Origin: Candidatus Margulisiibacteriota bacterium
GTDB taxonomy: Bacteria > Margulisbacteria > Marinamargulisbacteria > JBFWNS01
Length of the DNA: 64,000 nucleotides
Direction: 5' to 3'
Assembly (NCBI GenBank): GCA_050250935.1
Contig: JBFWNS010000001.1
Location: 130,102-194,101, forward strand
Both the position numbers and the translations under genes were made by a program. The notes under the pieces were generated by a model. The model saw only the letters and a program-made list of their open reading frames with translations. It was not told the DNA's origin and did no database searches. Shown here piece by piece: positions 1 through 64,000 of this stretch (position 1 is its first letter; the number at the start of each line of letters is the position of its first letter).

Positions 1-2721
1 TACCCATACCCCTGTTCCAAACTGGAAGGTGCCATAATTTTCAAAGGTCAGAAATGGGGAGATGCTCCCATTGCTTAGATTGGACAACTCTAACAAGCTG
101 TTTGGCGAAACTGTGCCTATCCCCACAAACCCAGCTTTAGGCTGGTTGCCGATATTTCCAGAAGGAAAATAGATGTTAGGGGTTGTAGTCTCCCAATCCC
201 AAGGCTCAACCGAGGGGCTAGTCGACAGTTCTTCTCCAGTCGGCAAAATATAGCTATCGGCCAAAATATCACCACTGACCAACTGCAAGGCCCCAGCATC
301 CGATGTTCCAGGGACTTTACCAAGCCCCACGCTTCCGAAGGAGCTGATGTACATGGCAGGTGTAGCAACCCCATATTGACCATAAACCGTCATGAGTGTG
401 GGATAAAGGTTGGATGTCGAATTATTAAAGACATACATTGAGGCGTTGCTTGCTGTTGCACCCAGGGCTACGGAGCCAGAAACAAACAATCGGGCAGAAC
501 CTGCCGTGTCTGAAGCGATACCCACGTTGCCAGAGGTTGAAATTGAAAAATGAGTTCCCCCATTTCCGACAAAACGAAGGATGGATCCTGTAGGTGTGAT
601 TCCAGCAACCGTTAAGGCCCCTGCAGAAACCGTATTGGTGCCAATCCCCACACCGCCTCGGGACCGAATGATCAACTGATTTTCAACTTTAGAATCTAAG
701 GAAGCAACCGGTTGGCTGTCCCCAAAATAGGCAGCGCCCAAATGGGTCAAAGTTGCGCCTTTTCCCAAGGCCAAACTGAAGTCGTGTTGAACCGTTTTAT
801 CTGAGCCGCCAAACGCCGTCGAATAAGCGCCCCAAACGGCGTTGCTGGTCCCCCCCATGCTTGAAGCAAAGTTACCGGTTACATAGTTATTGAATCCCCC
901 AACCACAGAATATCGAGACAAATGACTATCGTCCCAATCGGCCCCAGAAAACGCAGACGGGGTCACCAAAGTCCCAAAAACCAAGGTTGATTTTGCAGGG
1001 TAGAAGAAGAACCGCGTTCCTGGGCCCGTTACCGGTAAATTGGCAGAAACCCCATAGGTACCGCTAAATAAAACCCCCGCGTTCCCACTGATGGTTAGGT
1101 TTGCAACCGGGTTGTAAACCCCGATCCCAAAACGGTCTTGTTGGGCCACAAATAGCGGCAAGCCCTGCCCAAGTTTATCTCCTTTTTCAACTCGGAAAGA
1201 CCCATTGGACCCCGTTAAAACCCCCATGGTGTATCGCTCGAGAGTGCCCCCGCTGTAATAGCTGAAGCTGATGGCAGGATCTTGGCTGGGCCGATTGGTG
1301 ATTTGAGAAATTTGGAGCAAATTAGCAGGATCTGGACGACCGATACCCACATTTCCCAACATATAGGAGATGCTGTTTCCGGTCGGATTGAGCTGCCAGA
1401 ATGTGGCATTTGAAATAATCAATCGCAAATCTTTACCCCCTAGCGTTATCCCTTTGGCATCCAAAGTTCCGGACACCTGCAAAGTGACGTTTGGGGTGAT
1501 GGTTCCTATCCCCACATTGCCCGTAGAACCCACAAACAAGACTGAATTGGCAGAACTTGAGGCGCTGTTAAACAAGGCGGCATTGGGCCCGCCCGTAATT
1601 TCCACTCTCGAGCTGGGGACGCTGGTTCCGATTCCCATTTTTTGGGTGGTGGGATCAACATAAAACAAATTGGATGTGGTTAACAAAGAGGTGGAAACAA
1701 ATTGGGTCGGAAACGTGGTTTTGGGGAAGACGACGGTCTTAATCCCTGTTAAAGAAACCCAGCCATCGGATGTCGACACATACCCTTGGAAATCGCTTCC
1801 ATTCCACCGAATGGTACCCGCGTTGGTGGAGCTGGTGTCTCCGACACGAAGACCTCCATTGATGTCCAAGGTTTCTAAAGGAGAAAATCGACCAATCCCA
1901 ATCTTTGTGGTGCTGGTCTCTCCCCAATAAATATCTTCGGTGTTACCTGTAATGGTTTTCCAATCAAAGGCCAAATTAATCCCTGTGTTGCTAACCAAAA
2001 GGGCGGTTGCATTCACTGTCCCGACCACATCTAGGGAAAACCTTGGGGTTGCGGTTCCAATCCCAACGTTACCCCGAACATAGGAAATGTTTTGGCTGAC
2101 ATCTTGTTGCCAGGGGAAAAGGTTCTCGAAGGATTGGCCTGCAATATAAAGTCCTTGGACATTGACTTTTCCATTGACATCAAGCAATTGGTTTGGGGTT
2201 GTTTTCCAAAGACCAATGTGCGAATTATCCGGATCAACATATAAAATGTTGCGGCTCACAGTAAATAATTTGCTGACATTAACGGTTGTTGTAAAGTTCC
2301 CATAGACCGTTGCTGCATCGGCACGACCCGCCGTATCGGCCAGGTTGGTTTTGACGGCATAAGGCAAAGACGTAACGGGCATGTAAATGGTTTCGCTTGT
2401 GGGCAACGTGATGCCCAGATAGGGGTTGGTGACATCCAGATCTGTAATGACCAGCGGAGAAACTTCCCCCAACTTAACCCCAAAATTCCCGTTGGTGAAT
2501 TTAACCAATTTACTTTCGGTCCATGCGCCAGAAGGCGCCGAGTAGGTGCTGTTAGCGGTACTGAAGCTATAAAATTTAAAGGCAACCGAAATATTGCCAC
2601 TTAGGGCTTGATTGGCAGCGTTGTAGGCCGTTCCTTGGAAATCCATGGTCAAGGCCAACACCACCAGCGGTGTGGCTAGCCAAGCAAGTCCCAAAACCAT
2701 TCCCCAAACGTACTTCTTCAT
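1..2721 (-). CDS. Large secreted repeat protein, N-terminal portion only (ORF is open to the window start; C-terminus lies outside)
   Basis: Manual translation from ATG at 2721: signal-peptide-like N-terminus (MKKYVWGMVLGLAWLATPLVVLALT), then at least 10 degenerate repeats built around G-x-[VF]-G-I-G-T-x-x-P...L-x-V-x-G. No long complete ORF is listed here in any frame, consistent with one frame open to the edge. Start supported; function unknown. Confidence 0.6.
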   Translation of the reverse strand, partial: MKKYVWGMVLGLAWLATPLVVLALTMDFQGTAYNAANQALSGNISVAFKFYSFSTANSTYSAPSGAWTESKLVKFTNGNFGVKLGEVSPLVITDLDVTNPYLGITLPTSETIYMPVTSLPYAVKTNLADTAGRADAATVYGNFTTTVNVSKLFTVSRNILYVDPDNSHIGLWKTTPNQLLDVNGKVNVQGLYIAGQSFENLFPWQQDVSQNISYVRGNVGIGTATPRFSLDVVGTVNATALLVSNTGINLAFDWKTITGNTEDIYWGETSTTKIGIGRFSPLETLDINGGLRVGDTSSTNAGTIRWNGSDFQGYVSTSDGWVSLTGIKTVVFPKTTFPTQFVSTSLLTTSNLFYVDPTTQKMGIGTSVPSSRVEITGGPNAALFNSASSSANSVLFVGSTGNVGIGTITPNVTLQVSGTLDAKGITLGGKDLRLIISNATFWQLNPTGNSISYMLGNVGIGRPDPANLLQISQITNRPSQDPAISFSYYSGGTLERYTMGVLTGSNGSFRVEKGDKLGQGLPLFVAQQDRFGIGVYNPVANLTISGNAGVLFSGTYGVSANLPVTGPGTRFFFYPAKSTLVFGTLVTPSAFSGADWDDSHLSRYSVVGGFNNYVTGNFASSMGGTSNAVWGAYSTAFGGSDKTVQHDFSLALGKGATLTHLGAAYFGDSQPVASLDSKVENQLIIRSRGGVGIGTNTVSAGALTVAGITPTGSILRFVGNGGTHFSISTSGNVGIASDTAGSARLFVSGSVALGATASNASMYVFNNSTSNLYPTLMTVYGQYGVATPAMYISSFGSVGLGKVPGTSDAGALQLVSGDILADSYILPTGEELSTSPSVEPWDWETTTPNIYFPSGNIGNQPKAGFVGIGTVSPNSLLELSNLSNGSISPFLTFENYGTFQFGTGVWV

Positions 2722-2734
2722 GCCCTACCCTTCA

Positions 2735-3682
2735 TCAGAGGTTCAACGAAACAGAAAAATAGTGATTGTTGTCATATTGGATATGATCGCTTTTTTGCAT
2801 GGCATAATCGAAATTAATGCCATTGACTTCCAATCCAATACCCAAAGCAAGTCCACTTTTAACATCGGTAATCACGTTAAACTCGCGGTATCCCCCCGAA
2901 ACTTGGAAAAAGGGAACAAAGGATGGCCGATAGTTCAAGCTTGCGGCCCGTAGCATTTTGTTGCTACCCACTGTCTTTATTTGACCGTGCAATTGGAAAT
3001 CGCCCATGGTATACCTTACCGCATAAATAGCTTGAAGTGGAAGCGTTTCTGATCCCCCATTGTTGTAGTTGACCTTTAAACCGGCTATCACGTTTTTCAG
3101 GGTAATCGACGTATTAAACGCCCCGGTATCCAACACCATCCCTGCATCCATGTTGAAGCCTGACCCTGTGTATTTTTCGATGCTATTGGAGTAATAAACC
3201 CCCGAAACCCCAAAATGCAAGTTCCGGGTTTGAGAAACGGAATAGGACACTTTGGCCACCAAACTGGAGTACCCGAAGGTTTCGCCGGTTTCGGAAATAT
3301 ACCAATCGCCACTGAGGTCCCCAATGACATTGCTCTCTACACCAATGGCCTGGGTCTTTTTGAGATCGCCAACATCGACACTCATCAACCCAAGACCAAT
3401 CACCCCATAGGGCATTCTCATGCTGACGGCCACGTTTTTGAAGTTGGCTTCGTCCATTAATTTAGAGGTAAACGCAGACACCGAAAACCGACGGATGCGG
3501 TACAAAGCCGCTGGATTTTCAAACACACTATTGGCATAGGGGCTAAACCCTTCCACCTGACCCAACCGAATGGCCCGTGCCGAAGACCCGATATCGGTGA
3601 TATCCAAATAGTTTCCACCGGCCACCGCAGGGGTCGCCAGCAAAAACAATCCGAGGATCATGGCCAGGCTTTTTTGAATCAT
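2735..3682 (-). CDS. Outer-membrane beta-barrel-like protein, possibly PorP/SprF-like (T9SS-associated)
   Basis: 315-aa ORF with signal peptide (MIQKSLAMILGLFLLATPAVA), alternating hydrophobic pattern, C-terminal ...FSVSLNL, and an N-terminal FSPY...FENPA motif reminiscent of the PorP/SprF NPA motif. Family assignment is tentative. Confidence 0.5.
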   Translation of the reverse strand: MIQKSLAMILGLFLLATPAVAGGNYLDITDIGSSARAIRLGQVEGFSPYANSVFENPAALYRIRRFSVSAFTSKLMDEANFKNVAVSMRMPYGVIGLGLMSVDVGDLKKTQAIGVESNVIGDLSGDWYISETGETFGYSSLVAKVSYSVSQTRNLHFGVSGVYYSNSIEKYTGSGFNMDAGMVLDTGAFNTSITLKNVIAGLKVNYNNGGSETLPLQAIYAVRYTMGDFQLHGQIKTVGSNKMLRAASLNYRPSFVPFFQVSGGYREFNVITDVKSGLALGIGLEVNGINFDYAMQKSDHIQYDNNHYFSVSLNL

Positions 3683-4287
3683 GGGATAACCGCCATTTTA
3701 CCTTTGGACAGGACTTTTCCGCCGCTTACAAGCACATAAAAATAGACTCCCGCAGAAAGTTGATAGCCCCCAAAACTGTCCAAATCGAGGCGAACCTTGT
3801 TGTAGCCGTATTTGGCACCTTCAGACCCTGCTGCAAAAGACCCATTAAAAATTCGATTGGAGAAAATGTCGTAGATTTGCAATTGAATATCCACGTTTTT
3901 GGACAACTGATACCCAATGATGCCGCCCTTGGCTTGTTGGAAGGGGTTGGGATAAACCAGTGCAGGTCCAATAACGGCCGCTTCGACATTCGAAAAATCT
4001 TGGACACCCACGCTTGTCGAACCTGTGGGAATGGTGGACTGCAAATTGGCAAACCCCATTTTAAGGACAGACAGTTGGTTCGCATTGACCGAACGGTTGA
4101 TGTTGGTTTCTTTTGAGAGTTCTGGATTGAGGGCTTTTACAAAAGCAGTGAAGTAGTTGGCAAAATAGAAGACTTGATTGAAGGAGACTGAAGAAGTTGT
4201 ATCGTCGATTGTATCGGCCTTCGCGGGAACACCCGTTAAGGAGAGGAAAAAGGCCAGTAGCAAAATGGTAAAACGTGTCTTAAACAT
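3679..4287 (-). CDS. Secreted protein with T9SS-type C-terminal sorting domain
   Basis: 202-aa ORF with signal peptide; last ~85 aa (ALVYPNPFQQ...LQIYDIFSNRIF...GVYFYVLVSGGKVLSKGKMAVIP) match the characteristic pattern of the Por-secretion CTD. Stop overlaps the start of the downstream barrel gene by 4 nt. Confidence 0.6.
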   Translation of the reverse strand: MFKTRFTILLLAFFLSLTGVPAKADTIDDTTSSVSFNQVFYFANYFTAFVKALNPELSKETNINRSVNANQLSVLKMGFANLQSTIPTGSTSVGVQDFSNVEAAVIGPALVYPNPFQQAKGGIIGYQLSKNVDIQLQIYDIFSNRIFNGSFAAGSEGAKYGYNKVRLDLDSFGGYQLSAGVYFYVLVSGGKVLSKGKMAVIP

Positions 4288-4395
4288 GGGTCTGTTCCAA
4301 TAGTGGTTTCGATCTGTTTTGTATACTTATCGTGTGAAGGGGTTGAAAACTTGTATAAATCATTTGATGGGTGTTGAGAACATGGGTTGGTCGGA

Positions 4396-5691
4396 TTAGC
4401 GGGTCAGGACACGGGCTTCGGTATCGTAGCCCTTGCTTCCGGTAATGGTTGCGGTATAGAACTGCCCGGGTTTTAGGGATTCGGGGTTGGCAATTAACAC
4501 CACCCCATCCACATCTGGGGCTTCTCGGAACGATCTGGCGATGCCATCGCCTTCGTAAAGCACTTGGATGGTTTCATTTTTTCGGCTGGCCAACTGCGCT
4601 TGGACACTCTTTTTTTGTGCAGACATCACGCGGTTGAGTCGTTTTTGTGCGATTTCGCGGGGCACTTTGTCGCCCAAGCGCGCCGAACGGGTTTCCCGTT
4701 CTTCGGAGTAAAGGAAGGCCCCCAATTGGGTGAAGGGATACTGTTCGATAAAGGCGATAAGCTCGTCGACGTGCGCTTCGGTTTCGCCAGGGAAACCGAT
4801 GATGAGGGTGGTTCGAAAAACCAATTCGGGAATTTCTTGCTTAAAGAGGGTATAGATGCGACGCAGATCGTCTTGGGTAGAGCCACGCCCCATGGCTTTG
4901 AGCAACTCGGAATTGACATGCTGAATGGGCATGTCCAAATAGCGGCAAATGGTCGGATTGTCTTTGATGACCTTAACCAAGGCCTCATCAACCCGAGGCG
5001 GGAAAATGTACATGGCCCGAATCCATTCGACACCCTCGACTTTGGCCAGGGCCTCGAGCAAGATTGGCAAGGAGGGTTTTCCATAGAGATCTTCACCCCA
5101 ACAGGTGGTATCTTCGGCAATTAAAATGAGTTCTTTGGCCCCAAACGAGACTTGCAATTTGGCCTCGGTGATTACCTCTTCGAGGGGTTTCGAGGTGTGT
5201 TTACCTCGAATTTTGGGAATGGTGCAAAACGAACACCAGTTGTCGCACCCTTCGGAAATTTTAATGTAAGCAAAATGAGACGGAGTCAGTTTAAGGTATT
5301 GCTTGGGCACCACCGGTGTAAACCGACGTTTAAACACCATAGCCGCCAATTTTTCTTGGATGGTGCCTTCTTCGTGGGTGGTTAACCACAGATCCACCAA
5401 GGGGTATTTGGCGGTTAATTCTTCTTTTTTGAAGCGGCTGGGGTAACAACCACTGACCACCACATATTTAAGGTCTCCGGCTTCTTTTTTGGCGATTAAG
5501 GCCTCGATATTGGCCTCGGTTTCGTCGATCGCAGATTGGATAAACGAACAGGTATTCAAAATGGTGATTTGTTCGCCGCTGCCTTCTGGGGTGATGGCAA
5601 AGCCCCCCCGGCGAAGTTGGTCTATCATTTTTTCGGAATCAACTAGCGTACGGGCACAACCCAAAGAAACCAAACTGAACTGATGCGACAT
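4396..5691 (-). CDS. rimO: Ribosomal protein S12 methylthiotransferase RimO (radical-SAM MTTase)
   Basis: 431 aa; MTTase N-domain, radical-SAM CxxxCxxC (CDNWCSFC), C-terminal TRAM-like region. Confidence 0.85.
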   Translation of the reverse strand: MSHQFSLVSLGCARTLVDSEKMIDQLRRGGFAITPEGSGEQITILNTCSFIQSAIDETEANIEALIAKKEAGDLKYVVVSGCYPSRFKKEELTAKYPLVDLWLTTHEEGTIQEKLAAMVFKRRFTPVVPKQYLKLTPSHFAYIKISEGCDNWCSFCTIPKIRGKHTSKPLEEVITEAKLQVSFGAKELILIAEDTTCWGEDLYGKPSLPILLEALAKVEGVEWIRAMYIFPPRVDEALVKVIKDNPTICRYLDMPIQHVNSELLKAMGRGSTQDDLRRIYTLFKQEIPELVFRTTLIIGFPGETEAHVDELIAFIEQYPFTQLGAFLYSEERETRSARLGDKVPREIAQKRLNRVMSAQKKSVQAQLASRKNETIQVLYEGDGIARSFREAPDVDGVVLIANPESLKPGQFYTATITGSKGYDTEARVLTR

Positions 5692-5807
5692 GCGATAAGA
5701 ATCTCCTAAAAATCAGCAATTCGGGGTATTATAGTCGTTCTTGGCGTTACCGACCAGAACACATCGCGACCCCAATATCACCCCAATTGTTACGAATAGG
5801 ACCCCCA

Positions 5808-7934
5808 ATGACTGCTACCCTTAACACCCAACAACAAGAAGCCATTGCCCACAGCGCGGGTCCCCTGCTGATTATTGCAGGCGCAGGCTCTGGCAAAACC
5901 ATGGTACTCACCCATAAAATTCGACATCTGATTCAAACCCAGGGGCTTTCCCCCAATGCCATTTTGGCCATCACCTTTACCAACAAAGCCGCCAAAGAAA
6001 TGAAAGAGCGAGTTCGAACCTTGTTGGGCGAAACCCAGCCCCAACCGTGGATTGCGACCTTTCATGCGTTTTGTGCCGAGGTATTGCGCAAGGAATTTCA
6101 TCATTTGGGGCGATCCCAGTCGTTTGTAATTTTGGACAGTGGGGACCAGCAACGTATTCTCAAAGACATTATTAAAAGCAACAATTTGGACGAAGACCTG
6201 TATTCGGCCGCTGTGGTTTCCGCCCGTATTAGTGGGCTTAAAAACAAGTTGGTGAGCCCCGAGGACTATCGCAACCCCAGTCGCCGGGACTACGATGGCA
6301 AATTGGCCGATGTGTATCAGGCCTATCAGTATCGGTTGCGGCAAAACAACGCCATGGATTTCGACGACCTGATTTTCGGAGTCACCACCCTTTTTGTTAC
6401 CCACCCTGCGGTGTTGGAACATTATCAAAACCGGTTTCGTTCCATTTTGGTGGACGAGTACCAAGACACCAATCATGCCCAATACATTTTGGTTCAATTG
6501 TTGGCCAAGCGTCACCAAAATCTTTGTGTGGTTGGGGATTTTGACCAAAACATTTATTCCTGGCGGGGGGCCAATATTCAAAACATTTTGAATTTTGAAC
6601 AAGACTATCCCACAGCTACCGTGATTCGACTGGAACAAAATTACCGCTCGACCCAAACCATTTTGGACGCCGCAAACGCCGTGATCGAAAACAATACCCA
6701 ACGGCAACCTAAAGTGCTGTGGACCGACAATAATCCCGGAACCCCCATTGTGGTTTATGGGGCCAAAAGCGATTTTGATGAAGCCGAATGGATTACCCAC
6801 ACCATCGAAGACCAATTGAAAACCCACGATGCCAACGATGTGGTGATTTTGTTTCGCACCAACGCCCAAAGCCGGGCTCTGGAAGAACAATTACAACGCA
6901 AAAGCATGGCCTATCGCCTGATTGGTGGGCTTAAATTTTTTGCCCGAGCTGAAATCAAAGATTTTATCGCCTATCTGCGGCTGATTGTGAATCCCCAAGA
7001 CCGCATTGCCTTTGCCCGAGTGGCCAACCGTCCCACCCGAGGTATGGGCGAGGTGACGGTACAAACCCTGTTGATGGCGTCTCAGGACCAGGGATTAACC
7101 TTTCAAGAACTGCTGGCCCAAGGCAACTTACCCCTACGAAACAAGGCCAATATCCAGACCTTTTTGGACTGGGTCGAAACCCAACATCAGCACTTAAAAG
7201 CTGGGGCTTTTGCCAATTTGGGGGATTTGCTCAAACAGATTCTAGACGACACCCAATATGCCACTTGGCTGGGCCAAGATCCCGCCACCAAAGACGAAAA
7301 ATTGGACAACCTCTACGAACTGATCGCCATGGGACACGCCGAAACCGATGCTGAAGCGTTTTTAAATCGCTTGGCTTTGGCCACAGATGGCGACCAAACC
7401 GAGTCGACCCACAGTGCCGTCACGTTAATGACCATTCACCATGCCAAAGGGTTGGAATTTCCCATCGTCTTTGTGTGCGGACTGGAAGAAAAAACCTTCC
7501 CCCATATTCGGTCTTTGCACAACGATTCCGAACTCGAAGAAGAACGCCGTCTCTGTTATGTGGCCCTGACCCGTGCCAAAGAAAAGCTGTTTTTAACCTA
7601 TTCAGGACGACGCCAGGTTTTTGGCGAAGTCAGTTTGCATGAACCCTCTCGGTTTTTGGCCGAAATTCCATCTAGATTGCTCCAAACGGCTGCTCCGAGA
7701 GTGGACCTGTCTGCCGCCAAAGTAAGCTTTTCCTTGGGGAAATTTACCCCTGTTACCCAGCCTGTACAGTCTTTTGATCGGGGTGAAACGGTTTATCACC
7801 GCGACTGGGGCCAGGGCCAGGTGATTCGTACCGAAGGGGAAGGCGAAAAAATGGTGATCCATGTGAATTTTTCGGGGTCGCTTAAAAGCTTAATTGCCAA
7901 ATATGCCCCGTTGACCAAAACCCCAGGAGGTTAG
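5808..7934 (+). CDS. pcrA: ATP-dependent DNA helicase PcrA/UvrD family
   Basis: Walker A AGAGSGKT, UvrD-family helicase motifs along the ORF; start placed at MTATLNTQQQEAI (ATG 5808) by alignment with typical PcrA N-termini. Confidence 0.85.
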   Translation: MTATLNTQQQEAIAHSAGPLLIIAGAGSGKTMVLTHKIRHLIQTQGLSPNAILAITFTNKAAKEMKERVRTLLGETQPQPWIATFHAFCAEVLRKEFHHLGRSQSFVILDSGDQQRILKDIIKSNNLDEDLYSAAVVSARISGLKNKLVSPEDYRNPSRRDYDGKLADVYQAYQYRLRQNNAMDFDDLIFGVTTLFVTHPAVLEHYQNRFRSILVDEYQDTNHAQYILVQLLAKRHQNLCVVGDFDQNIYSWRGANIQNILNFEQDYPTATVIRLEQNYRSTQTILDAANAVIENNTQRQPKVLWTDNNPGTPIVVYGAKSDFDEAEWITHTIEDQLKTHDANDVVILFRTNAQSRALEEQLQRKSMAYRLIGGLKFFARAEIKDFIAYLRLIVNPQDRIAFARVANRPTRGMGEVTVQTLLMASQDQGLTFQELLAQGNLPLRNKANIQTFLDWVETQHQHLKAGAFANLGDLLKQILDDTQYATWLGQDPATKDEKLDNLYELIAMGHAETDAEAFLNRLALATDGDQTESTHSAVTLMTIHHAKGLEFPIVFVCGLEEKTFPHIRSLHNDSELEEERRLCYVALTRAKEKLFLTYSGRRQVFGEVSLHEPSRFLAEIPSRLLQTAAPRVDLSAAKVSFSLGKFTPVTQPVQSFDRGETVYHRDWGQGQVIRTEGEGEKMVIHVNFSGSLKSLIAKYAPLTKTPGG

Positions 7935-7938
7935 TCTG

Positions 7939-8652
7939 ATGATCCGTTTGGGTGTCAATATCGACCACGTGGCCACCTTGCGCCAAGCCCGAAAAGAGGG
8001 AGATCCCGATCTGTGTGCCGCCGCCCGAGATGTCTTGGAGGCCGGTGCCGACAGCATTACGGTTCATTTGCGGGAAGACCGGCGTCACATTCAAGACGAG
8101 GATTTGGCCCAGCTGATGGCCTTTGTGCCCAAATTGAATTTGGAAATGGCTGCCACCGAATCGATGGTTCGGGTGGCTTTGGAAACCCGGCCCTGGGCCT
8201 GTTGTTTGGTTCCCGAAAAACGCGAAGAACTGACCACAGAAGGCGGGTTGGATGTGGCCGGGCATCAGGCCCACCTTGCCGCTGTTGTGGCACGCTTAAA
8301 GGCCAATGGGATTTTTGTCTCGGTGTTTATAGATCCAGATTCTGCTCAACTGGAGGCAGCCCAACAGGTCGGTGCCAACGCCGTTGAACTACACACGGGC
8401 ACCTACGCCCGACTCTCGCAACAAGGCACCCAAGAAACCGAACGGGAACGGCTGGTAAACGCCGCTGAATTGGGACACCAGCTGGGGTTGGCTATTCACG
8501 CAGGGCATGGGCTTAATCGCCGCAATGTGGGGCCTATTGTGCAGCTTCCCCATCTTCAAGAACTCAACATTGGCCATAGCATTGTGTCTCAGGCTCTATT
8601 TGTGGGGCTTCGCCAGGCTGTTAGAGAAATGAAAAGCCTGGTTGTGCTCTGA
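7939..8652 (+). CDS. pdxJ: Pyridoxine 5'-phosphate synthase
   Basis: 237 aa; N-terminus LGVNIDHVATLRQAR typical of PdxJ. Confidence 0.85.
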   Translation: MIRLGVNIDHVATLRQARKEGDPDLCAAARDVLEAGADSITVHLREDRRHIQDEDLAQLMAFVPKLNLEMAATESMVRVALETRPWACCLVPEKREELTTEGGLDVAGHQAHLAAVVARLKANGIFVSVFIDPDSAQLEAAQQVGANAVELHTGTYARLSQQGTQETERERLVNAAELGHQLGLAIHAGHGLNRRNVGPIVQLPHLQELNIGHSIVSQALFVGLRQAVREMKSLVVL

Positions 8653-8677
8653 TTTTGGGTAGGTTATTATTAGCCCG

Positions 8678-8959
8678 ATGTCGATGAATATTCAGCCTAA
8701 ATTTAATGCAGACCCCCTGAATTCCAACCCCAACTTGGCTGAAGCAGGCTCTGTTATTTTGGATGTTAACAACCGTAAAGTGGCCATTCGACGCTCTAAA
8801 ATTAAAGACATCGCAAAAGGGTTGGCCGAAATTGCGTTTTCCATGGGCGAAACCAACGACATGGACACCTACACCGCCATGATGGCCGAAGACATCTTCG
8901 AAGCCCTTCAAAAGGTTCGCAAACGGCAAAAAGAAAAAAAGAAAAAAGGGCATTCTTAA
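8678..8959 (+). CDS. Hypothetical small protein with Lys-rich C-terminus
   Basis: 93-aa ORF in an otherwise empty intergenic gap; no recognisable motif. Confidence 0.35.
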   Translation: MSMNIQPKFNADPLNSNPNLAEAGSVILDVNNRKVAIRRSKIKDIAKGLAEIAFSMGETNDMDTYTAMMAEDIFEALQKVRKRQKEKKKKGHS

Positions 8960-8981
8960 ACCCTATTCTTCAGTGTGATTT

Positions 8982-11096
8982 TTACCGCAATTGAGCCCTA
9001 ATTCCCTCGAACAAAATCTTCACCACCTCTGGCAGCTGTCCATAGCGGTCTTCGACTTCCCAAATTAAATCGTCCAGTTCGTCTTGTCGGGTTACGCCCA
9101 TCAAGCGCTGATAAATGGCCAACCGTTCGGATTCTGTATCGATGTAGTCGTCGGGGATATAGGTCTGAAGCACGTCTTCCAAATGAAGGGTTGGTTTTTG
9201 AGGCGGTCGTTGGCCTCGCGCTCGATAAACGGCATCTTCCAAAAGCTTACAATACAACTCGAAGCCCACAGCTGTGACATGGCCCGATTGCCGGTGCCCG
9301 AGCATGGTTCCGGCCCCCCTCAATTCGAGGTCTTTGAGGGCCAATTTGTATCCCGATCCCAAGGCCATATAGTCGCGAATGGCTTGGAGGCGCTTGATCC
9401 CTGCCCCGCTGAGGGTTTCTTCGCTGGTGTAAAACAAATGGGCATAGCCTTGTTTTTCGGTTCGTCCCACCCGACCCCGCAATTGGTGGATCTGAGACAA
9501 CCCAAAGTTTTCGGCTTTTTCGATGATGATGGTATTGGCGTTGGGAATGTCCAACCCGTTTTCGATGATGGTACTGCAAAGCAAGACCTGAATCTCGCCT
9601 GCCAGAAACCTTGCCATGGTTTTTTGAAGGGCCCCTTCTGGCATTTGGGCATGGGCCACCTCCAGGGTGACATTCCCCAAAATTTTTTGAAGCGCCGCCG
9701 CCCGTTGGGCGCTGTAGCGAACGTTGTTATAGATGTAAAACACCTGCCCACCCCGAGACAATTCGGTGGCTACAGCCTGATGAACAGCCTCGTCGCTGTA
9801 GGCTTGAACCGCCGTTAAAACCGGTTTTCGCTTCAAGGGCGGGGTACTGATGAGGGACAAATCTCGAGAGCCTGTCAACGACAAATAGAGGGTTCGGGGA
9901 ATGGGGGTTGCACTGACCGACAAAACATCCACCGTGGGATGGGCTTTTTTGAGGGCTTCTTTGTGGGTCACCCCAAAGCGTTGTTCTTCGTCCAAAATTA
10001 AGAGGCCTAAATTTGGAATACTCACATCTTTTTGAAGCAAACGGTGGGTGCCAATGACCACATCCACGCTGTTGCGTTTTAAGCCATCCAAAATGGCTTG
10101 CTGGTCTTTTTTAGACCGAAACCGAGACAACCCCTCAACCCGGATGGGAAAGGGCTCGAATCGCTTTTTAAACAGGGTCAAATGCTGTTCGGCCAACAGG
10201 GTGGTTGGGGCCACGATGGCCACTTGCTTGCCGTTGTCTGCCGCTTTAAAGGCAGCCCGGAGCATAACTTCGGTTTTGCCATAGCCCACTTCACCACAGA
10301 GCAACCGGTCCATGGGACGCTGGGATTCCATATCGGCTTTAATGGCGGCAATGGCCGACAGTTGATCCTGGGTTTCTTTATAGGGAAAGGTGGCCTCTTG
10401 CTCGAGTTGCCAGACGCTGTCTTCTTTGCAGGCAAACCCCACCACCAATTGACGTTGTTTGTACAGCTCGTAAATGTCCGAGGCCAATTCCAAAACGGCT
10501 TTTTGGGCCTTCTTTTTGGTGGTTTTCCAGCTGCCGTCATACAGGCCATTAATCACGGGCTCGGTTTCGGAGTCGCCATAGGGATGCACCCAATTCAACT
10601 GGTCCAAAGGCACAAACAACCGGTCTTCGCCCTTGTATTGAATCCACAAAAAGTCGCCTTCTTTTCCAGCAAAAGCCCGGCGAACCAGTCCTTTATAGCG
10701 CCCCACCCCATAGTGTTCGTGAACCAAAATATCGTCGATTTTGTAGGTCGACAGAACCGAATCGTCCAACACCGCCTCGCCCATGGGTTGGAAATAGGGG
10801 GATTTTTGAACCGTATTCGTGGCCGCAATGGTGGTTTTTTTGAGTTCGGACAAAGACCGTTGTGTTTGAACCAAAAACGAATTGAGCCGCTCGATGGACT
10901 CCCCAAAATAGTCGATGCGAATGGGATTGGTTTGATTCACCGCAAACACGTCGATGATGGAACCACGCACCGAAAACTCACCCGCTTCCAAAACCATGGG
11001 AACCCGGACATAGCCCAGATCCACCAAATTTTTGATTAGGTTTTCGTGACTGGGGTATCGCTTTTTGGTCAGGTCTAGGGTAAGGGTCATTGCCAA
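8982..11096 (-). CDS. mfd: Transcription-repair coupling factor Mfd, short form lacking the N-terminal UvrB-homology region
   Basis: 704 aa; CarD/TRCF RNAP-interaction motif (ILVHEHYGVGRYKGL...FVPLDQL), superfamily-2 helicase with DEEQRFGV, TRCF C-terminal region. Upstream sequence is occupied by the comF-like gene, so no N-terminal extension is possible. Confidence 0.8.
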   Translation of the reverse strand: MAMTLTLDLTKKRYPSHENLIKNLVDLGYVRVPMVLEAGEFSVRGSIIDVFAVNQTNPIRIDYFGESIERLNSFLVQTQRSLSELKKTTIAATNTVQKSPYFQPMGEAVLDDSVLSTYKIDDILVHEHYGVGRYKGLVRRAFAGKEGDFLWIQYKGEDRLFVPLDQLNWVHPYGDSETEPVINGLYDGSWKTTKKKAQKAVLELASDIYELYKQRQLVVGFACKEDSVWQLEQEATFPYKETQDQLSAIAAIKADMESQRPMDRLLCGEVGYGKTEVMLRAAFKAADNGKQVAIVAPTTLLAEQHLTLFKKRFEPFPIRVEGLSRFRSKKDQQAILDGLKRNSVDVVIGTHRLLQKDVSIPNLGLLILDEEQRFGVTHKEALKKAHPTVDVLSVSATPIPRTLYLSLTGSRDLSLISTPPLKRKPVLTAVQAYSDEAVHQAVATELSRGGQVFYIYNNVRYSAQRAAALQKILGNVTLEVAHAQMPEGALQKTMARFLAGEIQVLLCSTIIENGLDIPNANTIIIEKAENFGLSQIHQLRGRVGRTEKQGYAHLFYTSEETLSGAGIKRLQAIRDYMALGSGYKLALKDLELRGAGTMLGHRQSGHVTAVGFELYCKLLEDAVYRARGQRPPQKPTLHLEDVLQTYIPDDYIDTESERLAIYQRLMGVTRQDELDDLIWEVEDRYGQLPEVVKILFEGIRAQLR

Positions 11097-11746
11097 TCCG
11101 GGACATAGGCCAGGGTAAAGCCCACCATGTCGAGGTTTCTGTGGTGTTTGAGGGTTTTGGCCAGTTCGGTCAGGGTGGCCCCCGAGGTTAAAATGTCGTC
11201 TACCACGGCCACGCGCTGGTAAGGGGGAAAGCTGTCTTCCACCCTAAAACAATTCCTCAAAATGGTTTTGCGTTGTTCGGCAGTTTGGGCATGAAGGGGC
11301 GGCGTGTCGACGGTTCGATTCACCGGGGTTGTGTAGTGGGCTTGATGGGTTTCAAAATAGGGCGAAAAGACCAAATCGAGGTGATTATAGCCCCGTTTTC
11401 GAAGCCGATCGGGGTGACTGGGAACAGGAATCCAGGCGTCGATGCCATGGAAGGGCAACACCCCCATGTGTTTTTGAAGGGCGGCCACCAACAGGGGGGC
11501 AGCCTCAGGACACTGTTCAAATTTCAAGGCCCGTATCAGCGATTTAACCGGCCCCTCGTAGGGAAAAAGTCCAATTACAGAGACCATCCCTTCTATGTGG
11601 GTATTAAAATGAGGCTTCGGAACCACCTGTTTTCGACAGGGCTCGCACAAGATTCCCTCTCCCAAACTACCACAATGGCAGCAGACCCTGGGAAAAATAA
11701 GATCGAATAGTTTGACCAACCAGGACTTCATCATGCCCCAAATCAT
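11087..11746 (-). CDS. comF: ComF family protein (zinc-ribbon plus phosphoribosyltransferase domain)
   Basis: 219 aa; N-terminal CxxC...CxxC pairs, C-terminal PRTase motif VAVVDDILTSGATL; stop overlaps mfd start. Confidence 0.7.
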   Translation of the reverse strand: MIWGMMKSWLVKLFDLIFPRVCCHCGSLGEGILCEPCRKQVVPKPHFNTHIEGMVSVIGLFPYEGPVKSLIRALKFEQCPEAAPLLVAALQKHMGVLPFHGIDAWIPVPSHPDRLRKRGYNHLDLVFSPYFETHQAHYTTPVNRTVDTPPLHAQTAEQRKTILRNCFRVEDSFPPYQRVAVVDDILTSGATLTELAKTLKHHRNLDMVGFTLAYVPDWQ

Positions 11747-11800
11747 AGTCTGGATTGGCCTCTTGCCACAACGTTTGGGTGTGACCTACCATGAACCTCC

Positions 11801-12472
11801 ATGAAAACCTATCGCATTGCTCCCTCCATTTTGTCTGCCGATTTTGCCCGTTTGGGCGATGAAGTCAACGCCGTTTTGGCAGCCGGTGCCGATTGGGTTC
11901 ATTTTGATGTCATGGACAACCACTATGTCCCCAACCTGACCATTGGGCCTTTGGTGTGCGAAGCGTTGCGCAACCACGGCATTACAGCCCCCATCGATGT
12001 GCATTTGATGGTCAAACCTGTGGATCGCATTATTGGGGATTTTGTTAAAGCCGGTGCCTCGGCCATTACCTTTCATCCCGAAGCGTCTGAACACATCGAC
12101 CGATCTTTGTCGTTGATTAAAGACGCGGGTCTGATGGCCGGCTTGGTGTTTAACCCTGCAACGCCATTGGATTATTTGGACTATGTGATGGACAAAATTG
12201 ATATCGTACTGATTATGTCCGTTAATCCCGGTTTTGGGGGGCAATCTTTTATCGATGCTGTTATTCCCAAAATCAGAAAAGCCAAAGAAAAAATTCAGGC
12301 CAGTGGCCGCAATATTATTTTGGAAATTGATGGGGGCGTAAACCCTGGCAACATTCGCCGCATTGCCGAAGCGGGAATCGACACATTTGTGATTGGTTCT
12401 GCCCTTTTTAAAACCCCCAACTATGTGGACACCCTTGCCCAGTTTAGAAACGAGCTGGCACAAGCACGTTAG
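11801..12472 (+). CDS. rpe: Ribulose-phosphate 3-epimerase
   Basis: 223 aa; [36 protein letters not shown] motifs. Confidence 0.9.
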
Positions 12473-13121
12473 CATCCAAAAAATCCGGGGACGCAAGTCG
12501 CTGAGCCTTCGTGTGGAAGGCCCCGATCGGATTGTGGTGCGGTCGCCTTGGTTGGTGTCGCCGAAAACCATTTGGCAGTTTATCTATGAAAAATCCGACT
12601 GGATTCAAGACCGCTTGGACGATCACGCCGCCAGGCACCGTCCCCTGACAACCGGCCGGGAATTGCTGTATTTGGGCCAACCCAAAACCCTTCAGATTGT
12701 CCCTTCACCTAAAAAAAGACCGGTTGTAACCTTGGCACAAGACACCTTAAGGGTTGCAACCCAACACCCAGAAACTGTTAAAGCCGCTTTGGAAAAATGG
12801 TATCGGGCCAACGCTGCCGACATCATTTCGGACCGGGTCTCGATTTTTCAGCCCCAGGTCGGGAAACCGGTCAATGCCATTCGGTTTAAAACCCTCAAAA
12901 GCCGCTGGGGCAGTTGTTCGTCCAAAAATAATTTAAACTTTAACTGGACCCTGATGATGGCCCCTCTGGATGTGATCGATTATGTCGTGGTTCATGAACT
13001 CTGCCATTTGCTGGTCCCCAACCATTCGGCTGCCTTTTGGGAAACCGTCGCCAAGATCTTGCCCGACTACAAACAGCGGTGGGCCTGGCTTAAAAACAAC
13101 GGGGAAAAACTCCGCCTTTAG
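12393..13121 (+). CDS. YgjP-like metal-dependent hydrolase (DUF45 / WLM-type HExxH)
   Basis: [12 protein letters not shown] zinc-binding motif near the C-terminus; listed ATG overlaps rpe by 80 nt, so the true start may be a downstream alternative start codon. Start uncertain. Confidence 0.65.
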
Positions 13122-13124
13122 CCG

Positions 13125-13367
13125 CTAGGAGGCTTTGGACCTGCGGGGTTTTTGGAAATGGCTCAGGGTAAACAAAGCATGCTTTTTAGCCTCGGACAGC
13201 TTTCGAATCAACGGCACGGTGTCGATGGCCATATCGTAGTGGTGTTTGCGCAAGTCGGTATTGTGCAGGGCCTCGGTTTCCAGTTCGTAAATCAGGGATT
13301 GCAATTGATTGGCAACCTGGGCGATACGCTCCAAATGGTCTTTGCCCAACTGTTCTTCGGCGCTCAT
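13125..13367 (-). CDS. Hypothetical small protein
   Basis: 80-aa ORF whose start overlaps the stop of the upstream EVE-domain gene by 4 nt, suggesting translational coupling; no motif recognised. Confidence 0.35.
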   Translation of the reverse strand: MSAEEQLGKDHLERIAQVANQLQSLIYELETEALHNTDLRKHHYDMAIDTVPLIRKLSEAKKHALFTLSHFQKPRRSKAS

Positions 13368-13840
13368 GGTTTGGGTTTGCCCAGGGTTTCGATGAACTTA
13401 AATTCGGCTTCTGTGACGGGCTGAACCGACAGGCGAGACCCTTTTTGAAGCACCACCATGTTGGCCAATTCGGGGTATTGTCTTAAATCCGACAAGGACA
13501 CAAACTTGGAAAACGTGCTGACATAACCCACATCCACCATTTCCCAAATGGGTTTTTCGGGGGTGGATTTGGGATCAAAATGATCGTGATTGGGGTCTTC
13601 CCAAGCGGTAAAATCGGGGTGGGCTGCTTTCACCACTTTACAAATGCCAGCAATCCCCGAAGGCTCGGCGTTGGAGTGATAAAAAAAAGCCAAATCCCCA
13701 ACCGACATGGCATCGCGCATAAAATTTCGGGCTTGATAGTTTCGAATGCCATCCCAAAAGGTGGCTTTGTCTCGCTTGAGATCGGCAATGGAATAACAAC
13801 CGGGCTCTGTTTTTAATAGCCAGTACTTCATATTCGTCAT
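13364..13840 (-). CDS. EVE (PUA-like) domain protein
   Basis: MKYWLLKTEP...FFYHS pattern typical of EVE-domain proteins; start at 13840 or 13831. Confidence 0.7.
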   Translation of the reverse strand: MTNMKYWLLKTEPGCYSIADLKRDKATFWDGIRNYQARNFMRDAMSVGDLAFFYHSNAEPSGIAGICKVVKAAHPDFTAWEDPNHDHFDPKSTPEKPIWEMVDVGYVSTFSKFVSLSDLRQYPELANMVVLQKGSRLSVQPVTEAEFKFIETLGKPKP

Positions 13841-13861
13841 GATAAATTTTATACTGTCGGG

Positions 13862-14197
13862 ATGCAAGGCCACACCCATCACCAGTCCGAAGGCGCCCTC
13901 CAGGAGCTTGTCGCCGTTAAACCCCCACATTTTTATACCGTGGTGCTGTTAAACGACGATTTTACGCCCATGGAATTTGTCACTTGGATTTTGGAGACCG
14001 TGTTTTATAAAACCCCAGAAGAAAGTGTGAAGTTGATGCTCGATGTCCACCACCGAGGGCGTGGCGTTTGTGGGGTGTTCACCTATGACATTGCCCGCAG
14101 CAAAGCCAGCCAAGTCGAAGAGCTGGCCAGGCAACACCAACACCCGCTACACTGTGTGATTGAACCCGTTTCCCCCGAAGATAGCACCGCACCATGA
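13862..14197 (+). CDS. clpS: ATP-dependent Clp protease adaptor ClpS
   Basis: KPPHFYTVVLLNDDFTPMEFV...GVCGVFTYDIA matches the ClpS core. Confidence 0.85.
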   Translation: MQGHTHHQSEGALQELVAVKPPHFYTVVLLNDDFTPMEFVTWILETVFYKTPEESVKLMLDVHHRGRGVCGVFTYDIARSKASQVEELARQHQHPLHCVIEPVSPEDSTAP

Positions 14198-14204
14198 TAC
14201 TGCC

Positions 14205-16403
14205 ATGATACTAATTGAAGAACTCGAAAAAACCCTTACAGCCGCCTACGACGAAGCCAAAACCCGTCATCACGAATTTGTGACGCTTGAACACCTGCTG
14301 TTGGCTTTAACCTTCGATCGGATTTCGGCCACACTTTTGGAAGTGTGTGGGGCCAATTTAACCACCCTTCGCCAAGACCTTCGTAGCTTTTTGGATGAAA
14401 AAATCACCGCCCTGCCCCCCCATATTCAAAAAGACCCCGAATATTCGGTGGGCTTTCAGTTTGTGTTGCAACTGGCCATTGGGCATAGCGAATCGGCCGG
14501 TAAAAATCACATTGATGCCAGCAACCTGTTGGCGGCGTTGTTTCGCGAAGAGCAATCGGCTGCGGTGTATTTTTTGAGCCAACAAGGGATCTCGCGCTTG
14601 GATGTGCTTCGGGTGATGGCCCATGGCAGTGCCAAACCCGAGGTTGAACGCACCGAAACATCCGAAGAATCGGGTGGCGCAAAGGCCCTGGAAGGCTGTT
14701 GCCTGAACCTGAACGAGATGGCCAAAACCCAGGGCTTTGACCAGCTGATTGGCCGAGACATCGAGCTGGATCACATCATCCACTGTTTGGGCCGGCGCCG
14801 AAAAAACAATCCCATTTTGGTTGGGGATGCTGGGGTGGGGAAAACCGCCTTGGCCCAAGGTCTGGCCGCTAAAATCGTGGCCGGCGATGTTCCCGACTTT
14901 TTGAAAAATGCGGTTTTGTATAGCCTCGATATGGGGGCTTTATTGGCCGGAACCCGGTACCGGGGGGATTTTGAAGAACGCCTCAAAAAAGTCCTGACCC
15001 AACTCGAAAAAGAGCCGTTTAGCATTTTGTTTATCGACGAAATTCATACCCTGATCGGTGCTGGAACCTTGGGCAACGGCAATTTGGATGCGGCCAATTT
15101 ACTCAAACCGGTGTTGTCCAGCGGAGCTCTGCGCTGCATGGGGACCACCACCCACGAAGACTATCGCCGCATTTTCGACAAAGACCAAGCCTTGTCCCGC
15201 CGCTTTCAAAAGATCTCGGTTTCTGAACCTTCCGAAACCGAAACCACGGCCATTTTGCAAGGTCTTAAACCGAAATTCGAATTGTTTCATACCGTTCGCT
15301 ACGACGACGCTGTGATGTCCCATTTGGTACAAAGCGCAGGCCGCCTTTTCCACGATCGCCGATTCCCCGACAAAGCCATTGATTTGATGGACGAGGTTGG
15401 GGTGACCCTGAAGCTTCAAAATCGTACCGACAAACACATTACGGTTGCCGATGTGGATGCGGTGCTTAAAACCCGATACCCCCATCTTTTAACCACAGCA
15501 GAACCCGACAAAAAAGACCTTAAATCCAGTTTATCTGCTGTGTTGTTTGGCCAAGACTCGGCCATAGAAACGGTTGCCGATGCTGTGCAGATTGCCCAAG
15601 CGGGTTTGCACGATCCCCAGCGGCCCCTGGGCTGTTTTTTGTTTGCAGGCCCAACAGGGGTCGGTAAAACCGAATTGGCCAAACAAACCGCCGAACACCT
15701 GGGCATGACCTTTTTACGCTTCGACATGAGCGAATATATGGAAAAACACGCCGTTGCCCGACTGATTGGGGCGCCCCCAGGCTATGTTGGCTACGAACAA
15801 GGGGGCTTGCTGACCGAAGCCGTTCAAAAATCCCCCAAATCGGTGGTTTTGCTCGACGAAATTGAAAAAGCCCACGACGATATTGCCAATATCTTGCTCC
15901 AAGTGATGGACCACGGCACCCTGACCGACACCAATGGCCGCGCCGTCAGCTTCAAAAACACCCTCCTAATTTTAACCACGAACGCCGGGGCCAAAGAAAG
16001 CCAACAAAAACCGATTGGATTCGACAAGCCCGATTTCGAGGACCGCAGCAAAGAAGCCATTGAAAAACGGTTTTCCCCGGAGCTGCGGAACCGTCTGACC
16101 GCCATTGTGACTTTTGCCCCGCTTCAAAAGGCCGTCATGACCCAAATTTTGGACAAGGAATTGCAAGTGATTGTCGCCCGCTTGGCCGAAAAAAAGGTTA
16201 TCTTTTCTCTCGATGATGCCGCCAAAACGATTTTGTTGGACAAGGGCTTTGACCCCGCCATGGGCGCAAGACCGCTTAAACGCTGCCTGGAACGGGAAAT
16301 TTTGGTTCCCCTCTCCAAAGCCGTGCTGTTTGGCCAGCTCCAAAATGGTGGAAACGCCACCTTAATCGCCCAAGAAGGCCAGCTTCGGATGAGCTACACA
16401 TGA
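14205..16403 (+). CDS. clpA: ATP-dependent Clp protease ATP-binding subunit ClpA
   Basis: Two AAA+ modules (GDAGVGKT and GPTGVGKT Walker A), N-domain; start set at ATG 14205 just after clpS stop. Confidence 0.9.
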   Translation: MILIEELEKTLTAAYDEAKTRHHEFVTLEHLLLALTFDRISATLLEVCGANLTTLRQDLRSFLDEKITALPPHIQKDPEYSVGFQFVLQLAIGHSESAGKNHIDASNLLAALFREEQSAAVYFLSQQGISRLDVLRVMAHGSAKPEVERTETSEESGGAKALEGCCLNLNEMAKTQGFDQLIGRDIELDHIIHCLGRRRKNNPILVGDAGVGKTALAQGLAAKIVAGDVPDFLKNAVLYSLDMGALLAGTRYRGDFEERLKKVLTQLEKEPFSILFIDEIHTLIGAGTLGNGNLDAANLLKPVLSSGALRCMGTTTHEDYRRIFDKDQALSRRFQKISVSEPSETETTAILQGLKPKFELFHTVRYDDAVMSHLVQSAGRLFHDRRFPDKAIDLMDEVGVTLKLQNRTDKHITVADVDAVLKTRYPHLLTTAEPDKKDLKSSLSAVLFGQDSAIETVADAVQIAQAGLHDPQRPLGCFLFAGPTGVGKTELAKQTAEHLGMTFLRFDMSEYMEKHAVARLIGAPPGYVGYEQGGLLTEAVQKSPKSVVLLDEIEKAHDDIANILLQVMDHGTLTDTNGRAVSFKNTLLILTTNAGAKESQQKPIGFDKPDFEDRSKEAIEKRFSPELRNRLTAIVTFAPLQKAVMTQILDKELQVIVARLAEKKVIFSLDDAAKTILLDKGFDPAMGARPLKRCLEREILVPLSKAVLFGQLQNGGNATLIAQEGQLRMSYT

Positions 16404-17446
16404 AGTGGCTAGGGCTGTTGGTTCTTCTTGTTTTGGTCTTTATGCTTCTGATCCTGTACCTGGGCTACCATTTTTCTGCACCGGGTTATCAGGGTGCGGT
16501 AAGCTATCACTTCAACGGCAAAACCTTTGAAAATGCAACCCCCGTTCGTACCCGATTTCTGGATGTTTTGAAATGGAAATGGACCTCTTCCCCACAGGCT
16601 TGGCCCCAACATGTGCCATTGACCTTTAAGCCCGACATTCAATACCCCATTCCCAGCAAAGCCTTTCGTCTGACCTTCATCAACCACGATACGTTTTTAA
16701 TCGAAGCCGATCACCTTCGGATTTTAACCGACCCCATTTGGTCCAAGCGGGCCAGCCCATTTTCGATGCTAGGGCCCAAACGGGTACATGATCCCGGTCT
16801 TCCCTTTTCAGAACTCCCCCCCATCGACGTTGTTTTGATCAGCCACAACCATTACGATCATATGGACATCCAAACCCTTAAGGCCCTTCAAAAACGCTGT
16901 CGGCCCTTGTTTATTACCGGTCTTGGCAATAAGGCATTTTTGATACAGCAAGGCCTGCAAAACGTGGTTGAATTGGATTGGTGGGATTCGATTCAAGTGA
17001 AGGGCTGGACCCTGACCTTTACCCCCGCCAAACATTTTTCGAGCCGGGGTTTATTTGATCGGAATCAAACGCTTTGGGGTGGATTTGTCGCAAAATCGGC
17101 CACGGGGGCAACCCTCTATTTTGCAGGAGACACGGGATTCGATCCTTTTTTTAAGGCCATTGCAACACAATTGGGCCCCATTGATGTAGCCTTATTGCCC
17201 ATCGGTGCCTACGAACCCACTTGGTTTATGAAGCCCGTACATTGCAACCCAGCAGAGGCCGTCCAAGCCCATCAATTGTTGGGTGCCAAACAAAGTTTTG
17301 GGATGCATTGGGGCTGCTTTCAGCTCACCGACGAGGCCAGAGAACAACCTTTGGCCGAACTGGCATCTGCCCTGAATCAGGCGCACATTCCCACAGCCGC
17401 CTTTAAAGTGCTTCAACCGGGGCAAACCACGCTGGTTCCGTTTTAA
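16400..17446 (+). CDS. Membrane-anchored MBL-fold metallo-hydrolase
   Basis: N-terminal TM segment; HxHxDH-type motif ISHNHYDHMD; overall resemblance to NAPE-PLD-like Zn hydrolases. Confidence 0.7.
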   Translation: MKWLGLLVLLVLVFMLLILYLGYHFSAPGYQGAVSYHFNGKTFENATPVRTRFLDVLKWKWTSSPQAWPQHVPLTFKPDIQYPIPSKAFRLTFINHDTFLIEADHLRILTDPIWSKRASPFSMLGPKRVHDPGLPFSELPPIDVVLISHNHYDHMDIQTLKALQKRCRPLFITGLGNKAFLIQQGLQNVVELDWWDSIQVKGWTLTFTPAKHFSSRGLFDRNQTLWGGFVAKSATGATLYFAGDTGFDPFFKAIATQLGPIDVALLPIGAYEPTWFMKPVHCNPAEAVQAHQLLGAKQSFGMHWGCFQLTDEAREQPLAELASALNQAHIPTAAFKVLQPGQTTLVPF

Positions 17447-17976
17447 ACCCTTAAAGCCAAGGTCTTGTGTTTGCCTGCAATGGCCACATATTTTTGCGCC
17501 CATTTTTGGTTTACTGTAAATGCTTCGGGCCCCAGATTTCGGATTACTTTTCCGGGAACACCCACCACCAATGACCCCGATTCGATGGTTTGATTTTCCG
17601 TGACAATGGCCCCAGCCCCAATGACACATCCTTTTTTAAGAACAGCGCCGTTCAAAATGATGGCCCCCATGCCAATTAAGCAGCCATCTTCGATGGTGCA
17701 GCCATGCAAAACCGCCCGGTGCCCCACCGTCACATCTTCGCCAACGATACACGCGTTGTCATTTTCAACATGAATCACACAGCCATCTTGGATGTTGCTG
17801 CGTTTGCCAATGTGAATGCGGTTGATGTCCCCTCGCAGAACCGCCGAATAAAACACCGAGGCATCTTCTTCTAAAATCACATCCCCCACAACCGTGGCTG
17901 TATTGGCCACAAAAACGCTGGGATGAATGCTAGGCGCTTGGTCTAGAACCGAATCTGGCAAATCGTATTTGTGCAT
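17443..17976 (-). CDS. Gamma-class carbonic anhydrase family protein (left-handed beta-helix)
   Basis: 177 aa with hexapeptide repeats and conserved His residues in the gamma-CA/YrdA pattern. Confidence 0.8.
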   Translation of the reverse strand: MHKYDLPDSVLDQAPSIHPSVFVANTATVVGDVILEEDASVFYSAVLRGDINRIHIGKRSNIQDGCVIHVENDNACIVGEDVTVGHRAVLHGCTIEDGCLIGMGAIILNGAVLKKGCVIGAGAIVTENQTIESGSLVVGVPGKVIRNLGPEAFTVNQKWAQKYVAIAGKHKTLALRV

Positions 17977-17979
17977 GGG

Positions 17980-18153
17980 CTATCCTTTGGGTGTTGTTAA
18001 ATAGCGAATGAGCATCCCCACCCCAATTCCGATTGGTATGATGGGCCAAACCACCGACGCATCGGCAATTTGCAAATTATCCAATAAAAAGACCAACCCA
18101 ATACAGATTAATAGAATCCCAGAAACCAGACCCCGTTTTGGCAAAGCCGCCAT
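17980..18153 (-). CDS. Possible small membrane protein (57 aa)
   Basis: Not in the supplied track (below 60 aa). ATG preceded by GGAG; two hydrophobic segments; sits exactly between two minus-strand genes. Confidence 0.3.
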   Translation of the reverse strand: MAALPKRGLVSGILLICIGLVFLLDNLQIADASVVWPIIPIGIGVGMLIRYLTTPKG

Positions 18154-18157
18154 ATCG

Positions 18158-19039
18158 CTACTCCTTTGTATTAATGGTTAAAGAACCCGATTTTAAATTG
18201 ATGTGAATGCGCAATTCTGGCTTACCTGGGTGATAGTGTTCGCTGATGTATTCGTCTGAACGGGTCTTAAAAAAGCCCGTAATCGTGGTTTTAATCATGA
18301 GGGTATCTTGGAACACAATGCGAACGTTGGCCGAGGCTGGCAGGACCAATTTGGCCCGACCTACCCCACCTTTTAGCTCGACATTTCCACTGGGCGTTTT
18401 GTCGCCAGAAAAATCCAATACATAGTTTCCTGCCGAACTGGTAAAGGTTAAAGAGGCGATGTTCGCATTGGATAATCCATAAAAATGGCAGTCCGAAGCC
18501 CCAGAATCGATGTCCACGGTTAATCGCTCGGGGTTGGGCTCTAGGAACAAGACCGTCATTTTACTGGCCACGGTTTTAAGTTTAAGCGATTTTAAAGGGA
18601 TGCCTGTAAAATCCAAGTGCTGGGTCGAGGTTCTGTTTTCGATCTTAATGGATTGGGTTACGGTTTTGGGCAGGGCCAATTTCCAAGCAAAAGCCGAAGA
18701 CCCCAACCGTTTGGATCGCATTTTTTGGCGCAAATACAAGACCTGATGCCCATTTTCCATGAAGCTTTTCTCGAAGGTTGTCATGACCCGGGGATTCAAT
18801 TCAACTTGCGAGGTCACCGCTTCGTTTGAGGTTGCCGATTCTATGTCCAGTTTTCCGGTTCGAAATTGGATATCGGTAACCATGTCCTTGTCCCCAGCCA
18901 CGCGAAACACCCGCAACTGGCTGTGCCCCCGACGTTGCCACACCGGTTCGGGAGCATGTCTGGACACCACCACAAGTCCTGCGACAATCAAGGTGGTCAG
19001 CCCCATGCTGATCCACCGAAGTCTAGTTTTTGAGGGCAT
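18158..19039 (-). CDS. Hypothetical membrane-anchored protein
   Basis: 293 aa; N-terminal TM helix (LTTLIVAGLVVV), then beta-rich sequence; no confident family assignment. Confidence 0.5.
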   Translation of the reverse strand: MPSKTRLRWISMGLTTLIVAGLVVVSRHAPEPVWQRRGHSQLRVFRVAGDKDMVTDIQFRTGKLDIESATSNEAVTSQVELNPRVMTTFEKSFMENGHQVLYLRQKMRSKRLGSSAFAWKLALPKTVTQSIKIENRTSTQHLDFTGIPLKSLKLKTVASKMTVLFLEPNPERLTVDIDSGASDCHFYGLSNANIASLTFTSSAGNYVLDFSGDKTPSGNVELKGGVGRAKLVLPASANVRIVFQDTLMIKTTITGFFKTRSDEYISEHYHPGKPELRIHINLKSGSLTINTKE

Positions 19040-20471
19040 TGGATGCAGGGCCTGGCACTGGCTTTGCTGAAGACAAAATGGCCAATAACGCCTTCACTTT
19101 GGCGGCGTGAGCACTGTCCTTTTTCTCTGCAAAATAGGTTGCCATTTGGTTTAAAAAGATCGCATTGGTTTTGGACAACTCAATGGCTTTGTCATAGGCC
19201 GCACTGGCCTGGGCAGAATTCCCTTGTTTGATAAGAAGCTCGGCCTGCAACATGTGCAACTCCGAAAAATCCAATCCTGGATTCATTTCTCCTTTAATAA
19301 TGCCTTTTTCAAGCTCTTGTTGGGCTTGGGTGGGCTCTCCCATCAGCACGTAAACTTTGGCCAAAAAATAATGGGGCAAGGGCGAGGCTGGGTCCCGAGA
19401 CGCTAGGGTTTGATAGGCTGCAATGGCCGTGGCCGTATCCCCTTGGGTTTTGGCCCGAAACGCCCGTACACCGGGGTCGTTGATGACCAATTTATTGTGG
19501 GTCAGTTTGTCTTGGATAAACGCCTGGACCAGCTGGCTTTGTTTATAGCGCAATAATTCGTCTTGCTCTTTTGCAAAATCAAAAGGGGTGGGTCGTGGAA
19601 GACCCCGTTTACCCAACACCCGAATAATGTGATAGCCAAATGGGGTTCGAAATGGCTTCGATATGCCGCCTTCGGGGGTTGCATACAGGGCCGTTTCAAA
19701 CGTCGCCACGGTTTTACCAAGGCCCAACCATCCCAAATCGCCGCCTTTTGATCGGGTTTGAGAATCGTCGGAATACTGCTTCACCGCTTCGTCGAAAGGC
19801 ATCCCGGCTTTGATTTTCTGATACACCGCATCTGCCTTGGCCTTAAGTTCGTTTTCAGAAGGCGATTCCGGGCCAACACCAATCAACACATGGGCCACAT
19901 GGACTTCGGAATATTTATCCACCACGTCATCCACATTAACCGTTGCTGTTTTGGCAATTTCGGCGCTGACTTTTTGAACCAACACATCGTCTTTTAGGTT
20001 GTCGATGAATTGATCATAGGGATAATGGCTTTTTTCCAAAAGGGCTTTTAAGCCCTCTTCGCCACGGACATTGTATTGCCGATAAACATTGCCAAGGGCC
20101 ATATCCAATTCTGCACCCGACACGTCCAAGCCGCGGTCTTTGGCTTCTTGGGTCAGAAGGGTGTATTGCAGGGCTTGGTCGAAGGCATTGCCTTGAATAA
20201 TCTCAGCCAATTCGGGTCGAATTTTTTGGCCATTTAATTGTTGTTCAAGTTGGCTGAAATTAAAGTACAAAATTTCAGAATATTTTTTGCGATTAATGGG
20301 CAAAGACCCAATCATGGCCAATTGGTTGGGATCATTTTGTTGGGGAGTCGACGTGTTATGTAAACGGCCATAAAACCCTGTGATGGCCAACCCTGTAAAC
20401 AGGGTTCCACAAAACAACACCACAATCACCCAAGCAATAATTTTTGATTTTTCACGCATCGCAACTAGCAT
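19023..20471 (-). CDS. Membrane-anchored parvulin-type peptidyl-prolyl isomerase (PpiD/SurA-like) with C-terminal TPR-like region
   Basis: N-terminal TM anchor; parvulin motif GGDLGWLG...FGYHIIRV; C-terminal helical repeat region. Confidence 0.7.
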   Translation of the reverse strand: MLVAMREKSKIIAWVIVVLFCGTLFTGLAITGFYGRLHNTSTPQQNDPNQLAMIGSLPINRKKYSEILYFNFSQLEQQLNGQKIRPELAEIIQGNAFDQALQYTLLTQEAKDRGLDVSGAELDMALGNVYRQYNVRGEEGLKALLEKSHYPYDQFIDNLKDDVLVQKVSAEIAKTATVNVDDVVDKYSEVHVAHVLIGVGPESPSENELKAKADAVYQKIKAGMPFDEAVKQYSDDSQTRSKGGDLGWLGLGKTVATFETALYATPEGGISKPFRTPFGYHIIRVLGKRGLPRPTPFDFAKEQDELLRYKQSQLVQAFIQDKLTHNKLVINDPGVRAFRAKTQGDTATAIAAYQTLASRDPASPLPHYFLAKVYVLMGEPTQAQQELEKGIIKGEMNPGLDFSELHMLQAELLIKQGNSAQASAAYDKAIELSKTNAIFLNQMATYFAEKKDSAHAAKVKALLAILSSAKPVPGPASNALKN

Positions 20472-20488
20472 GACGACTCCTTACGTAT

Positions 20489-21376
20489 CTAGATTGTGGA
20501 TTTTAAGGTCTTTGAAATGGAAATATAAGCGCCCAACACGCCCAAAGTCGTGCCCACCAAGGCCACGCACAAATAGAGCATGTTCAACTTAAAGGCATCA
20601 AAAACCAGGGGAAAATAAGGCAAACTTTCTTGGAATTTTGCTGCAAAAAACAAATAGCTAAATTTCAAGAAAACAACAGCGATCACCGAACCGGCTACCC
20701 CCATCAGCAGCCCTTCAATAATAAATGGCCAGCGAATGAAAGCCTTGGTCGCCCCCACCAATTGCATAATGACAATCTCGTTTTCTCGGGCCAAAACCGT
20801 CAACCGAATGGTATTCACCACAATCAACAAGGTCGCAAAGGTTAGGAGCCCGACCAAGACAAATCCCACAATTTTGGTGTACCTCGAAAACAATTCAATC
20901 CGCTCGGCCATGGCTCCCATATAGCCCACATCGTCCACCAAATCTTTGAACTGTCCCAAATAACTCGCGATTTCGGGCAGATTGTTGTTGTCATACAAAA
21001 ATATCTGAAAGGAATTGGGCAAGGGGTTGTTTTCCACAAAATCTGAAAGATCCATGTTTTTGTAGTTTTGCTTGAATTTTGCCCAAGCGGTGTCTTTGTC
21101 GATGTAAACCACTTGGCTGATTTTATCCACTTTTTGGAGTTTGGCTTGAAAAGCCTCGGCCTGTTCTTGGGTGACAGAATCTTTTAAATAAACCCGAACT
21201 TCGAGCTTAGAAGAAATAAAATCCGCCAAATTGTGAATGTTGAGCATTAACAATAAAAATACCCCAAACATCACCAAGGACACGGTAATCGTGGCAATGG
21301 AAATGGCAGACATCAACCCGGAACGGCGCATGCCAATCATGGCTTCTGAAATAAAGAATCCCAAATCACGAAACAT
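20489..21376 (-). CDS. ftsX: Cell division permease-like protein FtsX
   Basis: 295 aa, 4 TM segments, periplasmic domain between TM1 and TM2; immediately downstream of ftsE. Confidence 0.8.
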   Translation of the reverse strand: MFRDLGFFISEAMIGMRRSGLMSAISIATITVSLVMFGVFLLLMLNIHNLADFISSKLEVRVYLKDSVTQEQAEAFQAKLQKVDKISQVVYIDKDTAWAKFKQNYKNMDLSDFVENNPLPNSFQIFLYDNNNLPEIASYLGQFKDLVDDVGYMGAMAERIELFSRYTKIVGFVLVGLLTFATLLIVVNTIRLTVLARENEIVIMQLVGATKAFIRWPFIIEGLLMGVAGSVIAVVFLKFSYLFFAAKFQESLPYFPLVFDAFKLNMLYLCVALVGTTLGVLGAYISISKTLKSTI

Positions 21377-21381
21377 GGTGT

Positions 21382-22062
21382 CTACCCTTCATACATGCCA
21401 AATTGTTGGTCTCGGACCACCTTGCCTCGGTCTAAAGCAATGACCCGTTTTCGAATATCGTCGACCACATTTTTATCGTGGGTGGCCACCAGAACGGTGG
21501 TTTGTCTGGCATTGATTTTACTGAGCAATTGCATGATTTCCCAAGTAGAATCCGGGTCCAAACTGCCGGTGGGCTCGTCGGCCAACAAAATGGGGGGGTT
21601 GTTCACAATGGCTCTGGCAATACAAATGCGTTGCTGCTCGCCACCCGACAATTCGCAAGGCAGGCTGTTCATTTTGTCTTGAAGACCCACCAGTTCCAAA
21701 ACCTGGCTGACTTGTCTGCGAATTCTGGATCGGGAATAGTGCATCACCCGCAGGGCAAAAGCGATGTTTTCGTACACCGTTCTTCGGGGAAGCAATTTAT
21801 AGTCTTGGAAAACCACCCCAATGCTGCGCCGCAACATGGGAATTTGGTCTTCGGCCATCGACGCTAGGGACATATTGCCAATAAAAATATCCCCCATCGT
21901 TGGGGTGTCGGCCCGAAACACCATATTCAGCAAGGTCGATTTTCCTGCACCCGAAGGGCCTACCAAATAGACAAACTCATTTTTTTCAATGTGCAAATCC
22001 ACCCCATCCAAGGCTCTAAACCCGTTGGGATGAATTTTTTTAAGGTTTTTGATTCGAATCAT
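21382..22062 (-). CDS. ftsE: Cell division ATP-binding protein FtsE
   Basis: ABC ATPase: Walker A GPSGAGKST, signature LSGGEQQR, Walker B ILLADEPTG. Confidence 0.9.
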   Translation of the reverse strand: MIRIKNLKKIHPNGFRALDGVDLHIEKNEFVYLVGPSGAGKSTLLNMVFRADTPTMGDIFIGNMSLASMAEDQIPMLRRSIGVVFQDYKLLPRRTVYENIAFALRVMHYSRSRIRRQVSQVLELVGLQDKMNSLPCELSGGEQQRICIARAIVNNPPILLADEPTGSLDPDSTWEIMQLLSKINARQTTVLVATHDKNVVDDIRKRVIALDRGKVVRDQQFGMYEG

Positions 22063-22065
22063 GCG

Positions 22066-24051
22066 TTAAGACAGCCTTTTTAAGATCGACTCTGAAATCG
22101 CCGACGCAGAAAAATGATAGTGTTCCACCAAGGCCTTCATGGGGGCGCTGTCGCCAAAATGATCGATGCCAAAGGTCAGACCTTCCGACCCCACATATTT
22201 GTGCCATCCAAAGGTGGATTGGGCTTCGATCGAACAGGTTAAGCGAGCACTGCCCAAAACCGACTTGCGATAGGCTTCTGGCTGGGCATCGAACAGTTCA
22301 AAAGAAGGCAAAGAGACCACACGAACCGATTGACCCGCCGCTTCCAAAGCCTCGGCAACCGCACAAGCCAAGCTGACTTCTGAACCTGTGGCCAGCAAAC
22401 AAACATCGAGGGTTTCTTTGGAAGATTCCGATTCTTTGCGAATCACATACCCGCCTTTTCGAACCCCATCGATGGAGGCGCCTGGTAACTCGGGCAGGGC
22501 TTGGCGGCTCAAAATTAGGGCCGTCGGCGCTGTCGCGTTTAAGGCCGACAACCAAGCCCCTTTGACTTCGGTGGAATCGGCTGGGCGAATCACCGTCAGC
22601 CCAGGCATGGCCCGCAGACCGGCCAAATGCTCGACCGGTTGATGGGTAGGTCCATCTTCGCCCAAAAACACAGAATCGTGGGTAAATTGATAAATGACCG
22701 GTAGCTTCATCAAAGCCGCCAAGCGTACCGCGTTTTTCATGTAGTCGGAAAAGGTTAAGAAGGTTCCGCAAAATGGGGTGTAATAGCCGCTTAAAGCCAA
22801 CCCAGAAGCAATGGCCCCCATGGCAAATTCGCGAACCCCGTATTTGATGTTTCGACCGGCGTAGTTGGCCGGAGAAACCACCCCACTGCCTTTAATGAAG
22901 GTGTTGTCCGAACAAGACAAATCGGCAGATCCACCCACCACAAAAGGAAGATGCGTGTTTACGGCCGCAATCACAGCACCCGAGGCTTGCCGAGTGGCAC
23001 CTGGCTTAATGGGCAGTGCCGCTAGTGTTGCTTCAAAATCGGGGGTAATGCTGTGGTTTTGAAGGGCTTCTAGTTTGGAATGAACCTCTGTGCCCAAGGC
23101 TGAAAACTGGGTTTTCCAAGCGTCGTAGTCTGCGATTTTTTCTTGGGTTTTGGTTTCAAAAAAGCTGCGAACAGCAGCCGAAACCGAAAAGGGCTCCGAA
23201 CCCAGACCCAGGGCAGCCTTTGTTTTGGCGGCCTCTTCAGCACCCAAGGCTTTGCCATGAACTTCAGAAGTGCCTTGGTACGTTGCAGACCCTTTTCCAA
23301 TAATGGTTTTGGCAATGATCAGAACCGGCTGACCTTTGTGGGCTTTTGCCGCTTGGAAGGTGGTTCGAATCTCGGCCAAATTGTGGCCATCGATGGTGAC
23401 AACATGCCAGCCATACGCTTGATAGCGCAGGGCCACGTTTTCATCAAAACACTCGGAAATGGGGCCATCCAAACAAATTTGGTTGGCATCGTAGATCACA
23501 ATTAAGTTGTCGAGCTTCATGTGGCCGGCAAAGGAACTGGCCTCTGCTCCCACCCCTTCCATTAAACAACCGTCACCGGCCAAGGCCACGATGTTTGGGT
23601 TTAAAAGGTCCTTGTCCGCGCCCGAAAGCCCCAAATCGGCCTGAAGCATTTTGTGGGCCAGGGCCAATCCCACGGCGTTGGCGATTCCTTGACCCAAAGG
23701 ACCTGTGGTGGTTTCTACCCCTGGGGTGTGGCGAAATTCGGGGTGACCTGGGGTTTTAGAACCCCATTGCCGGAAGGCTTTTAAATCGTCCAAAGACAGG
23801 TCGTATCCGGCTAAATGCAACCCGGCATACAACAGCATCGATCCATGGCCTGCAGACAAAATAAACCGATCTCGGGCCACCCAATGTGGGTCTTTGGGGT
23901 TAAAGCGTAGGCCTTCAGAAAACAAATAGGCCCCCAGTTCGGCGCAACCCAAGGGCAAGCCTGGGTGGCCAGAGTTGGCGGCTTCGATGGCATCAATGGC
24001 CAATCCACGAATGGTATTGGCAACGGAGAGAAGGTGTTGATCGTCTGACAT
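22066..24051 (-). CDS. tkt: Transketolase
   Basis: 661 aa; N-terminal ThDP-binding motif (GHPG...SAGHGS). Confidence 0.9.
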   Translation of the reverse strand: MSDDQHLLSVANTIRGLAIDAIEAANSGHPGLPLGCAELGAYLFSEGLRFNPKDPHWVARDRFILSAGHGSMLLYAGLHLAGYDLSLDDLKAFRQWGSKTPGHPEFRHTPGVETTTGPLGQGIANAVGLALAHKMLQADLGLSGADKDLLNPNIVALAGDGCLMEGVGAEASSFAGHMKLDNLIVIYDANQICLDGPISECFDENVALRYQAYGWHVVTIDGHNLAEIRTTFQAAKAHKGQPVLIIAKTIIGKGSATYQGTSEVHGKALGAEEAAKTKAALGLGSEPFSVSAAVRSFFETKTQEKIADYDAWKTQFSALGTEVHSKLEALQNHSITPDFEATLAALPIKPGATRQASGAVIAAVNTHLPFVVGGSADLSCSDNTFIKGSGVVSPANYAGRNIKYGVREFAMGAIASGLALSGYYTPFCGTFLTFSDYMKNAVRLAALMKLPVIYQFTHDSVFLGEDGPTHQPVEHLAGLRAMPGLTVIRPADSTEVKGAWLSALNATAPTALILSRQALPELPGASIDGVRKGGYVIRKESESSKETLDVCLLATGSEVSLACAVAEALEAAGQSVRVVSLPSFELFDAQPEAYRKSVLGSARLTCSIEAQSTFGWHKYVGSEGLTFGIDHFGDSAPMKALVEHYHFSASAISESILKRLS

Positions 24052-24063
24052 GTCGTTTCGTCC

Positions 24064-25122
24064 TTACAGTTTTTTCAAAAGTGCGATGCGCGAAGACCAG
24101 TTCACAACATCGTTAATCACAATCAGGGCCATCAGGGCCATGAGCACCACATAGGCCGCGGTGTTAATGCGGTTTTCCCAGAGCTTATTCAAGGGTTTTT
24201 TACGCAACGCTTCAATGATTAAAAACAAAATATGGCCGCCATCCAACACCGGAATGGGCAATAAATTCGCGACGCCCAAACTGATGCTAATCATGGCCAC
24301 CATCCCAAAAAAGGCTGCAATACTGCGCTGCAATTGGTAGGATGTAATTTGAACAATGCCAACGGGGCCTGCCAATTCTTTAAGTCCGGCTTTTCCGGTG
24401 ATCAGCATGGTCAAACTTTTAAAAACCAGCCCCACATTGTGTTCAGTGGCATCGATGCTGGCCGACAGTGCGGCCAGGGGACTCAACCGTTCCCATTGGG
24501 TTTCGAACACCACCCCTATCAGGCCTTGTTTCCCACCATCTAGGGCCTCGGGAATTACGGTAATGTTCAAGATATCTGCGCCTCGTTTCAGTTCAAACAC
24601 CAAGGGCAAATGGGTCGAATTATGAATGGCGGGAATCAAATCGTCTTCCACGCTGCGAACGGGAATTTCATTGACGGTTAAAATGCGGTCTCCAGGCAAC
24701 AAGCCACCTTTCATGGCCGGGGAATCTTGGGCAATTTTATGAAGTACAGGCTGGGTATGGGGAACGCCCATCAAGGTGTAGATGCCAACAAAAATAAAAA
24801 ATCCCAACAGAATATTGAACACGGGTCCTGCTGCAATCACCGAAAACCGACGCCCCCAACTTTTGTTGTAAAAATTCAGTTCTGCAGGGGGTGGAGAATC
24901 TGATTGCTCATCGTCCATCCCCGCTAGTTTTACAAACCCGCCCAGGGGTAATAAACGCAGGGTATACAACGTACCGCCGATGGTTTTTCCAAAAATTTTT
25001 GGACCCATGCCCAAACTAAACTCATAGACCCCGACTCCGGCGCGCTTGGCCACGATCATGTGCCCAAATTCATGAATTAAAATAACAAATGCCAACGCCA
25101 AAATGGTGATTAAAATACTCAT
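24064..25122 (-). CDS. rseP: RIP metalloprotease RseP (site-2 protease, M50)
   Basis: HEFGHM zinc motif in TM1, PDZ-like insert, C-terminal TM region. Confidence 0.85.
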   Translation of the reverse strand: MSILITILALAFVILIHEFGHMIVAKRAGVGVYEFSLGMGPKIFGKTIGGTLYTLRLLPLGGFVKLAGMDDEQSDSPPPAELNFYNKSWGRRFSVIAAGPVFNILLGFFIFVGIYTLMGVPHTQPVLHKIAQDSPAMKGGLLPGDRILTVNEIPVRSVEDDLIPAIHNSTHLPLVFELKRGADILNITVIPEALDGGKQGLIGVVFETQWERLSPLAALSASIDATEHNVGLVFKSLTMLITGKAGLKELAGPVGIVQITSYQLQRSIAAFFGMVAMISISLGVANLLPIPVLDGGHILFLIIEALRKKPLNKLWENRINTAAYVVLMALMALIVINDVVNWSSRIALLKKL

Positions 25123-25137
25123 GATGTTTTACCTCGG

Positions 25138-26346
25138 GTGGCTATGATACAGTATTCTCATCCGAATGGGCCAGAACTCTGGGGGATTTTTACCGTGTCT
25201 AAAAAAATTTTTATCAGTGCGATAGAGCCGTCCGCAGACCTGCATGGGTCCCATTTGGTCAAAGCCCTCCTTCGCCAAGACCCCGAGCTGATCTGCTACG
25301 GCTATGGTGGGCAGCACTTAAAGGCCACTGGCATTGCCATTTTAGATGACTTAACGGACCGCAGCACCATTGGATTTATCGAGCCTATTCGACATCTTTT
25401 TAGGTTTGCCATAGCCTATTTTCGTATTAAAAAAGAACTTCAAAAAACCAGGCCGGACTTGGTGGTGGTGATCGATGCGCAGGGATTTCACCTGCCTGTT
25501 TTAAAAGCCGCCAAAGCTCTGGGCCTAAAAACCGCCTATTTTATCACCCCCCAAGAATGGCATTGGGGCAGCGACGAAGGCGGCAAATCCGTGATTGCTG
25601 TAACCGATTTGTTGATTTGTATTTTTAAGCAAGAAGCCGAATTTTATTCGCGACTTGGGGGCCATGTAGCCTATGTGGGGCACCCGCTGGTGGATAGCGT
25701 GGTACCAAAGCTGTCCCCCGAAGCGTTGCGCAATACCCTAAACCTATCCCCTACCAAACCCATTCTGGCCATTTTTCCAGGGTCCCGAAAACAAGAGCTG
25801 GCCCTGACGGCTCCCGTGCTGCTGGAAGCCGCCAGTCTGATTTCCCGAAAAAAAGACATTCAACCTGTCATTTCGGTGGCCGCCCTGCATTTGGAACAAA
25901 AAATTCGTGCTTTGGCCATCGAGGCTCGACTGCCTTTTGCAACTTTTTATACCGGGGATTCGGCCAGCTTGATCCAAGCCGCGGATCTGTCTCTGACCAC
26001 TTCGGGCACCATTACCCTCGAGCATGCCATTTTAAAAAAACTAGCGGTGGTGGCCTATAAATTTTCGCCGCTGTCCTATCGAATCGCCAAATTTGTACTC
26101 CGTAAAAAACTAGAAAAACTTCGGTTTATGGCCCTGCCCAACATGCTGGCCGACGCCGAAATTTTTCCCGAATTTTTTCAAGACAAAGCCACAGCTTCGG
26201 CCCTAGCATCAACAGGATTGGCCCTTTTGGACGATGCAACCTTGCGCACCGAACGCCAATCCAAATTGGATGGACTACCGGCCCAACTGGGGGATCCTGG
26301 GGTTTTAGACCGGGCAGCAACAGCCTTGTTGACAACCCTTCACTAG
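25138..26346 (+). CDS. lpxB: Lipid-A-disaccharide synthase
   Basis: IFISAIEPSADLHG, ITPQEWHWG, PGSR and ALPNMLA motifs align with E. coli LpxB positions; exact start uncertain. Confidence 0.8.
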   Translation: MAMIQYSHPNGPELWGIFTVSKKIFISAIEPSADLHGSHLVKALLRQDPELICYGYGGQHLKATGIAILDDLTDRSTIGFIEPIRHLFRFAIAYFRIKKELQKTRPDLVVVIDAQGFHLPVLKAAKALGLKTAYFITPQEWHWGSDEGGKSVIAVTDLLICIFKQEAEFYSRLGGHVAYVGHPLVDSVVPKLSPEALRNTLNLSPTKPILAIFPGSRKQELALTAPVLLEAASLISRKKDIQPVISVAALHLEQKIRALAIEARLPFATFYTGDSASLIQAADLSLTTSGTITLEHAILKKLAVVAYKFSPLSYRIAKFVLRKKLEKLRFMALPNMLADAEIFPEFFQDKATASALASTGLALLDDATLRTERQSKLDGLPAQLGDPGVLDRAATALLTTLH

Positions 26347-26663
26347 CTTTTTTGAACGGCGTCTTCCAACCACGTGGCATAGTCGGGCAATGCTTCGGCT
26401 TGAATGGCCACAATTTGAGGCACATCGAAGGGATGATGGTCTTTGATGGCCTGCATGACAGTCGCTTGGGTTGAAGCAGGGACTTTGAACCAACACCGAA
26501 TTTCCGAAGCCGATTCCAACTGCCCTTTCCACCAATAGGTGCTGGTGATGGGGGCATCGATTTGCGCGCAGCCCGCCAGACGGTAGGCCATGATGGTATC
26601 AACCAGGGTTTGGGCCTGGGCTTCGGTACTGACAGTGGTAAGGATGAGGGTGACTGAATTCAT
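26343..26663 (-). CDS. cutA: Divalent-cation tolerance protein CutA
   Basis: 106 aa; CutA1 pattern including HPFDVPQIVAI. Confidence 0.75.
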   Translation of the reverse strand: MNSVTLILTTVSTEAQAQTLVDTIMAYRLAGCAQIDAPITSTYWWKGQLESASEIRCWFKVPASTQATVMQAIKDHHPFDVPQIVAIQAEALPDYATWLEDAVQKS

Positions 26664-26967
26664 GGGATCAATATTGTGATGATAAAATTCTTAAGTTATA
26701 CTGGAACTCAGCTTGTAGCTTACCAGGAAAACGGCGAAACCTGGCAAGCCTTACTGGTGGTCTTGACTAATGCTGGCGAGCAATTAACATCAAGACCACC
26801 AAAAGTGAAACAATAAGTTCGATAATCTCGCCTACTGTTAATTCAACTTTTAGTTTGATGTCAACACCTCCTCTCTTATAACTCGAGGGGTTGAGAGGTG
26901 CTCGTCGCACTAGCGCCGTTTCGATAAAGCTTACACGACGGCAGTTATTCTGGAAATATTTTTATTT
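26664..26967. other. AT-rich structured spacer between nudix and cutA (candidate ncRNA or regulatory region, family unknown)
   Basis: About 300 bp of markedly lower GC than neighbours; perfect 11-bp stem (ggtggtcttga/tcaagaccacc, 26756-26800) and a 9-bp stem (26719-26748); no motif of tmRNA, SRP RNA, 6S or RNase P recognised. Confidence 0.25.
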
Positions 26968-27378
26968 TTATATAAAAGATACTTGTTCTTCAAAAAAAGC
27001 CTTGTCTTTGGGATGACTTAGTTTGTCGGCAATGTCGGCTTTGTCCAGCCACAGGGCTTCGGGGTTTTCGGGATCGGTTGGGGCCAATTCGGTTTGGGTG
27101 GTGGTGAATAAAAAGAATTCGATGCGTTTAAGCTCTGAGTGGTCTTCCCCACCATTTTTGCCAATGCGATACCGTTCGTAAAACCCCAGGTAACGCACCA
27201 AGGTGAGGTCCGTCACACCGGTTTCTTCGGCAATTTCTCGCTTGGCTGCATCAAGCAGGGTTTCGCCAGGGTCCACGTGGCCTTTGGGCAAGGACCACGA
27301 GGTGCCATGTTGGCAGGTGATAAGCACCTGCCCATGGCGATTAAGGACAATGCCACCCGCGCTGATGGTTTTTTCCAT
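26968..27378 (-). CDS. NUDIX hydrolase
   Basis: Nudix box GHVDPGETLLDAAKREIAEETGV. Confidence 0.8.
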   Translation of the reverse strand: MEKTISAGGIVLNRHGQVLITCQHGTSWSLPKGHVDPGETLLDAAKREIAEETGVTDLTLVRYLGFYERYRIGKNGGEDHSELKRIEFFLFTTTQTELAPTDPENPEALWLDKADIADKLSHPKDKAFFEEQVSFI

Positions 27379-29069
27379 CAGAACAGGTTTTTGTCGGTGA
27401 CAGCGCCTTCGGAGGCTGAAGTCGTCAGTTTGGCAAATTTGGCCAAGACCCCACGGGTGTAACGGGGCGCTGGTTGCTTCCAGGCTGCCAACCGGGCTTG
27501 AAGTTCAGCATCGGGAACGTGAACATTGACCTCGTGTTTTTCGGCATCGATGGTGATGGTATCGCCGTTCTGAATCACGGCAATCACCCCACCGTCAAAG
27601 GCTTCTGGTGTGATGTGTCCCACCACAAAACCATGGGTTCCGCCTGAAAATCGGCCGTCGGTAATTAAGGCAACATCCTTGCCCAGGCCACGACCCATCA
27701 CCGCCGAGGTTGGGGACAACATTTCCCGCATCCCAGGTCCGCCTTTAGGACCTTCATAGCGAATGACGATCACGTCGCCTTTAACAATCCCGCCATCCAA
27801 AATGCTTTTGAGGGCTGCTTCTTCCGAATCAAACACCTTGGCCTTACCTTCAAATTTGAGGCCTTCTTTGCCAGAAATTTTGGCGACGCCGCCCTTAGAC
27901 GCCACGTTGCCGTAACACACCACCAAATGCCCTTGCGATTTGATGGGATTGGACAAGGGACGAACCACTTCTTGACCCGTGGGATAAGGCGCAACATCGG
28001 CCAAGTTTTCGGCAAGGGTTTTGCCCGTCACCGTCAGACAATCGCCATGCAGCAACCCAGCGTCCAATAAAATCTTCATCAAAGGGGTCACACCACCAAT
28101 TTCCACCAACTTGGACATGGTAAACCGGCCGCTGGGTTTTAAATCCGCCAACACCGGTACTTTTTGACCAATACGGGTAAAATCGTCCAAGGTTAGGGGA
28201 ATACCAGCCGTATGGGCAATGGCCAACAAATGCAGCACGGCGTTGGTGGATCCTCCCAAAGCCGTGACCACCACAATGGCATTTTCCAAGGACTTTTTGG
28301 TGACGATATCCAAGGGTTTTAAATTGGCTTGAAGCAAGGCATAAACGGCTTTTCCCGCGTTACGACAGTCTTCTTTTTTATGCTCGGAAACCGCCGCTTG
28401 GGCCGAACTATTTGGCAAACTCAGCCCCATGGCCTCGATGGCCGATGCCATGGTGTTGGCCGTGTACATACCCCCACAAGAACCAGGGCCTGGAATCGCA
28501 CATTTTTCGACTTCTGTCAGTTCGGCAGCATCGATTTTGTTGTTGGCAAATGCCCCGACGGCTTCGAAAACAGAGACCACATCTTGGTCTTTGTTTTTGT
28601 GGCATCCTGGCAAAATGGTCCCGCCATATACAAACACGGAGGGACGGTTCATCCGCAACATGGCCATGACACAGGCCGGCATGTTTTTGTCGCAGCCCCC
28701 AATGGCCACAAACCCATCCAAATTTTCGCAACCCACCACCGTTTCGATGGAATCGGCAATGACTTCTCGGGAAACCAGGGAATATTTCATGCCTTCTGTT
28801 CCCATGGAAATCCCATCAGAAATCGTGATGGTGTTAAAAATAATGGCTTTTCCACCCGCTTCGTTAGCCCCAGCTTCGGCTTCTCTGGCCAAGCCATCGA
28901 TGTGCATATTACACGGGGTTACCATACTCCAGGTCGAAGCAATCCCGATTTGGGGTTTGTTAAAATCCTCGTCGTTAAAGCCCACGGCCCGCAACATGGC
29001 GCGGGAAGGGGCTCGGTCGTAGCCGTCTGTCATCTGAGAAGAAAAATGTCGGGGGTTGTGTGAGCTCAT
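27378..29069 (-). CDS. ilvD: Dihydroxy-acid dehydratase
   Basis: 563 aa; IlvD/EDD family pattern including cysteine cluster region (CDKNMPA) and C-terminal [10 protein letters not shown]. Confidence 0.9.
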
Positions 29070-29149
29070 AACATCTCCAATGGGTAAAAGATTATCAACA
29101 GGGCATCGAAATAATGGGAAAGAATTCTAGCACTTTTTTGGGTTTAATG

Positions 29150-29380
29150 TTAGGCTCTTGCCTGGTTTTTATCAGGGAAATTGGGCGAAAAACCCAGCTG
29201 TCCCGCAACTGTGAAGCGACTTCATAGAGCCTATCCCGATTTGACAGATGCAAGGCAAAGACAAGTAAAAAAACCGGAATTTAGCTACCTAAATGAGGAT
29301 TTTTTTAGCTTGGCTTTAACGCAGCAGATACAAATGCGGATAGTCTCCAGTGGAAGTAGCCTAGTCAGAATGCCTGAAAT
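29150..29380 (+). promoter_or_regulatory. Cobalamin (B12) riboswitch in the leader of the TonB-dependent receptor gene
   Basis: Core CAGGGAAATTGGGCGAAAAACCCAGCTGTCCCGCAACTGTGAAG (29173-29216) follows the conserved GGGAA...GGTG..AA..CC..GCTG.CCCGC.ACTGT pattern; B12-box-like TAGTCAGAATGCCTG at 29362-29376; ends about 50 nt before the btuB-like start. Boundaries approximate. Confidence 0.7.
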
Positions 29381-29427
29381 CAACCCCAATTTACCCCATG
29401 CCCGTGGATAGGCATTAAGGAGTTTTT

Positions 29428-31299
29428 ATGCGCGTAGACGTTGTGTTTAAGCAAGTCTTGCTTGCTGTTGTGTGTATGTGTTGGTCGGGGCTAGTGATGG
29501 CCCAAACCGAGCCCAGTATAGCGCTTCCCGAAACTGTGGTCAGTGCAACCAAGTTTCCAAGACTCAGTTCGCAAGTCGCCGAAGATGTGTTTGTGATCAC
29601 CTCGAAAAATATGGAAGCAGCCGGGGTTAAAAACATCAAACAAGCCTTGATGTTGGTTCCTGGCTTAACCGTTTCGGATACGGGCGGGGCAACGCCAACA
29701 ACCCTTTTCTTACATGGGTTTCAATCTTACCAAATTTTGGTCCTCAAAGACGGCATGCCCATCAACGACACCATTTCTCCGCAGCCCATTGCCTATTTGG
29801 ATTCGCTTTCCATCGATGATATTGATCGGGTCGAGGTGATGTTCAATTCCAAAAGTGTGCTCTATGGTAGCCAAGCCATGGCTGGCGTTATTCAAATTTT
29901 TTCGAATACCGACGCCAATCAGGTTCATTATGTTCAGGGCTGGGACCACGGCAAAACCTCGGCTCAACTTAGCCGGCAATTTGGCAGTGCCAAAGTCTCG
30001 TTTTCGGGCAGTTACGAAAACGATTGGCGGCAGTCTTCTTACATCAATACCAGCGAACGCGATCGCAAAGAGAGGTCTACTTTTTCGGCTTATGTTGAAA
30101 ATGACTTTGGCTTTTTTAAGGGGGCTTTCCGCTACAACAAGAACAAAGCTACTCTGGGCTTAGATCGTGCCGACTATGTCTATGTTGGCCCTGGCTATGC
30201 CGAGGTTCGCATCGACGATACCAACGACAACCTACAAACCGAACAAAATTTAACCTCCTTAAGCTTGGAAACCTCGGTTATCCCCCTCACCACCACGGTG
30301 TTACAAGGGAGCATTTCCAACATCACCCGCTTGGAACTGAACCAAGCCGATGAGGCATTGAACAGTAACGTGGTGTCTCAATTTTGGGGAGTGACCCGGC
30401 GCTTGGAACTGCGTAACGAAACCCTACTGTCTTCGGAATGGGCAGCCACCTATGGGTTTGACCTTCAAATCGAGGAAGGATCTTCGGATTATTGGCATCC
30501 GCTGTATCCCAGCTCTTTTCCAGCCCAATCGCAGGAAAGCCAAGGCTATTTTGGGCAACTGCAATACACCACGCCAGGCTTTGGGGTTTCGGCCGGGCAT
30601 CGGGTTCATATGGATCACACCCAGCACATTTTAAAAGCCTATTCTTTGGGCAGTTACTACCGGGTTGAAGCCTTGGATCTGTTGGTCAAACCCAGCATTG
30701 GCACCAGTTTCCGAGAAGCCGGCTTATTTGAGCGCTTTGATAGCTATACCGGAAACCCCGATTTTCAACCCGAAACCACCCTCTCCAAGGACCTGCTGTT
30801 GGAAAAACCCCTGGGACCCGTTGTCTTAAGCTGGCGTTGGTTTGAAAACCAGACCTCCAACCTGATTACCTATGATGATTTGAATACCTTCAAATACATC
30901 CAAAACACCGGTACCGCTATAGCAACCGGTCAAGACTATGCCCTATCCATTCGAAATCTCGGCCCGCTTCAGTTTTTAAAAGCGTCTTACACCCGTCTTT
31001 CTGCCAAAGACAAAACCATTTTGAAAACCCCAGACTGGCAGGCCAACTTAAATGGGGGATTCGTTTTCGATGCCTGGCGTTACGGTTTCGACGCTGCTTG
31101 GGTAGGCTCGCGCTTGGATTCGGCCAGCAAACCGTTGGACGCCTATTTTCAGCTTAATTTGCGCGGGGCTTATCAATGGGGCCCTCAAACGCAATTGGAA
31201 GTCATTTTGTTTAATGCCTTGAATTCCCATCACCAAGAGGTGTACGGATTTAACTCCCACGAACGCAATGTCTACTTTGGCATCAAGCAACAGTTTTAA
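29428..31299 (+). CDS. btuB: TonB-dependent outer-membrane receptor, BtuB-like (putative cobalamin transporter)
   Basis: Signal peptide, TonB-box-like ETVVSAT, plug-domain motifs, C-terminal ...GIKQQF; size (623 aa) and upstream B12 riboswitch support a BtuB-type role. Confidence 0.8.
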   Translation: MRVDVVFKQVLLAVVCMCWSGLVMAQTEPSIALPETVVSATKFPRLSSQVAEDVFVITSKNMEAAGVKNIKQALMLVPGLTVSDTGGATPTTLFLHGFQSYQILVLKDGMPINDTISPQPIAYLDSLSIDDIDRVEVMFNSKSVLYGSQAMAGVIQIFSNTDANQVHYVQGWDHGKTSAQLSRQFGSAKVSFSGSYENDWRQSSYINTSERDRKERSTFSAYVENDFGFFKGAFRYNKNKATLGLDRADYVYVGPGYAEVRIDDTNDNLQTEQNLTSLSLETSVIPLTTTVLQGSISNITRLELNQADEALNSNVVSQFWGVTRRLELRNETLLSSEWAATYGFDLQIEEGSSDYWHPLYPSSFPAQSQESQGYFGQLQYTTPGFGVSAGHRVHMDHTQHILKAYSLGSYYRVEALDLLVKPSIGTSFREAGLFERFDSYTGNPDFQPETTLSKDLLLEKPLGPVVLSWRWFENQTSNLITYDDLNTFKYIQNTGTAIATGQDYALSIRNLGPLQFLKASYTRLSAKDKTILKTPDWQANLNGGFVFDAWRYGFDAAWVGSRLDSASKPLDAYFQLNLRGAYQWGPQTQLEVILFNALNSHHQEVYGFNSHERNVYFGIKQQF

Positions 31300-32587
31300 C
31301 ACAACGCTTGCTGAAGCGCTGAACAAAAAAATTGGCCTCTACGAACTGTTTCAAATCGTCGAGGCCCTACCCGCCTTACCGGCCAGATCCGAACACATCC
31401 TCTTGGCCACCTTGCCTGGGGATGTGCACCGGCTGGGCACCCGCATTACCCAAGCTTTGCTTGAAAAGGCAGGGTGTCGGGTAGACGTGCACTGGGAAAT
31501 GACGCCCCAGGCCTTGACCCTCTATTTGGCAAACAACAACCCCACCCATATTGTGATGACCTGTTTTTTAACCGCCCAACTGGATTTTTTCGGGGCCTTG
31601 GTCCCCCAGTTGGTCCAAACACAGACTTGTTTGGTTTTGGGTGGATTTGCGTTTTCTCCCCGGACCTTGTCGACGCGATTTAGCACCTTGGCCCCTAAAA
31701 CCGTGCATCCCAAAAACGGCGTCGAAGCTGCGGGGTTTATTTTACAAGCCTGGCCCTTGCCTTGGGTTTCCAGCCTGACGTTTTCGCCAGATCTCGACAC
31801 TGATCGAAGCAAAAAATGCGCCCCGGTCGCGGTTCAAACCCCTTGCCTGCCCCATTCTTTTTCGCCCATCACCCAAACCGATTTTAACCTGGAAACCCTG
31901 TGGGATGCCATTAATCCACGAACCCTCTACAATTTGCATTTGGGCTTCAAGGGCAACCCGCATCAAGCCCAGGGGAATCCCCTGTTTACCGCAATAACAG
32001 AGCGGTTTAATCGCCTAAAACCCCTGGCACATCGGCTCTTTGAACCCCAGGCATTGTGGCAACATTTTAAAGCCAAAAGCAACCACGATCAGATTTGGGT
32101 GTATCCCGAAGCTTCGGCCCCAGTAAGCTGGGATTTCCCCCGAAAAAATGGGATTTGCCTTGCCGATTATCTGCGTCACGACACCGACGATTTTATCACC
32201 CTCATGGCTGTGACCATTGGAAAAGTCGCGGGAGACCACACCGAAACCCTGTTTCAGCAAGGCCGCTTTACCGACATGCTGTGCTGGCATGCCCTGACCG
32301 TTCAAAGTGCCGAAGCTTTGGCCGAAACCGTTCATGCCCAGTTGCGGCGTATGCACGGTGACGAAGACAGCCCCCCCGATGCCCAATCCCTGTGGGATGC
32401 CCGCTACACCGGCAAACGCTACAGCTTTGGCTACGCGGCTTGCCCCGATTTACGAGGACAGGCCCTATTTTTTAAGTTGCTAAAACCCGAAACCATCGGG
32501 ATTCATCTTTCCGAATCGATGATGATGAACCCCGAAGCTTCGGTGAATGCTCTGGTGTTTTACCACCCCGCTGCTGCCTATTTTTGA
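31268..32587 (+). CDS. Stand-alone cobalamin-binding protein resembling the B12-binding and AdoMet reactivation domains of methionine synthase (no catalytic barrels)
   Basis: N-terminal half has the B12-binding DxHxxG motif (LPGDVHRLG); C-terminal half ends ...RYSFGYAACPDL...IGIHLSESMMMNPEASVNALVFYHPAAAYF, the hallmark of the MetH activation domain. Start overlaps the receptor gene by 32 nt; no signal peptide. Confidence 0.7.
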   Translation: MSTLASSNSFNTTLAEALNKKIGLYELFQIVEALPALPARSEHILLATLPGDVHRLGTRITQALLEKAGCRVDVHWEMTPQALTLYLANNNPTHIVMTCFLTAQLDFFGALVPQLVQTQTCLVLGGFAFSPRTLSTRFSTLAPKTVHPKNGVEAAGFILQAWPLPWVSSLTFSPDLDTDRSKKCAPVAVQTPCLPHSFSPITQTDFNLETLWDAINPRTLYNLHLGFKGNPHQAQGNPLFTAITERFNRLKPLAHRLFEPQALWQHFKAKSNHDQIWVYPEASAPVSWDFPRKNGICLADYLRHDTDDFITLMAVTIGKVAGDHTETLFQQGRFTDMLCWHALTVQSAEALAETVHAQLRRMHGDEDSPPDAQSLWDARYTGKRYSFGYAACPDLRGQALFFKLLKPETIGIHLSESMMMNPEASVNALVFYHPAAAYF

Positions 32588-32852
32588 ATGGGGCTTGCGT
32601 CGCCCCCTCAACCGAAGCAAGTTCGGTTGAGCCTCCCCCTCACGCTGGCGCTGGGCCTTCGGCCATGGTCTGTTTTTTTGTACAGAGTCCTTTAGGCCCC
32701 TGCGGGGAGGGAAGACAAACTTGCTTTGGCTTCCCGATTCAAAAACGCTTGCCGTTTTTGTTTATAATTATACTGCCCCTGCGGGGAGGAAAGACAAACT
32801 TGCTTTGGCTTCCCGATTCAAAAACGCTTGCCGTTTTTGTTTATAATTTAAA
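32588..32852. repeat. Mosaic intergenic repeat cluster: ~135-bp element shared with 57019-57154 plus a ~79-bp near-perfect tandem duplication
   Basis: 32591-32725 is near-identical to 57019-57154, including GC hairpins and a hairpin+T-run; 32696-32769 and 32775-32848 are tandem copies differing at about one position. Confidence 0.8.
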
Positions 32853-32854
32853 CC

Positions 32855-35716
32855 CTACCGCCAATAGCGCCCTACGGTGATGTTGATTGTCTGATGGTCG
32901 GTGTCGTCGTTGAGCATGTACGAGGCGTTGCTGCCAAAGCTGAAGAGGCGGACGCCCATCATGTCGGCCCAAATATCCCCATCCATGACTTCAAAAAACT
33001 CACCTGTGCCATCGAAGGCCACATCGATTTTGTCCGTTTGACCCGAGCTGACCAAATCGTACCAAACCACCAATCGATAGCTGGAATTCCGGGACAAAAT
33101 GCTGTCGGTTTTGGTAAACGTGGGTAAGGTATAGCTGGATTGACGATTGCCGGCCAATACCGACTCCATAGATCCAAGACTGTACACCATCGACTGACTG
33201 GATGGTCCCGTCACGGGGGTTTTGGCACCGGCAGAGAAGAAATAGTCCGACCAAACACCGGCATCGGATCCACCCATTTTAAACAAGCCCACTTTCCATG
33301 TACCGGTTTGACCTACGCCAACCCGAGAACTTAGCGTCGATGGGAAGGTTACAGTCCCGTTCAACCCAATGCTCCACGGTGTGGCAGCCCCAACTTTAAA
33401 GCTGGTTCGGCTTTCAGCGCCTTGCCAAACCACACGTCCAGACGATTGCTCCACCAAGACGGGCATGATGTTGAGTTCGTAGGTGGTTTCGTAGTTGTTC
33501 CCGATATCGCGAACCGTACGGGCCAACTGCTGTTTCAACTGGAAGGAATTCCCTTGGATAAAGCGATTGTCTTGCCAAGAGCTCCAAATAAATTTCCATT
33601 TGTAGTTATCACCACTGGAATCCCAGCTTCCGGAGGGATTAAAGGTATTGTTGTTCCAATCCACTTTAATGGCCGAGAGCCCCAGGTTGATGGCATAGGC
33701 CAAGAAATAGCCATCGGGTACCGTACCAGTCGGTGTATCCCATTGCAGGTTGGGTTGGGCTTTATCCGTATCAACATCCACATCCATGGTTTGCATTTCA
33801 AACGTGTCGTCCCAGCCTGTGGCTTGTACTCTGGCCATGTCCATGCCCCGTGGGTTCCGCCAATTAATCAGGCCAATGCTGGGTTTCAAAATTCTGACCG
33901 TTGTTGATGTCAACACATTGTTGTCGGCATCCAGCACCTTAATCGTGGCCGTTCCCGAAATGTAATCCGTCACAAAGGTGGGGGTAAAGTCTCCAGAAAA
34001 ACCTGTATTTTGATAAGGCGAGATGATCCAGGTGACATCGAAAGGATTATCCAAGGCCTTTTTGGATTGAGCAGCATTAAATGCCGAAATGGCAACCAGG
34101 GATTGAGACGATCTTAACGCTTGGGGATTCCCAATCGATTGGGGGTTATTGCCAGCAGAAACGCGTTGGTATTCCACCGTTTGCGTTCCGGTCGAGGTGG
34201 GGTATTCCAAAACCACACGGGCAGCCGCTGCAGAAGCGTTTTCTGCATAAAGAACCACGCGAGAATCCAAGGCATCGGTGGGTTGCCAGTTGTTGTCCGA
34301 TACTTGTCTATAGGCCCGAACAGGAACCAAAGAGGTTTCAACAATGTAATAGCGCCCGGTTTGAATGCTTACAAAATTAATGGCCTTAAGCAATACAAAC
34401 GGATCAAAAACGGGGCCATCGTGGGTAAAAAACTCATTTCGAACCATCAGCGGCAAAGAACTTCCATCCAATAATCCTGCTTGAATCATGACGGCAATGG
34501 CCTGAGGAACCGTCATGGTTTGGCTTTCGGTAATGGGCAATGTCCACCGGTTGTTTTTGGGGAAAATAACCCGCATGGCCGGCATCGTCGTGGTATCGGA
34601 CGTCGCGGTGGCATCGTAAAAGGCGTATAACTTTCTAAGTTGTGAATTATCTTGATTCATAACCCCCAACATTTCTGCCTTAACATTAGCAACCGACCAA
34701 TAGTCCGACTTTAACTCCCCTTCTGGCAAACTCTCGTTAAACGCCTGGGCAAACTCGGCAATGGTTACCGTTACACCATTCAAATAGCCCGTTGCAAATT
34801 GCTCAATAAAAAATTCTGGTGGCACGCCAACCGAAGATCCGTCTTTGGATCCGCCACCACTTTTACCCCCAAAAATGGACCGAATAATTTGTTTGGCACG
34901 ATCTAGGGTTAAGGTCGCATTAACCTGAGAATCCAAAGCGGCTTGTTGGGCCAATTTTCGTAAATCATCGTCGTTTTGCAACTGCTCGACGATTAGTTTT
35001 TGGGTATCGTCGGGCGCAGGAAACACGTCTTTATTCACCGTAGCATCGGTGGTTGGCTTGACCGGAGACACCCGCTGAATTTCCCCAGAGCTGAGTTTTG
35101 AATTGATGGTATCGGTGATTTTTTGTGTCAATTCGTCGGACAAATCCCCGCTGAATTTATTCCCGTTTCCTTTGGCTACTTTTTCGACCACATAATCCAC
35201 AATAGCCCGGGTCTTTTCAGAGACGTTGGCCGACACGGCCGTTTCTCCGCTTTTAACGTTCACATAGGTGTCCATGCGCAACACGTTTTGGGCTCCGGAA
35301 GAATCTGTCCCTGTTTTGACAATCCCGACCACATATTTTTTACCGTCTGCTATATTTTTGAATTCGTAAGCGCCATCCACCACATTGGCTGTAATGCCCG
35401 TGGGAATAACAGTGCCATCAGATCCAATTTCATATAAAATGGCTGTCCCATCCGACAAAGTCGAAATGTCCGACAAATGTTTTGTGAAGGCTTGAGACAA
35501 CCTTTTGGACGACGACAAACTGCTAATCGAAGACACCGGATTGGTAATCCCCACCTGGCTTTGATCTTGAGCCGATGCAATGACATAGCCACTTAAGGTG
35601 GTGGCCCCCGCATAACTGGTGGTCGAGGTTGTCGACGTGGTGGATTCCGATGCTTTTCCACAGCCCCCCAAAGCCAAAATGAATATCAGCGGAACCGCTG
35701 CAAACCACGTTTTCAT
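32855..35716 (-). CDS. Large predicted lipoprotein of unknown function
   Basis: Start set at MKTWF (ATG 35716, GGAGGG RBS 7 nt upstream); lipobox LALGGC followed by Ser/Thr-rich linker; ~950 aa with no recognised catalytic motif. Confidence 0.6.
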   Translation of the reverse strand: MKTWFAAVPLIFILALGGCGKASESTTSTTSTTSYAGATTLSGYVIASAQDQSQVGITNPVSSISSLSSSKRLSQAFTKHLSDISTLSDGTAILYEIGSDGTVIPTGITANVVDGAYEFKNIADGKKYVVGIVKTGTDSSGAQNVLRMDTYVNVKSGETAVSANVSEKTRAIVDYVVEKVAKGNGNKFSGDLSDELTQKITDTINSKLSSGEIQRVSPVKPTTDATVNKDVFPAPDDTQKLIVEQLQNDDDLRKLAQQAALDSQVNATLTLDRAKQIIRSIFGGKSGGGSKDGSSVGVPPEFFIEQFATGYLNGVTVTIAEFAQAFNESLPEGELKSDYWSVANVKAEMLGVMNQDNSQLRKLYAFYDATATSDTTTMPAMRVIFPKNNRWTLPITESQTMTVPQAIAVMIQAGLLDGSSLPLMVRNEFFTHDGPVFDPFVLLKAINFVSIQTGRYYIVETSLVPVRAYRQVSDNNWQPTDALDSRVVLYAENASAAAARVVLEYPTSTGTQTVEYQRVSAGNNPQSIGNPQALRSSQSLVAISAFNAAQSKKALDNPFDVTWIISPYQNTGFSGDFTPTFVTDYISGTATIKVLDADNNVLTSTTVRILKPSIGLINWRNPRGMDMARVQATGWDDTFEMQTMDVDVDTDKAQPNLQWDTPTGTVPDGYFLAYAINLGLSAIKVDWNNNTFNPSGSWDSSGDNYKWKFIWSSWQDNRFIQGNSFQLKQQLARTVRDIGNNYETTYELNIMPVLVEQSSGRVVWQGAESRTSFKVGAATPWSIGLNGTVTFPSTLSSRVGVGQTGTWKVGLFKMGGSDAGVWSDYFFSAGAKTPVTGPSSQSMVYSLGSMESVLAGNRQSSYTLPTFTKTDSILSRNSSYRLVVWYDLVSSGQTDKIDVAFDGTGEFFEVMDGDIWADMMGVRLFSFGSNASYMLNDDTDHQTINITVGRYWR

Positions 35717-35876
35717 CTCTGTCCCTCCATTTTTGAAACTGTTTCGTTCATTATACATACTTCTTGCCCCTTTCCCAAAATTTTGAGGTTTTAAACCTGT
35801 TTTTTTAATCGAAAATTAGTTTTCTATTTGTGAAGGGGGATTCAAAAATGGTATTCTGATCCTCACTTTTACCCCT

Positions 35877-37142
35877 ATGAACAAACGGTTTTTAGTGCTT
35901 TTAGAACAAGAAATTTCCCTTTGGGTTAACCGTGGCTTTATTCAAGCTGACCAAGGCGAAACCCTTCGTCAGCACTATGCCACCCAAAGCACACCCAAAC
36001 GGGTTTGGGCCCATCCTGGCACCAGCTTGTGGCTTGCCATTGGTGGCTGTTTGGTGGGATTTGGCCTGTTGCTGCTCTTAACTTACCAATGGTCTTTGTA
36101 TCCCATTTGGGTTAAGACCCTTTTCGCCGCCCTGCTTTTGGTGGCTTCTCAAGGTTGCTTTTGGTGGACGCCAAAACCCGCTTCTTCACCGATTTTAAAA
36201 GACCTTTTTTTACTGATGTTTGGACTGGGAACCGGCCTTTCGTTTTTTCTGCTGAATGCAACCTGGCAGTTTTGGTCATACCATGGTTGGCTGGGTCTTT
36301 GGGTGGGCTTTTTGGCCTTGGGGGCTTGGGTTTCGGGCCGAAATAGCCTGACCTATTTCATGATGATTTTGTGCCAACTCTGGTTTGTTCAACATTTTTC
36401 TTGGGTTGAAGGCGGGTTGTTGTTGGCTCTGGTAGGCTGGCAACTTGTCTCGAACAACTGGTTGTCTGCAACGCCCAAAACAGGTCTTTTGCCCGCCGCT
36501 TGGCTGCTTTTTACGGCGATGGGATTGATGCAGGTCTTTAACGGCGGCCCTTTTTCGCTCTATTTTTTGGGATTGGGGCTGTTTTTTTCCCTATTGATTG
36601 TCCGCCACACCCCCAAACTCCACTGGCCCCCAGATTCGGCCATTGGGGTGAGCTTTTTGGGGTTGATGGCTCTCTGTCTTTTTGGCACTTTTAAACTGCA
36701 GTGGCCCTCTTTAATTCAATCGGTTTTGCCAACAACCGTATACTTAGGTTGGGCCAGCACCGTTTTATTAATGGGGCTTGTGGGCCTCTGGGGACTGGCC
36801 TTGTGGCAAAATAAGGCGCGACGTTCGGCTGGGCTGGGGTTTGGGGCAGGGGTTCCAGGTCTGGTTCTGCTGGCTGGGCTCTGGCGTTTGGCCCCCACCC
36901 CCGTTTGGCCCATTCAAACTGCTTTTTTGGTATTGGGTTTATTTTGGTCTGTGTGGCTGGTTCGGGAAGGCCTTTCCAGGAATCAGCTGGCGTGGATCAA
37001 TGTCGGGGGCATCTATGGGACCTTGTTGGTGGCCACCTTCTTTTTCCACCAAGCCTTCGGGGCTGGCCTCCAAGGCTTAGCGTTGCTGATTTTGGGCTCG
37101 GCTATTATCGGTCTTAATTTATATGCAAGGCGAAAATCGTGA
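35877..37142 (+). CDS. Polytopic membrane protein, DUF2157-like N-terminus fused to a multi-TM body
   Basis: 421 aa; soluble N-terminal ~45 aa then at least 10 hydrophobic helices rich in Trp/Gly/Leu; family assignment tentative. Confidence 0.5.
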   Translation: MNKRFLVLLEQEISLWVNRGFIQADQGETLRQHYATQSTPKRVWAHPGTSLWLAIGGCLVGFGLLLLLTYQWSLYPIWVKTLFAALLLVASQGCFWWTPKPASSPILKDLFLLMFGLGTGLSFFLLNATWQFWSYHGWLGLWVGFLALGAWVSGRNSLTYFMMILCQLWFVQHFSWVEGGLLLALVGWQLVSNNWLSATPKTGLLPAAWLLFTAMGLMQVFNGGPFSLYFLGLGLFFSLLIVRHTPKLHWPPDSAIGVSFLGLMALCLFGTFKLQWPSLIQSVLPTTVYLGWASTVLLMGLVGLWGLALWQNKARRSAGLGFGAGVPGLVLLAGLWRLAPTPVWPIQTAFLVLGLFWSVWLVREGLSRNQLAWINVGGIYGTLLVATFFFHQAFGAGLQGLALLILGSAIIGLNLYARRKS

Positions 37143-37723
37143 AAAAACCCAGCTTTTCAACACCCTTGATCGCCCTTGTTCTGACGCAATGGCTTGTATT
37201 CGGTGGTTTTCTGGCCAACGAAGCTTTGATTCGAGCCTTTGGCACCCATCACCTGTTTCGTTTAGAAGAAAACCCGGTTTCTTTGTATTTGCAACAAACC
37301 CGTGTTCCCCTTCCGTTTAAAGACACCACCATCACCCTCAATGCTGCCCCGTTTAAATTGGGCGATCAGGGCTATGTGTTGCTGACGAAAGACAGCTATG
37401 GCTGCGAGGTTCCCTATAGTTTTAGGCCTTCAAAACCCAAGCAAGGTTTTTGTATTCAAGGCACCATTATCGGGTTAACCCCAACGTCCATTACGGTTCG
37501 CTTGGATTTGCCCTCGTTTTTACCCGAAACCCTTCGTGCCCCTCGAACCTCTTTTTCGTCTGCATCAGCCTGGCAAAAAGAGCCCGGACTGGTTACGGTG
37601 CAAATTTGGGGGTCTCAAAGCCGGATTCGCACCCTGTTCATCCGTCGAATGCCGCTTGAAATCTTTCTTAAAACCCCGGCACCTACCCCACAATTTCAGT
37701 TTTTAAAGGAGAAAAAGTCATGA
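37139..37723 (+). CDS. Hypothetical membrane-anchored protein (possibly GDYXXLXY-like)
   Basis: 194 aa; N-terminal TM helix; GDQGYVLL motif loosely resembling GDYxxLxY; start overlaps upstream gene by 4 nt. Confidence 0.4.
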   Translation: MKKPSFSTPLIALVLTQWLVFGGFLANEALIRAFGTHHLFRLEENPVSLYLQQTRVPLPFKDTTITLNAAPFKLGDQGYVLLTKDSYGCEVPYSFRPSKPKQGFCIQGTIIGLTPTSITVRLDLPSFLPETLRAPRTSFSSASAWQKEPGLVTVQIWGSQSRIRTLFIRRMPLEIFLKTPAPTPQFQFLKEKKS

Positions 37724-39063
37724 GCACACCCACCAACAAATTCTTTGTTTTGGATACCAACGTTTTAATCCACAACCCAGCGGCCTTGTACTCGTTTAGC
37801 GAACACACGGTTGTCTTGCCCATCACGGTGATTGAAGAACTCGACAAATTCAAAACCGCTTCCGATAAAAAAGGCATGCATGCCCGGCAAGTCATGCGCG
37901 AAATTGATGGCCTGGTTCGCAAAGGGGCTTTAAAAGAAGGGGCAAAAATCAAAACGGGTGGGAAATTACGCATTGCCCTATGTCCCGAAAAAAGTGTCCT
38001 TAGTTCTTTGGATCTGTCGGTGAATGACAATAAAATTTTAAACTGTGCCCTCTCGTTTTTGGCCCCAGGCAACACTGTTTTTTTTATCTCCAAAGATTTG
38101 AATTCCAGAATCAAGGCCGAGGCACTGGGCATTGTGGCCATGGACTACGAAAAAGAAAAAGTAGAATACACCTCGTTGTACCAGGGTTGGCGCGAGATAG
38201 CTCTGCCACAGGCCAGCATTGATGCGCTGTATAAAGACCATAAACTAGAGGTTAGCAAAACCAACTATTTGGACAACGAGTATTTTTGCATTAAATCTTT
38301 GGAAAACCCCAATACCTCCTGTCTGGCCAAATTTGATGCCCCTCACAATCAACTGGTGCCCATTCGGTCCCATTTCGAAGCCATGGGCGTTAAACCCGCC
38401 AACCTCGAACAACAATTTGCCTTCGATTTATTGCTCAACGACGCGGTGGTCTTGGTCAGTTTGGTGGGACAAGCAGGCACAGGGAAAACCCTGATTGCCC
38501 TGGCCTGCGGCCTTCAACAGGTGCTGGGCAAATCCCCCAAATACGAAAAATTACTGGTGGCCAGACCCATTATGCCCATGGGCAAAGACATTGGCTATTT
38601 ACCTGGTACCAAAGACCAAAAGCTTAATTATTGGATGCAGCCTATTTTCGACAACCTGAATTTTATTATGCACAAAGACGAAACCCCAGAAGACGAACAG
38701 CCCCGTTATAAAAAGGCCGAAAAGTTCGACAAAATCGACTACCTTCTGGAATCTCAGTTGCTTGAAATCGAAGCCCTCACCTATATTCGGGGTCGCAGTA
38801 TTCCCAACCAATTTATCATTATTGATGAGGCCCAAAATCTGACCCCTCACGAAATCAAAACCATCATTTCCCGAGCCGGCAAAGGCACCAAAATTGTCCT
38901 GACTGGCGATGCCGAACAAATCGACAACCCCTATTTGGATGCCAATTCCAACGGACTCAGCTACACCGCCGAACACCTCAAAGGCCAACACATTACCGGC
39001 CACATGTTTTTGTCCAAAAGCGAGCGCTCGCCTTTGGCAACCTTGGCGGCAGAGATGTTATAG
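37720..39063 (+). CDS. PhoH2-type protein (N-terminal PIN domain fused to PhoH-like ATPase)
   Basis: PIN start FVLDTNVLIH; Walker A GQAGTGKT; Walker B FIIIDEAQN; typical PhoH2/YlaK architecture. Confidence 0.8.
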   Translation: MSTPTNKFFVLDTNVLIHNPAALYSFSEHTVVLPITVIEELDKFKTASDKKGMHARQVMREIDGLVRKGALKEGAKIKTGGKLRIALCPEKSVLSSLDLSVNDNKILNCALSFLAPGNTVFFISKDLNSRIKAEALGIVAMDYEKEKVEYTSLYQGWREIALPQASIDALYKDHKLEVSKTNYLDNEYFCIKSLENPNTSCLAKFDAPHNQLVPIRSHFEAMGVKPANLEQQFAFDLLLNDAVVLVSLVGQAGTGKTLIALACGLQQVLGKSPKYEKLLVARPIMPMGKDIGYLPGTKDQKLNYWMQPIFDNLNFIMHKDETPEDEQPRYKKAEKFDKIDYLLESQLLEIEALTYIRGRSIPNQFIIIDEAQNLTPHEIKTIISRAGKGTKIVLTGDAEQIDNPYLDANSNGLSYTAEHLKGQHITGHMFLSKSERSPLATLAAEML

Positions 39064-41091
39064 GGCGTTAAAACTCTCCATCTTTTTTCGCATTGCGTTA
39101 GTCAGTCGAAATCCTGGCATCTGCAGACCTCGTTTAAGACAATCGGACAATGCCGTTTTGACACTGGGGGGATACTTTGCCAAAGGCGCCATCGCAACCT
39201 CAAAATGCATCAAATGAAATTCCCAATATTTCCCCACAATAGCCTTAATAAAAGGAGGGGCATCGGAGACCATAACCGCATTATAAATCTCTTTTAGATG
39301 ACCTTCCAAGTGGGCTAGATAAGCCTTTTGCTCTGGGGAAAGTTGCGTTGTATTTTTTCCAAACGTGGCTTTTAAATACTCCCCTGCATCAAAGATCAAT
39401 TGATGGACACAAAACAACAGACGATTAAAGAGTTCCTCAAGATACTGATAGGCCGTTTGAATCTGCACCTCTCTATCGGATGTGGGTTGTTCAGCACCCC
39501 ATTGTTTAAACTGATCCGAAACCATTGAAAAAGCCCGCTTTAAAGCAACTTTATAGGCCATCGTAAGATCCGGCACGAGGATTTGTTGGGAACCAACCTT
39601 ATACGAACGGTATTCATAGGCCACATTTTGGGTCCCATAAAGTGCAAAACACAGGGTCTTTAAACTAACGTTTGGGGATTGACTTAACCGATCCAAATAT
39701 CGTTCTGGACAAAAATCTCTGAGGGTTGTTGCCAAAGTTGCAAAAACACCTGCATAGACATACTCAAAACGTTGCCCAATTTCTGGAGGCAAGGAAACCA
39801 GTTCAGGTTCCCTTTGGTAGCAAGCTATAACCCGTACCCATCGACCCTGAGGTGTTTCTTGGACTGCCACAACCGCGCGATTGGTATAATCGCTGATACT
39901 ATTTCCCCGTTGATCGGTTTCTTCCACCCCAAATTTGGTTCGACCTGCAGATTGCATATGGTTTCTGGTAAGCGCAGGATTACGGGGGTGGCTTCGTTCC
40001 ACAAATTTTACATTCGACTGACAACTATCCTGGGGTTTTACCACCACAGTTGGACAGGCAAACTCCTGACCGGGGACCAAAAATTTGGAATCAGGGTTGG
40101 GAAAACCAGGAAAGTATCGTTTCGCTTCTACCCCATTGAAACACTGGGCCAAAACCGGGACATTGGGATACAGCATATGGGCAGGATCAAATTCTACAGG
40201 GTTCACGCCATAACGGGTCTGTGCCAACAGTAACCGTTGCATCCCTTTAGGCCACTGATATCCAAAAACCCGAACATCGCCATCTTCTGTGGCTCTAGGA
40301 GATGCAGTATAAACATACTCGAATCTGGGCGTCGTTGACTTGGGTAGCTGTTGCCGAAAATCAGTCTGGGTTGGGAAAAGGGCCCGAAACGATTCAGAAG
40401 TCGTACGCCTTGGGAGAGGCGCAGAAGTTGTCAGGCGGTGTTGGGGGTCCACCGATGGGGCCAGGCTTGCCAAAATACCCTCGTGGGCTCCAAAACGAAG
40501 TAAAGATTCTCCCAGATCTTGAACTTCACAGATCAATGGCCTTCCAGCTTGATCTTTATAATCAACCACCATCACAACCGTATCCCCAACCTGCCATGGC
40601 ACGGGCACAAAATCGGCATCCACCATGGCTTCTGGCCTTCGAGATCTCTCGATAAACGCCTGCAAAACGCTACTTTTCGCCAGATTGTCCGGATGAATCT
40701 CAAACCGAGATCCATCTCGCAGGGCTTGCAAAGGGTCAGCCCCTGCCCGAAGTAAGGCATCTTCGTAGTTAGAGCCTCGACACCCATACAGCACCTCATG
40801 TAAGGGTGTATGCCCTGCTTGATCTGATTGAAGATGAAACAAGGGCGTTCCATAGTATCGCTTTAACAGCAACACCAATTTCTGAAACCGTTCAGGGGCC
40901 AATCGTTCTCGTATGGCCTGAATCAGTAATAACAGTGGATTTAGTCTGGATTGTAGCGTTCTTAATACGAGATTAAGATCGCGGGGATTTTGGCTGTCTC
41001 GAGTCGCCTGTACCAATGCTAATTGGAATACCGTCAAAGCATCGGGTCCGCCTACTGCAGGTTGAATCGAGACATATTTGTAAACACCCAT
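39058..41091 (-). CDS. Hypothetical 677-aa protein with at least one ankyrin-repeat-like motif
   Basis: AGHTPLHEVLYGCRGSNYEDALLRAGADP matches the ankyrin consensus; no signal peptide; local composition looks more AT-rich than the flanking housekeeping genes; 3' end overlaps PhoH2 by 6 nt in convergent orientation. Confidence 0.5.
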   Translation of the reverse strand: MGVYKYVSIQPAVGGPDALTVFQLALVQATRDSQNPRDLNLVLRTLQSRLNPLLLLIQAIRERLAPERFQKLVLLLKRYYGTPLFHLQSDQAGHTPLHEVLYGCRGSNYEDALLRAGADPLQALRDGSRFEIHPDNLAKSSVLQAFIERSRRPEAMVDADFVPVPWQVGDTVVMVVDYKDQAGRPLICEVQDLGESLLRFGAHEGILASLAPSVDPQHRLTTSAPLPRRTTSESFRALFPTQTDFRQQLPKSTTPRFEYVYTASPRATEDGDVRVFGYQWPKGMQRLLLAQTRYGVNPVEFDPAHMLYPNVPVLAQCFNGVEAKRYFPGFPNPDSKFLVPGQEFACPTVVVKPQDSCQSNVKFVERSHPRNPALTRNHMQSAGRTKFGVEETDQRGNSISDYTNRAVVAVQETPQGRWVRVIACYQREPELVSLPPEIGQRFEYVYAGVFATLATTLRDFCPERYLDRLSQSPNVSLKTLCFALYGTQNVAYEYRSYKVGSQQILVPDLTMAYKVALKRAFSMVSDQFKQWGAEQPTSDREVQIQTAYQYLEELFNRLLFCVHQLIFDAGEYLKATFGKNTTQLSPEQKAYLAHLEGHLKEIYNAVMVSDAPPFIKAIVGKYWEFHLMHFEVAMAPLAKYPPSVKTALSDCLKRGLQMPGFRLTNAMRKKMESFNAL

Positions 41092-41188
41092 ACTCTGTGG
41101 ACACCCTTAGTCATTAAACTAAAGGATTATCGGATCCACTTGACCCCAAATGCATCTATTTTTCTCGATTTATTTGAATTTTATTGGG

Positions 41189-41614
41189 TTATCGTTGTTT
41201 CAAATACATCAACGCCAAAAGATAGCTATGCACCCCAAATCCTGCGATTTGACCTTGGCAAACGCCAGCCGTCACCGATTTGTGGCGGAATTCTTCTCGA
41301 GCGTGGATGTTGGACAAATGTACCTCGACTTTGGGCAAATCGATGGCTGCCAAGGCATCCCGAAGGGCATAGCTGTAGTGGGTAAACGCCCCACCATTCA
41401 GAACCAGGGCATCAAACTGGTTGGGCGCCGCTTGAATACGGTCTATCAGTTCACCTTCGTGATTGGATTGAAAAATGTCCAGGGTTAAGCCATTGTCTTG
41501 GCCAAACTTCATCAATGTTGCGTTGATGTCCTCTAGGGTGGTGCTGCCGTAAACGGCTGGTTCGCGCTTTCCAACCAAGTTCAAATTGGGGCCATGAATA
41601 ATTAAGATTCGCAT
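41189..41614 (-). CDS. aroQ: 3-dehydroquinate dehydratase, type II
   Basis: 141 aa; MRILIIHGPNLNLVGKREPAVYG...VEVHLSNIHAREEFR. Confidence 0.85.
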   Translation of the reverse strand: MRILIIHGPNLNLVGKREPAVYGSTTLEDINATLMKFGQDNGLTLDIFQSNHEGELIDRIQAAPNQFDALVLNGGAFTHYSYALRDALAAIDLPKVEVHLSNIHAREEFRHKSVTAGVCQGQIAGFGVHSYLLALMYLKQR

Positions 41615-42726
41615 ACAAGCTCCTTTATAACAGCTTCAATCAGGCTAAGCGGCACATCGGACCGGGTTTCGACCTTGCCCAGCTGGGTGGGCAACACAAA
41701 TCGCAACTTACCCTGACGCACTTTTTTGTCTTGAAACAGCGGCGTCATCAGGGCCTGTACGGCGATGGGTTTTAGGGTTAATTCAAAGCCCAATTCGGCC
41801 AACAAATTTTCCAACCTCACACAGGCGTCTTCTTCGATCAGATGCATGCGGTGGGCAATGCGCATGGCCGCTTTCATGCCAATGGCTATGGCCTCGCCGT
41901 GCAGATAGACTGAATACCCAAAAGCCGCTTCAATGGCATGGCCGATGGTGTGTCCAAAATTCAATATCTCGCGCAATCCTGCTTCTTTTTCATCCAAAGA
42001 CACCACATGGGCTTTAATTTGTGCCGATTGTTCGACAATGTGCTGCCAAACCTCGGGGTTTTGGTCAAAATTTGGGGTTCGAATCACCTCGGAATGGGCC
42101 TGAAGCCAGGCAAAAAAGTCGGCGTCAAAAATCACGCCATATTTCACCACTTCGGCCAATCCACACCGCCATTCTCGGCTGGGCAGGGTTTTTAAAACCT
42201 CTAAATCACAGACCGTCATGGTGGGTTGATAAAACGTGCCTACCAAATTTTTGCCGTGGGGAATGTTAATGCCTGTTTTGCCGCCGATGGCCGAATCCAC
42301 CTGGGCAAGCAGGGTTGTGGGAACTTGGAACAACCGAATGCCCCGCAAATAGACCGAGGCTGCAAATCCAGCCAAATCGCCAATCACGCCGCCGCCCAAG
42401 GCCACAACCGCATCGCCACGCTCGAACCGATGTTCGGCAAGCAAGCCCACAATGTGCTGAAGTTGCTCAAAACATTTGGCGGTTTCCCCACTGGGTATCA
42501 GGATGGGTAAACAGTCGAAACCAGCCTCCTGAAGGGATTGGATCAGTGGCGTTGCATGGACCTGAATATTGGGATTGGTCACCACAGCTATTTTTTTGGC
42601 CTTTGTTTGATCCCGAATCCAGTCTGGGATTTTCCCCAAAAGCCCTCGTCCGACATGAATGGGATAGGTGGTTGTTGCAGTGGTCACGGTAATCGGCATG
42701 GGGTCATTATACCTGAAATTTTTCAA
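41602..42726 (-). CDS. aroB: 3-dehydroquinate synthase
   Basis: GGGVIGDLAGFAASVYLRGIRLFQVPTTLLAQVDSAIGGKTGIN nucleotide-binding region; overlaps aroQ by 13 nt. Confidence 0.85.
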   Translation of the reverse strand: MKNFRYNDPMPITVTTATTTYPIHVGRGLLGKIPDWIRDQTKAKKIAVVTNPNIQVHATPLIQSLQEAGFDCLPILIPSGETAKCFEQLQHIVGLLAEHRFERGDAVVALGGGVIGDLAGFAASVYLRGIRLFQVPTTLLAQVDSAIGGKTGINIPHGKNLVGTFYQPTMTVCDLEVLKTLPSREWRCGLAEVVKYGVIFDADFFAWLQAHSEVIRTPNFDQNPEVWQHIVEQSAQIKAHVVSLDEKEAGLREILNFGHTIGHAIEAAFGYSVYLHGEAIAIGMKAAMRIAHRMHLIEEDACVRLENLLAELGFELTLKPIAVQALMTPLFQDKKVRQGKLRFVLPTQLGKVETRSDVPLSLIEAVIKELVCES

Positions 42727-42805
42727 TGTTTAAGTCTTCGTAAAAGTGGGAATATTCCCGCGCGGAGTAGCACCACTCCACAATTTTCGGTAAGGAGGAT
42801 GTTTT

Positions 42806-43282
42806 ATGCGTTACCTATCGTTATGTGTGGGTGTTTTGCTCTTAATTTCGTCCGGATTAACCGCAGCGCCACGATGGGGAGTCGAAGTTGTTCCCCACAC
42901 AACCAGCATTGGGTTGTTGTGCTATGACACGGGTTTTGGCGGTGGGATTTCGATTGGCAGTTCTGCGGACAATGCAGCGGCTAAAACGGCCCTAACTCGC
43001 ATCGGGTTTTTTGTCGAAAAGCGGGATTTGGTCTCGGACGATATGATGATGCTAACCTATGGGATTGATGCTTATACCCTATCCGGAACGGATGCCGGTG
43101 TGACCTTGGATAAAGGCTATGGTTATGGACCTTTTATTGGTTTCGAAAAACCCTTGGCCAACCGTATTTTACTGTCGGTTTGGACCCTGCCAATATCGTT
43201 TCATACTGTAGCAAAAGCAGGGGTTTCGGTGGATACCGTGAAGTATTTTGACAGCGGCTTGGGCGTTAGCTATTGGTTCTAG
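42806..43282 (+). CDS. Small secreted protein, probable small outer-membrane beta-barrel
   Basis: 158 aa; signal peptide; Gly/aromatic-rich alternating segments; C-terminal ...GVSYWF. Confidence 0.5.
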   Translation: MRYLSLCVGVLLLISSGLTAAPRWGVEVVPHTTSIGLLCYDTGFGGGISIGSSADNAAAKTALTRIGFFVEKRDLVSDDMMMLTYGIDAYTLSGTDAGVTLDKGYGYGPFIGFEKPLANRILLSVWTLPISFHTVAKAGVSVDTVKYFDSGLGVSYWF

Positions 43283-43433
43283 TCATAACACTGCGCTGAA
43301 TAACTGAGTCTGAAGGCCTTGGGAATTTAAGGTCGACTTTCCCAAGGCCCCTACAAAACACGGCCTGAATACAGTAAACTACCCCTACCGGCGCTACACC
43401 ACAAAATCCCTTGGCCACGGTAGGAGTTGCATC

Positions 43434-44693
43434 ATGTTGTTGTCTTCGATTGCCCATGTTCAGAAAATTGATCCTGAAGTTACCGAATCCCTGCTTAAAG
43501 AACTCCGCCGCCAACGCAATAATATTGAATTGATCGCTTCTGAAAACTTCACCTCTTTGGCTGTTATGGAAGCCCAAGGCACCTGGCTGACCAATAAATA
43601 CGCCGAAGGGTTGCCTGATAAACGCTATTACGGCGGCTGCGACTATGTCGACGAAGTGGAAAAATTGGCCATCGCAAGGGCCAAACAGGTGTTTGGTGCC
43701 GACCATGCCAACGTTCAGCCCCATTCTGGCGCGCAGGCCAACACAGCCGTCATGTTTGCCACCCTCAAACCTGGGGACACGATTATGGGCATGAACTTGG
43801 CCCACGGTGGACATTTAACCCATGGGTCGCCCGTCAGCTTGTCTGGGTCTTATTTTAATGTGATTCCCTACGGTGTGGATCCCACCACCTTCCGCATCGA
43901 CTACAACGAACTCGAAACCATCGCCAAACGCGAAAAACCCAAAATGATTATTGCGGGTGCATCAGCCTATCCCCGCATCATCGATTTTGAACGCATCGGC
44001 AAAATTGCCAAAGAAATCGGCGCGATTTTCTTTGTGGATATGGCCCACATTGCCGGTTTGGTCGCAGCCGGTTTGCATCCCAGCCCTGTTCCCCATGCCG
44101 ACATTGTCACCACCACCACCCACAAAACCCTTCGCGGACCCCGAGGCGGCATGATTTTGTGCACCGAAGCCTATCAAAAACAAATCGACAAAGCGGTTTT
44201 CCCCGGCATTCAAGGCGGGCCACTCATGCACGTGATTGCCGCCAAAGCTGTGGCCTTCAAAGAAGCCTTGTCCCCTGAATTTAAAACCTACCAGTCTCAG
44301 GTTATCAAGAATTCCCAACAACTGGCCCAAACCCTAATCAGTCGCGGATTTACCCTGCTTTCAGGCGGCACCGACAACCACCTCATGCTGGTGGATCTTC
44401 GCCCTCAACAATTAACAGGCAAAGTAGTGGAACACAAACTCGACGAGATTGGCATTACCGTCAACAAAAACGCCATTCCGTTTGACACGGAAAGCCCCTT
44501 CATCACCTCTGGGATTCGCATCGGAACGCCTGCTGCCACTGCACGAGGTATGAAAGAAGATGCCATGACCGCTATCGGAAACCTGATTGCCGATCTGGTG
44601 GCCAATATCGACAACGAGGCCAAAATTGCCGAACTTCGGACCCAGGTCTCGGCACTCACCGACCGTTACCCGCTCTATCCCGAACTCCAATAA
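43434..44693 (+). CDS. glyA: Serine hydroxymethyltransferase
   Basis: 419 aa; PLP-lysine region [14 protein letters not shown] and N-terminal LIASENFTS. Confidence 0.9.
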
Positions 44694-45541
44694 TGCTTAA
44701 AATTGGCTATTTGGGGCCAGCCGGAACGTTTACCGAAAAGGCCATGCAGGTGTACACCCGCACCCTGTCTGTCCCCTTTGAAACCCAGGCTGGCGAATCC
44801 TTTTTTGAACTGTTTGAGGGCCTCAAAAACAACACCCTCACCCATGCCGTGATTGCCATTGAAAACTCCATCGAAGGGGCCGTTGCCCCGAACTTGGACA
44901 TGTTGGTTCAAAACGAAACCTTAAAAATTTGTGCGGATTTAAAGCTGCCCATTTCGCAGGCGTTGATTACCGCAGAGCCCTTGGCCCTGGATCGGATCAC
45001 CGATATCTATTCCCATCCCCAAGGTTTTGCCCAATGCCAAACTTTTTTGCTTTCCCAATTGCCCAAGGTCCGGGTCCATCCCCTGGCTTCAACCGCCGAA
45101 GGGGTGGCCCATCTTAAACCCGGTAGCACCCATGCGGTGATAGGCGCTGCTATTCTAGCCGAGTTGTATCACTTGCATTGCCACACCCCCAACATCCAAG
45201 ATTCCAAAACCAACACCACCCGTTTTGTGGTGATTGCCCACGATTTCCCGCCCCCTTCCGGGCAAGACAAAACCTCGATTGTGTTTTCCACTTTAAAAGA
45301 CAAACCCGGCGGCCTTTATGAGGTGCTTGGGGCTTTTGCCAAACGCACCATTAACTTGACCCGCATTGAATCTCGCCCCACCAAACAAGGGTTGGGCGAT
45401 TATGTATTTTTTATCGATTTGGAAGGCCATGCTGCCGATGCCAATGTGGCCGAAGCCTTGGATGAATTGCAACACAAAACCTCGTTTTACCGACTTTTGG
45501 GATCTTACCCCACACTACCCTTGCCAAAGGAGCCGTCATGA
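44693..45541 (+). CDS. pheA: Prephenate dehydratase
   Basis: [14 protein letters not shown] start, PDT domain and C-terminal ACT-like domain (TRFVVIA...ESRP). Confidence 0.8.
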
Positions 45542-46791
45542 TCGATCCGAAGCGCATCCGCGATGAATTGGACACTGTTCGCCAAGCCCTGCAAAACCGA
45601 CACTTTCCCGCCGAAGCCCTGGACCAAGTGGCTCAACTGGATGCCCAGTGGCTGGAAGCCAGACACAAACTCGAACAGCTCCAAACCGAACGGAACCAAC
45701 AAACCCCCAAGGGCAAACCCACGGACGAACAACGCCAAGCCCTGGGGCAACTCTCTGCAGCGGTTAAAGCCCAACAAGAAACGGTGGACGCCTTGGCCAC
45801 CGACCTTCAAAAAGCCTGTCTAATGCTCCCCAGCATTCCCGATGCCACGGTGCCCATTGGTGCCTCTGAAGATGACAATGTCGAAGTCAAAACCTGGGGA
45901 ACCCCACCCACCTTAGATTTTGAACCCAAAAGCCACGATGTTTTGGCCGAAAAATTGGGGATTTTGGATTTCGAAAGCTCGGCCAAAACCTCGGGAGCTC
46001 GGTTTGTGTGTTATCGGGGATTGGGCGCGAAATTGGAACGTGCCCTGATCAACTTTATGCTGGATGTTCAAACCCAAGACAACGGCTACGAAGAAATGAT
46101 TCCCCCTGTTTTAATCAATTCTCAAAGCATGGTGGGAACCGGTCAGTTGCCCAAATTCGCCGAAGAAAGTTTCAAGATCGAAAACACCGATTTTTGGTTG
46201 GCCCCCACCGCCGAGGTTCCCCTGACGAACCTATACCGGGACCATATTTTTGACGAGGCCGAGCTTCCAAAAGCCATCACCGCCTATACCCCTTGTTTTC
46301 GCAAAGAAGCAGGCTCTTATGGCAAAGACATGAAAGGTATTATCCGTCTTCATCAATTTAACAAGGTCGAGTTGGTCCGGTTTTGCAGCCCGGAACACTC
46401 TGCAGCCGAACACGAAAAGCTGTTGGGCCATGCCGAAACCATTTTGCAAAAACTGGGGCTTGCCTACCGGGTCATTACCCTGTGCACCGGCGACTTGGGC
46501 TTCTCTGCCGGCAAAACCTATGACATCGAAGTTTGGCTTCCCTCTCAAAATAAATACCGAGAAATTTCGTCCTGTTCGAACTTTTTTGATTTTCAAGCCC
46601 GCCGTGCCATGATACGATACAGAGAGTCTGGGACGGGGAAAGTACGCTATTTACATACCCTGAACGGATCTGGATTGGCTGTTGGCCGCACCTTTGCTGC
46701 CCTGTTGGAAAATGGTCAGCAAGCGGATGGCAGTATTCTGATTCCAGAAGTTCTGGTTCCATATCTGGGGGTGAAACAACTTCATGGCTGA
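45538..46791 (+). CDS. serS: Seryl-tRNA synthetase
   Basis: N-terminal coiled-coil arm, class II core motifs ([18 protein letters not shown]...[18 protein letters not shown]). Confidence 0.9.
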
Positions 46792-47065
46792 AAAAAACAC
46801 CAAATTCATTAAATTTTTCAAAGCCCTTGCCAACGAAGAACGGCTTGAAATCCTAAAACTCCTCAAAAAAAATACCGAAATGTTTGCTCAAGATGTTGAA
46901 AAACACTTCTTTTTAGAGCAATCCACGACGTCGCATCACCTGAACATGCTCAAACGGGCCGGGATTACCAAGTCTCGAAAAGAAGGTCGCAAAATTTTTT
47001 ATTCCATCGATTACGATCAATTGAATGCTGCCTTGCAAGAATTTTCTGGGCTCATCAACGGGTAA
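46784..47065 (+). CDS. ArsR/SmtB-family HTH transcriptional regulator
   Basis: 93 aa; [16 protein letters not shown]...[14 protein letters not shown] helix-turn-helix pattern. Confidence 0.7.
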
Positions 47066-47142
47066 AATCCGGGTAATATTCAGAATTATCCATACATGTA
47101 TCCCTTAAAACCTGTCGATAAACCAGCCAAAGGGCAACGATT

Positions 47143-47457
47143 ATGACAGCACATTCCCAAAATCTTCCAACCCAAACGACACCTGATTCTCGCAGAGGCG
47201 GGGTTTTTATGGTGTCTTCAAAGGAAAAACAGTCGAAATTTGAAGCTGTTTTGAAAAGCATTTTACCCCATTTGGGCACCCACGAAGGTCGTATTATTTT
47301 GGCTGAAGTCATGATTGCTTTAAAACTCGAAGGGATCATTGGTAAACAATTGTCCGAACACGACGCCAAAATGGTTGGGGTGATTAACCAATCCATTGTG
47401 GGCACGCCCTATCGAAAACTCGAGGCCTTGCGTCTGGCCCAAAGACTGTTGGAATAA
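47143..47457 (+). CDS. Hypothetical small protein
   Basis: 104-aa ORF, first of three tightly packed small ORFs; no motif recognised. Confidence 0.4.
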   Translation: MTAHSQNLPTQTTPDSRRGGVFMVSSKEKQSKFEAVLKSILPHLGTHEGRIILAEVMIALKLEGIIGKQLSEHDAKMVGVINQSIVGTPYRKLEALRLAQRLLE

Positions 47458-47476
47458 AGGGCTTAGGGGATTTTCT

Positions 47477-47656
47477 ATGGTGGATAGCTTTTTTAGCCAA
47501 CGCCCCTCGGAACTGCTGTTTAACAAGGCCAAGGATGTTTTAATGGACATGAATGTGAGTCCTGAAATCATCAAAGATTTGGCCAGCAGCTTGGATTCGC
47601 CTACTAAACATCCAGACCCGCCCATCGACACGGGTAAGGGTGGGACTGTGGTGTAA
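47477..47656 (+). CDS. Hypothetical small protein (59 aa)
   Basis: Start chosen at MVDSFF (ATG 47477, AGGGGA 8 nt upstream) rather than the upstream ATG of the listed ORF. Confidence 0.3.
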   Translation: MVDSFFSQRPSELLFNKAKDVLMDMNVSPEIIKDLASSLDSPTKHPDPPIDTGKGGTVV

Positions 47657-47967
47657 TGAACATCAATCCTTCTTCCCGATTTGAGCCCGATCCTGGCTTA
47701 AAGGCCCAACAGGCTGCTGCACAACCCGACCCAAATAACCCTTTTTTAGCCCATTTAAAACAGGCTTCAACCAACCCCAACTTGACCCCATTGATTCCCA
47801 ACGAGCAAGCTCAAAAACAGTCTTTGGAGCGGGAAAAACAAAAAATTGGGGAAGAGTTTTATGTGGAAGAATCTGAAGATGGGGAAAGCATTGCCAAAAC
47901 CGTCAGCGAGATCAAAAAAAAGCTCAAAGCCATTTCCGATCTAGAACGACGGCATTTGGGGTTATAA
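47656..47967 (+). CDS. Hypothetical small protein, Pro/Gln-rich N-terminus and acidic C-terminus
   Basis: Start ATG overlaps the previous stop (taATGa); no motif recognised. Confidence 0.4.
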   Translation: MNINPSSRFEPDPGLKAQQAAAQPDPNNPFLAHLKQASTNPNLTPLIPNEQAQKQSLEREKQKIGEEFYVEESEDGESIAKTVSEIKKKLKAISDLERRHLGL

Positions 47968-47968
47968 G

Positions 47969-48223
47969 TTACCGATAGACATCTTTTCGATGTCTTACAC
48001 GCAATACAGTAATTGTGGCTTCCTCAACGGTATAAACCAACCTGTAATCGCCTTCTCGAAGGCGGTAGGTATGCAGAGAACCGCTGAGTTTTTTACTGTC
48101 CGTTGGGAAAGGGTTATCGATTAATTCTAAAAGACGCTTATCAAATCGCCTCAGCATCAAAGCAGGCAACTCTTCAAGCTCTTTTTGGGCCTTTTTGCTA
48201 ATAAAAAGACTAAATTTTTCCAT
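47969..48223 (-). CDS. Type II toxin, RelE/ParE family
   Basis: C-terminal YRLREGDYRLVY...VLRVRHRKDVYR is a classic RelE/ParE signature; start set at MEKFSL (ATG 48223, AAGG upstream), overlapping the antitoxin stop. Confidence 0.75.
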   Translation of the reverse strand: MEKFSLFISKKAQKELEELPALMLRRFDKRLLELIDNPFPTDSKKLSGSLHTYRLREGDYRLVYTVEEATITVLRVRHRKDVYR

Positions 48224-48419
48224 GCGCCTTAAGCTGTTCTCGAAATTTGTCGTAAGAGATTTTCTCATCCTCTCTACGCTCTGCAACAACAGCCAAGTCT
48301 TCTAAATCCTCCATGAGGGTTTCATAGCTTTCAATGGGCAACACCACAAAGGCCCGATTACCATCGGCATCCAATACAAACTGGGGGGCTGTTTTAGACG
48401 ACTCTTTTTTCTTTTTCAT
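48210..48419 (-). CDS. Type II antitoxin, Phd/YefM-like
   Basis: 69 aa; FVVLPIESYETLMEDLEDLAVVAERRED pattern; immediately upstream of and overlapping the toxin. Confidence 0.65.
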   Translation of the reverse strand: MKKKKESSKTAPQFVLDADGNRAFVVLPIESYETLMEDLEDLAVVAERREDEKISYDKFREQLKAHGKI

Positions 48420-48424
48420 GAGCC

Positions 48425-49240
48425 TTATTTTACATGGATTGAATTCAAAAACAACACCCCTTTGGCGTTGAGTGCGTGCCCGGATCCGATGCCCACAACA
48501 TGGCCGCGGATGCGTCGGCCCAAAATCGCAAAATCGCCGATCATGTCCAAGACTTTGTGGCGGGCCAGTTCGTCTGGAAACCGCAACGGGTTTAGGTAGC
48601 CGTCGTCTTTGATGATGACTGCGTTGTCCAAGCTGCCGCCTTGGGCCAGGCCTTTTTCCAGCAAATGGGCCACTTCGTGGTAAAAGCCATAGGTGCGGGC
48701 TGGGGCAATGTCTTGGATAAACGATTCTGGGCTGTCCAACACCGAGGCCACTTGGGTGCCAATAAAGGTGTCGGGATAGGACAAGACATAGGTGAAACGG
48801 GGTTCTGAACTGGGAATAAACAGGATTTTCTTATCCCCATCTTCGATAAAACCAGGGGTTGTAATCACCTGTTCTGGCCAAGGGGTTTCTTGATTTTTAA
48901 GTCCGGCCTTTACAAAGGCCTCCACAAACGCGTTTGCACTGCCATCCACAACGGGTACTTCGGGATGGTCCAATTCGACCCGAAGATTGGCTATACACAA
49001 CCCATAACAGGCCGCCAAAAAATGTTCTGGGGTTTGGACCCTGGCCCCTGCTTTTTCGAGCAAGGTTGCCCGGGCCGTATGAGCCAAAGCATCGGGACGC
49101 ACCGGAACCGCTTGCCCGGCAACCTCGAACACAAGTCCTGTCCCCACTGGGGCTGGATGGACCCTACACGTGTTGGCTTTTCCGCTGTGAATGCCGATCC
49201 CATGGATGGCGAAGGACTCGGCTACGGTGTGCTGTTTCAC
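48425..49240 (-). CDS. lpxC: UDP-3-O-acyl-N-acetylglucosamine deacetylase
   Basis: ARTYGF, HKVLDMIGDF and SGHALN motifs at LpxC-typical positions. Confidence 0.85.
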   Translation of the reverse strand: MKQHTVAESFAIHGIGIHSGKANTCRVHPAPVGTGLVFEVAGQAVPVRPDALAHTARATLLEKAGARVQTPEHFLAACYGLCIANLRVELDHPEVPVVDGSANAFVEAFVKAGLKNQETPWPEQVITTPGFIEDGDKKILFIPSSEPRFTYVLSYPDTFIGTQVASVLDSPESFIQDIAPARTYGFYHEVAHLLEKGLAQGGSLDNAVIIKDDGYLNPLRFPDELARHKVLDMIGDFAILGRRIRGHVVGIGSGHALNAKGVLFLNSIHVK

Positions 49241-50421
49241 TAGGCGTCCTGGGAAAGTTCTGGCGAGGTTGGCTTTAGCAAGAGCACAAAACCCACCGTA
49301 GCCAGCACCAAAACCAATCCAAAGGCAAAATAACTGAGGCGGGTATAGAGCAAGACAAATCCAAAGGCCCCCAGAGGGCCAATAATGCGACTCAGGCTAC
49401 CCAATCCTTCGTAAAGACCCATGAGTGCGCCCCGGCTATCAGCGTGGGCAAATCCAGACAATAACGAGGGCATATAGGCATTGACCAACCCGACGCCCAG
49501 GGCCAGGGCCGCCAAGGAAACCAACAACATCCCCAACCCATGGGCCATGGACAATCCAAAAACGCTTAGGGCCGTAATGCTTAAGCCTACCCCCACCATG
49601 CGCTTCAGGTTGCGGGTTGCGCGTCGGGTGATACCCCCTTGAACCACCAACATCATCAGCCCCACAAACACAAACAGCCAGCTGTTTTGCTGGGTGGTAT
49701 AGCCAAAAACCCGGTGGGTAAAGGCCGAAAACGAGGTCTCGAAACCGGAAAACAAAATCATATACACCATTTGGGTTAGGCAAATAATGCGAACCGGGCG
49801 GCTGGTTAACCGGGTAGGCAAGGCTTTAAGACTTTCCAAAGCCGATTCTGATTTTTTTCGAGACTCCGGCTCTTTTAAAAACAGGACCGTTATGAGGGTC
49901 GCCACCGCCGAAAATCCACCCGCCACCCAGGCCGGCAAGGCATGACCGTTGCTGATTCCAAACAAAATGCCACCCAGGGCTGGCCCTAAAATAAAGCCCG
50001 TTCCAAAGGCAATCCCAATCACAGCCATGCCTTTGGGGCGGTCTTCGGGGCTGGTGATATCCCCCACATAGGCCCTGGCAACCGAAATATTGCCGCCAGT
50101 GAAGCCGTCTAGAAGCCTGGAAATCAAAAACAAGGCATAGGTGTGGGCATTGGCCAAGAGCACATAGGCCAAAACCGATCCCACTTTGCTGATAACCAAC
50201 AAAGGTTTTCGGCCAAATTTATCAGAAAGCGCCCCCAAAACCGGGGCTGCCACAAACTGGGCCAGGGAATACGAGGCCAATAAAAACCCGATCAAGAAGG
50301 GGCTCACCTGAAACTGGCTGGCGATTTGCGGCAAAATGGGGATGAGCAGACCAAACCCAATCAGTTCGGTGGCCACCACCAAAAACAAGATGAACAAACT
50401 TTTTTTATGGGGTGAATTCAT
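49240..50421 (-). CDS. MFS transporter (DHA1/tetracycline-efflux-like)
   Basis: 12 predicted TM helices; MFS motif GALSDKFGRKP between TM2 and TM3. Confidence 0.8.
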   Translation of the reverse strand: MNSPHKKSLFILFLVVATELIGFGLLIPILPQIASQFQVSPFLIGFLLASYSLAQFVAAPVLGALSDKFGRKPLLVISKVGSVLAYVLLANAHTYALFLISRLLDGFTGGNISVARAYVGDITSPEDRPKGMAVIGIAFGTGFILGPALGGILFGISNGHALPAWVAGGFSAVATLITVLFLKEPESRKKSESALESLKALPTRLTSRPVRIICLTQMVYMILFSGFETSFSAFTHRVFGYTTQQNSWLFVFVGLMMLVVQGGITRRATRNLKRMVGVGLSITALSVFGLSMAHGLGMLLVSLAALALGVGLVNAYMPSLLSGFAHADSRGALMGLYEGLGSLSRIIGPLGAFGFVLLYTRLSYFAFGLVLVLATVGFVLLLKPTSPELSQDA

Positions 50422-50923
50422 AGTGATCTTTCAAAAATTGGAATAGTTGCTGGGCCCAGGCATCGGGATCGAAATCCCCTTCCAGACGAAACACATGGTC
50501 CGCATATTTTTCGTACAGCGGCTGTCGTTCGGCAAAAACGGCTTCGAATCCTTTTTCTTTAAGTCCTACAATGCCGCGCTTGGCTGCATCGGTAACCCGG
50601 CGTTGAATGTTCTCGAAACTGTCTTGCAAATAGACAATAATGGATTGTTTTTTAAGGTGGCGCATGGCCTTTTGGGAATAGACCACACTACCCCCTGGGG
50701 CCAAGACCATTCTGGCCAAATGGGTCAGATTCAAGATGGTCTCTTCTTCGATGCGCATCATGGCATCGGTGCCGGATCGGTCGATGATGTCGATTAAATC
50801 TTGGTGGGTCCGCTGACGAATCAGCTGATCGGGGTCGATAAACCCATAGTCCATCAGCTTTGCCAGCCGCTTGCCCAATTCTGTTTTGCCCACGCCGGGC
50901 ATGCCAATGAGTGTGATTACCAT
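50405..50923 (-). CDS. aroK: Shikimate kinase-like P-loop kinase
   Basis: Walker A GMPGVGKT, D-x-D after it, overall size and pattern consistent with shikimate kinase; assignment moderate. Confidence 0.55.
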   Translation of the reverse strand: MVITLIGMPGVGKTELGKRLAKLMDYGFIDPDQLIRQRTHQDLIDIIDRSGTDAMMRIEEETILNLTHLARMVLAPGGSVVYSQKAMRHLKKQSIIVYLQDSFENIQRRVTDAAKRGIVGLKEKGFEAVFAERQPLYEKYADHVFRLEGDFDPDAWAQQLFQFLKDHYEFTP

Positions 50924-50981
50924 ATTGTTTTTCAGATGATATAATAAAGTCTTTTGTAAATCCCTTCTAGGAGTATTCAGA

Positions 50982-51365
50982 ATGATGGAAACCGTTTTAA
51001 CCCAAAAATCCCCTGTTCCCCTTGGCCACTACAGCCAAGCGGTGATCCACAACGGCCTGGTATATGTTGCCGGCCAATTGCCCATTGATCCCCAACACGA
51101 AAACCAACCCCTTCAATCGTTGGAAGACCAAACCCGCCAAGTCCTTCAAAACCTCGACGAGATTTTATTGGCCTCTGGCAGCGACCGAAACCACGTTCTT
51201 AAAGTCACCATTTACCTGACCGACTTGGCCCACTGGGCAACCGTGAACGATATTTACGGTCGGTTTTTTGGCAAACACAAACCCGCCCGATCTGCCGTCC
51301 CCGTTAAAACCCTTCCCAAGGGCTATTTTTTAGAAATCGACGTCATCGCCGCTCAGGTGAAATAA
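50982..51365 (+). CDS. ridA: RidA/YjgF family protein
   Basis: 127 aa; PLGHYSQAV...VYVAGQLP...IYLTDL...ARSAV...LPKG...EIDVIA pattern. Confidence 0.8.
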   Translation: MMETVLTQKSPVPLGHYSQAVIHNGLVYVAGQLPIDPQHENQPLQSLEDQTRQVLQNLDEILLASGSDRNHVLKVTIYLTDLAHWATVNDIYGRFFGKHKPARSAVPVKTLPKGYFLEIDVIAAQVK

Positions 51366-51366
51366 A

Positions 51367-51735
51367 ATGAAACCAGAACGCGTAGCGGTGATTGGCGCCT
51401 CTGACAAACCCGACCGCTATTCCTACATGGCCATCGAGCGCCTCCGCAACCATGGCCATGTGGCGTTGCCCGTACACCCCAAGTTAAAAACCGTTCAAGG
51501 CCTGGCCGTATATCCCAGCCTTGCCCAAGTCCCCCACCCCATCGATACCATCACCCTGTACGTTAACGCCGAGAAATCCGCCGCGATGGCCGCAGACCTC
51601 ATCGCCGCAAACCCCCGCCGCGTAATCTTTAACCCCGGTACCGAAAGCCCTGCTCTAGAAGCCACTCTCCAAAACGCCGGCATCCAAACGATGGAAGCCT
51701 GCACGCTGGTCCTGCTTTCTACGAAGCAATTTTAA
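51367..51735 (+). CDS. CoA-binding domain protein (YccU-like)
   Basis: 122 aa; VAVIGASDKPDRYSY...VHPK...G...YPSL pattern of CoA_binding_2 proteins. Confidence 0.65.
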   Translation: MKPERVAVIGASDKPDRYSYMAIERLRNHGHVALPVHPKLKTVQGLAVYPSLAQVPHPIDTITLYVNAEKSAAMAADLIAANPRRVIFNPGTESPALEATLQNAGIQTMEACTLVLLSTKQF

Positions 51736-52321
51736 TCACAAACGCACAGCGTTTGTGATGGATTGTATACACAAACGACAAGCGTTTGTGGGTCGCAGCG
51801 TTGAAGTAAATTCAACGCCGCTCCCGCTGCGCGGCCTCCGTTCCAGCCTTTTCCAGAGAAACGGATACTCCGTTACAGGGATAATGGGGCTAAAAAAATG
51901 GATTATAAGCTCGATTGCCAGCGAAGCGAAGCAGTTTCAGATTGTATTCACAAACGCACAGCGTTTGTGGGTCGGAACATTGAAGCAAGTTCAATCTTCC
52001 TCCCGCTGCGCGGCTTCTGTTCCAGCTTTTTCCAGCGAAACTGTTCCTCCGTTCCAGAGATAAGGGGGCTAAAAAAATGGATTATAAACCGATTGCCAGC
52101 GAAGCGAAGCAATCCCAAACCGCGCTAAGCGTTAAGTGTTGGTCTTACCCCCTCCAATCGGGAGGGGGCAGGGGGTGGGGAACCTTATTAGCGAAATGTC
52201 CGAAACCCCATCCAGCCGAAGGCTGCGTGGGTGAGTTTTGAGCGTAAAAGCACAGGTGGGGGGTCCTAGGGGGGCACCTCGCGCAGCGTGGTTCCCCCCT
52301 AGGCGTTAAGCGACGCTTACC
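51736..52321. repeat. Convergent-intergenic repeat cluster: two ~179-bp tandem units with CACAAACG-N5-CGTTTGTG palindromes, followed by GC-rich hairpins
   Basis: Units at ~51761-51939 and ~51940-52118; each has a palindrome, a TTGAA-N5-TTCAA hairpin whose loop varies between copies, and GGGGCTAAAAAAATGGATTATAA; then hairpins ccccctcc/ggagggggg (52147-52170) and cctagggggg...cccccctagg (52264-52303). Confidence 0.8.
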
Positions 52322-53380
52322 CTACCACTCCAAAGTCCCAGTCTGATACTCCTTCACCCGTCCTTCAAAGAAGTTCACTTCAATCATATTCCCTTGGGTC
52401 AATTCATCGATCCAAGGATACGGATTCGTCGCATTCCAAACCTTAGGCAAGCCAATGGCCGCCAAGCGTTGGTCCCCAATAAATTGGAGATACTCTTTCA
52501 TGTTATCGCCAGTAATCCCCAAAATGCCATCACCAATGCAAGACAATCCCCATTCATATTCCATTTGAACGGCATCTTTAACGTTTTGGATAATGAGATC
52601 TTGGAGCTCTTGGGTCCACAACTCGGGCTGCTCTTCTCGAATGCCGTTAATGATGTTCACAAACAAAGCCACGTGCAAATCTTCGTCGCGGTTGATGAAC
52701 TGGATCATCTCTTTGCTGCCGGGCATTTTGTTATTTCGGCCAAAATTGTAGAAAATTAAGAAGGCGCTAAAGAAAAACACCCCTTCCAAAATCAGGTTGG
52801 TGGTGCAGGCTTCTAGGAACAACTTGTCGTTATCCAAAGTGCCCGTTTTGAAGCCAGGAAAGGCAATTTTAGAGACTGATCTTAAAACCGTTTTGTTTTT
52901 GTAGAACAACCCTTTGTCTTTACGGTACAGCCCGTACACTTCTTCAGCATCAAAGCCCAAGGCTTCGATCATACAAGAATAGGAATCAACGTGAAGCGCC
53001 TCTTCGTAGATTTGCCTGGCCAAAGCCAAACAAACCTCTGGGCTGGTGATTTGGGGTTTGATCAATTCAGACAAGGTCTTGGTGAGCAATCCATCCAAAT
53101 TGGAGGCAAAGGCCAAGGCGCGCATGAAAGCATTCTTTTCGGTTTCGGTGAGCTTGTTGTTGTACCATTGCTCGTAGTCGGTTTGGAAAGGAATTTCTTC
53201 GGCAACCCAGTTGTTCCGTTGCATTTTTTTGAAAATGTCCCGGGCCCAAGGGTGTTTGAGGGGGCTGGCTTGCATCAATCCATCGTCAAACCCGTTGATG
53301 ATGCGGCGTTTGTTGATGATGTCGGCGTTGCTCATGGGGGAGTCTGTAAATTCGCCTTGAAAAAGTTCACTAATAGACAT
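52322..53380 (-). CDS. nrdB: Ribonucleoside-diphosphate reductase beta subunit (class I)
   Basis: 352 aa; diiron ligand pattern (E...EALH...E...EGVFFF...EDLH). Confidence 0.9.
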   Translation of the reverse strand: MSISELFQGEFTDSPMSNADIINKRRIINGFDDGLMQASPLKHPWARDIFKKMQRNNWVAEEIPFQTDYEQWYNNKLTETEKNAFMRALAFASNLDGLLTKTLSELIKPQITSPEVCLALARQIYEEALHVDSYSCMIEALGFDAEEVYGLYRKDKGLFYKNKTVLRSVSKIAFPGFKTGTLDNDKLFLEACTTNLILEGVFFFSAFLIFYNFGRNNKMPGSKEMIQFINRDEDLHVALFVNIINGIREEQPELWTQELQDLIIQNVKDAVQMEYEWGLSCIGDGILGITGDNMKEYLQFIGDQRLAAIGLPKVWNATNPYPWIDELTQGNMIEVNFFEGRVKEYQTGTLEW

Positions 53381-53398
53381 GGTTTACCTCGCTTTTTT

Positions 53399-56134
53399 TT
53401 ATTGACAGGCTTCGCAATCGGGATCGTTGATCAAACAGGCTTTGGGCATTTCGGCAGGAACCGGTTGTTCTACCGCAGGCTTTTCGGCGACCACGGCATC
53501 TGTCACCGACATTTTGGTGATCTGAGACGCCCCCAAGGTTCGGAGGTAGTAGGTGGTTTTAAGACCTTGTTCCCAAGCGGCCATGTAAATGTCGCTGAGG
53601 GCTTTCCCGCTGGTGGTGTTGCTGAATACGTTGGTAGAGGCCGCTTGATCGATCCATTTGGACCGTCTTGCGGCTGCCCCAATAATCCATTTCCCATCGA
53701 TTTCGAAGGTTTCTTTGTACTTGGCTTTGATGGCCACGGGAATCTCTTCAATGTCTTGAATAGACCCATTGTAGAGCTTGATTTTGGCCACCATGTCGGG
53801 ATTCCACAATCCCAGTTTTTCCAATTCGTCGATCAGATAGCGGTTGATCACGATGAAGTTTCCAGACAAATTTTCTTTCATGTAGATGTTTTTATAAACC
53901 GGTTCTGTGCAGGGATAAACACCGGAAATATTGGCAATGGTGGCGGTGGGGGCGATGGCCATGGTGTTGGAGTTTCTCATGCCGTGTTGGGCAACCTGAG
54001 CTTTCAAAGCAGCCCAATCCAAGCGTTGAGCTTTATTCACTTGGATGGCTTGTCCCCGTTGCTCTTCCAAAACCATTAAGGTGTCGAGCGGGAAAAGCCC
54101 ACGGGACCATTTGCTGCCGTCATAGGAAGGATAAGTGCCCCGTTCTTGGGCCAACAAGGCACTGGCCTTAATGGCATAATAAGAAATCATTTCCATGGAT
54201 TGATCGGCAAACTCAAGGTTGGCTTCAGAATCAAAGGCAATGCCCACTTGGAACAAGGCATCTTGATAGCCCATCAAACCCAACCCGACCGCACGGTGAC
54301 GGAAGTTGGCTTTTTCGGCTTCTGGAATGGGGTAAAAATTGTTATCGATGACGTTGTCGAGCATGCGAATGCCCACTTCCACAGTCTTGGCGATTTTGGC
54401 TTCATCCAGGGCCCCATCTTTGATCATTCTGGCCAAGTTTAGGCTAGCCAAGTTACAAACCGCTGTTTCGTCTTTCGAGGTGTTCAAGGTGATTTCGGTA
54501 CACAGGTTGGACGAGTGAATCACCCCACAATGGTCTTGGGGATTACGAACGTTGGCCGCGTCTTTGAAGGTCATCCAGGGATGGCCTGTTTCGTAGAGCA
54601 TGGTCAACATTTTTCGCCACAGATCCAAGGCTTTCACTTTTTTGGCTCGGGGCAAATTTGCAGCTTCGTATTCCACATATTTGGCTTCGAAGGCCTTGCC
54701 GTACAGATCGTGCAATTCGGGAACATCGGCTGGGCAGAAGAAGGTCCAGTCTTGATCTTGTTGAACACGTTTCATGAACAAATCTGGAATCCAGCTGGCC
54801 GTATTAACATCGTGGGCGCGGCGGCGTTCGTCGCCGGTATTCTTTTTCAGTTCTAAAAATTGTTCGTAATCCAAGTGCCACATTTCCATGTAGGCGCACA
54901 TGGCCCCTTTGCGTTTACCCCCTTGGTTCACGGCCAGGGCGACATCGTTGAAAATTTTGATAAACGGAATGACCCCTTGGGACATGCCGTTGGTGCCTTT
55001 GATTTTAGACCCTGTTGCCCGAACATAGGTAAAGTCGGATCCAATCCCTCCGGCCCATTTGCTGAGGTTGGCGTTGTCGGCATAGAGTTTAAAGATGCTG
55101 TTGAGCGAATCGCCGGCCAAATTGAGGTAGCAAGAGCTCATTTGGCTGTGGGTGGTACCGCTGTTGAATAAGGTTGGGGTTGAAGAAACCAAGTCCATTT
55201 GAGACAACACGTTGTAGAACTCGATGGCGCGGGCTTCTTTATCGGCTTCTTTAAGCGCCAAGCCCATGGCCACACGCATCCAGAACCATTGAGGCAATTC
55301 GTAGATATTTTTTTCCAGGGATCGATCGCGAAGGAAATAACGGTCGATTAAAATCTGAACCCCCAAATAATAAAACAACTTGTCTCGTTCTGGGTTCAAG
55401 GCTGCCGCCAATTTTTCCAAATCGAAGCCAGCTAGCTCGGGATTCAGCATTTCGTAAGAAATCCCTTTGGCCACATAATCCGCAAATTTTTCTTTATACA
55501 ACTCGGCCAAGCGCGGACTATTCATGGGCTCGCCCAAAATTTTGCCGTACAACTCGTTGCTGATGGCGATGCGGGAGGCCAGGTGGGCATAATCGTAGTG
55601 CAATTCGATGCGTTCTCTGGCGGCGGTTAGTACCAAGAGGTCGATTTCGTGCTTAGGGATGTTGTCGTAGACCTGCTTGGTGACCGCTTCGACCATTTCG
55701 GTGATGGACACGCGCATGAGGTCTGGGGCCAATTGGCGCAGCTGCTCTTCGATGGATTTGGAATCGAAGATAACGGTTTCGGTTTCGCTGACTTTGACCT
55801 GAAGTTGCTTCTCGCGGATTTTGTCCAACACCTTTTGTTGGCGAACCTGTTTGTGCATCTCCCGATACACAATGTAGTTGCGGGCAATTTTGTGGTAGCC
55901 CGCTTTCATGAGCATTTCTTCAACCACGTCTTGAACCGATTCCACGATGGTGGTGTCGTTGTTCCCAGACCTGGCGATCATCGCATAGACCACTTCTTCG
56001 GTTAGTTTGGCCACAGCCGCTGTATCCACTTTGTTTTCGGACAAAAAGGCCTTCTCGATGGCACTGAAAATTCGAGCTTTATCGAAAGGAACTTTTTGAC
56101 CGTTGCGTTTGATGATGTAGTGGATTAGGGCCAT
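53399..56134 (-). CDS. nrdA: Ribonucleoside-diphosphate reductase alpha subunit (class I, with ATP-cone)
   Basis: 911 aa; N-terminal ATP-cone (IIKRNGQKVPFDKARI), active-site region, C-terminal Cys pair (CEAC). Confidence 0.9.
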   Translation of the reverse strand: MALIHYIIKRNGQKVPFDKARIFSAIEKAFLSENKVDTAAVAKLTEEVVYAMIARSGNNDTTIVESVQDVVEEMLMKAGYHKIARNYIVYREMHKQVRQQKVLDKIREKQLQVKVSETETVIFDSKSIEEQLRQLAPDLMRVSITEMVEAVTKQVYDNIPKHEIDLLVLTAARERIELHYDYAHLASRIAISNELYGKILGEPMNSPRLAELYKEKFADYVAKGISYEMLNPELAGFDLEKLAAALNPERDKLFYYLGVQILIDRYFLRDRSLEKNIYELPQWFWMRVAMGLALKEADKEARAIEFYNVLSQMDLVSSTPTLFNSGTTHSQMSSCYLNLAGDSLNSIFKLYADNANLSKWAGGIGSDFTYVRATGSKIKGTNGMSQGVIPFIKIFNDVALAVNQGGKRKGAMCAYMEMWHLDYEQFLELKKNTGDERRRAHDVNTASWIPDLFMKRVQQDQDWTFFCPADVPELHDLYGKAFEAKYVEYEAANLPRAKKVKALDLWRKMLTMLYETGHPWMTFKDAANVRNPQDHCGVIHSSNLCTEITLNTSKDETAVCNLASLNLARMIKDGALDEAKIAKTVEVGIRMLDNVIDNNFYPIPEAEKANFRHRAVGLGLMGYQDALFQVGIAFDSEANLEFADQSMEMISYYAIKASALLAQERGTYPSYDGSKWSRGLFPLDTLMVLEEQRGQAIQVNKAQRLDWAALKAQVAQHGMRNSNTMAIAPTATIANISGVYPCTEPVYKNIYMKENLSGNFIVINRYLIDELEKLGLWNPDMVAKIKLYNGSIQDIEEIPVAIKAKYKETFEIDGKWIIGAAARRSKWIDQAASTNVFSNTTSGKALSDIYMAAWEQGLKTTYYLRTLGASQITKMSVTDAVVAEKPAVEQPVPAEMPKACLINDPDCEACQ

Positions 56135-56340
56135 AACTAACTCTCCTTAAAAAATAAAAAATGGATACGAGAAAATGGATACAAGAAAACCCAAAATGGG
56201 CTCTGCCATCTGTACTAAAAAACAATAAAATCAACTTGTAAGTTTGCGAGTTTTCCCTAAGTAGTAGGGGTGACTAACTCAACCTGAAAATTAGGTTTTT
56301 TTGAAGAAGATTTGGGTACCCTGAAAATGGGGTGAAATGC

Positions 56341-56372
56341 ATTATACACCCACGCTTCTTCGGTCCGTCAAC
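56341..56372 (-). promoter_or_regulatory. Candidate sigma-70-type promoter for nrdA (extended -10 TGTATAAT with TTGACG -35)
   Basis: On the nrdA sense strand: TTGACG, about 19 nt spacer, TGTATAAT; about 200 nt upstream of the nrdA start. Spacer is longer than optimal, so speculative. Confidence 0.3.
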
Positions 56373-56508
56373 AGAAGATTTCATGGATTGTTTATGGTCT
56401 ATTTTTGAGACTTGATCTCAATAAAAATCAGGATTCTTGCTTGATCAAAACCCTCGACTTGGGTTAGGGTTAAACCCGAACGTTATCCCCCGCAAAAAAG
56501 GACATTTT

Positions 56509-57003
56509 ATGGCTGACCCCTCGTTTGATATCGCCTCTAAAATTGACTGGCAAGAAATCGTCAACGCCGTTAACCAAACCGAGCGAGACATCGCCAATCG
56601 CTACGACCTTAAAGACAGCGGCGCCACCATCGAGCAAAAGCAAGCGGACTCTAAAATTTTTATTGAAGCCCCAGACGACTATAAAGTAAACGCCATCTAT
56701 GAACTCTTTGTTCAAAAGCTCATCAAGCGTGGGATTTCAGCCAAAGCCGTTAAAGCCGGCGAAATCAAATCCGCCTTGGGTGGCCGAGCTAAAATGGAAA
56801 TAACGGTTCAACAAGGCATTTCCAAAGAAAAAGCCAAAGAAATCACAAAAGACGTCAAGGACAGCGGCTTGAAAGTTCAAACCCAAATTCAGGACGATCA
56901 GATTCGGGTATCTGGCAAAAAGATCGACGATCTACAGGCCGTTATGAAGGTCTTAAAAGCCAAAGACTACGACATTCATATTGATTTTATTAATTATAGA
57001 TAG
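56509..57003 (+). CDS. yajQ: YajQ-family nucleotide-binding protein
   Basis: Start set at MADPSFDIASKIDWQEIVNAV (ATG 56509, AAGGA upstream), the typical YajQ N-terminus. Confidence 0.8.
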   Translation: MADPSFDIASKIDWQEIVNAVNQTERDIANRYDLKDSGATIEQKQADSKIFIEAPDDYKVNAIYELFVQKLIKRGISAKAVKAGEIKSALGGRAKMEITVQQGISKEKAKEITKDVKDSGLKVQTQIQDDQIRVSGKKIDDLQAVMKVLKAKDYDIHIDFINYR

Positions 57004-57310
57004 GGGCATCTATAGATGGGGGCTTGCGTCGCCCCCTCAACCGAAGCAAGTTCGGTTGAGCCTCCCCCTCACGCTGGCGCTGGGCCTTCGGCCTGGCTTG
57101 TCTTTTTTGTACAGGGTCCTTTAGGCCCCTGCGGGGAGGAAAGTCGAACTTGCTCCAAGTGCGGGCGAGGAGGTTGAATTTAGTTCAACCTCCTCCCCAC
57201 AAAACCTGTGGTTTTGTGATTATAATAAGCCCGTTTTTTAGTACAGGGCCTTTTAGGCCCCTGCAGGCGAACAGCTTTGGATTTACTCCAAAGCTGCGAC
57301 ACACAAACGC
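57004..57310. repeat. Convergent-intergenic repeat cluster sharing a ~135-bp element with 32591-32725 and palindrome modules with 51736-52118
   Basis: 57019-57154 near-identical to 32591-32725; further GTACAGGG...TTTAGGCCCCTGC module and a CACAAACG...GTTTGTG palindrome at ~57299-57325. Confidence 0.8.
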
Positions 57311-58677
57311 TATGTGTTTGTGTTTACAATCGGCGTAAACTCGCCTTCCCATTTGGCAACGACAACGGTTGCCAAGCAGTTCCCTAAAACGTTAACCGCT
57401 GTACGACCCATGTCCATCAAGGCATCGATACCTAAAATCAAGAAAATGGGTTCAACTGGCAGATTGAATTGGGCGGCAGTACCCAAAAGAATCACCAAGG
57501 AAGCTCGGGCAACGCCGGCCACGCCTTTGCTGGTCAACATCAGGGTAAACCCAATCAAAAGCTGATGCATAATCGACAAATGAATCCCGGCCGCCTGTGC
57601 CACAAAAACAGTGGCCAAAGACAAATACAAGGTTGTTCCATCCAAATTGAAGCTATACCCCGTTGGAATTACAAAAGACACGATTTTTCGGGGAACCCCA
57701 ATCGATTCCATCCCTTCCATGGCCTTGGGCAATGCAGACTCTGAACTGGCGGTACCAAAGGCAATCACAACAGGCTCTGCAACCGCTTTTAAAAAGGCTT
57801 TGATCGGAACACGAACGATTAAGGCAATCGGTAAAAGCACACACAACACAAAGACGATAAGCGCCACATAAAGGGTTAACAACAGCTGGAACAAATTCAC
57901 CAAAACGCCAAGACCCATGTTCCCAACCGTATAGGCAATGGCACCCCCTACCCCAATTGGGGCAAAGAGCATCACCACATCGGTGAACTTGAACATAACC
58001 TCGGACAATCCTTCAAAAAACGACACCATGGGGGCTTTGTACTTTTCTTTAACCATGGCCAACCCAATGGCAAAAAAGATGCTGAACACCACAATTTGAA
58101 GAATTTCCCCATTGGCAACAGACTTGGCAATGTTTTCTGGGAAAATGTGCAACACAATGTCATGAAAAGATTGTTTTTGAACTTGAACCACTTCAGCATG
58201 CAGGTTGGCTGGCATGTGAATCCCAACCCCGGCTTTGCTGACGTTAATGGCAAATAACCCAACCACCAAAGCAATGGTGGTGACCAACTCGAAGTAAATG
58301 ATGGATTTTAAACCCATACGTCCAACTTGTTTAAGGTTGGAATGTCCGGCAATCCCAACCACCAAAGTTGCAAACAACAGTGGGGCAATGATTGTTTTGA
58401 TCAAATGCAAGAAAATTTCGCTTAAAATTTTCAGATTAACCGCAACAGCTGGCAAATCGTGGCCAACCAAAATACCAATCACCATGCTGATAAAAATAAA
58501 AACCGTTAAAGACCGTTTTTGAAACCCATAAGCCAAAAGCCCAAGACTGGCCACCAAATGCCCCCCGTACAATAAAGGCTGGGACACCGGTGCAAGATCA
58601 TACAGATGTAAGACCTGTAAAATAGCCGCTACTGTCACCGACAGAATAGCCGCCCAAACGGAAACGGATTTACTCAT
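57310..58677 (-). CDS. Dicarboxylate/amino acid:cation symporter (DAACS family)
   Basis: 455 aa polytopic; re-entrant loop motifs typical of GltP/DctA-type symporters. Confidence 0.8.
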   Translation of the reverse strand: MSKSVSVWAAILSVTVAAILQVLHLYDLAPVSQPLLYGGHLVASLGLLAYGFQKRSLTVFIFISMVIGILVGHDLPAVAVNLKILSEIFLHLIKTIIAPLLFATLVVGIAGHSNLKQVGRMGLKSIIYFELVTTIALVVGLFAINVSKAGVGIHMPANLHAEVVQVQKQSFHDIVLHIFPENIAKSVANGEILQIVVFSIFFAIGLAMVKEKYKAPMVSFFEGLSEVMFKFTDVVMLFAPIGVGGAIAYTVGNMGLGVLVNLFQLLLTLYVALIVFVLCVLLPIALIVRVPIKAFLKAVAEPVVIAFGTASSESALPKAMEGMESIGVPRKIVSFVIPTGYSFNLDGTTLYLSLATVFVAQAAGIHLSIMHQLLIGFTLMLTSKGVAGVARASLVILLGTAAQFNLPVEPIFLILGIDALMDMGRTAVNVLGNCLATVVVAKWEGEFTPIVNTNT

Positions 58678-58771
58678 GCAATACTCCTTTTGAAATCAAA
58701 AATAAGGCTAAAAAAATTGGGATGAAGGCAGTATGATTGCAGAATCGGCAAGATTTAGTCAAGGAAAGTGA

Positions 58772-59260
58772 ATGTCTAACCTAACCATCAGAAGTGTGCT
58801 TGGTCTCGTTTTTTGGGTTCTTTTTTGCCCGATGGCGATGGCCCATGTGTTTTCTGGGCGGGTGGTTCATGTTAGCGATGGGGACACGATTGTGGTTTTG
58901 CAGGACAATCGCCACAGCACAAAAATTCGGCTGGCCGCCATTGATTGTCCAGAAAAATCCCAACCCTTTGGACGCCAAGCCCAACGGTTTACCCAAGCGT
59001 TTTGCGACGGCCAACGCGTGACAGTTACCACCACCAAAAAAGACCGATACGGCCGAACCATTGGCACGGTTCAAGTGGGATCAAAACGGTTGGATATCGC
59101 CCTATTGGAAGCCGGCCTGGCCTGGCATTACCGCTATTTTGACCACGATCCGGCCTTGGATGCTCTTGAACAACAGGCCAGGGCCGAGCGCAAGGGGCTG
59201 TGGTCCGAGGCCAATCCCACCCCACCCTGGGACTATCGCAAAGCGCGTCGGCGGCGGTAA
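58772..59260 (+). CDS. Secreted thermonuclease (SNase-like)
   Basis: Signal peptide; VSDGDTIVV...IRLAAIDCPEK...DRYGRTIG...GLAWHYRYF pattern. Confidence 0.75.
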   Translation: MSNLTIRSVLGLVFWVLFCPMAMAHVFSGRVVHVSDGDTIVVLQDNRHSTKIRLAAIDCPEKSQPFGRQAQRFTQAFCDGQRVTVTTTKKDRYGRTIGTVQVGSKRLDIALLEAGLAWHYRYFDHDPALDALEQQARAERKGLWSEANPTPPWDYRKARRRR

Positions 59261-60243
59261 GTGGTTTTTTCCAGCCACAAATAGTCGGCTTTGAGAACCA
59301 CTCGCCAGAGCCCTGGCAGGTCCAAGCCAATGGATTGATCGGTTTGAATCAGCTGCATCAACGTGTCGATATGGCCGGCGCTGACCACTTGTTCTGCCCC
59401 CAGTTCCGCCCGCTGTTGAGCTTGGGATAAAAAGCGCCACAACACATGGCTTAAAATGGGTTTTGGAAGGGGTTTTAGTAGGGCAAAGGGCACCGAAAAG
59501 CCCGTCTCGCAGGTCATGAATCTGGCCAAAATTGGAGCGGCTTGTTCTTCCCAGTACTGGGCCTTTTCTTGGGCTGTTGCCGCGGCCTTCAACAGTGTCT
59601 CTTCGAAAGTCGGGTTGATGCTGGACAGTAGGGGCAGAACTTGATGTCGGATTTTGTTGCGCAAAAAAGTTGGCTCGAGATTGGTTGTATCGGTTACAAA
59701 GCCCATTTTTTGTTTTGCCAAAAACCCCAGAATCTCGGCTTTTCTGAGGCCTAAAAGGGGTCGGTGCAGAGTCAGGCCATCGCCCAAATCGGAAGCCGGG
59801 GTGATGCCGGCCCAGCCGCTGCCCGTCCCCCGAATCCATTGCAGCAAGAGGGTTTCGATGTGGTCATCGCGGTGATGGCCAGTCAAAACATGGGCAATGC
59901 CCTGGGATTTTGCCAGGGTTTTTAGGGCTTTTCTTCGTAAATGATGTCCTGCCTCTTCCACAGACATTCCGGTTTCGGCTGCGGTTTGTTGGATAGGCAA
60001 AGACTGTTGGACCAAAACAACATCCAGCGCTTGGGCACAGGCTGTTACGATCGCTTTTTCTGCTGCCAAAACCTCGGGGGCTCGCAGACCATGGTCGAAA
60101 TACACGGCCCTCTTTGTTCCAGTAAAAAAAGTGGCAACTTGGTGAAGTAAAAATGTACTGTCCGGCCCGCCTGAAAATGCGACCAAAACGGCGTCGGTTG
60201 ACGACAGGCTTTCAAACCGAACCTTGGGGTGGAGGGGACTCAC
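59233..60243 (-). CDS. tilS: tRNA(Ile)-lysidine synthetase
   Basis: PP-loop SGGPDS near the N-terminus; size and pattern fit TilS; overlaps argS. Confidence 0.8.
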   Translation of the reverse strand: MSPLHPKVRFESLSSTDAVLVAFSGGPDSTFLLHQVATFFTGTKRAVYFDHGLRAPEVLAAEKAIVTACAQALDVVLVQQSLPIQQTAAETGMSVEEAGHHLRRKALKTLAKSQGIAHVLTGHHRDDHIETLLLQWIRGTGSGWAGITPASDLGDGLTLHRPLLGLRKAEILGFLAKQKMGFVTDTTNLEPTFLRNKIRHQVLPLLSSINPTFEETLLKAAATAQEKAQYWEEQAAPILARFMTCETGFSVPFALLKPLPKPILSHVLWRFLSQAQQRAELGAEQVVSAGHIDTLMQLIQTDQSIGLDLPGLWRVVLKADYLWLEKTTYRRRRALR

Positions 60244-61790
60244 ATTTCTTGGGGTGCAGTTATGCCCAGAATATGCAAAAGCTGGGCCAACATGGTTTGG
60301 GTTTTTTCCAAAATCACCAGGCGGGGGGCTTGTTGTTCGGGAGGGGCTTTTAGCAAGGGGCAGGTTTCATAAAAGGCATGAAACAGTTTTGCGGTTTCCA
60401 AGGCCGCTTGGGCCACCCGATGCGGGGCCATTTGATGGGCAAAATCCCAGAGATCGTTGGGCAGTTGAATCCAGTTTAAGAGCAGGGCCCTTTCGGCTTT
60501 TTCCAAGGTGGTTGGGGCTTCTGCTTTGGGCAAGGTAGCCGACACTTCGGCCAATTTTTTAAGAATGCCACAGAGTCTGGCGTGGGCATATTGAATGGTA
60601 AAAACTGGGTTTTCGTTGGTTTTTTTGGCGGCCAGTTCCACATCAAAATCCATGTGGGTATCAGGGCTTTTTTGAATCAAGAAATAGCGGATGGCATCGG
60701 AACCCACTTCTTCGATTACCTCGTCAAAGGTCACCATTTCGCCAGTTCGTTTGGACATGCGAAACGGCTCTCCGCCCCGCACCAGGCTGACCAATTGGCC
60801 AATTAAAACCACCAATTCTTGGGGTTTTTCGGCTTCGGAAACGGCCTCGACGGCGGCTTTGACCCGGGCCACATAGCCATGGTGGTCGGCGCCCCAGATG
60901 TTGATAAGACGATCATAGCCCCGGGACAATTTGTCTCGGTGATAGGCAATGTCCACCAAGAAATAGGTGTAGGCACCATCGGCTTTAACCAAGACCCGGT
61001 CTTTTTCGTCGCCAAAGGCTGTGGATTTAAACCATAACGCCCCGTCTTGGGTATAGCTGAGGTCTTTTTGAGCCAAGAGCCTTAACACCCCATCGATGGC
61101 TTGGTTTTGATATAAAGTTTTTTCGGAGAACCACCGATCGAACGCCACCCCCACCGAGGCCAGGGTTCGGCGATGGGCTTCGAGATTGGCTTGGAGCGGG
61201 TCGGCATCCGAAGCGGCTAAATCGTGGATATAAGCGCCTTGATAGCCCCCTTCTGGAACGGGCTTTCCTTCGCGAACTGCAGCCACACTCTCATAAAATT
61301 TTTGAATCTGATTACCGGCATCGTTGATGTAAAACTCGGTGGACACCGGTTGGCCCACAAAGCGCAATAACTGGGCCAAAGCACTGCCCAAAACCGCCCA
61401 CCGGCCATGCCCAATGTGCAAAGGACCTGTGGGGTTGGCCGATACATATTCAAGCAAGGTGGTCGCCGTTGTTTTGGGAAAGGTTAGGGTGACTTGGTCT
61501 GCGGCTTTCCATATCCAAGCATCGCTCAGTTTGAGATTCAAAAACCCATTCAAGGCTTCAAACCGAAGGCCTTGGGATTCCCATTCAGCATTCAAAATGC
61601 CAGCAAAGTCTTCGGCAATTTGTTTGGGAGCTTTGCGCAGGGTTTTGGCCAATTGAAACGCGACATTGGTGGCAAAATCCCCATGGTCACTGTGGGCTGG
61701 GACATCCATCACAATGGGAACCGGCAACACGATATTTGCTTGGGCCAAGGTTGTTTTAATTTGATCGGCCAATACCTGTCTAATGAGCAT
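60240..61790 (-). CDS. argS: Arginyl-tRNA synthetase
   Basis: 516 aa; class I HIGH-type motif (PTGPLHIGHGR), anticodon-binding C-terminal domain. Confidence 0.9.
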   Translation of the reverse strand: MLIRQVLADQIKTTLAQANIVLPVPIVMDVPAHSDHGDFATNVAFQLAKTLRKAPKQIAEDFAGILNAEWESQGLRFEALNGFLNLKLSDAWIWKAADQVTLTFPKTTATTLLEYVSANPTGPLHIGHGRWAVLGSALAQLLRFVGQPVSTEFYINDAGNQIQKFYESVAAVREGKPVPEGGYQGAYIHDLAASDADPLQANLEAHRRTLASVGVAFDRWFSEKTLYQNQAIDGVLRLLAQKDLSYTQDGALWFKSTAFGDEKDRVLVKADGAYTYFLVDIAYHRDKLSRGYDRLINIWGADHHGYVARVKAAVEAVSEAEKPQELVVLIGQLVSLVRGGEPFRMSKRTGEMVTFDEVIEEVGSDAIRYFLIQKSPDTHMDFDVELAAKKTNENPVFTIQYAHARLCGILKKLAEVSATLPKAEAPTTLEKAERALLLNWIQLPNDLWDFAHQMAPHRVAQAALETAKLFHAFYETCPLLKAPPEQQAPRLVILEKTQTMLAQLLHILGITAPQEM

Positions 61791-61792
61791 GG

Positions 61793-63484
61793 TTATTCTT
61801 TTACCCCATCCATCATTTTTTTCACAGGGGGGGTTTTGGACAAGAGGGCCAAAAACTCGGCCCGGGTAATGGGGGTTTTGGGGTTAAACACAGGACCAGG
61901 CGCAATAAGACCGGCATTGAGTGCGGCTTGTAAATAGGGTCTAGACCAATGGTGACGGGGAACATCTCGGTAGGGTAAGCGAATTTTTGGAGCATCGGGA
62001 AGGGGAAGGCCCAACCATTTCACCACAGCGGCAACCGCTTCTGCTCGGGCAACCGGTAAAACGGCTTCCCACTCTTGAAGGGGTTGCAAGGGCACTGGAC
62101 CCGTTTGGGTATATTGCCCCAAAGCCTGCATCCACGCCATTAAATCGCGCTTTAACACCAGCGATTTGGGCTCGAAGTGTGCTTGATCGGGAACAATGCC
62201 CACACCACGGAACAATACCGCCACCGATTCGACCCAGTGTCCTTTCATATCCTCGAAAGGAACCAGCCGGACTACGTTGACAGTAACAACCCCACCCTCT
62301 GCTGCCAGCCAAAGGGTGTTGGGGCCTGTTTCAAGCGGGACTGAAGTGGTTAGCTGAGCGTTAAACGTCGCCACCCAAGCACCCAAAGACGCCGTCCCCT
62401 GGCTTCCTTTTGGAACCCGAAAGGTCACGGAAACGGTTGGGGATAGGGTATAGGCAGGGGCTTCGATTCGGCTTCCTTTTTTTGAGGGGGCTAGGGCGGC
62501 AACATAGGCAAAGGCTGCTTCGTTAACCGATGCTACCGAATCCGTTGGCAATATCATTAAGGGCTTGGCCAGGGCCACAAAGGTCGGTTGCTTGGACAGA
62601 GCCAACACCAGATCCGCAACGGTGATGGTGTCGGTAGGGGCCTTCATGGCCGATTCAGAAATGACCCCTTGCTTGTAGGCCCAGACCATCAGACGCTGAT
62701 ACCAAGCCCCACTTGCTTTTGGCAAAGACTGCTGGTCTGGGGGGGCTTTTCGCCACAGGGCTATGACCATATCCAACCGTGTCGCGGGTTGTTTTTCTCC
62801 AAAATCTCCTTGGGTATTGTTCCCCATCCACCCCTGTTTTTGAACGTAGCGCACAGCATCTTTGGGGTCTGGGCGATGACGGTTATCTGGCACATTTTCC
62901 AATTGATAAAACGCATAGGCCAACATTTCTCGGGTAATGGGCGTGGTCAGATCGGTTACCCCAGGATGAAACAGCGGCAATTTAAGCAAAGCAATAAGGG
63001 CATCTCGGTTCGCCGTTGGGTAGGCCGCAATGGACAATCCCGGAACCAACTGGTACACCCGAAGCACGGTGTGCCACAACCGGTTTTCACCAACGACTGC
63101 ACTCACCCAAATGGTGTTCATGCCCGGCGCTGACAAGGGCATATCCAGCACAAACCGTCCGTCGTTTCGAACCGATACGGATTGATTATTCACAAAAACA
63201 GGTCGCACAAACGGGTTGGTTCCTTTTAATAAGAAAGTAGGTTTGGTCGTTAAAAAAACGGTAGAGGGACTGTGCAGCAAAATCCCCTCTTGGGTTGTCG
63301 TGGTCCGGGGTTTCGCTGCTTCAGGTTGAACCAAAATAGGGACTTCGACGGCCTCGGCTTCAGCCTCTGTGGCCACCTGAACCTCTTGCTGGGGCGGACG
63401 TTGACCAAAGGCCATCACCAAGGGATGCCCGCCAACAAGTCCCAGTCCAACCAACATCGCTATTAGCAATTTTTTGTGTCTCAA
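61793..63484 (-). CDS. Secreted protein with SLH (S-layer homology)-like modules
   Basis: Signal peptide; C-terminal YRDVPRHHWSRPYLQAALNAGLIAPGPVFNPKTPITRAEFLALL matches the SLH pattern; weaker SLH-like segments internally. Confidence 0.6.
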   Translation of the reverse strand: MRHKKLLIAMLVGLGLVGGHPLVMAFGQRPPQQEVQVATEAEAEAVEVPILVQPEAAKPRTTTTQEGILLHSPSTVFLTTKPTFLLKGTNPFVRPVFVNNQSVSVRNDGRFVLDMPLSAPGMNTIWVSAVVGENRLWHTVLRVYQLVPGLSIAAYPTANRDALIALLKLPLFHPGVTDLTTPITREMLAYAFYQLENVPDNRHRPDPKDAVRYVQKQGWMGNNTQGDFGEKQPATRLDMVIALWRKAPPDQQSLPKASGAWYQRLMVWAYKQGVISESAMKAPTDTITVADLVLALSKQPTFVALAKPLMILPTDSVASVNEAAFAYVAALAPSKKGSRIEAPAYTLSPTVSVTFRVPKGSQGTASLGAWVATFNAQLTTSVPLETGPNTLWLAAEGGVVTVNVVRLVPFEDMKGHWVESVAVLFRGVGIVPDQAHFEPKSLVLKRDLMAWMQALGQYTQTGPVPLQPLQEWEAVLPVARAEAVAAVVKWLGLPLPDAPKIRLPYRDVPRHHWSRPYLQAALNAGLIAPGPVFNPKTPITRAEFLALLSKTPPVKKMMDGVKE

Positions 63485-63495
63485 TGGATTACCCT

Positions 63496-63571
<76 letters not shown>

Positions 63572-63686
63572 CGTTTTTTGTCTATATTTGCAAGAAAGGG
63601 TAGTTTATTATACGCGCAGTTCATGGTCAAATTGCGGTAAATCTTGTGGAACAAAGTCCCATACTTCTCGGTCTTCTAGGAAAGCT

Positions 63687-64000
63687 ATGAAATATCTCAG
63701 TCTCTTTTTATGCCTTTTAGTGGGATGGACCTCGACCTCTTGTGCGGTTGGATTGGAAGACTGTGTTCAATTGGGTTTTACCAAAAATCCCAGCGTATTG
63801 GCCCAGAAAGAATCGTTGGAATCCGCAGCCCTGCAAGTCAAATTGGCCCAGGCCGATTATGGCCCTAGCTTGGGGCTTGGGGGATCTGTTTCTCAAGGGT
63901 TTTCACCCAATACCAACACCAGCTACGATGCAGGGCTTTCCCTGTCCCAAAAATTGCTGCCTATGGTGGTTAGCCAACCCGAAGTCAAGCAAGCCCAAGC
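63687..64000 (+). CDS. TolC-family outer-membrane efflux protein, N-terminal fragment (continues beyond window end)
   Basis: ATG 63687; signal peptide; LEDCVQLGFTKNPSVLAQKESLESAALQVKLAQADYGPSL matches the TolC/OEP N-terminal repeat pattern; ORF open to the edge. Confidence 0.6.
   Translation, partial: MKYLSLFLCLLVGWTSTSCAVGLEDCVQLGFTKNPSVLAQKESLESAALQVKLAQADYGPSLGLGGSVSQGFSPNTNTSYDAGLSLSQKLLPMVVSQPEVKQAQ

Follow-up and report, generated by a model that had tools for sequence, protein, structure and literature searches.

A conserved Margulisbacteria gene cassette for a PorV/PorQ-type outer-membrane barrel, a small T9SS-style CTD protein and a giant mosaic fibre: a proposed fibre anchor

A stretch of 64,000 nucleotides (the 64-kb window) from a Margulisiibacteriota MAG was used for the analysis. 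Three open reading frames on the minus strand were identified at its left end: a small gene (3679..4287) encoding a secreted 'CTD-only' protein of 202 amino acids, the candidate adaptor; a barrel gene (2735..3682) encoding a 315-amino-acid outer-membrane beta-barrel of the PorV/PorQ (FadL-fold) superfamily; and the first 907 codons of a giant fibre gene (1..2721), which starts with an ATG at 2721 and is open past the left end of the window. The full-length giant ORF, of 2965 amino acids, lies on the matching Logan contig (L001:10962-19859). The stop of the small gene and the start of the barrel gene overlap by 4 nt (ATGA) and 13 nt separate the barrel gene from the giant gene, in agreement with the initial annotation of three co-directional minus-strand genes with overlapping or near-overlapping boundaries. 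Sec-type signal peptides were read from the N-terminal sequences of all three proteins. Upstream of the cassette a 108-nt gap (4288..4395, minus strand) is followed by a RimO/MiaB-type radical-SAM gene in the same direction (4396-5691). The gap is presumably the promoter region of the cassette; no sigma-70 consensus was found in it. In other loci the gene upstream of the cassette is a different one, which shows the cassette to be an independent unit.

Analysis of the small protein revealed a signal peptide (residues 1-24), a stretch of low conservation and predicted disorder (approximately residues 25-100) and a C-terminal sorting-type domain. In the AF2 model pLDDT is below 50 at residues 25-38 and 58-91 and above 90 at residues 105-202. 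The latter residues (3682..3975, minus strand) constitute a T9SS type A CTD-like Ig domain that scores 25.5 bits with TIGR04183 (cut-off 23). The same model is matched by 13 of 14 orthologues, which bears out the earlier description of a secreted protein with a T9SS-type sorting domain at its extreme C-terminus. Of the two CTD models proposed in the initial annotation for checking this domain, TIGR04183 thus scores over its cut-off but PF18962 remains below threshold (17.1 against 27). The NCBI PGAP name of the protein is 'T9SS type A sorting domain-containing protein'. The CTD is modelled by AF2 as a 7-strand sandwich (pLDDT above 90) whose best fold matches include the CTDs of PorU, PorZ and mirolase; generic Ig/FN3 domains score about as well, and the fold match is therefore non-specific. 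PNP, GxYF and GK were found to be invariant in the orthologues, and we take them to be the equivalents of motifs B, D and E of type A CTDs. According to a review, an AlphaFold model suggests that motifs B, D and E touch the extracellular loops of PorV (PMC10202324). The small protein is essentially little beyond a T9SS-style sorting domain: a type A CTD, probably retained, with a flexible tether at its N-terminal side.

The best HMM matches of the barrel are PorV_fam and PorQ, and its best fold matches are also PorV/PorQ; its scores with the models specific for PorV and PorQ fall far short of the curated cut-offs. No match to a fatty-acid-transporter family was found in either HMM library, the sole other match being a weak TraF_2. 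The barrel has about 14 strands and is of the FadL/PorV type, without POTRA or Omp85 features. A conserved N-terminal 'hatch' segment spans residues 30-62 (DIGSSARAIRLGQVEGFSPYANSVFENPAALYR; 3497..3595, minus strand) and contains the NPA motif at residues 56-58 (window 3509-3517). The motif is invariant in 40 family members (N56, P57 and A58), as are G32, A35 and G45. An NPA hatch motif is a feature of the FadL family (PMC8407342), and judging from motif and position the segment probably fills the barrel lumen as a FadL-type hatch. An earlier reading of this protein as a barrel with a PorP/SprF-like NPA motif holds for the barrel and for the motif, but the HMM matches make the barrel PorV/PorQ type, not PorP/SprF; assigning NPA to PorP/SprF is an interpretation and not an observation.

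The giant protein is a mosaic, tail-fibre-like fibre of about 300 kDa resembling the Bdellovibrio MAT fibres. Residues 1-25 are a signal peptide, and the sequence beyond it contains irregularly spaced repeats of the form VGIGT-x-P-xx-L-x-V; about 25 repeat-motif matches were found, about 15 of them with the fuller VGIG-type consensus, consistent with the giant repeat protein of the initial annotation. The repeat units are matched by PHROG tail-fibre families, and a profile of the C-terminal region matches the Bdellovibrio MAT fibre Bd2133 (8ond, E 7.8e-6). No CTD of any type was found in the 2965-residue ORF. At its C-terminus, where the initial annotation proposed to look for a CTD, the fibre of this genome carries instead an intramolecular chaperone of the phi29 gp12/Peptidase_G2 type that is predicted to be self-cleaving. 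Homologues of this C-terminal domain carry PF11962, the single L001 fibre sequence scores just under the Pfam cut-off (22.5 against 25), and the fibre profile places DYAEYLP at residue 1 of 3gqh, the autochaperone chain of phi29 gp12 (E 1.9e-5). The fibre itself has no domain recognisable as serving translocation across the outer membrane.

Comparison of 15 fibres revealed an N-terminal domain (residues 27-215; 2077..2643, minus strand), the proposed docking domain, with a core at residues ~27-135 and the motif P-x-T-S-x-P-Y-A. This domain is the only part common to all cassette fibres. An HMM of the N-terminal block matches every cassette fibre, including the otherwise unrelated fibre of the distant locus L023 (E 4e-15), and in the window and all loci its sole further match is one extra ORF beside the L015 fibre. 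Shafts and tips vary: a G2-type chaperone occurs in L001 and L016, other C-termini in L014 and L015, and the L023 shaft consists of ISGLG repeats. A constant N-terminal domain with variable shafts and tips would be expected of fibres whose N-terminus contacts constant partners.

Of 18 related loci, 16 contain the trio of small, barrel and giant genes, and the sequences on either side are unrelated. As had been proposed, the three genes make up a conserved cassette centred on an outer-membrane barrel of the T9SS family. The 16 tabulated loci comprise the locus itself (L001), three metagenome-contig loci and 12 genome-assembly loci; in 15 of them the order is small, barrel, giant and the flanking genes differ. 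Separate from these, the distant locus L023 also has the complete trio, with the barrel gene first, then the small gene and then the fibre gene. A small-gene orthologue adjoins the barrel gene in 17 of the 18 loci, usually with overlapping stop and start, and this pairing persists down to a barrel identity of about 30% and after the change in gene order. The pairing is tight and ancient, and the cassette arrangement is not due to chance. L018 has the barrel alone and L022 the small and barrel pair with no fibre gene within 10 kb, indicating that anchoring of a fibre is not the sole role of the pair or that the fibre gene sits elsewhere. A search of the window and the loci collected first with the family's own CTD and barrel HMMs, of which the CTD model could miss divergent CTDs, found no second copy of either. 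One CTD and one barrel per locus fits a dedicated pair over a general secretion signal.

Occurrence of lpxB, lpxC, a SurA-like gene and a TonB-receptor plug in the window indicates that the host has an LPS outer membrane. As first noted, the genome also encodes an SLH-domain protein (61793-63484, minus strand; PF00395, E 3.7e-10) and the Pfam matches of the window genes contain no core T9SS gene. No T9SS core gene was found in the window plus ~7 kb of adjoining contig (about 71 kb in total), and no T9SS Pfam family among the annotated genes of the window or related loci. The literature describes the T9SS, together with its CTDs, as confined to Bacteroidota/FCB (PMC10202324), and CTD distribution follows the T9SS core genes (PMC10202324; PMC5445135; PMC12398890). 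The host lies outside this group, and a literature search found no paper linking Margulisbacteria with the T9SS. The cassette with its T9SS-like parts is thus carried by a genome from a phylum not reported to have a T9SS.

Overall, synteny and analogy suggest, with about an even chance of being right, that the stand-alone barrel and CTD-adaptor pair anchors the fibre via its N-terminal domain. The PorV/PorQ-family barrel would sit in the LPS-containing outer membrane, where it would be bound by the CTD of the small protein as PorQ is by the PorZ CTD and PorV by the PorU and PorA CTDs; the fibre would dock on the two together by its conserved N-terminal domain. The fibre would be Sec-exported and probably trimeric, in this genome its C-terminal chaperone would aid folding and then cleave itself off at the predicted site A2775|D2776, and the variable distal tip would project from the cell surface for adhesion. 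This reading would cover docking, and not the crossing of the outer membrane by the small protein or the fibre without SprA/Sov.

An ordinary T9SS accessory or cargo locus, with a full and perhaps divergent T9SS elsewhere in the genome, is an unlikely explanation. In that case the small protein would be either a regulator like PorA or normal cargo with a CTD, the barrel would be the PorV or PorQ of this organism, and the giant gene would merely be co-transcribed. The TIGR04183 score of the CTD, the best sequence and fold matches of the barrel and the limited extent of genome inspected (~71 kb) are consistent with it; the described restriction of the system to Bacteroidota/FCB (PMC10202324; PMC5445135; PMC12398890), the literature search, the Pfam content of the window and loci, the distance of the barrel from the curated cut-offs and the finding of a single CTD, next to the barrel every time, in the window and each of the loci collected first (by a family HMM that divergent CTDs could escape), argue against it. 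There is also some small chance that the barrel is the export route, two-partner or inverse-autotransporter-like, with the unfolded fibre threaded through or alongside it, the Ig-domain protein acting in the periplasm as a chaperone or plug, and folding outside the cell driven by the C-terminal chaperone. Export by the barrel would suit a fibre with a Sec signal peptide and no translocation domain of its own, three translationally coupled genes, and the passage of some small CTD proteins across the outer membrane without SprA (PMC7712824). It fits poorly with a FadL/PorV-type barrel of ~14 strands that lacks POTRA and Omp85 features and whose lumen is probably occupied by the hatch, or with the L018 and L022 barrels, which have no adjacent fibre gene. 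To our knowledge, no FadL- or PorV-family protein translocates polypeptides.

A role for the barrel as a FadL-type channel that passes hydrophobic compounds, with neighbours unrelated or loosely related in function, is quite improbable; the strict and often overlapping pairing with the CTD gene across a gene-order change is hard to explain in this way, and the HMMs point to PorV/PorQ with no fatty-acid-transporter match, the weak TraF_2 being the sole other one. Least of all do we expect the giant gene to be a prophage tail-fibre remnant and the cassette phage-derived cargo, an origin suggested by the PHROG matches of the repeats and the phi29 gp12/tailspike type of chaperone. The fibre carries a Sec signal peptide, phage genes are absent within ~10 kb at every annotated locus, housekeeping genes, varying from locus to locus, flank the cassette, which has been conserved by vertical descent across lineages of Margulisbacteria, and cellular fibres of this type are known in the Bdellovibrio MAT family (PMC10769870).

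Among known systems, the PorQ-PorZ and PorV-PorU pairs of the Porphyromonas gingivalis attachment complex likewise combine a PorV/PorQ-family barrel with a type A CTD partner. PorZ keeps its CTD, which binds PorQ, the PorU CTD binds PorV, and in both pairs the retained CTD is the anchor to the barrel (PMC5562754; PMC10202324). Unlike these pairs, the two cassette genes are adjacent, translationally coupled and linked to a giant fibre gene; the CTD protein has a disordered segment of ~80 residues only, without an enzymatic or carbohydrate-binding body; and the host is a Margulisbacterium with no translocon found nearby and a barrel under the curated family cut-offs. In consisting of signal peptide, short N-terminal part and CTD, the small protein is similar to PorA (PGN_0123) and Fjoh_0547. 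PorA (246 residues) is a PorV-binding protein that does not need the translocon to reach the surface, and secretion of Fjoh_0547 (112 residues) persists in sprA and in porV mutants (PMC7712824). PorA, found in Porphyromonas only, acts in signalling and its N-terminal domain is folded and FimH-like, whereas the N-terminal part of the cassette protein is disordered and no sequence relationship to PorA exists outside the CTD.

Type B cargo genes cluster with their cognate PorP/SprF barrels, which are proposed anchors (PMC5562754; PMC10202324). The suggested likeness to such adhesin cassettes holds in part: as in the sprB-sprF loci of Flavobacterium johnsoniae, a giant surface-protein gene accompanies a dedicated T9SS-family barrel, the proposed anchor (PMC10202324), but there the giant adhesin bears a type B CTD and the barrel is PorP/SprF, while here the barrel is of the PorV/PorQ type, the giant has no CTD and a type A-like CTD is on a separate protein. 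In layout the fibre resembles the mosaic adhesive trimeric (MAT) fibres of Bdellovibrio bacteriovorus, with a signal peptide, a conserved N-terminal domain (beta-rich in MAT), GxVGIGT-type repeats along an extended fibre, tips that can be exchanged and, in certain members, a self-cleaving C-terminal chaperone (PMC10769870). The cassette fibres are 3-4x longer, and their chaperone is of the Peptidase_G2/phi29 gp12 type, not S74. The surface anchor of MAT fibres is unknown (PMC10769870), and MAT genes are not reported beside a barrel and CTD pair. Finally, the fibre C-terminal domain is similar to the phi29 gp12 and tailspike chaperones (Peptidase_G2, PF11962), aligning with 3gqh from D-Y/F-A-E-Y onwards and also with the Dpo31 tailspike chaperone; unlike phi29 gp12, the cassette fibre is a cellular, Sec-exported protein and not a virion protein, and its self-cleavage is a prediction.

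The three genes at the left end of the window are co-directional on the minus strand and closely packed, as the initial annotation described; the open reading frames, the gene overlap, the spacing and the completed giant reading frame all bear out this anatomy. The genes for a small protein of 202 amino acids (3679-4287, minus strand) and for an outer-membrane barrel of 315 amino acids (2735-3682, minus strand) are both complete, and the stop codon of the former overlaps the start codon of the latter in the sequence ATGA. Only 13 nucleotides separate the stop codon of the barrel gene from the ATG (2721) of the giant fibre gene, which continues on the minus strand for 907 codons and is open at the left window edge. 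An exact-protein look-up revealed an identical locus on a 68.9-kb Logan contig that reaches beyond the window; on this contig the giant open reading frame is complete at 2965 amino acids, and an Rrf2 regulator gene comes next. Each of the three proteins starts with 20-25 residues that resemble a Sec signal peptide. A promoter scan upstream of the cassette found no sigma-70 consensus.

Proteins identical to the small protein and to the barrel are encoded by an NCBI MAG, Candidatus Margulisiibacteriota bacterium. The rest of the window consists of housekeeping genes. Since these include lpxB, lpxC, a SurA-like chaperone and a TonB-receptor plug, the host has an outer membrane with LPS. The SLH-domain protein reported earlier from the same genome is secreted and 563 amino acids long (61793-63484, minus strand); its only SLH domain lies at the C-terminus (E 3.7e-10), and it also resembles Glucodextran_B weakly. 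It may link the cell wall to the outer membrane or to a surface layer. Directly downstream of lpxC lies a RelB-like/ParE toxin-antitoxin pair (about 47969-48419, minus strand; Pfam annotation of a matching contig, L021:2673-3123). Two large genes on the minus strand gave no Pfam match: one encodes a predicted lipoprotein of 967 amino acids (32855-35758) with a Ser/Thr-rich start and the stretch …LALGGCGKAS…, and the other a protein of 677 amino acids without a signal peptide (39058-41091). Positions 36001-38000, covering a DUF2157 membrane-protein gene and its neighbour, show a strong local AT skew (-0.23) that is unlike the rest of the window.

Analysis of the small protein confirmed that it ends in a T9SS C-terminal sorting domain (CTD). 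Residues 111-198 match TIGR04183 with 25.5 bits against a cut-off of 23 (E 9.5e-6), and 13 of its 14 orthologues match the same model (best E 3.8e-7). The second CTD model, PF18962, scored 17.1, below its cut-off of 27, with weak matches in 12 of the 14 orthologues, so that the HMM check proposed with the initial annotation succeeded with TIGR04183 and fell short with PF18962. Weak matches to CHU_C were found in seven of the 14 orthologues (best E 0.0033), and PGAP annotates it as a 'T9SS type A sorting domain-containing protein'. The domain occupies the extreme C-terminus and is a seven-strand Ig-like sandwich. Among the 14 orthologues P113-N114-P115, G180-x-Y182-F183 and G196-K197 are invariant; we take PNP, GxYF and GK to be the type A motifs B, D and E, the C-terminal lysine included. 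An AlphaFold model suggests that these three type A motifs touch the extracellular loops of PorV (PMC10202324). The small protein thus amounts to hardly anything beyond a CTD and a flexible tether; its N-terminal segment contains the conserved pattern L-x-V-L-x-V-G-F. When its profile was searched against the PDB, the sole match, to a TonB receptor, was a chance one.

The barrel had been described as PorP/SprF-like, and this assignment was not upheld. Neither PF11751 (at E<=1) nor TIGR03519 matched the 315-amino-acid protein, and TIGR03519 matched a single one of 40 family members (E 7.3e-5). Type B cargo genes cluster with their cognate PorP/SprF barrels, which are proposed anchors (PMC5562754; PMC10202324); the CTD next to this barrel is type A-like. 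The NPA motif on which the assignment had drawn is indeed present and is invariant in the barrel family. It lies within a conserved N-terminal segment that matches the hatch of the FadL family, of which NPA is a known hallmark (PMC8407342). Comparison with NCBIfam models gave 62.4 bits for PorV_fam NF033709 (cut-off 90, E 5.4e-17), 37.7 for PorQ NF033711 (cut-off 220) and 23.1 for PorV2 (cut-off 325), all of them below the curated cut-offs of the PorV/PorQ family, whose PorV model is NF033710. PorV_fam and PorQ were matched by 35 of the 40 family members and PorV proper by one. Since the matches are significant yet below these cut-offs, the barrel is, judged from its sequence, a relative of the PorV/PorQ superfamily and not a member by NCBI criteria. 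It is a FadL-fold barrel of about 14 strands, with a structure closest to PorV.

An exhaustive profile search for the barrel returned 280 representatives at E<=1e-30 and 2538 at E<=1e-3, and the few close relatives that carry names are labelled Margulisiibacteriota or plain 'bacterium'. Sequence searches of the family against PDB chains gave nothing useful. Three barrels (P0123, P0157 and P0195) have Pro/Glu/Lys-rich, low-complexity C-terminal extensions of 100-170 amino acids past the last strand, which may be periplasmic spacers or cell-wall tethers. The subclade P0007-P0012 shares a conserved insertion of about 43 amino acids (…LDASGNIREEV…; alignment columns ~213-255) between residues 206 and 207 of the window protein, and by strand counting this insertion appears to be an extracellular loop.

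Comparison of 16 tabulated loci (the locus on the own contig, metagenome contigs, and Margulisbacteria and Marinamargulisbacteria assemblies) revealed the order small protein, barrel and giant fibre at 15 of them, with differing flanks; the anatomy, family relations and synteny of the cassette are direct observations. In 17 of 18 loci the barrel gene has a CTD gene directly beside it, an adjacency that gives indirect support to a barrel that would bind the CTD of a partner or cargo protein at the cell surface. HMMs built for the CTD domain and the barrel of this family found exactly one of each per locus among the loci fetched by then, and no second copy elsewhere in the window or in those loci. 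Three loci depart from the usual arrangement. In the Marinamargulisbacteria single-cell assembly AG-905-D08 the barrel gene stands alone (L018:9941-10909), without an adjoining CTD-like or fibre gene; housekeeping genes on the other strand surround it, and the genome looks AT-rich and reduced. In the more distant JGI 3300041032 (L022:9450-10924) a CTD-like small protein of 184 amino acids (E 2e-32) and a barrel overlap by 4 nt, and no fibre gene was found within 10 kb of the pair. The contig of this pair also carries the flagellar genes fliF and fliG. The still more distant GCA_964349635.1 (L023:6112-10821) has the order barrel, small protein and fibre; its fibre gene of 1080 amino acids contains a run of N and is absent from the stored gene calls, which list a 532-amino-acid open reading frame on the opposite strand. 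Taken together, the conserved order, the three departures and the single CTD and barrel per locus indicate that the barrel and CTD pair is the conserved core, and that a fibre with a constant N-terminal domain is the usual third partner. Two cassette-bearing assemblies (L015 and L017) are labelled 'uncultured Rickettsiales' and 'Actinomycetota'; because every other named locus belongs to Margulisbacteria, these labels may reflect mis-binning or misclassification.

Analysis of the complete giant protein showed that it lacks the CTD that had been looked for beyond the window. Its full 2965 amino acids gave no match to a CTD family at E<=1 in Pfam or NCBIfam, and its C-terminus is a putative G2-type chaperone and a tail instead. 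A domain of about 110-190 amino acids after the signal peptide, within residues 26-215 of this fibre, is common to all cassette fibres. The shaft that follows is Gly/Ser/Thr-rich, with irregularly spaced motifs of the VGIGT-x-P-xx-L-x-V type (about 25 sites by a loose pattern, about 15 with the fuller consensus), and its repeats match phage tail-fibre PHROGs. The last 190 residues start with DYAEYLP. As a single sequence this C-terminus scored 22.5 bits against Peptidase_G2 PF11962 (cut-off 25, E 8.8e-5), a domain carried by several of its homologues (33-42% identity). In a 21-sequence profile, DYAEYLP aligns to residue 1 of the released phi29 gp12 autochaperone (3gqh, E 1.9e-5), and on this basis we predict self-cleavage of the fibre at A2775|D2776. 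The same C-terminal profile matches the Dpo31 tailspike chaperone (E 1.4e-4), and its repeat region matches Bd2133 (8ond, E 7.8e-6), a Bdellovibrio mosaic adhesive trimeric (MAT) fibre. A phmmer search of the PDB with the full-length giant protein returned no result. The end of the fibre after the chaperone we read, by eye, as a coiled coil.

The MAT-type layout runs from a signal peptide through a conserved N-terminal domain, of roughly 130 amino acids in the Bdellovibrio MAT proteins, and a repetitive shaft to interchangeable tips, and all of these parts are found in the cassette fibres. Complete fibres elsewhere keep the N-terminal domain and differ in the remainder, L016 having the same putative chaperone and L014 and L015 other C-termini, and the L023 fibre has a shaft of ISGLG repeats. 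Right after the 2705-amino-acid fibre of L015 lies a short open reading frame of 267 amino acids, counted from stop to stop (L015:19036-19836), which the HMM built for the N-terminal domain of the fibres also matches (E 2.7e-10). This frame may encode another, small substrate of the same anchor, or be a fragment.

Four main rival explanations of the cassette were considered. A conventional T9SS might be encoded elsewhere in the genome. Sorting domains and PorV-family barrels are regarded as hallmarks of Bacteroidota/FCB that occur only together with the T9SS core (PMC10202324). Consistent with the initial annotation, no core Pfam family was found in the 64-kb window or in about 7 kb of adjoining contig, and a literature search for Margulisbacteria and T9SS found no paper linking the phylum to this system. 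The cassette could also be a prophage remnant, as the matches to tail-fibre families might suggest, and this origin was rejected because its neighbourhoods, within about 10 kb at the annotated loci, are housekeeping and contain no phage genes.

The two other rivals concern the barrel. It might be a FadL-type lipid channel whose neighbours are unrelated to it. Such channels are recognised by an N-terminal hatch with the NPA motif and by a kink in strand 3 where the barrel opens laterally. The NPA motif is present and invariant in this family; the HMM evidence favours PorV/PorQ over a FadL-type channel for hydrophobic substrates, and the CTD gene is a nearly constant neighbour. Alternatively, the barrel might be the export pore of the fibre; at L018 and L022 the barrel gene occurs with no fibre gene nearby.

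The proposed arrangement, in which the pair serves as an anchor, is drawn by analogy with T9SS attachment proteins as far as contacts between the cassette proteins are concerned, and the topology of the cassette and the export route of the fibre are likewise conjectural. The barrel and the CTD-only protein would form a stable outer-membrane complex, and this complex would dock the N-terminal domain of the fibre. The fibre would trimerise with the aid of its C-terminal chaperone and would display a variable adhesive tip. Tentatively, and with a probability that we place well below even, the barrel and the CTD protein may together make up a minimal system for surface attachment that works without the T9SS, in a phylum related to Cyanobacteria: an autonomous CTD-to-PorV/PorQ 'plug and socket' outside the FCB group, either ancestor or horizontally transferred offshoot of the T9SS attachment complex, and the long-sought type of anchor for the conserved N-terminal domain of MAT-like fibres. 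If this is true, the coupling of a CTD to a PorV/PorQ-like barrel with no translocon nearby would mean that the CTD-barrel interaction works as an independent anchor, which bears on the evolution of the T9SS attachment complex. It would also bear on the still puzzling delivery of small CTD proteins, PorA among them, to the surface without the translocon (PMC7712824), and the pair would be a concrete candidate for the receptor that binds mosaic tail-fibre-like adhesins at the cell surface by their constant N-terminal domain (PMC10769870). The giant fibres, from 1,000 to more than 4,000 amino acids long, probably rank among the major structures on the surface of these uncultured bacteria, which include symbionts, and likely mediate attachment to hosts, prey or particles. 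Fimbria-like structures are shown by 'Ruthmannia eludens' (PMC6784892).

On sequence evidence the parts of the cassette are of known kinds: the CTD is of type A, the barrel belongs to the PorV/PorQ superfamily, and the fibre is tail-fibre-like with a chaperone of the predicted self-cleaving type. Not described so far are their combination as a conserved operon, a CTD placed on a minimal protein of its own, and the presence of such parts in Margulisbacteria. Among T9SS proteins, the CTD of PorZ is retained and binds PorQ, and the CTD of PorU binds PorV (PMC5562754; PMC10202324). PorA, a small CTD protein, also binds PorV and does not need the translocon to reach the surface, and mutants in sprA and porV secrete Fjoh_0547 (PMC7712824). 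In the MAT fibres the constant N-terminal domain presumably attaches to a surface element yet to be identified (PMC10769870). The Bdellovibrio MAT family and the cassette fibres have the same mosaic layout, a constant N-terminal domain joined to a variable remainder.

Follow-up and report, generated by a model that had tools for sequence, protein, structure and literature searches.

Mosaic adhesive trimers (MATs) have been described in Bdellovibrio bacteriovorus, where 21 of them, from 626 to 1,959 residues long, share an N-terminal domain directly after the leader (Caulton et al. 2024, PMC10769870). The edges of their trimeric β-helices carry capping loops with the consensus V-G-G/N-π-X-X-P-X-X-X-L, a motif also present in S74 tailspikes, and the surface element that holds the fibres on the cell was left unidentified (PMC10769870). 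A second point of reference is the PorV/PorA pair of Porphyromonas gingivalis, in which PorA remains attached to PorV at the surface of the cell in its full-length form (PMC12152298).

The window analysed here, a whole stretch of 64,000 nucleotides of chromosomal DNA, begins inside a giant gene of a Candidatus Margulisiibacteriota bacterium. Margulisiibacteriota are a barely studied sister phylum of Cyanobacteria. The host is a diderm, as LpxB, a TonB-dependent receptor Plug domain and an SLH-domain protein are all encoded within the window. On the minus strand, the frame runs from the ATG at 2721–2719 down to base 1, with stops just upstream of the ATG and none in the 907 codons that follow; the chance of such a stop-free run is about (61/64)^907, roughly 1e-19 by simple arithmetic. 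The complete gene was obtained from Logan contig SRR27751816_11157 (locus L001), the source of the window, with which it agrees in 13,682 of 13,682 bases. It encodes 2,965 residues and ends in a stop codon, the remaining 2,058 residues past the window edge lying at L001 13683–19859. The product is identical to NCBI MGE4169209.1, annotated as “hypothetical protein AB7F28_00630” in a Candidatus Margulisiibacteriota MAG. Orthologous genes are collinear in L002 and L005–L007, and because collinear homologues are 28–37% identical over spans of up to about 2,000 residues, this frame is the true one and not a translation artefact. An initial sequence-only reading had proposed that a secreted protein of very large size is truncated at the window edge and had set aside the short open reading frames of other frames; both points hold, the latter ORFs being overlaid by the frame with homology support. 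Hidden from that reading were the 2,058 missing residues, the C-terminal chaperone of phage type and the conserved partners in the operon. Taken together with the results below, we regard the gene product as the likely Sec-exported precursor, 2,965 residues long, of a homotrimeric surface fibre with the MAT plan, probably an adhesin. Its features in the window are the following:

1..2721, minus strand: fibre gene, first 907 of 2,965 codons (open frame, source contig, NCBI match, orthologues)
2647..2721, minus strand: putative signal peptide MKKYVWGMVLGLAWLATPLVVLALT, residues 1 to about 25 (by inspection)
2326..2649, minus strand: N-terminal all-β domain, residues 25–132 (profile A2, AF2 model)
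79..2217, minus strand: 11 capping-loop copies (iterated profile search; enrichment over shuffles)
2164-2217, 2014-2088, 1849-1917, 1588-1635, 1462-1536 and 1300-1371, minus strand: capping-loop copies (iterated profile search)
1081-1131, 601-672, 472-543, 280-351 and 79-135, minus strand: further capping-loop copies (iterated profile search)

The start of the protein looks like a Sec signal peptide. As read by eye from the translation, it has a basic n-region and a hydrophobic core of ~20 residues, and it contains no Cys, so that it would not be a lipoprotein signal. Equivalent leaders precede the same N-terminal domain in homologues. This domain, matched by profile A2 at residues 25–132, is predicted to be all-β in an AF2 model (pLDDT 84, seven strands of at least three residues). 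Searches of PDB and viral folds returned generic β-sandwich matches with no close PDB homologue, and no Pfam model covers residues 25–132. A word-indexed homology search with the domain as sole query gave no matches. An exhaustive profile search, in turn, found 71,219 clusters at E<=1e-3, in which the domain is nearly always located at residues ~25–135. Of 146 proteins retrieved by the N-terminal domain alone, 72 contain capping loops (0 in shuffles), and some end in Peptidase_S74, which corresponds to the S74-MAT architecture. The N-terminal profile did not match the orthologues of L002 or L005–L007; the domain is therefore diverging in this lineage. We presume that this β-sandwich is the cell-proximal anchor domain of the fibre.

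The body of the protein contains about 21 copies of a motif of ~25 residues, G-N-V-G-I-G-T-x-x-P-x-x-x-L-x-V-x-G, detected by iterated profile search. The G-x-V-G-I-G-T signature had already been noticed from the sequence, and the four instances quoted then are all present (GNVGIGTATP at residue 217, GNVGIGTITP at 401, GGVGIGTNT at 689 and GFVGIGTVSP at 864), at a frequency far above the shuffle expectation: over the full length there are 9 occurrences of G.VGIG, where 2,000 shuffles give 0.019 +/- 0.14, and 16 of [VI]G[IVL]G, where 1.4 are expected. The recurrence proposed at the same time, every 50–60 residues, is roughly correct for the window part, where the spacing is 33–153 residues with a median of about 57, but it does not extend to the whole protein, in which the spacing is irregular and ranges from 28 to 402 residues. 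Self-BLAST of the protein found no internal repeat unit longer than the ~25-residue motif, and the description of the protein as built from degenerate, solenoid-style repeat units has to be abandoned.

The identity of the motif was revealed by comparison with known structures. A profile made from the 21 own copies, searched against 177,635 PDB sequences, retrieved five MAT crystal structures: 8OND (Bd2133, E=3.8e-11), 8OJN (2.5e-6), 8OML (3e-5), 8OL4 (E=0.02) and 8ON4 (E=0.025). The relation to tail-fibre and adhesin families, which the sequence-only reading had proposed to check, is supported. The matches fall on the loops named capping loops in Supplementary Fig. 18 of PMC10769870. Since the motif corresponds to the capping loop of trimeric β-helix modules, a homotrimeric mosaic fibre is likely and not a single-chain β-solenoid; the fibre-like surface structure envisaged in the sequence-only reading is retained, and the β-solenoid fold is not.

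A secreted monomer, either a β-solenoid or an Ig-like-repeat adhesin in which the motif would be a turn signature, was nevertheless considered. Such a protein would agree with the abundance of Gly, Thr, Ser, Asn and Val in the sequence, with the β-hairpins that appear in the AF2 monomer model of a 37% identical relative, P0078, in which the fibre part has a pLDDT <50, and with the lack of an assignable family for much of the body. Between the motifs no Pfam match exceeded the threshold, in the full protein or in 500-residue slices, and parts of the body may therefore not be β-helix; phmmer with the whole protein against the PDB gave a spurious match to echovirus VP1 only. A monomer is opposed by the missing periodic unit and the irregular spacing, by the position of the motif in loops of intertwined trimeric β-helices in the five crystal structures, and by a C-terminus composed of a trimerising type of chaperone and a coiled coil, which would have no role in a monomer. 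On these grounds the monomeric solenoid was rejected as improbable, and the homotrimeric fibre is the reading followed below.

The C-terminus of the fibre protein is where the second relationship was found. The C-terminal domain of phi29 gp12 is needed for folding of the trimer and is then cleaved off. When the last 319 residues were isolated, they matched the Pfam model Peptidase_G2 (PF11962) with 29.4 bits, above the cut-off of 25, whereas the full-length protein scored 22.5 bits, below it; the match covers model positions 20–94 of 228 only, and the same model was matched in seven of eight family members. Profile A1 retrieved two chaperone domains in their released form, that of tailspike Dpo31 (28NB, E=1.2e-4) and that of phi29 gp12 (3GQH, E=0.022). 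The segment D2776-Y-A-E-Y-L aligns with residues 1–6 (DFAEYF) of 3GQH_A and with DYAEYF of 28NB_A, and the D, A, E and L of the DYAEYL motif are invariant in the family. In the AF2 model of P0078 the chaperone body (pLDDT 75–92) is followed by a long terminal helix, and the two best PDB matches of this model are 3GQH (E=1.8e-4, TM 0.57) and the pre-mature gp12, 3SUC. These results establish the homology of the C-terminus to the phi29-gp12-type Peptidase_G2 intramolecular chaperone, its predicted fold being read from the 37% identical relative, and self-cleavage is predicted between A2775 and D2776. No match to Peptidase_S74 (PF13884) was obtained for the fibre protein with Pfam, and neither the full protein nor its last 319 residues contains a type-A (TIGR04183) or type-B (TIGR04131) sorting domain according to NCBIfam and Pfam.

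The same C-terminus bears on whether the fibre could be placed among the trimeric autotransporter adhesins (type Vc). Several homologues carry YadA_head (PF05658), and residues ~590–680 are rich in Gly and Asn and look like head repeats by eye, with no model match. Pfam found neither a YadA_head match nor a YadA-type C-terminal membrane anchor in the fibre protein, which ends instead in a soluble chaperone and a coiled coil. As the β-barrel anchor is missing, membership of type Vc is already refuted, and we consider this assignment, which was rejected, extremely improbable.

The phage-like character of the chaperone also raises the question of a prophage tail fibre or tailspike gene lying in the chromosome, whose product would belong to a virion or a tailocin. 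Besides the phi29 gp12 type of chaperone and the capping-loop motif shared with S74 tailspikes, the PHROGs family phrog_9942 (“tail fiber protein”) matches residues 2018–2249 with E=1.1e-7. The fibre protein, however, starts with a signal peptide; to our knowledge, virion proteins lack N-terminal signal peptides. Phage genes are missing from its chromosomal neighbourhood, which is made up of the housekeeping genes RimO, PcrA, PdxJ, Mfd, Rpe and Rrf2, and it belongs to a module with two outer-membrane-type proteins that is conserved in five genomes. In addition, there was no tblastn match in 50,697 phage records, and the C-terminal profile found nothing in IMG/VR contigs. A prophage tail fibre was rejected for these reasons, as very improbable, and we return to a cellular surface fibre.

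The two neighbouring genes that complete the module are:

2735..3682, minus strand: PorV/PorQ-family outer-membrane barrel candidate, 315 residues (NF033709 PorV_fam)
3679..4287, minus strand: T9SS type-A CTD protein, 202 residues, first gene of the module (TIGR04183)

The PorV-like gene ends 13 nt before the start codon of the fibre gene and overlaps the CTD gene by 4 nt. The 315-residue protein matches NF033709 PorV_fam (E=5.4e-17) with 62.4 bits, below the 90-bit cut-off, and all five PorV-like orthologues match the same model; no sequence match was found in the PDB with the PorV-like profile. These profile scores are best described by a distant relationship to the PorV/PorQ family. In L002 and L005–L007 it is 42–46% identical and always directly upstream of the giant gene. 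The 202-residue protein comprises a leader, a variable stretch of ~75 residues and a T9SS type-A C-terminal sorting domain, which scores 25.5 bits with TIGR04183 (cut-off 23) and 17 bits with Pfam Por_Secre_tail (PF18962), below the cut-off of 27. At NCBI it is named “T9SS type A sorting domain-containing protein”. The order of CTD protein, PorV-like protein and giant gene is found in five of five related genomes, with differing flanks, and both partners are absent beside distant members of the fibre family. A promoter scan of positions 2600–5900 found no promoter-like sites, and terminator-like sites inside genes only. Between the related genomes the fibre is 33–37% identical, compared with 58–77% for housekeeping neighbours, a low value that would reflect the fast evolution typical of exposed proteins.

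This gene arrangement would be expected if the fibre were a cargo of the type 9 secretion system (T9SS), shuttled through it by the neighbouring PorV-like protein and then attached to the surface: two T9SS-like genes are adjacent and co-oriented, one with a PorV/PorQ-family match (E=5.4e-17) and the other above the TIGR04183 cut-off, and the gene link is conserved in five genomes. The giant protein itself, however, has no type-A or type-B CTD and ends in the G2 chaperone and coiled coil. The PorV-like protein scores below its family cut-off, the 64-kb window showed no further T9SS gene, and the host lies outside the range of Bacteroidota and relatives to which the T9SS is regarded as confined (PMC5445135, PMC8564354). 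Searches of the literature with the motif string, and with Margulisbacteria together with T9SS, found nothing relevant. We rejected T9SS cargo on account of the absent sorting domain, the host phylum and the lack of further T9SS genes in the window, and consider it improbable.

For the MAT-type fibre, the following sequence of events is proposed. Guided by the signal peptide, which was read from the sequence, the chain would cross the inner membrane. The C-terminal module (residues ~2776–2965), composed of the Peptidase_G2-type chaperone body and a terminal coiled coil of ~50 residues, would align three chains in register and start folding from the C-terminus toward the N-terminus, a mechanism that we infer from the analogy with phi29 gp12, K1F and T5 pb1. 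The fibre body would then form a chain of intertwined triple β-helix modules, with ~21 capping loops closing their edges. The chaperone would cut itself off between A2775 and D2776, leaving a mature chain of ~2,750 residues and, as functional tip, the unassigned region just before residue 2775. Scaled from Bd2133 (370 residues for 150 Å), the mature fibre would measure roughly 0.1 µm. The trimeric state, the cleavage and the target of the fibre all belong to the inferred part of this proposal. The N-terminal β-sandwich (residues 25–132) would adjoin the cell and hold the fibre on its surface, and the PorV-like barrel and the CTD-only protein, taken to be co-transcribed with it, are the best candidates for docking at the outer membrane or passage through it, a role suggested by the conserved gene order.

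A more far-reaching version of this arrangement can be put forward only tentatively and seems to us rather unlikely, namely that CTD-only protein, PorV-like barrel and fibre constitute a self-contained device for export and/or anchoring in a phylum without a canonical T9SS. The CTD-only protein would plug into the PorV-like barrel in the manner of PorA and PorV, and the N-terminal domain of the fibre would dock on the pair. If true, the long-sought surface element by which MAT-type fibres are kept on the cell would be named, and parts of the T9SS would prove to be reused outside Bacteroidota.

As far as the evidence goes, each single building block is of a known kind, and the interest of the locus lies in their combination and context. 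A “hypothetical protein” of 2,965 residues becomes a testable, putative adhesion fibre of ~0.1 µm with a predicted self-cleavage site. The MAT-type building plan, so far described in Bdellovibrio, would be used well outside predators, and phage intramolecular chaperones of the other class (G2) could serve as its cap. A family of N-terminal domains with more than 71,000 sequence clusters and no Pfam model is brought to light, and the pairing of PorV-like barrel and CTD-only protein provides a concrete candidate for holding or passing MAT-type fibres at the outer membrane.

As in P. gingivalis PorV/PorA, a PorV-family protein is paired here with a very small protein that is mainly a type-A CTD. 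The Margulisiibacteriota barrel differs in being a distant relative (62 bits against the 90-bit cut-off), in its host outside Bacteroidota, with no other T9SS gene in the 64-kb window, and in the coupling of the pair to a fibre gene. The fibre resembles the systems with S74 chaperones (PF13884; K1F endosialidase, T5 pb1, MyRF) in its predicted C-terminal trimerisation followed by self-release and in the capping-loop motif upstream of the chaperone, and many of its homologues end in S74, whereas the fibre protein itself uses the unrelated G2 fold.

With phi29 gp12 (3GQH, 3SUC) and domain D4 of Dpo31 (28NB) it shares a β-stranded C-terminal domain that starts with D-[FY]-A-E-Y, contains a further ...F/L-G-Q-V/I..V motif and ends a trimeric β-helical protein, the trimer being predicted in our case. 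The sequence similarity is marginal (E=1e-4 to 0.02). Unlike gp12, the fibre protein has an extra coiled coil of ~50 residues after the chaperone domain, and its passenger is a secreted cellular fibre of 2,750 residues instead of a virion spike of ~690.

The closest overall resemblance of plan is to the Bdellovibrio MATs. The fibre protein is longer than these (2,965 residues), and its tip, a G2-type chaperone with a coiled coil, is not among the described tip types, which are S74, β-rich, TNF-like, lectin and SPRY (PMC10769870). Its host belongs to a different phylum, Margulisiibacteriota, which is not known to be predatory, and its gene lies in a conserved operon with the PorV-like barrel and the CTD-only protein. 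In common with the MATs, it is predicted to have a signal peptide, a β-rich N-terminal domain of just over 100 residues, a long fibre and a variable C-terminal module; the two N-terminal domains are likened by description, that is, by their position, their all-β character and the lack of a close PDB homologue. The same motif, NVGIGTxxPxxxL, recurs along the fibre as in Bd2133 (8OND), Bd3182 (8OJN) and Bd1334 (8OML), and in both cases the gene is a chromosomal one of a diderm bacterium and not of a phage.

The open frame of the giant secreted protein, which a sequence-only reading had taken to be cut by the window edge, was recovered in full. In the minus strand of 1-2721, 907 codons run without a stop (chance p ~1e-19), as that reading had also held, from an ATG at 2721-2719 preceded by stops immediately 5'. 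Exact look-up with the neighbouring gene (2735-3682, minus strand) reached Logan contig SRR27751816_11157 (L001; 68,948 bp), identical to the window at 13,682 of 13,682 bases, where the complete gene comprises 2,965 codons to its stop (L001 10962-19859); less than one-third of it is therefore visible in the window. An exact-sequence look-up identified the product as NCBI MGE4169209.1, "hypothetical protein AB7F28_00630", encoded on a 576-kb contig of a Candidatus Margulisiibacteriota MAG that nine further window proteins also match. The short ORFs inside 1-2721 belong to other frames, as had been supposed, and only the long frame can be credited with homologues. A typical Sec leader, MKKYVWGMVLGLAWLATPLVVLALT, devoid of Cys, opens the protein, whose composition is high in Gly, Thr, Ser, Val and Asn. 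Cysteine is absent from all 2,965 residues (L001 10962-19856), with 0-2 in orthologues.

The four glycine-rich motif instances quoted from the sequence are all present in the translation. G.VGIG occurs nine times in the complete protein, against 0.019 in shuffles, and an iterated profile finds ~21 credible copies of ~25 aa, 11 of them within the window, with the consensus h-h-x-x-G-N-V-G-I-G-T-x-x-P-x-x-x-L-x-V-x-G. The proposed spacing of 50-60 aa holds roughly for the window part (33-153 aa, median ~57) and fails for the whole protein (28-402 aa). The idea of a repeat-built protein was not borne out, self-BLAST of the giant protein revealing no repeated unit longer than the motif. Given this irregular spacing and the lack of a longer unit, the G-N-V-G-I-G-T element is a recurring structural motif and the giant protein is not a tandem-repeat protein.

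The 21 copies of the giant protein itself were the sole input for a profile that was searched against every PDB sequence. Five of its six matches are crystal structures of mosaic adhesive trimer (MAT) fibres from Bdellovibrio bacteriovorus, which supplies the likeness to tail-fibre or adhesin families that had been sought; the sixth, a glutaminase, is probably spurious.

MAT structures matched by the motif profile
8OND, Bd2133, E=3.8e-11
8OJN, Bd3182, E=2.5e-6
8OML, Bd1334, E=3e-5
8OL4, Bd2439, E=0.02
8ON4, Bd1334, E=0.025

The matched segments, such as NVGIGATAPTAKLE and LVGINTAAPLQKLH of Bd2133, are the "capping loops" tabulated in Supplementary Fig. 18 of Caulton et al. 2024, and the motif of the giant protein is thus identical in kind to them. 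Capping loops lie at the edges of intertwined trimeric β-helices, have the consensus V-G-G/N-pi-X-X-P-X-X-X-L and are also common to S74 tailspikes and MyRF (Caulton et al. 2024). Between the motifs, no Pfam match was obtained with the whole protein or with 500-aa slices, and the sole PHROGs match is a "tail fiber" family at aa 2018-2249.

Straight behind the leader, aa 25-132 can be aligned to the N-terminal ends of several homologues:

2326-2649, minus strand: N-terminal β-sandwich domain, ~108 aa (alignments A2/A3)

The consensus of these alignments is ..INYQG.LTD..G.P..G....TF.IY....GG..LW.E...V.V..G.F.V.LG......F....YLG..V....EM.PR..LTSVPYA. An exhaustive profile search yielded 71,219 clusters at 50% identity with E<=1e-3 (38,415 at E<=1e-10), in which the domain occupies residues ~25-135 almost without exception and nearly always directly follows a signal peptide. 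Neither Pfam nor NCBIfam holds a model for it, Pfam giving none even in canonical members, which join the domain to YadA_head repeats, Peptidase_S74 or TIG/Ig domains. Where members are named, they are "hypothetical proteins" from Zixibacteria and Cloacimonadota. Among 146 proteins fished by this domain alone, 72 carry capping loops (0 in shuffled controls). The invariant N-terminal domain of MATs is likewise β-rich, of ~130 aa, placed after the signal peptide and without PDB homologues, and is presumed to bind a cell-surface element (Caulton et al. 2024); aa 25-132 share its position and character and may be homologous to it. In distant relatives sharing the domain (L009 4006-10464, L010 1413-8228), three consecutive paralogues surround a Peptidase_C10 gene and adjoin a ParE/RelB toxin-antitoxin pair; at L008, a Peptidase_C11 gene comes after a family member.

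Seven relatives of the final ~320 aa are present in the database, and the precomputed annotation of two includes Peptidase_G2, the phi29 gp12-type chaperone. The isolated C-terminal region scores 29.4 bits with the Pfam model (cut-off 25; 22.5 for the full-length protein), and seven of the eight C-terminal family members match it. With the family profile, matches were obtained to 28NB (E=1.2e-4), the chaperone domain D4 released from tailspike Dpo31, and to 3GQH (E=0.022), the C-terminal fragment of phi29 gp12. D2776-Y-A-E-Y-L, of which D, A, E and L do not vary within the family, aligns with the first residues of chain 3GQH_A, D-F-A-E-Y-F; the DYAEY signature occurs in 0 of 146 sampled relatives of the N-terminal domain. 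In the model of P0078, a 37%-identical relative, a confident β domain (pLDDT 75-92) leads into a helix of ~50 residues, and the best two PDB matches of the model are 3GQH (E=1.8e-4, TM 0.57) and pre-mature gp12 (3SUC). Homology of the C-terminus to the G2 type is thus shown directly by sequence and, for the predicted fold, through P0078. Trimer folding in phi29 and K1F depends on the C-terminal domain, which is afterwards cleaved off (PMC3357383), and a short C-terminal triple coiled coil has been proposed as the folding start of T5 pb1 (PMC4690869). By analogy, self-cleavage is predicted at A2775|D2776, which would give a 190-aa fragment and a mature chain of ~2,750 aa. A monomeric solenoid, the rival reading of the motif, fits badly and is unlikely, as the motif is aperiodic and is located in trimeric structures and the C-terminal module is of a trimerising type. 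At L004 2212-7273, P0082 (520 aa, G2-type end), a relative of the C-terminal module, is lined up with a Peptidase_S74 protein of 643 aa and an ORF of 490 aa, so that genes for fibres of both chaperone types adjoin there.

Two genes directly precede that of the fibre on its strand:

upstream, minus strand: 202-aa protein, its sole recognisable part a T9SS type-A C-terminal sorting domain (CTD; TIGR04183, 25.5 vs 23 bits)
2735-3682, minus strand: 315-aa distant PorV/PorQ-family protein (E=5.4e-17, 62 bits vs cut-off 90)

They overlap by 4 nt, and the PorV-like gene stops 13 nt before the fibre ATG. P0001 (37% identity, GCA_009924325.1), the nearest homologue of the fibre, is preceded by the same pair of genes and has otherwise different neighbours. 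When genomes were scanned for the PorV-like protein, three further uncultured-bacterium genomes emerged, each with a CTD protein of ~205-257 aa and a PorV-like protein of ~310 aa followed by a giant frame of at least 2,693, 2,688 and 3,328 aa, still open at the locus end and collinear with the giant protein (28-35% identity). The three-gene module is conserved. Identity to those genomes is 58-77% for a housekeeping block, 42-46% for the PorV-like protein and 33-37% for the fibre. The fibre thus evolves faster than the other members, as an exposed protein would be expected to. The partners were not found beside more distant family members, and their link is therefore specific to the giant gene of this lineage. 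A precedent exists in P. gingivalis, where the tiny CTD protein PorA stays attached to PorV at the cell surface (PMC12152298), and the pair here might act similarly. A block of five housekeeping genes, transketolase and an M50 peptidase among them, is the immediate neighbour of the module in three related genomes (L005-L007 1200-7400) and is ~15 kb away from it in the window (19023-25122), so module or block has moved.

A prophage tail fibre was excluded because the giant protein has a signal peptide, lies among housekeeping genes and belongs to a conserved cellular module, and because searches of 50,697 phage records and of IMG/VR contigs were empty. The giant protein is unlikely to be T9SS cargo, as it has no CTD of its own, or a trimeric autotransporter, as it lacks the membrane anchor.

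The window is ordinary chromosome, with housekeeping genes for RimO, PcrA, PdxJ, Mfd, Clp ATPase, transketolase, IlvD, ribonucleotide reductase, ArgRS and SerRS, and three envelope genes:

61793-63484, minus strand: SLH-domain protein
25138-26346, plus strand: LpxB
29428-31299, plus strand: TonB-dependent receptor

Together, these three indicate a diderm host, whose outer membrane may be tethered through SLH domains, like that of other Terrabacteria-type diderms. Two large ORFs of 967 aa (32855-35758, minus strand) and 677 aa (39058-41091, minus strand) match no Pfam family at E<=1e-5, and neither the capping-loop motif nor the N-terminal domain was found in them. The most extreme AT skew of the window (-0.23, 36001-38000) coincides with the first two of three genes:

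35877-37142, plus strand: DUF2157 membrane protein
37139-37723, plus strand: unannotated 194-aa ORF
37720-39063, plus strand: PIN-PhoH

Taken together, we infer that the giant protein acts in the manner of a MAT fibre whose folding depends on a phi29-type chaperone: it would be exported, form a trimer and fold from the C- to the N-terminus, and would serve in adhesion. Some Margulisbacteria live attached to other cells, which makes cell-cell adhesion plausible; a literature search returned no paper supporting this cell-attached life. The Bd2133 tip measures 150 Å over 370 residues (Caulton et al. 2024), a rise per residue at which the giant fibre would be roughly 0.1 µm long. MAT membership is probable rather than proven, homology of the N-terminal domain to that of MATs being putative. 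The 21 described MATs have 626-1,959 aa, and the size of the giant protein sets it apart, as do its phylum and operon partners. Whereas MAT tips are S74, β-rich, TNF-like, lectin or SPRY domains, the giant protein ends in a G2 module and a coiled coil.

Follow-up and report, generated by a model that had tools for sequence, protein, structure and literature searches.

A compact Mfd from a Margulisbacteria lineage keeps the UvrA-binding domain D2 and is probably a transcription-repair coupling factor

Introduction

The compact Mfd described here, a protein of 702 aa encoded in a 64-kb stretch of DNA (the whole of which is termed the window), is probably a functional transcription-repair coupling factor of a Margulisbacteria lineage. 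A further reading, which we hold more tentatively, is that it is a naturally minimised yet complete coupling factor, for which a tethered D2 and a three-helix remnant of D7 are enough.

Research on Mfd treats it as a machine of seven domains and as a target for drugs that would counter the evolution of resistance. To our knowledge, engineered deletions are the only source of information on which of its non-motor domains are essential. A natural form that is conserved and has only D2, the RID, the motor and a D7 stub is a candidate minimal coupling factor, which may separate the UvrA-binding function of D2 from the D1a/D1b scaffold and whose small size suits structural and single-molecule work. 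If this is true, D1a, D1b, D3 and most of D7 would be dispensable for the entire Mfd cycle, and the large D1-D3 rearrangements in the cryo-EM structures of E. coli Mfd would be an elaboration peculiar to its lineage, not something that the cycle requires. The protein is also an annotation trap: its length alone wrongly suggests the loss of the repair-coupling part. Nor can Pfam architecture tell a compact from a full-length Mfd: D1a and D1b correspond to no Pfam family, and the one that matches D3 (PF21132) was hit in just a few of the long Mfds listed.

The gene and its identity

Counted from the TTG at 11096, the earliest codon at which translation could begin, the minus-strand ORF at 8982-11096 has 704 codons. 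Translation most likely begins at the ATG at 11090-11088, which shares letters with the stop codon TGA of the comF-like gene upstream (ATGA). This comF-like gene sets the N-terminal limit of mfd and, since no in-frame ATG, GTG or TTG was found upstream of 11096, there is no room to extend the ORF at its 5' end, as the earlier note had said. The protein, of about 79 kDa (an estimate from sequence length), is some 450 aa shorter than E. coli Mfd. It is identical to the NCBI protein MGE4169216.1, and an independent Logan assembly calls the identical gene. The comF-like/mfd adjacency is found again in a related locus (L005) and probably in a second (L008); the upstream neighbours vary between the contigs of relatives.

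Profile searches identify the protein as Mfd. The whole compact protein scores 872 bits against the mfd equivalog TIGR00580 (cut-off 800, E=6.1e-262), is 43% identical to E. coli Mfd over Eco residues 474-1065, and has Mfd structures as its best PDB matches; against the E. coli-type equivalog NF007966, it falls far below (609 vs 1329). RecG is likewise a homologous SF2 motor with a TRG motif, but the score against its equivalog TIGR00643 is 352 bits, below the cut-off of 659. Moreover, the N-terminus consists of D2 and RID with no wedge domain, whereas RecG is without the RID, D2 and TRCF domains, all three of which the compact protein carries. By its sequence, then, the ORF is a real gene and a true, unusually short Mfd. 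The NCBI label for it is only "DEAD/DEAH box helicase".

The features of the gene and its product are as follows (Eco, numbering of E. coli Mfd):

8982-11090, minus strand: compact mfd coding sequence (702 aa plus stop); ORF, profile match, agreement of NCBI and Logan
11087-11746, minus strand: comF-like gene, 219 aa, upstream; its stop overlaps the mfd start (ATGA)
10812-11084, minus strand: domain D2 (aa 3-93 = Eco 126-216), UvrB_inter, with R42 (Eco R165) and R58 (Eco R181)
10740-10811, minus strand: variable linker (aa 94-117) joining D2 straight to the RID; pLDDT 55-65, 16% mean pairwise identity
10542-10739, minus strand: D4, the RNAP-interacting domain (RID; aa 118-183 = Eco 479-545); CarD_TRCF_RID, E=5.9e-14
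10458-10535, minus strand: relay helix (aa 186-211 = Eco 548-573); alignment, with a helix at 187-215 in the model
9837-10454, minus strand: TD1/D5 (aa 213-418), with Walker A GYGKT (K272) and DEEQ at 367-370; DEAD, E=3e-23
9207-9836, minus strand: TD2/D6 with TRG motif and hook helices (aa 419-628), with QLRGRVGR, R567, R591 and Q601; Helicase_C, E=2e-20
8985-9185, minus strand: truncated D7 (aa 636-702 = Eco 1003-1069), a three-helix remnant with E678, D681 and R682

Domain layout

From the N-terminus, the order is thus D2, a linker of about 25 aa, the RID, the relay helix, TD1, TD2 with the hook helices, and the three-helix D7 remnant; D1a, D1b, D3 and the C-terminal part of D7 are absent. 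In the alignment to E. coli Mfd, residues 3-93 correspond to Eco 126-216, after which the alignment jumps to Eco 474 and ends at Eco 1069 of 1148. Aligned in this way, the protein is reduced by clean deletions at domain boundaries, and its linker (aa 94-117) stands in place of D1b, D3 and the D3-RID linker of canonical Mfd. The earlier note had placed the start of the ORF in the middle of Mfd, which misses the 93 residues of D2 that precede the jump; its suggestion that the UvrB-homology region is absent is right for D1a and D1b (and D3 is gone as well) and wrong for D2. It was also right that the RNAP-interaction and translocase modules are intact, since nothing is missing from the RID, the set of SF2 motifs or the TRG residues.

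At the other end of the protein, Pfam TRCF (D7) is covered only at profile positions 4-60 of 95, and the distal 80 or so residues are missing. This C-terminal truncation had gone unremarked in the earlier note. A 110-aa minus-strand ORF at 8621-8953 was considered as a detached D7 tail and rejected: it has no Pfam match and merely shadows, in antisense, a gene of the plus strand that the Logan assembly calls as 91 aa.

An AlphaFold model of the protein has a pLDDT of 85 (near 90 in D2, 55-65 in the linker) and a pTM of 0.77. By global scores only, it is nearest to apo Mfd (6ac8 and 2eyq, TMq 0.72-0.75) and less like the RNAP-bound L1/L2 states (TM-scores 0.53-0.61, again global).

The UvrA-binding domain

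Pfam UvrB_inter is matched at aa 7-91 (E=1.4e-20). The domain shares 41-48% identity with the D2 of canonical Mfds and only 29% with E. coli UvrB, so it derives from Mfd. Two PDB chains are matched by residues 8-85: the Mfd chain of 93 residues in 4DFC (E=2.5e-11), an entry described as the core Mfd-UvrA complex, and the isolated UvrB interaction domain of 3FPN_B. A fragment of the size of D2 therefore folds alone and binds UvrA. The protein had been said to lack the UvrA-recruiting domains; D2 is in fact present, well predicted and conserved. With the UvrA-contacting sub-domain kept, the inference that this Mfd acts only in RNAP release loses its basis, and the retention of D2 makes it most likely that the protein is still a repair-coupling factor and not merely a remover of RNAP.

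Conservation of key residues

The roles of Eco R165, R181 and E1045/D1048/R1049 in UvrA binding and in D2-D7 masking are documented (PMC3025350, PMC13453472). Among 52 compact homologues, the equivalent of R165 (R42) is R in 47 and K in the other 5; those of R181 (R58), D1048 (D681) and R1049 (R682) are each present in all 52, and that of E1045 (E678) in 47. The position of F185, an exposed UvrA-contact residue, varies, with F in 24 and D in 19 of the 52. Since UvrA binding and the D2-D7 clamp both depend on R165 and R181, the conservation of these residues cannot separate the two roles. Moreover, in T. thermophilus Mfd, the clamp is open and the enzyme constitutively active (PMC13453472), so conserved clamp residues are no guarantee of autoinhibition in the compact form.

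Within the compact clade, pairwise identity averages 46% in D2, 51% in the RID, 36% in the N-terminal part of D7 and 16% in the linker; in canonical Mfds, D2 averages 44%. On these figures, D2 is about as conserved as the RID and is under purifying selection. GYGKT, DEEQ, SAT, QLRGRVGR and the TRG residues R567, R591 and Q601 are invariant in compact Mfds.

In the RID (PF02559 at aa 116-171), the f-o-f-P motif is LFVP at 158-161, with P161 invariant. The position of Eco L499 is occupied by R138. In E. coli, the L499R substitution abolishes RNAP binding, and a compensating change in RpoB would be expected here. The window contains no rpoB, its longest ORF being at most 967 aa.

Distribution of the compact form

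Some 50 homologues of 689-717 aa carry the same domain set, start and end. In a neighbour-joining tree of the core region, all 58 compact-length sequences fall into one clade; where they are named, they are mostly from Margulisbacteria. MFH1428489.1, MFA5927683.1 and NQY73135.1 are further compact Mfds, and the Marinamargulisbacteria assembly CAYINU01 also carries one. The D2-RID compact layout was found in only about 20 of 1.84 billion representative proteins. A GTDB scan with the D2-RID alignment gave at least one compact locus, from Marinamargulisbacteria (L008), among the matches listed; the pattern is too general for a taxonomic census to be drawn from these matches. Short D2-RID matches (141-550 aa) were considered as stand-alone proteins and rejected: they end arbitrarily inside Mfd and several have junk tails, which marks them as contig-end fragments. 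Longer Mfds, of 979-1024 aa, are encoded in other MAGs of Margulisbacteria and Saganbacteria. Literature searches found no description of a D2-only Mfd layout and nothing on excision repair in Margulisbacteria. The compact layout thus appears to be typical of a small group of Margulisbacteria and to be undescribed in the literature searched.

Interpretation

Domain content, conservation, clade and rarity are the observed part of this picture; for the mechanism, E. coli work is the guide. By analogy with it, we infer that the compact Mfd binds UvrA, forms a D2-D7 clamp and displaces RNAP. The RID would dock on a stalled RNA polymerase at its beta-1 domain, and the RecG-like motor would translocate on the upstream duplex and drive the polymerase forward or off. 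At rest, D2 would be held to the D7 remnant at the conserved patch formed by E678, D681 and R682; movement of the motor and D7 would release D2 on its linker, and the freed D2 would offer its R42/R58 surface to UvrA, whereupon excision repair would begin. D1a, D1b, D3 and the distal half of D7 would be scaffolding dispensable to this lineage. A coupling role is favoured by a comparison: the Mfds of organisms without UvrABC have lost D2 with the whole module, whereas here D2 alone has been spared.

Another explanation, which we consider unlikely though the most serious of the alternatives, is that the protein is only an RNAP-release or anti-roadblock factor, in which D2 is kept as an intramolecular plug with the D7 remnant and recruits no UvrA. 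The equivalents of R42 and R58 are indeed also buried in the E. coli D2-D7 interface (PMC3025350), the exposed contact residue F185 is variable in the clade, and BHM-less Mfds with non-repair roles are known. Moreover, no uvr genes were seen near the compact mfd: tblastn with the E. coli proteins found no uvrA, uvrB or uvrC in the window; the 7 kb or so beyond its left end contain no uvr or other repair genes; and no uvr gene lies within 10 kb of the compact mfd in about 18 related loci (L005-L008, L088, L089 and the roughly 13 compact ones among 80 metagenome loci). However, the Mfds of UvrABC-less organisms dropped D2 and yet keep D7, which speaks against a need for D2 in regulation alone. 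Here, it is conserved as strongly as in canonical Mfds and matches the minimal UvrA-binding fragment of 4DFC. The window also resembles an ordinary free-living diderm genome with biosynthetic genes, and UvrABC is normally present in such genomes.

The protein could also be a specialised second paralogue with a derived role, beside a full-length Mfd, and the long Mfds of other Margulisbacteria and Saganbacteria MAGs, as well as the separate branch of the compact clade, would fit this. It is improbable: tblastn against the window revealed no further mfd, the compact and long forms never occur together on the contigs examined, and their NCBI accessions are so far apart that they come from different MAGs; the compact protein, moreover, lies above the Mfd equivalog cut-off.

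A split Mfd, with D1a/D1b/D3 and the distal D7 supplied by separate genes and assembled in trans, is very improbable. Nothing was found in its favour, and the idea rests only on the deletions following domain boundaries. As for a separate or frameshifted fragment, which had been proposed as something to look for, the tblastn queries were the parts of E. coli Mfd that the compact form lacks, complete Mfds of Margulisbacteria and Saganbacteria, and the first 130 residues of these; none gave a match below E=0.1 to D1a, D1b, D3 or distal D7 in the 64-kb window. The neighbouring genes differ between relatives, none of them with a matching Pfam domain, and D3 is in any case lineage-specific and non-conserved.

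That the gene is a truncated pseudogene or an artefact of assembly or gene calling, as its shortness against a norm of 1,100-1,200 aa and its generic name in NCBI might suggest, is scarcely credible, given the homologues that share its length, start and end, the agreement of two independent assemblies, the intact catalytic motifs, the confident model and the purifying selection on D2.

Comparison with known forms of Mfd

The reading of the compact protein as a coupling factor can be set against the known forms of Mfd. With canonical Mfd (E. coli, 1148 aa; PDB 2EYQ, 6X26-6X50), it shares D2, the RID, the relay helix, TD1/TD2, the TRG motif, the hook helices and the first three helices of D7. 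It differs in being without D1a (Eco 1-125), D1b and D3 (Eco ~217-470) and the distal D7 (Eco 1070-1148), and in that D2 lies at the N-terminus, with a linker joining it straight to the RID. The Mfds of about 980 aa (that of T. thermophilus, PDB 6M6A, and those of Saganbacteria and other Margulisbacteria, P0055-P0057) are also shorter than the E. coli protein but keep D1a, a short D1b/D3 region and a longer D7; the compact Mfd goes much further.

The engineered 93-aa D2 of 4DFC coincides in extent with the first 93 residues of the compact Mfd. This fragment and that of 3FPN_B are laboratory constructs, whereas the D2 of the compact Mfd is the natural N-terminal module of a full motor protein.

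Finally, the Mfds of Buchnera, Wigglesworthia and the Arabidopsis chloroplast are without the whole UvrB-homology module, D2 included, and UvrABC is absent there (PMC3488230, PMC13453472). These BHM-less Mfds are natural N-terminal truncations too, of the type that would fit the earlier note's reading. The compact Mfd was rejected as a member of this class on the UvrB_inter match to its D2; judged by domain content, it is another kind of reduction.

The Compact mfd Gene

The open reading frame (ORF) 8982..11096 on the minus strand carries, in its translation, all the hallmarks of Mfd, the transcription-repair coupling factor. Its 5' end overlaps a comF-like gene, which ends ...CCG GAT TGG CAA TGA; an ATG at 11090-11088 has its last two bases in common with this TGA, giving an ATGA overlap. 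The first possible start is a TTG at 11096, upstream of which there is no in-frame ATG, GTG or TTG. Initiation at the ATG yields 702 aa, a product identical from end to end to NCBI MGE4169216.1, deposited as 'MAG: DEAD/DEAH box helicase [Candidatus Margulisiibacteriota bacterium]'. The same gene is called on a separately assembled Logan contig (run SRR27751816), where the gene order is that of the window: rpe, comF-like, mfd, a 91-aa gene, pdxJ and uvrD. The protein scores 872 bits against TIGR00580, the NCBIfam mfd equivalog (cut-off 800), but falls well under the RecG cut-offs. Given the start context, these two matches and the TIGR00580 score, the ORF, its shortness and its upstream limit are real, as the earlier note had held in describing a compact ORF bounded by comF. 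The neighbouring features are as follows:

11087-11746, minus strand: comF-like gene (ComF family, zinc ribbon and PRTase domain, under curated cut-offs)
8678-8959, plus strand: 93-aa ORF with no Pfam match, facing the mfd stop at a distance of 22 bp (convergent genes), with pdxJ on its other side
5787-7934, plus strand: UvrD/PcrA helicase with a C-terminal RNAP-binding Tudor domain (PF21196)

The overlap of the comF-like gene with mfd (11087-11090), which has a counterpart in one related locus (L005, 10001-10017) and probably in a second (L008, 1128-1132), suggests translational coupling. The comF-mfd adjacency is annotated in L005, a divergent relative, and probably exists in L008, where the upstream 221-aa ORF has no annotation, but not in other relatives; a DAP-dehydrogenase gene precedes the compact mfd in contig L006 and unrelated genes do so elsewhere. 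Since the upstream neighbours differ between contigs, the short N-terminus is independent of local context.

On the other side, uvrD/pcrA lies about 1 kb from mfd and converges on it, with pdxJ and the 93-aa ORF in between, which places two repair helicases that associate with RNAP close to each other. In two relatives as well, pdxJ is found near mfd. The 93-aa ORF is called as 91 aa in the Logan assembly, and a relative's contig has a 96-aa gene after pdxJ. A 110-aa ORF (8621-8953, minus strand), considered as a detached tail of the C-terminal domain D7, was rejected as the antisense shadow of this plus-strand ORF.

Domains Kept and Lost

Pfam matches in the 702-aa protein
Residues 7-91: UvrB_inter (E=1.4e-20)
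Residues 116-171: CarD_TRCF_RID
Residues 240-400: DEAD
Residues 440-544: Helicase_C
Residues 642-698: TRCF (profile positions 4-60 of 95 only)

This architecture is that of full-length Mfd, and it cannot tell the two forms apart: Pfam has no match for D1a or D1b, and D3 (PF21132) is matched in only a few long Mfds among the matches listed. The protein was aligned with E. coli Mfd (from NC_000913.3), six homologues of compact length and four of greater length. Domains were assigned by published E. coli limits, those other than the limits of the RNAP-interacting domain (RID) and the relay helix coming, reportedly, from Deaconescu et al. 2006. In the alignment, residues 3-93 match E. coli 126-216 and residues 113-702 match E. 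coli 474-1069. The E. coli RID spans 479-545 (PMC3001067), and residues 548-567 belong to the relay helix (PMC7864632).

By these limits, the protein keeps D2, the RID, the relay helix, both translocase domains (TD1, and TD2 together with the hook helices) and ~65 residues at the start of D7. D1a, D1b and D3 are lost, as are ~80 residues at the end of D7, and each deletion edge lies no more than a few residues from a domain boundary. The proposal that the ORF starts in mid-Mfd is therefore only partly right, since a complete D2 precedes the RID. Likewise, the supposed absence of the UvrB-homology region (D1a, D2 and D1b) holds for D1a and D1b but not for D2; in the one domain that counts, the headline of the earlier note, that the UvrA-recruiting part was gone, is contradicted.

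Is D2 a Working Domain?

Six results indicate that D2 is likely to be functional. Its identity to the D2 of canonical Mfds is 41-48%, versus 29% to domain 2 of E. coli UvrB, so it is an Mfd-type D2. In the predicted model, it has a pLDDT near 90, and the 25-residue segment joining it to the RID one of 55-65. Mean pairwise identity among 52 compact homologues is 46% for D2, 51% for the RID, 36% for the D7 remnant and 16% for the linker; since the D2 value in 80 canonical Mfds is 44%, the constraint on D2 is not relaxed.

E. coli R165, R181 and F185 are needed for UvrA binding (PMC3025350). The first corresponds to R42 (47 Arg and five Lys among the 52 compact homologues) and the second to R58 (all 52), and the F185 position is variable, so that the UvrA-binding residues are mostly retained in the clade. 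In E. coli, the D7 residues E1045, D1048 and R1049 contact and mask the UvrA-binding surface of D2 (PMC3025350, PMC13453472); their equivalents, E678 (47 of 52), D681 and R682 (each 52 of 52), lie on the three-helix D7 remnant. Finally, the PDB contains a 93-residue Mfd chain (4DFC_A), from what is described as a core complex of Mfd and UvrA, and an isolated UvrB interaction domain of 106 residues (3FPN_B). The compact protein matches the 4DFC chain over residues 8-85 (chain positions 11-88, E=2.5e-11). A fragment the size of D2 thus folds autonomously and binds UvrA, and the N-terminus of the compact protein is essentially that fragment.

Motor, RID and Predicted Structure

The RNAP-interaction and translocase modules are intact, as first read: the Walker A motif GYGKT (K272), DEEQ, SAT and QLRGRVGR are all invariant, as are the TRG residues R567, R591 and Q601. 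The RID carries, as LFVP with an invariant P161, the f-o-f-P motif that forms an intermolecular sheet with RNAP beta-1 (PMC3001067).

R138 (10677-10679, minus strand) occupies the RID position of E. coli L499 and T. thermophilus R341. In E. coli, the substitution L499R abolishes binding to RNAP (PMC3001067). Westblade et al. report that Arg at this site is confined to Deinococcus-Thermus and Actinobacteria and that position Eco-101 of RNAP beta is then always Q, E or D (PMC3001067). The compact clade has 38 Leu, five Met, four Arg, four Lys and one Gln at this position. This predicts that RpoB has changed in compensation inside one phylum; no rpoB was found in the window.

An AlphaFold model with 52 sequences as input (mean pLDDT 85, pTM 0.77) is globally nearest to the apo structures 6ac8 and 2eyq (TMq 0.72-0.75) and less similar to the L1 and L2 states bound to RNAP (TMq 0.53-0.61), which agrees with a closed resting state without proving it.

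Distribution

The comparison with relatives suggested earlier was run, and a protein search yielded about 50 clusters with lengths of 689-717 aa, 47-56% identical to the query, with the same Pfam set; the next matches were ordinary Mfds of 965-1,217 aa. Most compact forms with a named organism come from Margulisbacteria; one GTDB match is to Marinamargulisbacteria and one form is labelled just 'bacterium'. Another (MFC1753865.1, 706 aa), of the same bacterial clade, carries the label 'Thermoproteota archaeon', which probably reflects misbinning or contamination of the MAG concerned. All 58 compact-length sequences fall into one clade of a neighbour-joining tree of the core region. The short Mfd is a lineage trait and no accident. 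Other Margulisbacteria and Saganbacteria Mfds have 979-1,024 aa, with D1a and a shortened D1b/D3 region.

When 1.84 billion representative proteins were scanned by HMMER with residues 1-215 as the query, a contiguous N-terminal D2 and RID was found in only 20 representatives, eight of full length (702-717 aa) and twelve contig-end fragments. The other matches listed consist of two separate stretches each and, in most, the RID lies some 390-600 residues into the protein.

Genome Setting

No uvrA, uvrB or uvrC was found within the 64-kb window or ~7 kb past its left end, nor within 10 kb of the compact mfd in ~18 related loci. With lpxB, a TonB-dependent receptor gene, ilvD, transketolase, ribonucleotide reductase and uvrD/pcrA, the window looks like part of an ordinary diderm chromosome. 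UvrABC would normally be expected in a genome of this kind. A second, full-length mfd elsewhere in the same genome is a less likely alternative; against it, the accession numbers of the long and compact Margulisbacteria proteins checked belong to different MAGs.

Several long ORFs lack Pfam matches. The 5' part (1-2721, minus strand) of a 2,965-aa gene with no recorded Pfam family runs past the left edge (10962-19859 in the overlapping contig L088), and four minus-strand ORFs have no match at E<=1e-5:

32855-35758, minus strand: 967 aa
39058-41091, minus strand: 677 aa
2735-3682, minus strand: 315 aa
18158-19039, minus strand: 293 aa

Proposed Mechanism and Comparison with Known Mfds

We infer all four steps of a mechanism from E. 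coli (PMC7864632, PMC3025350). The RID would anchor on RNAP beta-1; the motor would walk along upstream DNA as the relay helix unfolds; D7 would depart with the motor, uncovering D2; and D2 could then bind UvrA, held by a tether similar in length to the linker that joins D3 and the RID in E. coli. In T. thermophilus Mfd, the clamp is open, with no autoinhibition (PMC13453472), so the retention of D2 and of the part of D7 that bears the clamp is no proof of a closed clamp.

The compact Mfd is a candidate minimal coupling factor, of interest mainly to those working on Mfd mechanism. Thermus Mfd has 978 aa (PMC13453472). No description of a form with D2 alone of the UvrB-homology module was found in the literature searched, and the protein is best regarded as an Mfd variant of new architecture. 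Natural Mfds without the whole module are described from Buchnera, Wigglesworthia and the Arabidopsis chloroplast, none of which has UvrABC (PMC3488230, PMC13453472); whereas these have lost the entire module, the compact Mfd keeps D2.

What the first reader, a model, noticed from the sequence alone, without database searches (positions are those of the whole stretch)
29150..29380. Cobalamin riboswitch in the btuB-like leader
The leader has the conserved core GGGAA...GGGCGAAAA.CCCAGCTG.CCCGCAACTGT and a B12-box-like AGTCAGAATGCCTG about 150 nt downstream, ending just before the receptor RBS. This gives a sequence-level regulatory rationale for the downstream two-gene module. A spurious 76-aa ORF (29181-29411) lies inside it.
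Basis: partly seen in the sequence, partly recalled or inferred. Interest (0 to 1): 0.5.

Follow-up and report, generated by a model that had tools for sequence, protein, structure and literature searches.

The report
Divergent B12 riboswitch with oversized P6 arm
The leader of a vitamin-B12 receptor gene in an uncultured Margulisbacteria genome is very probably a real vitamin-B12-sensing RNA switch, but standard databases miss it because one small loop has been replaced by a 129-base hairpin arm.

Summary
The cobalamin-type core (29175-29212) and the B12 box (29364-29377) are both present. Comparative evidence still supports the interpretation. An independent metagenomic locus (L004) with the same operon type has a compact homologous leader. 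All junctions are identical. Of 26 homologous base pairs, 16 are identical, 8 compensatory, 0 one-sided and 2 broken. A model built from L004 alone hits only this leader (E about 2e-6). In the window, L004's 7-nt L6 loop is replaced by two base pairs plus a 129-nt rod (29224-29352), so the aptamer spans 29164-29385. It has no P2 module (class-II-like) but a P6 arm longer than class I. The expression platform is inferred only, probably Shine-Dalgarno sequestration; no convincing L13 kissing partner was found. Verdict: a divergent cobalamin riboswitch and a new architectural variant of a known kind, of modest interest.

The parts
29164..29167 (+). P1, 5' strand (GGUU); pairs with 29382-29385
   Evidence: 4 Watson-Crick pairs. 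The homologous helix in L004 is UUGC/GCAA, so all 4 pairs are compensatory. The register depends on J1/3 length, so on its own this is modest evidence.
29168..29171 (+). J1/3 internal loop or bulge, 5' side (UUUA); there is no P2 stem-loop module here
   Evidence: Read from the sequence and the constrained fold. Absence of a P2 module is the class-II trait as defined in PMC7367189.
29172..29176 (+). P3, 5' strand (UCAGG); pairs with 29373-29377
   Evidence: 5 of 5 Watson-Crick pairs, identical in L004.
29177..29181 (+). J3/4 (GAAAU), part of the conserved GGGAA core
   Evidence: Identical in L004. Matches the GGGAA of the RF00174 and RF01482 consensus.
29182..29196 (+). P4 stem (UGGG/CCCA) with 7-nt L4 loop CGAAAAA
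   Evidence: The stem is identical in L004 and the loop differs (UGAGAAU). Aligned to P4 of RF01482.
29199..29207 (+). P5 (UG/CA) with L5 loop UCCCG, the loop that forms the regulatory kissing interaction in known cobalamin riboswitches
   Evidence: Identical in L004. Aligned to the P5/L5 CCC loop of the Rfam models.
29209..29223 (+). P6, 5' strand: P6a CUG (29209-29211), internal loop UGA (29212-29214), P6b AGCGACUUC (29215-29223)
   Evidence: P6a pairs with 29366-29368, and U-A here is C-G in L004. P6b pairs with 29353-29362 in the same register as L004, including a bulged pyrimidine (C29360 / U1740), with 3 compensatory pairs.
29224..29352 (+). Distal P6 rod: 129 nt standing where L004 has the inner 5 nt of its 7-nt L6 loop CAUUUGA (the two outer loop positions are base-paired in the window); an irregular hairpin with an A7/U7 helix near its tip
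   Evidence: 29209-29368 folds alone into one continuous rod closed by P6a, -44.2 kcal/mol, z = -3.04. There is no other copy in the window, no Rfam family, and GC is 0.40 against 0.48 for the core.
29353..29368 (+). P6, 3' strand: P6b GAAGUAGCCU (29353-29362), internal loop AGU (29363-29365), P6a CAG (29366-29368)
29364..29377 (+).
   Evidence: Unique best match in the window to L004's box (15/18). It is the only 3' partner in the leader giving 8/8 Watson-Crick pairs for P6a plus P3. J6/3 is identical to L004.
29382..29385 (+). P1, 3' strand (AACC)
29393..29423 (+). Candidate expression platform: hairpin ACCCCAUGCC-CGUGGAUA-GGCAUUAAGGAGU with the SD (AAGGAG 29417-29422) in its 3' strand; P13-like
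   Evidence: Present in the MFE folds but not better than shuffles (z = -0.58). The loop offers only GGA to pair with UCC of L5. Inferred, not shown.
29428..31299 (+). Regulated gene 1: BtuB-like TonB-dependent receptor (623 aa)
   Evidence: Plug domain. Best NCBIfam match is TIGR01779, the vitamin B12 receptor, E=2e-41 over its full length but below the equivalog cut-off. Distant homologues lie behind RF00174 riboswitches.
31268..32587 (+). Regulated gene 2: stand-alone MetH-like cobalamin-binding plus activation (AdoMet) module (439 aa)
   Evidence: PF02310 (below its cut-off) and PF02965. Aligns to MetH 749-1175. GDVHRLG fits the DxHxxG motif.
29181..29411 (+). 76-aa TTG ORF inside the riboswitch: spurious
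   Evidence: Not conserved in L004 (read by eye).

Best explanation
Window 29164-29385 is the aptamer of a divergent cobalamin (vitamin B12) riboswitch in the 5' leader of a two-gene operon encoding a BtuB-like outer-membrane receptor and a MetH-like cobalamin-binding protein. Shown by sequence and comparison: the four-way junction P3-P4-P5-P6 with the conserved J3/4 (GGGAAAU), the L5 CCC loop, the UGA/AGU internal loop in P6, the J6/3-P3 'B12 box' and a closing P1. Architecturally it has no P2 module, which is class-II-like. L004's 7-nt L6 loop is replaced by two base pairs plus a 129-nt rod, giving a P6 arm longer than that of class I. Inferred from the known behaviour of the family: when cobalamin is plentiful it binds the junction and stabilises P1/P3/P6, the ribosome-binding site (AAGGAG 29417-29422) becomes sequestered, and translation of the receptor operon is repressed. 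When B12 is scarce the operon is expressed. No intrinsic terminator lies between the aptamer and the start codon, which favours translational (or Rho-dependent) control.
For: The core and box are present. RF01482 gives a sub-threshold but non-random hit, E=0.0015. The L004 leader, upstream of the same operon type, is homologous: 5' core 40/45 identical, and its 3' box has its unique best match in the whole window at 29362. A model built from L004 alone finds only this leader in 137 kb, 32.7 bits, E about 2e-6. Pair comparison of 26 homologous pairs gives 16 identical, 8 compensatory, 0 one-sided and 2 broken, with all junctions identical. The tool count on the rod-excised alignment gives 95% of cells paired against 21-45% when slid, and 4 compensatory pairs against 0-1. 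The far-box model is 20 kcal/mol better than Rfam's compact model. P6 plus the rod folds as one hairpin closed by the CUG/CAG pairs, z=-3.0. Context is B12-related: the receptor best matches the B12-receptor model, its distant homologues lie behind canonical RF00174 riboswitches of 76-113 bits, and gene 2 binds cobalamin. No + strand terminator-like site lies between 29386 and 29427.
Against: No family of the Rfam cobalamin clan reaches its gathering score, either here or in L004. Only two leaders of this subfamily could be obtained, so covariation rests on one pairwise comparison, and the shuffle control is weak (39/500). Covariance models and MAFFT prefer nearer pseudo-boxes (29222-29242 and 29245-29265) when the arm is left in. 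No convincing L13 partner for L5 exists downstream: there is no GGG and only a 3-bp GGA:UCC option. The SD hairpin is not more stable than shuffles. The arm has lower GC than the core and could be a recent disruptive insertion. No ligand-binding or expression data exist.
Confidence: 0.8

Rival explanations
1. Compact riboswitch, as aligned by Rfam. The aptamer is 29149-29265, with P3 at 29162-29173/29254-29265 and the P6 3' strand at CAG 29245-29247. It is followed by an A7-hairpin-U7 element (29267-29306) acting as a terminator. The distal box at 29364 would then be irrelevant.
For: This is the alignment chosen by RF01482 (29.7 bits) and roughly by MAFFT. P3 would have 10 of 12 pairs. A U7 run follows the hairpin.
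Against: The constrained fold is 20 kcal/mol worse than the far model. The pseudo-box is not the segment conserved with L004; the best ungapped match of L004's box anywhere outside 29362 is 11/18. The best near candidates give only 7 of 8 pairs for P6a plus P3. The hairpin is not terminator-like by the scan because it has too few G-C pairs. In L004 the same Rfam model uses the box homologous to 29364. This alignment leaves the 15/18 conserved distal box and the P6b covariation unexplained.
Confidence: 0.05
2. Decayed or disabled riboswitch. An ancestral compact class-II-like aptamer was split by insertion of about 129 nt of foreign or expanded sequence into L6. It no longer binds B12 or no longer regulates, and the operon is constitutive or controlled otherwise.
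For: Sub-threshold Rfam score. In solved structures L6 docks into L4 (PMC7367189), and that loop is gone. The arm has lower GC than the core. There is no clear L13 partner.
Against: Every junction nucleotide and helix of the core is intact and identical or compensated relative to L004, which would not be expected after loss of function unless the insertion is very recent. The insert extends P6b by two pairs and forms a continuous rod (z=-3.0) rather than a random interruption. A 3x5 internal loop (AUA / CAGUG) sits just where L6 was and could take over L4 docking, as internal loops do in class I. The arm is not a repeat in the window.
Confidence: 0.12
3. Chance resemblance: an unstructured AT-rich leader, or a leader-peptide ORF of 76 aa, with no riboswitch.
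For: The MFE of the whole leader is not significantly better than shuffles (z=-1.7). An ORF spans the region.
Against: E about 2e-6 for the independent L004 model. Junction identity and compensatory pairs. The ORF has no family and is not conserved in L004 (read).
Confidence: 0.02

Closest known systems
Class-II cobalamin riboswitches (Cbl-IIa/IIb; Rfam RF01482 'AdoCbl' and RF01689 'AdoCbl-variant')
   Same: There is no P2 loop-stem-loop between P1 and P3, only a short J1/3 bulge or mismatch. The P3-P6 four-way junction, the L4 7-nt loop and the L5 CCC loop are present. RF01482 is the best-scoring Rfam model for both the window (29.7 bits) and L004 (42.4 bits). L004 has the short P6 hairpin typical of the class (definitions from PMC7367189).
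   Different: Both leaders stay below the gathering score of 50. The window has a roughly 160-nt P6 arm instead of a short loop or hairpin, so the L4-L6 loop-loop docking described for class II cannot occur in the same form. The 3' box (AGUCAG-AAUG-CCUG) looks more like the RF00174 B12 box than the RF01482 J6/3 consensus (GUCUUU) seen. The window has no P13 loop resembling the RF01482 consensus, whereas L004 does.
Class-I cobalamin riboswitches (Rfam RF00174; e.g. E. coli btuB, and the leaders of L001, L007 and L008 here)
   Same: Same ligand-binding core consensus (GGGAA, P4, GCUG.CCCGCAACUGU, B12 box). A long P6 extension. Location upstream of btuB-type receptors.
   Different: There is no P2 module. 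RF00174 is not the best clan model and gives no hit at its gathering score of 31.5. By eye, the arm lacks the conserved GCCACUG...CGGGAAGGC motif of P7-P11 seen. It is about twice as long.
B. subtilis yvrC 'atypical' cobalamin riboswitch (PMC7367189)
   Same: A natural hybrid that mixes class-I and class-II peripheral elements around the same core.
   Different: yvrC has a P2 module plus a short P6. The window has the reciprocal combination, no P2 module plus a very long P6.

Membership tests
Cobalamin riboswitch (clan CL00101, biological class) | Four-way junction of P3, P4, P5 and P6 closed by P1/P3 | tested here: met
   All helices can form. Of the 21 pairs in P3, P4, P5, P6a and P6b, 95% of cells are paired across the window and L004, against 21-45% when the partners are slid. 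P1 is also present.
Cobalamin riboswitch (clan CL00101, biological class) | Conserved core nucleotides: GGGAA in J3/4, the GC.G.CCCGC.ACUG segment with the L5 CCC loop, and a B12 box (AGYCMG..A..CCUG) forming the P6 3' strand, J6/3 and the P3 3' strand | tested here: met
   The box at 29364-29377 is the only 8/8 Watson-Crick partner for P6a plus P3 in the leader.
Cobalamin riboswitch (clan CL00101, biological class) | Covariation supporting the helices | tested here: met
   8 compensatory pairs, 0 one-sided and 2 broken out of 26. This rests on a single pairwise comparison, so the evidence is thin but consistent.
Cobalamin riboswitch (clan CL00101, biological class) | L5-L13 kissing loop linking the aptamer to the expression platform | tested here: inconclusive
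   L5 UCCCG is present. Downstream there is no GGG, and the best candidate loop, CGUGGAUA (29403-29410), offers 3 bp. The hairpin is not better than shuffles.
Cobalamin riboswitch (clan CL00101, biological class) | Binds a cobalamin and represses the downstream gene | not testable with these tools
   Needs in-line probing, ITC or a reporter assay.
Cobalamin riboswitch (clan CL00101, biological class) | Located in the 5' leader of a B12 transport, synthesis or B12-related gene | tested here: met
   BtuB-like receptor plus a cobalamin-binding protein.
Rfam RF01482 (AdoCbl) | Score at or above the gathering threshold of 50 bits | tested here: not met
   29.7 bits for the window and 42.4 bits for L004.
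Rfam RF00174 (Cobalamin) | Score at or above the gathering threshold of 31.5 bits | tested here: not met
   No hit at gathering score. In the E-value scan it scored below RF01482 and was hidden by the clan filter. Positive controls L001, L007 and L008 score 76-113 bits.
Class-II cobalamin riboswitch (Cbl-II) | No P2 module; J1/3 bulge or mismatch between P1 and P3 | tested here: met
   Only 4 nt (29168-29171) lie between P1 and P3. Definition from PMC7367189.
Class-II cobalamin riboswitch (Cbl-II) | Short P6 (a loop or short hairpin) | tested here: not met
   P6 plus the arm spans 29209-29368, 160 nt. L004 meets this feature.
Class-I cobalamin riboswitch (Cbl-I) | P2 loop-stem-loop module and the conserved P7-P11 extension | tested here: not met
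   There is no P2 module. By eye, the arm lacks the GCCACUG...GGGAAGGC motif (compare), and the arm alone matches no Rfam family.

The most novel reading that the evidence does not exclude
The oversized P6 arm may be part of the switch rather than a passive insertion. The base of the arm (29342-29367) is strongly complementary to the 5' leader (29149-29166): -19.8 kcal/mol, reached by 5 of 3000 shuffles but by 0.3-0.6% of window tiles. That would give an alternative 'aptamer-off' conformer. In addition, the conserved AUG inside J6/3 opens a short uORF in both known leaders that ends next to the receptor's SD, so burial of J6/3 by ligand could gate uORF-coupled translation. Together with the unusual cargo, a stand-alone MetH cobalamin and activation module always placed behind a BtuB-like receptor, this could define a new cobalamin-riboswitch subclass controlling a previously undescribed B12-handling protein.
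Probability: 0.12. Interest if true: 0.6.

Novelty: new variant of a known kind. Interest (0 to 1): 0.35.

Why it matters
The case shows that a genuine cobalamin riboswitch can be missed by every Rfam model of the clan when a peripheral loop is expanded. It also supplies a second natural hybrid architecture, no P2 module plus a very long P6 arm, which is the reciprocal of B. subtilis yvrC. That bears on the debate over whether peripheral elements dictate ligand selectivity. In practice it links a BtuB-like receptor and a stand-alone MetH-like cobalamin and activation protein to B12-responsive control in Margulisbacteria and other uncultured lineages. This points to B12 scavenging and gives a handle on a protein of unknown role. 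It is not a new regulatory principle.

Tried and rejected
- **Rfam at gathering score over the window:** no cobalamin hit.
- **Orthologous leaders via the receptor protein:** only distant relatives with canonical RF00174 were found. The exact-protein lookup found no contig.
- **Collection scans for the core:** two metagenome pattern scans, one viral scan and a plasmid BLAST all returned nothing. Both metagenome patterns required the window's exact spacing around P4. L004 fits the looser one (my reading), which suggests this P4 spacing is rare rather than that the scans were too narrow.
- **Further gene-2 homologues:** P0029 and P0008 are true split-MetH halves without a receptor. P0019 and P0027 lie at the wrong contig end. 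P0006's contig has the same two-gene module but no DNA was available.
- **Model built from L004:** it confirms homology but picks a pseudo-box at 29222-29242 because of the insertion penalty. An 'insertion-tolerant' model with synthetic inserts was abandoned, because MAFFT and sequence weighting would turn the inserts into noisy match columns.
- **The arm as a repeat, MITE or known RNA:** rejected.
- **A7-hairpin-U7 as terminator:** not terminator-like by the scan.
- **SD hairpin and 5'-leader/SD duplex:** neither is above background.
- **The 76-aa ORF as a gene:** rejected.

Full report
**What is there.** The window comes from a Candidatus Margulisiibacteriota MAG; the receptor protein is 100% identical to an NCBI entry of that name. 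The 358-nt intergenic region 29070-29427 lies between a divergently transcribed ilvD (27378-29069, minus strand) and a plus-strand operon. The operon encodes a TonB-dependent receptor (29428-31299) and a 439-aa protein (31268-32587). The 439-aa protein carries a B12-binding domain and a methionine-synthase activation domain. The receptor's best NCBIfam match is the vitamin-B12 receptor model TIGR01779 (E=2e-41, full length, far below the equivalog cut-off). The 76-aa TTG ORF 29181-29411 exists but has no Pfam match.

A gathering-threshold Rfam scan of the whole window finds only a tRNA. A permissive scan of 29000-29500 gives RF01482 (AdoCbl) at 29.7 bits (gathering score 50, E=0.0015) over 29149-29304. 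RF00174 scores lower still. It pairs the core with a nearer pseudo-box (CAG 29245-29247, P3 3' strand 29254-29265) and matches an AU-rich hairpin at 29270-29300 to the model's 3' hairpin. The tool does detect ordinary cobalamin riboswitches: the leaders of three distant homologues of this receptor (L001, L007, L008/L009) give RF00174 hits of 76-113 bits. Those hits also show that this receptor family is generally under B12-riboswitch control.

**Comparative evidence.** The receptor has almost no close relatives among 5.8 billion proteins. Two metagenome pattern scans for the core returned nothing. Homologues of gene 2 led to locus L004, an ENA metagenome contig. There a BtuB-like receptor, a beta-propeller-like protein and a gene-2 homologue form one operon. 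Its roughly 190-nt leader is plainly homologous to the window leader but compact:

- The 5' cores are 40/45 identical.
- L004's 18-nt 3' element GAGTCGGAATGCCTGAAG has its single best ungapped match in the entire 64-kb window, on either strand, at 29362 (15/18). The next best is 13/18, three times. The best elsewhere in the leader is 11/18.
- L004 scores 42.4 bits on RF01482 (E=7e-7, still under 50), and there the model uses the box homologous to 29364.
- A covariance model built from L004 alone finds the window leader as the only significant hit in 137 kb (32.7 bits, E about 2e-6). To avoid a long insertion it chooses a third pseudo-box at 29222-29242.

**Structure.** Under the far-box model all helices form in both leaders, as follows.

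| Helix | Window coordinates | Sequence |
|---|---|---|
| P1 | 29164-29167 / 29382-29385 | GGUU / AACC |
| P3 | 29172-29176 / 29373-29377 | UCAGG / CCUGA |
| P4 | 29182-29185 / 29193-29196 | UGGG / CCCA |
| P5 | 29199-29200 / 29206-29207 | UG / CA |
| P6a | 29209-29211 / 29366-29368 | CUG / CAG |
| P6b | 29215-29223 / 29353-29362 | AGCGACUUC / GAAGUAGCCU |

All junctions are identical in the two leaders: J3/4 GAAAU, J4/5 GC, L5 UCCCG, the P6 internal loop UGA/AGU, and J6/3 AAUG. The L4 loop differs. Of 26 homologous pairs, 16 are identical, 8 are compensatory (4 in P1, 1 in P6a, 3 in P6b), none is one-sided and 2 are broken, one in each leader. P6b keeps the same register, including a bulged pyrimidine (C29360 / U1740).

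The pair-counting tool was run on an alignment with the distal rod excised. It gives 95% of cells paired, against 21-45% when the partners are slid. It gives 4 compensatory pairs, against 0-1 in the slid controls. P1 was left out of that count because the J1/3 lengths differ. With two sequences the shuffle control is weak (39/500). The box at 29366 with a 4-nt J6/3 is the only 3' partner in the leader giving 8/8 Watson-Crick pairs for P6a plus P3. The far model is 20 kcal/mol more stable than Rfam's compact model, -70.3 against -50.7 kcal/mol.

**The unusual part.** L004 closes P6b with the 7-nt loop CAUUUGA. The window instead adds two more pairs and then a 129-nt distal rod (29224-29352). 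Folded on its own, 29209-29368 forms one continuous irregular hairpin closed by the P6a pairs (-44.2 kcal/mol, z=-3.04; 2 of 200 shuffles fold as well). The rod has no other copy in the window, matches no Rfam family, and is somewhat AT-richer than the core (GC 0.40 against 0.48). A 3x5 internal loop (AUA / CAGUG) sits exactly where L6 was.

In the published classification (PMC7367189), Cbl-I has a P2 module and a long P6 extension (P7-P11). Cbl-II has neither. B. subtilis yvrC is a hybrid with a P2 module and a short P6. L004 is class-II-like. The window leader is the reciprocal hybrid: no P2 module, and a P6 arm longer than class I. By eye, the arm lacks the conserved GCCACUG...GGGAAGGC motif seen. 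This arm, together with the general divergence of the subfamily, explains why the Rfam models miss it.

**Mechanism.** Homology and structure of the aptamer are shown. What follows is inferred from the family. Cobalamin binding should stabilise the junction and P1, and switch off expression of the receptor operon. No terminator-like site lies on the plus strand between the aptamer and the start codon, so control is probably translational. The SD AAGGAG (29417-29422) can be drawn into the 3' strand of a hairpin (29393-29423) that resembles P13. That hairpin is no more stable than shuffles (z=-0.6). Its loop offers only GGA to pair with UCC of L5, and the window has no GGG such as L004 provides. 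Pairing of the 5' leader with the SD is not above the window background. The 5' leader (29149-29166) pairs well with the base of the arm (29342-29367): -19.8 kcal/mol, reached by 5 of 3000 shuffles but also by 0.3-0.6% of tiles across the window. This is a suggestive alternative conformer, not proof. The expression platform is therefore unresolved.

**Rivals.**
- The compact Rfam-style aptamer with a terminator is disfavoured by energy, by conservation and by the terminator scan.
- A riboswitch disabled by a recent insertion cannot be excluded. It is disfavoured by the intact core and by the way the arm continues P6.
- Chance resemblance or a leader peptide is excluded by the L004 comparison.

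**Verdict.** This is a divergent cobalamin riboswitch, a new architectural variant of a well-known kind, and of modest interest. Confidence is about 0.8 that it is a cobalamin-riboswitch homologue with the structure given. It is lower, about 0.65, that it is a working B12-responsive switch.

Noticed in passing
window 31268-32587 (+); L004 5001-6383; L002 1197-2543; L006 1458-2732: Gene 2 is a stand-alone MetH-like protein with only the cobalamin-binding and AdoMet activation modules. It aligns to MetH 749-1175 and carries GDVHRLG (fits DxHxxG) and KRYSFGY (RxxxGY-like, my reading of the sequence). It has no homocysteine, folate or cap domains and no obvious signal peptide. In four uncultured lineages it sits directly behind a BtuB-like receptor and/or a beta-propeller-like protein. 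True split-MetH halves (P0029, P0008) instead sit next to S-methyl_trans and Pterin_bind genes. Repressing a MetH part when B12 is plentiful makes little sense, so it may be a B12-handling accessory. One literature search found no description of it.
   Followed up: partly
window 29370-29411 (+); L004 1750-1785 (+): The conserved J6/3 'AAUG' contains an AUG that opens a short uORF in both leaders: MPEINPNLPHARG* in the window and MPEAILEQPSR* in L004. Each stops within a few bases of the receptor's SD. Neither AUG has a good SD in front, so this may be chance. It does recall the uORF-coupled atypical B12 riboswitches of M. tuberculosis (PMC11260477; only the title and abstract snippet were seen).
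   Followed up: partly
L004 3865-4995 (+); L002 47-1189 (+): A roughly 380-aa protein with weak DUF5074, NHL or WD-like (beta-propeller) signals lies between the receptor and the gene-2 homologue in L004, and just upstream of the gene-2 homologue in the Marinamargulisbacteria contig L002. The window operon lacks it. It may be a surface B12-binding accessory, but this was not tested.
   Followed up: no
window 29267-29306 (+): Near the tip of the P6 arm an A7 run and a U7 run flank an AU-rich hairpin (AAAAAAACCGGAAUUUAGCUACCUAAAUGAGGAUUUUUUU). It looks like a bidirectional terminator but has too few G-C pairs to be flagged by the scan. Rfam matched it to the 3' hairpin of RF01482.
   Followed up: partly
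window 29091-29153 (-): Two sigma-70-like promoter matches on the minus strand, facing ilvD (27378-29069), lie just upstream of or overlapping the 5' edge of the riboswitch leader. No plus-strand promoter match was found for the receptor operon; by eye there is only a weak TTTAAT at 29143-29148.
   Followed up: no
window 32855-35758 (-): A 967-aa ORF immediately downstream of the operon, convergent with it, has no Pfam match at all.
   Followed up: no
window 63498-63570 (-): A tRNA gene (76.6 bits) is the only Rfam hit at gathering score in the whole window.
   Followed up: no
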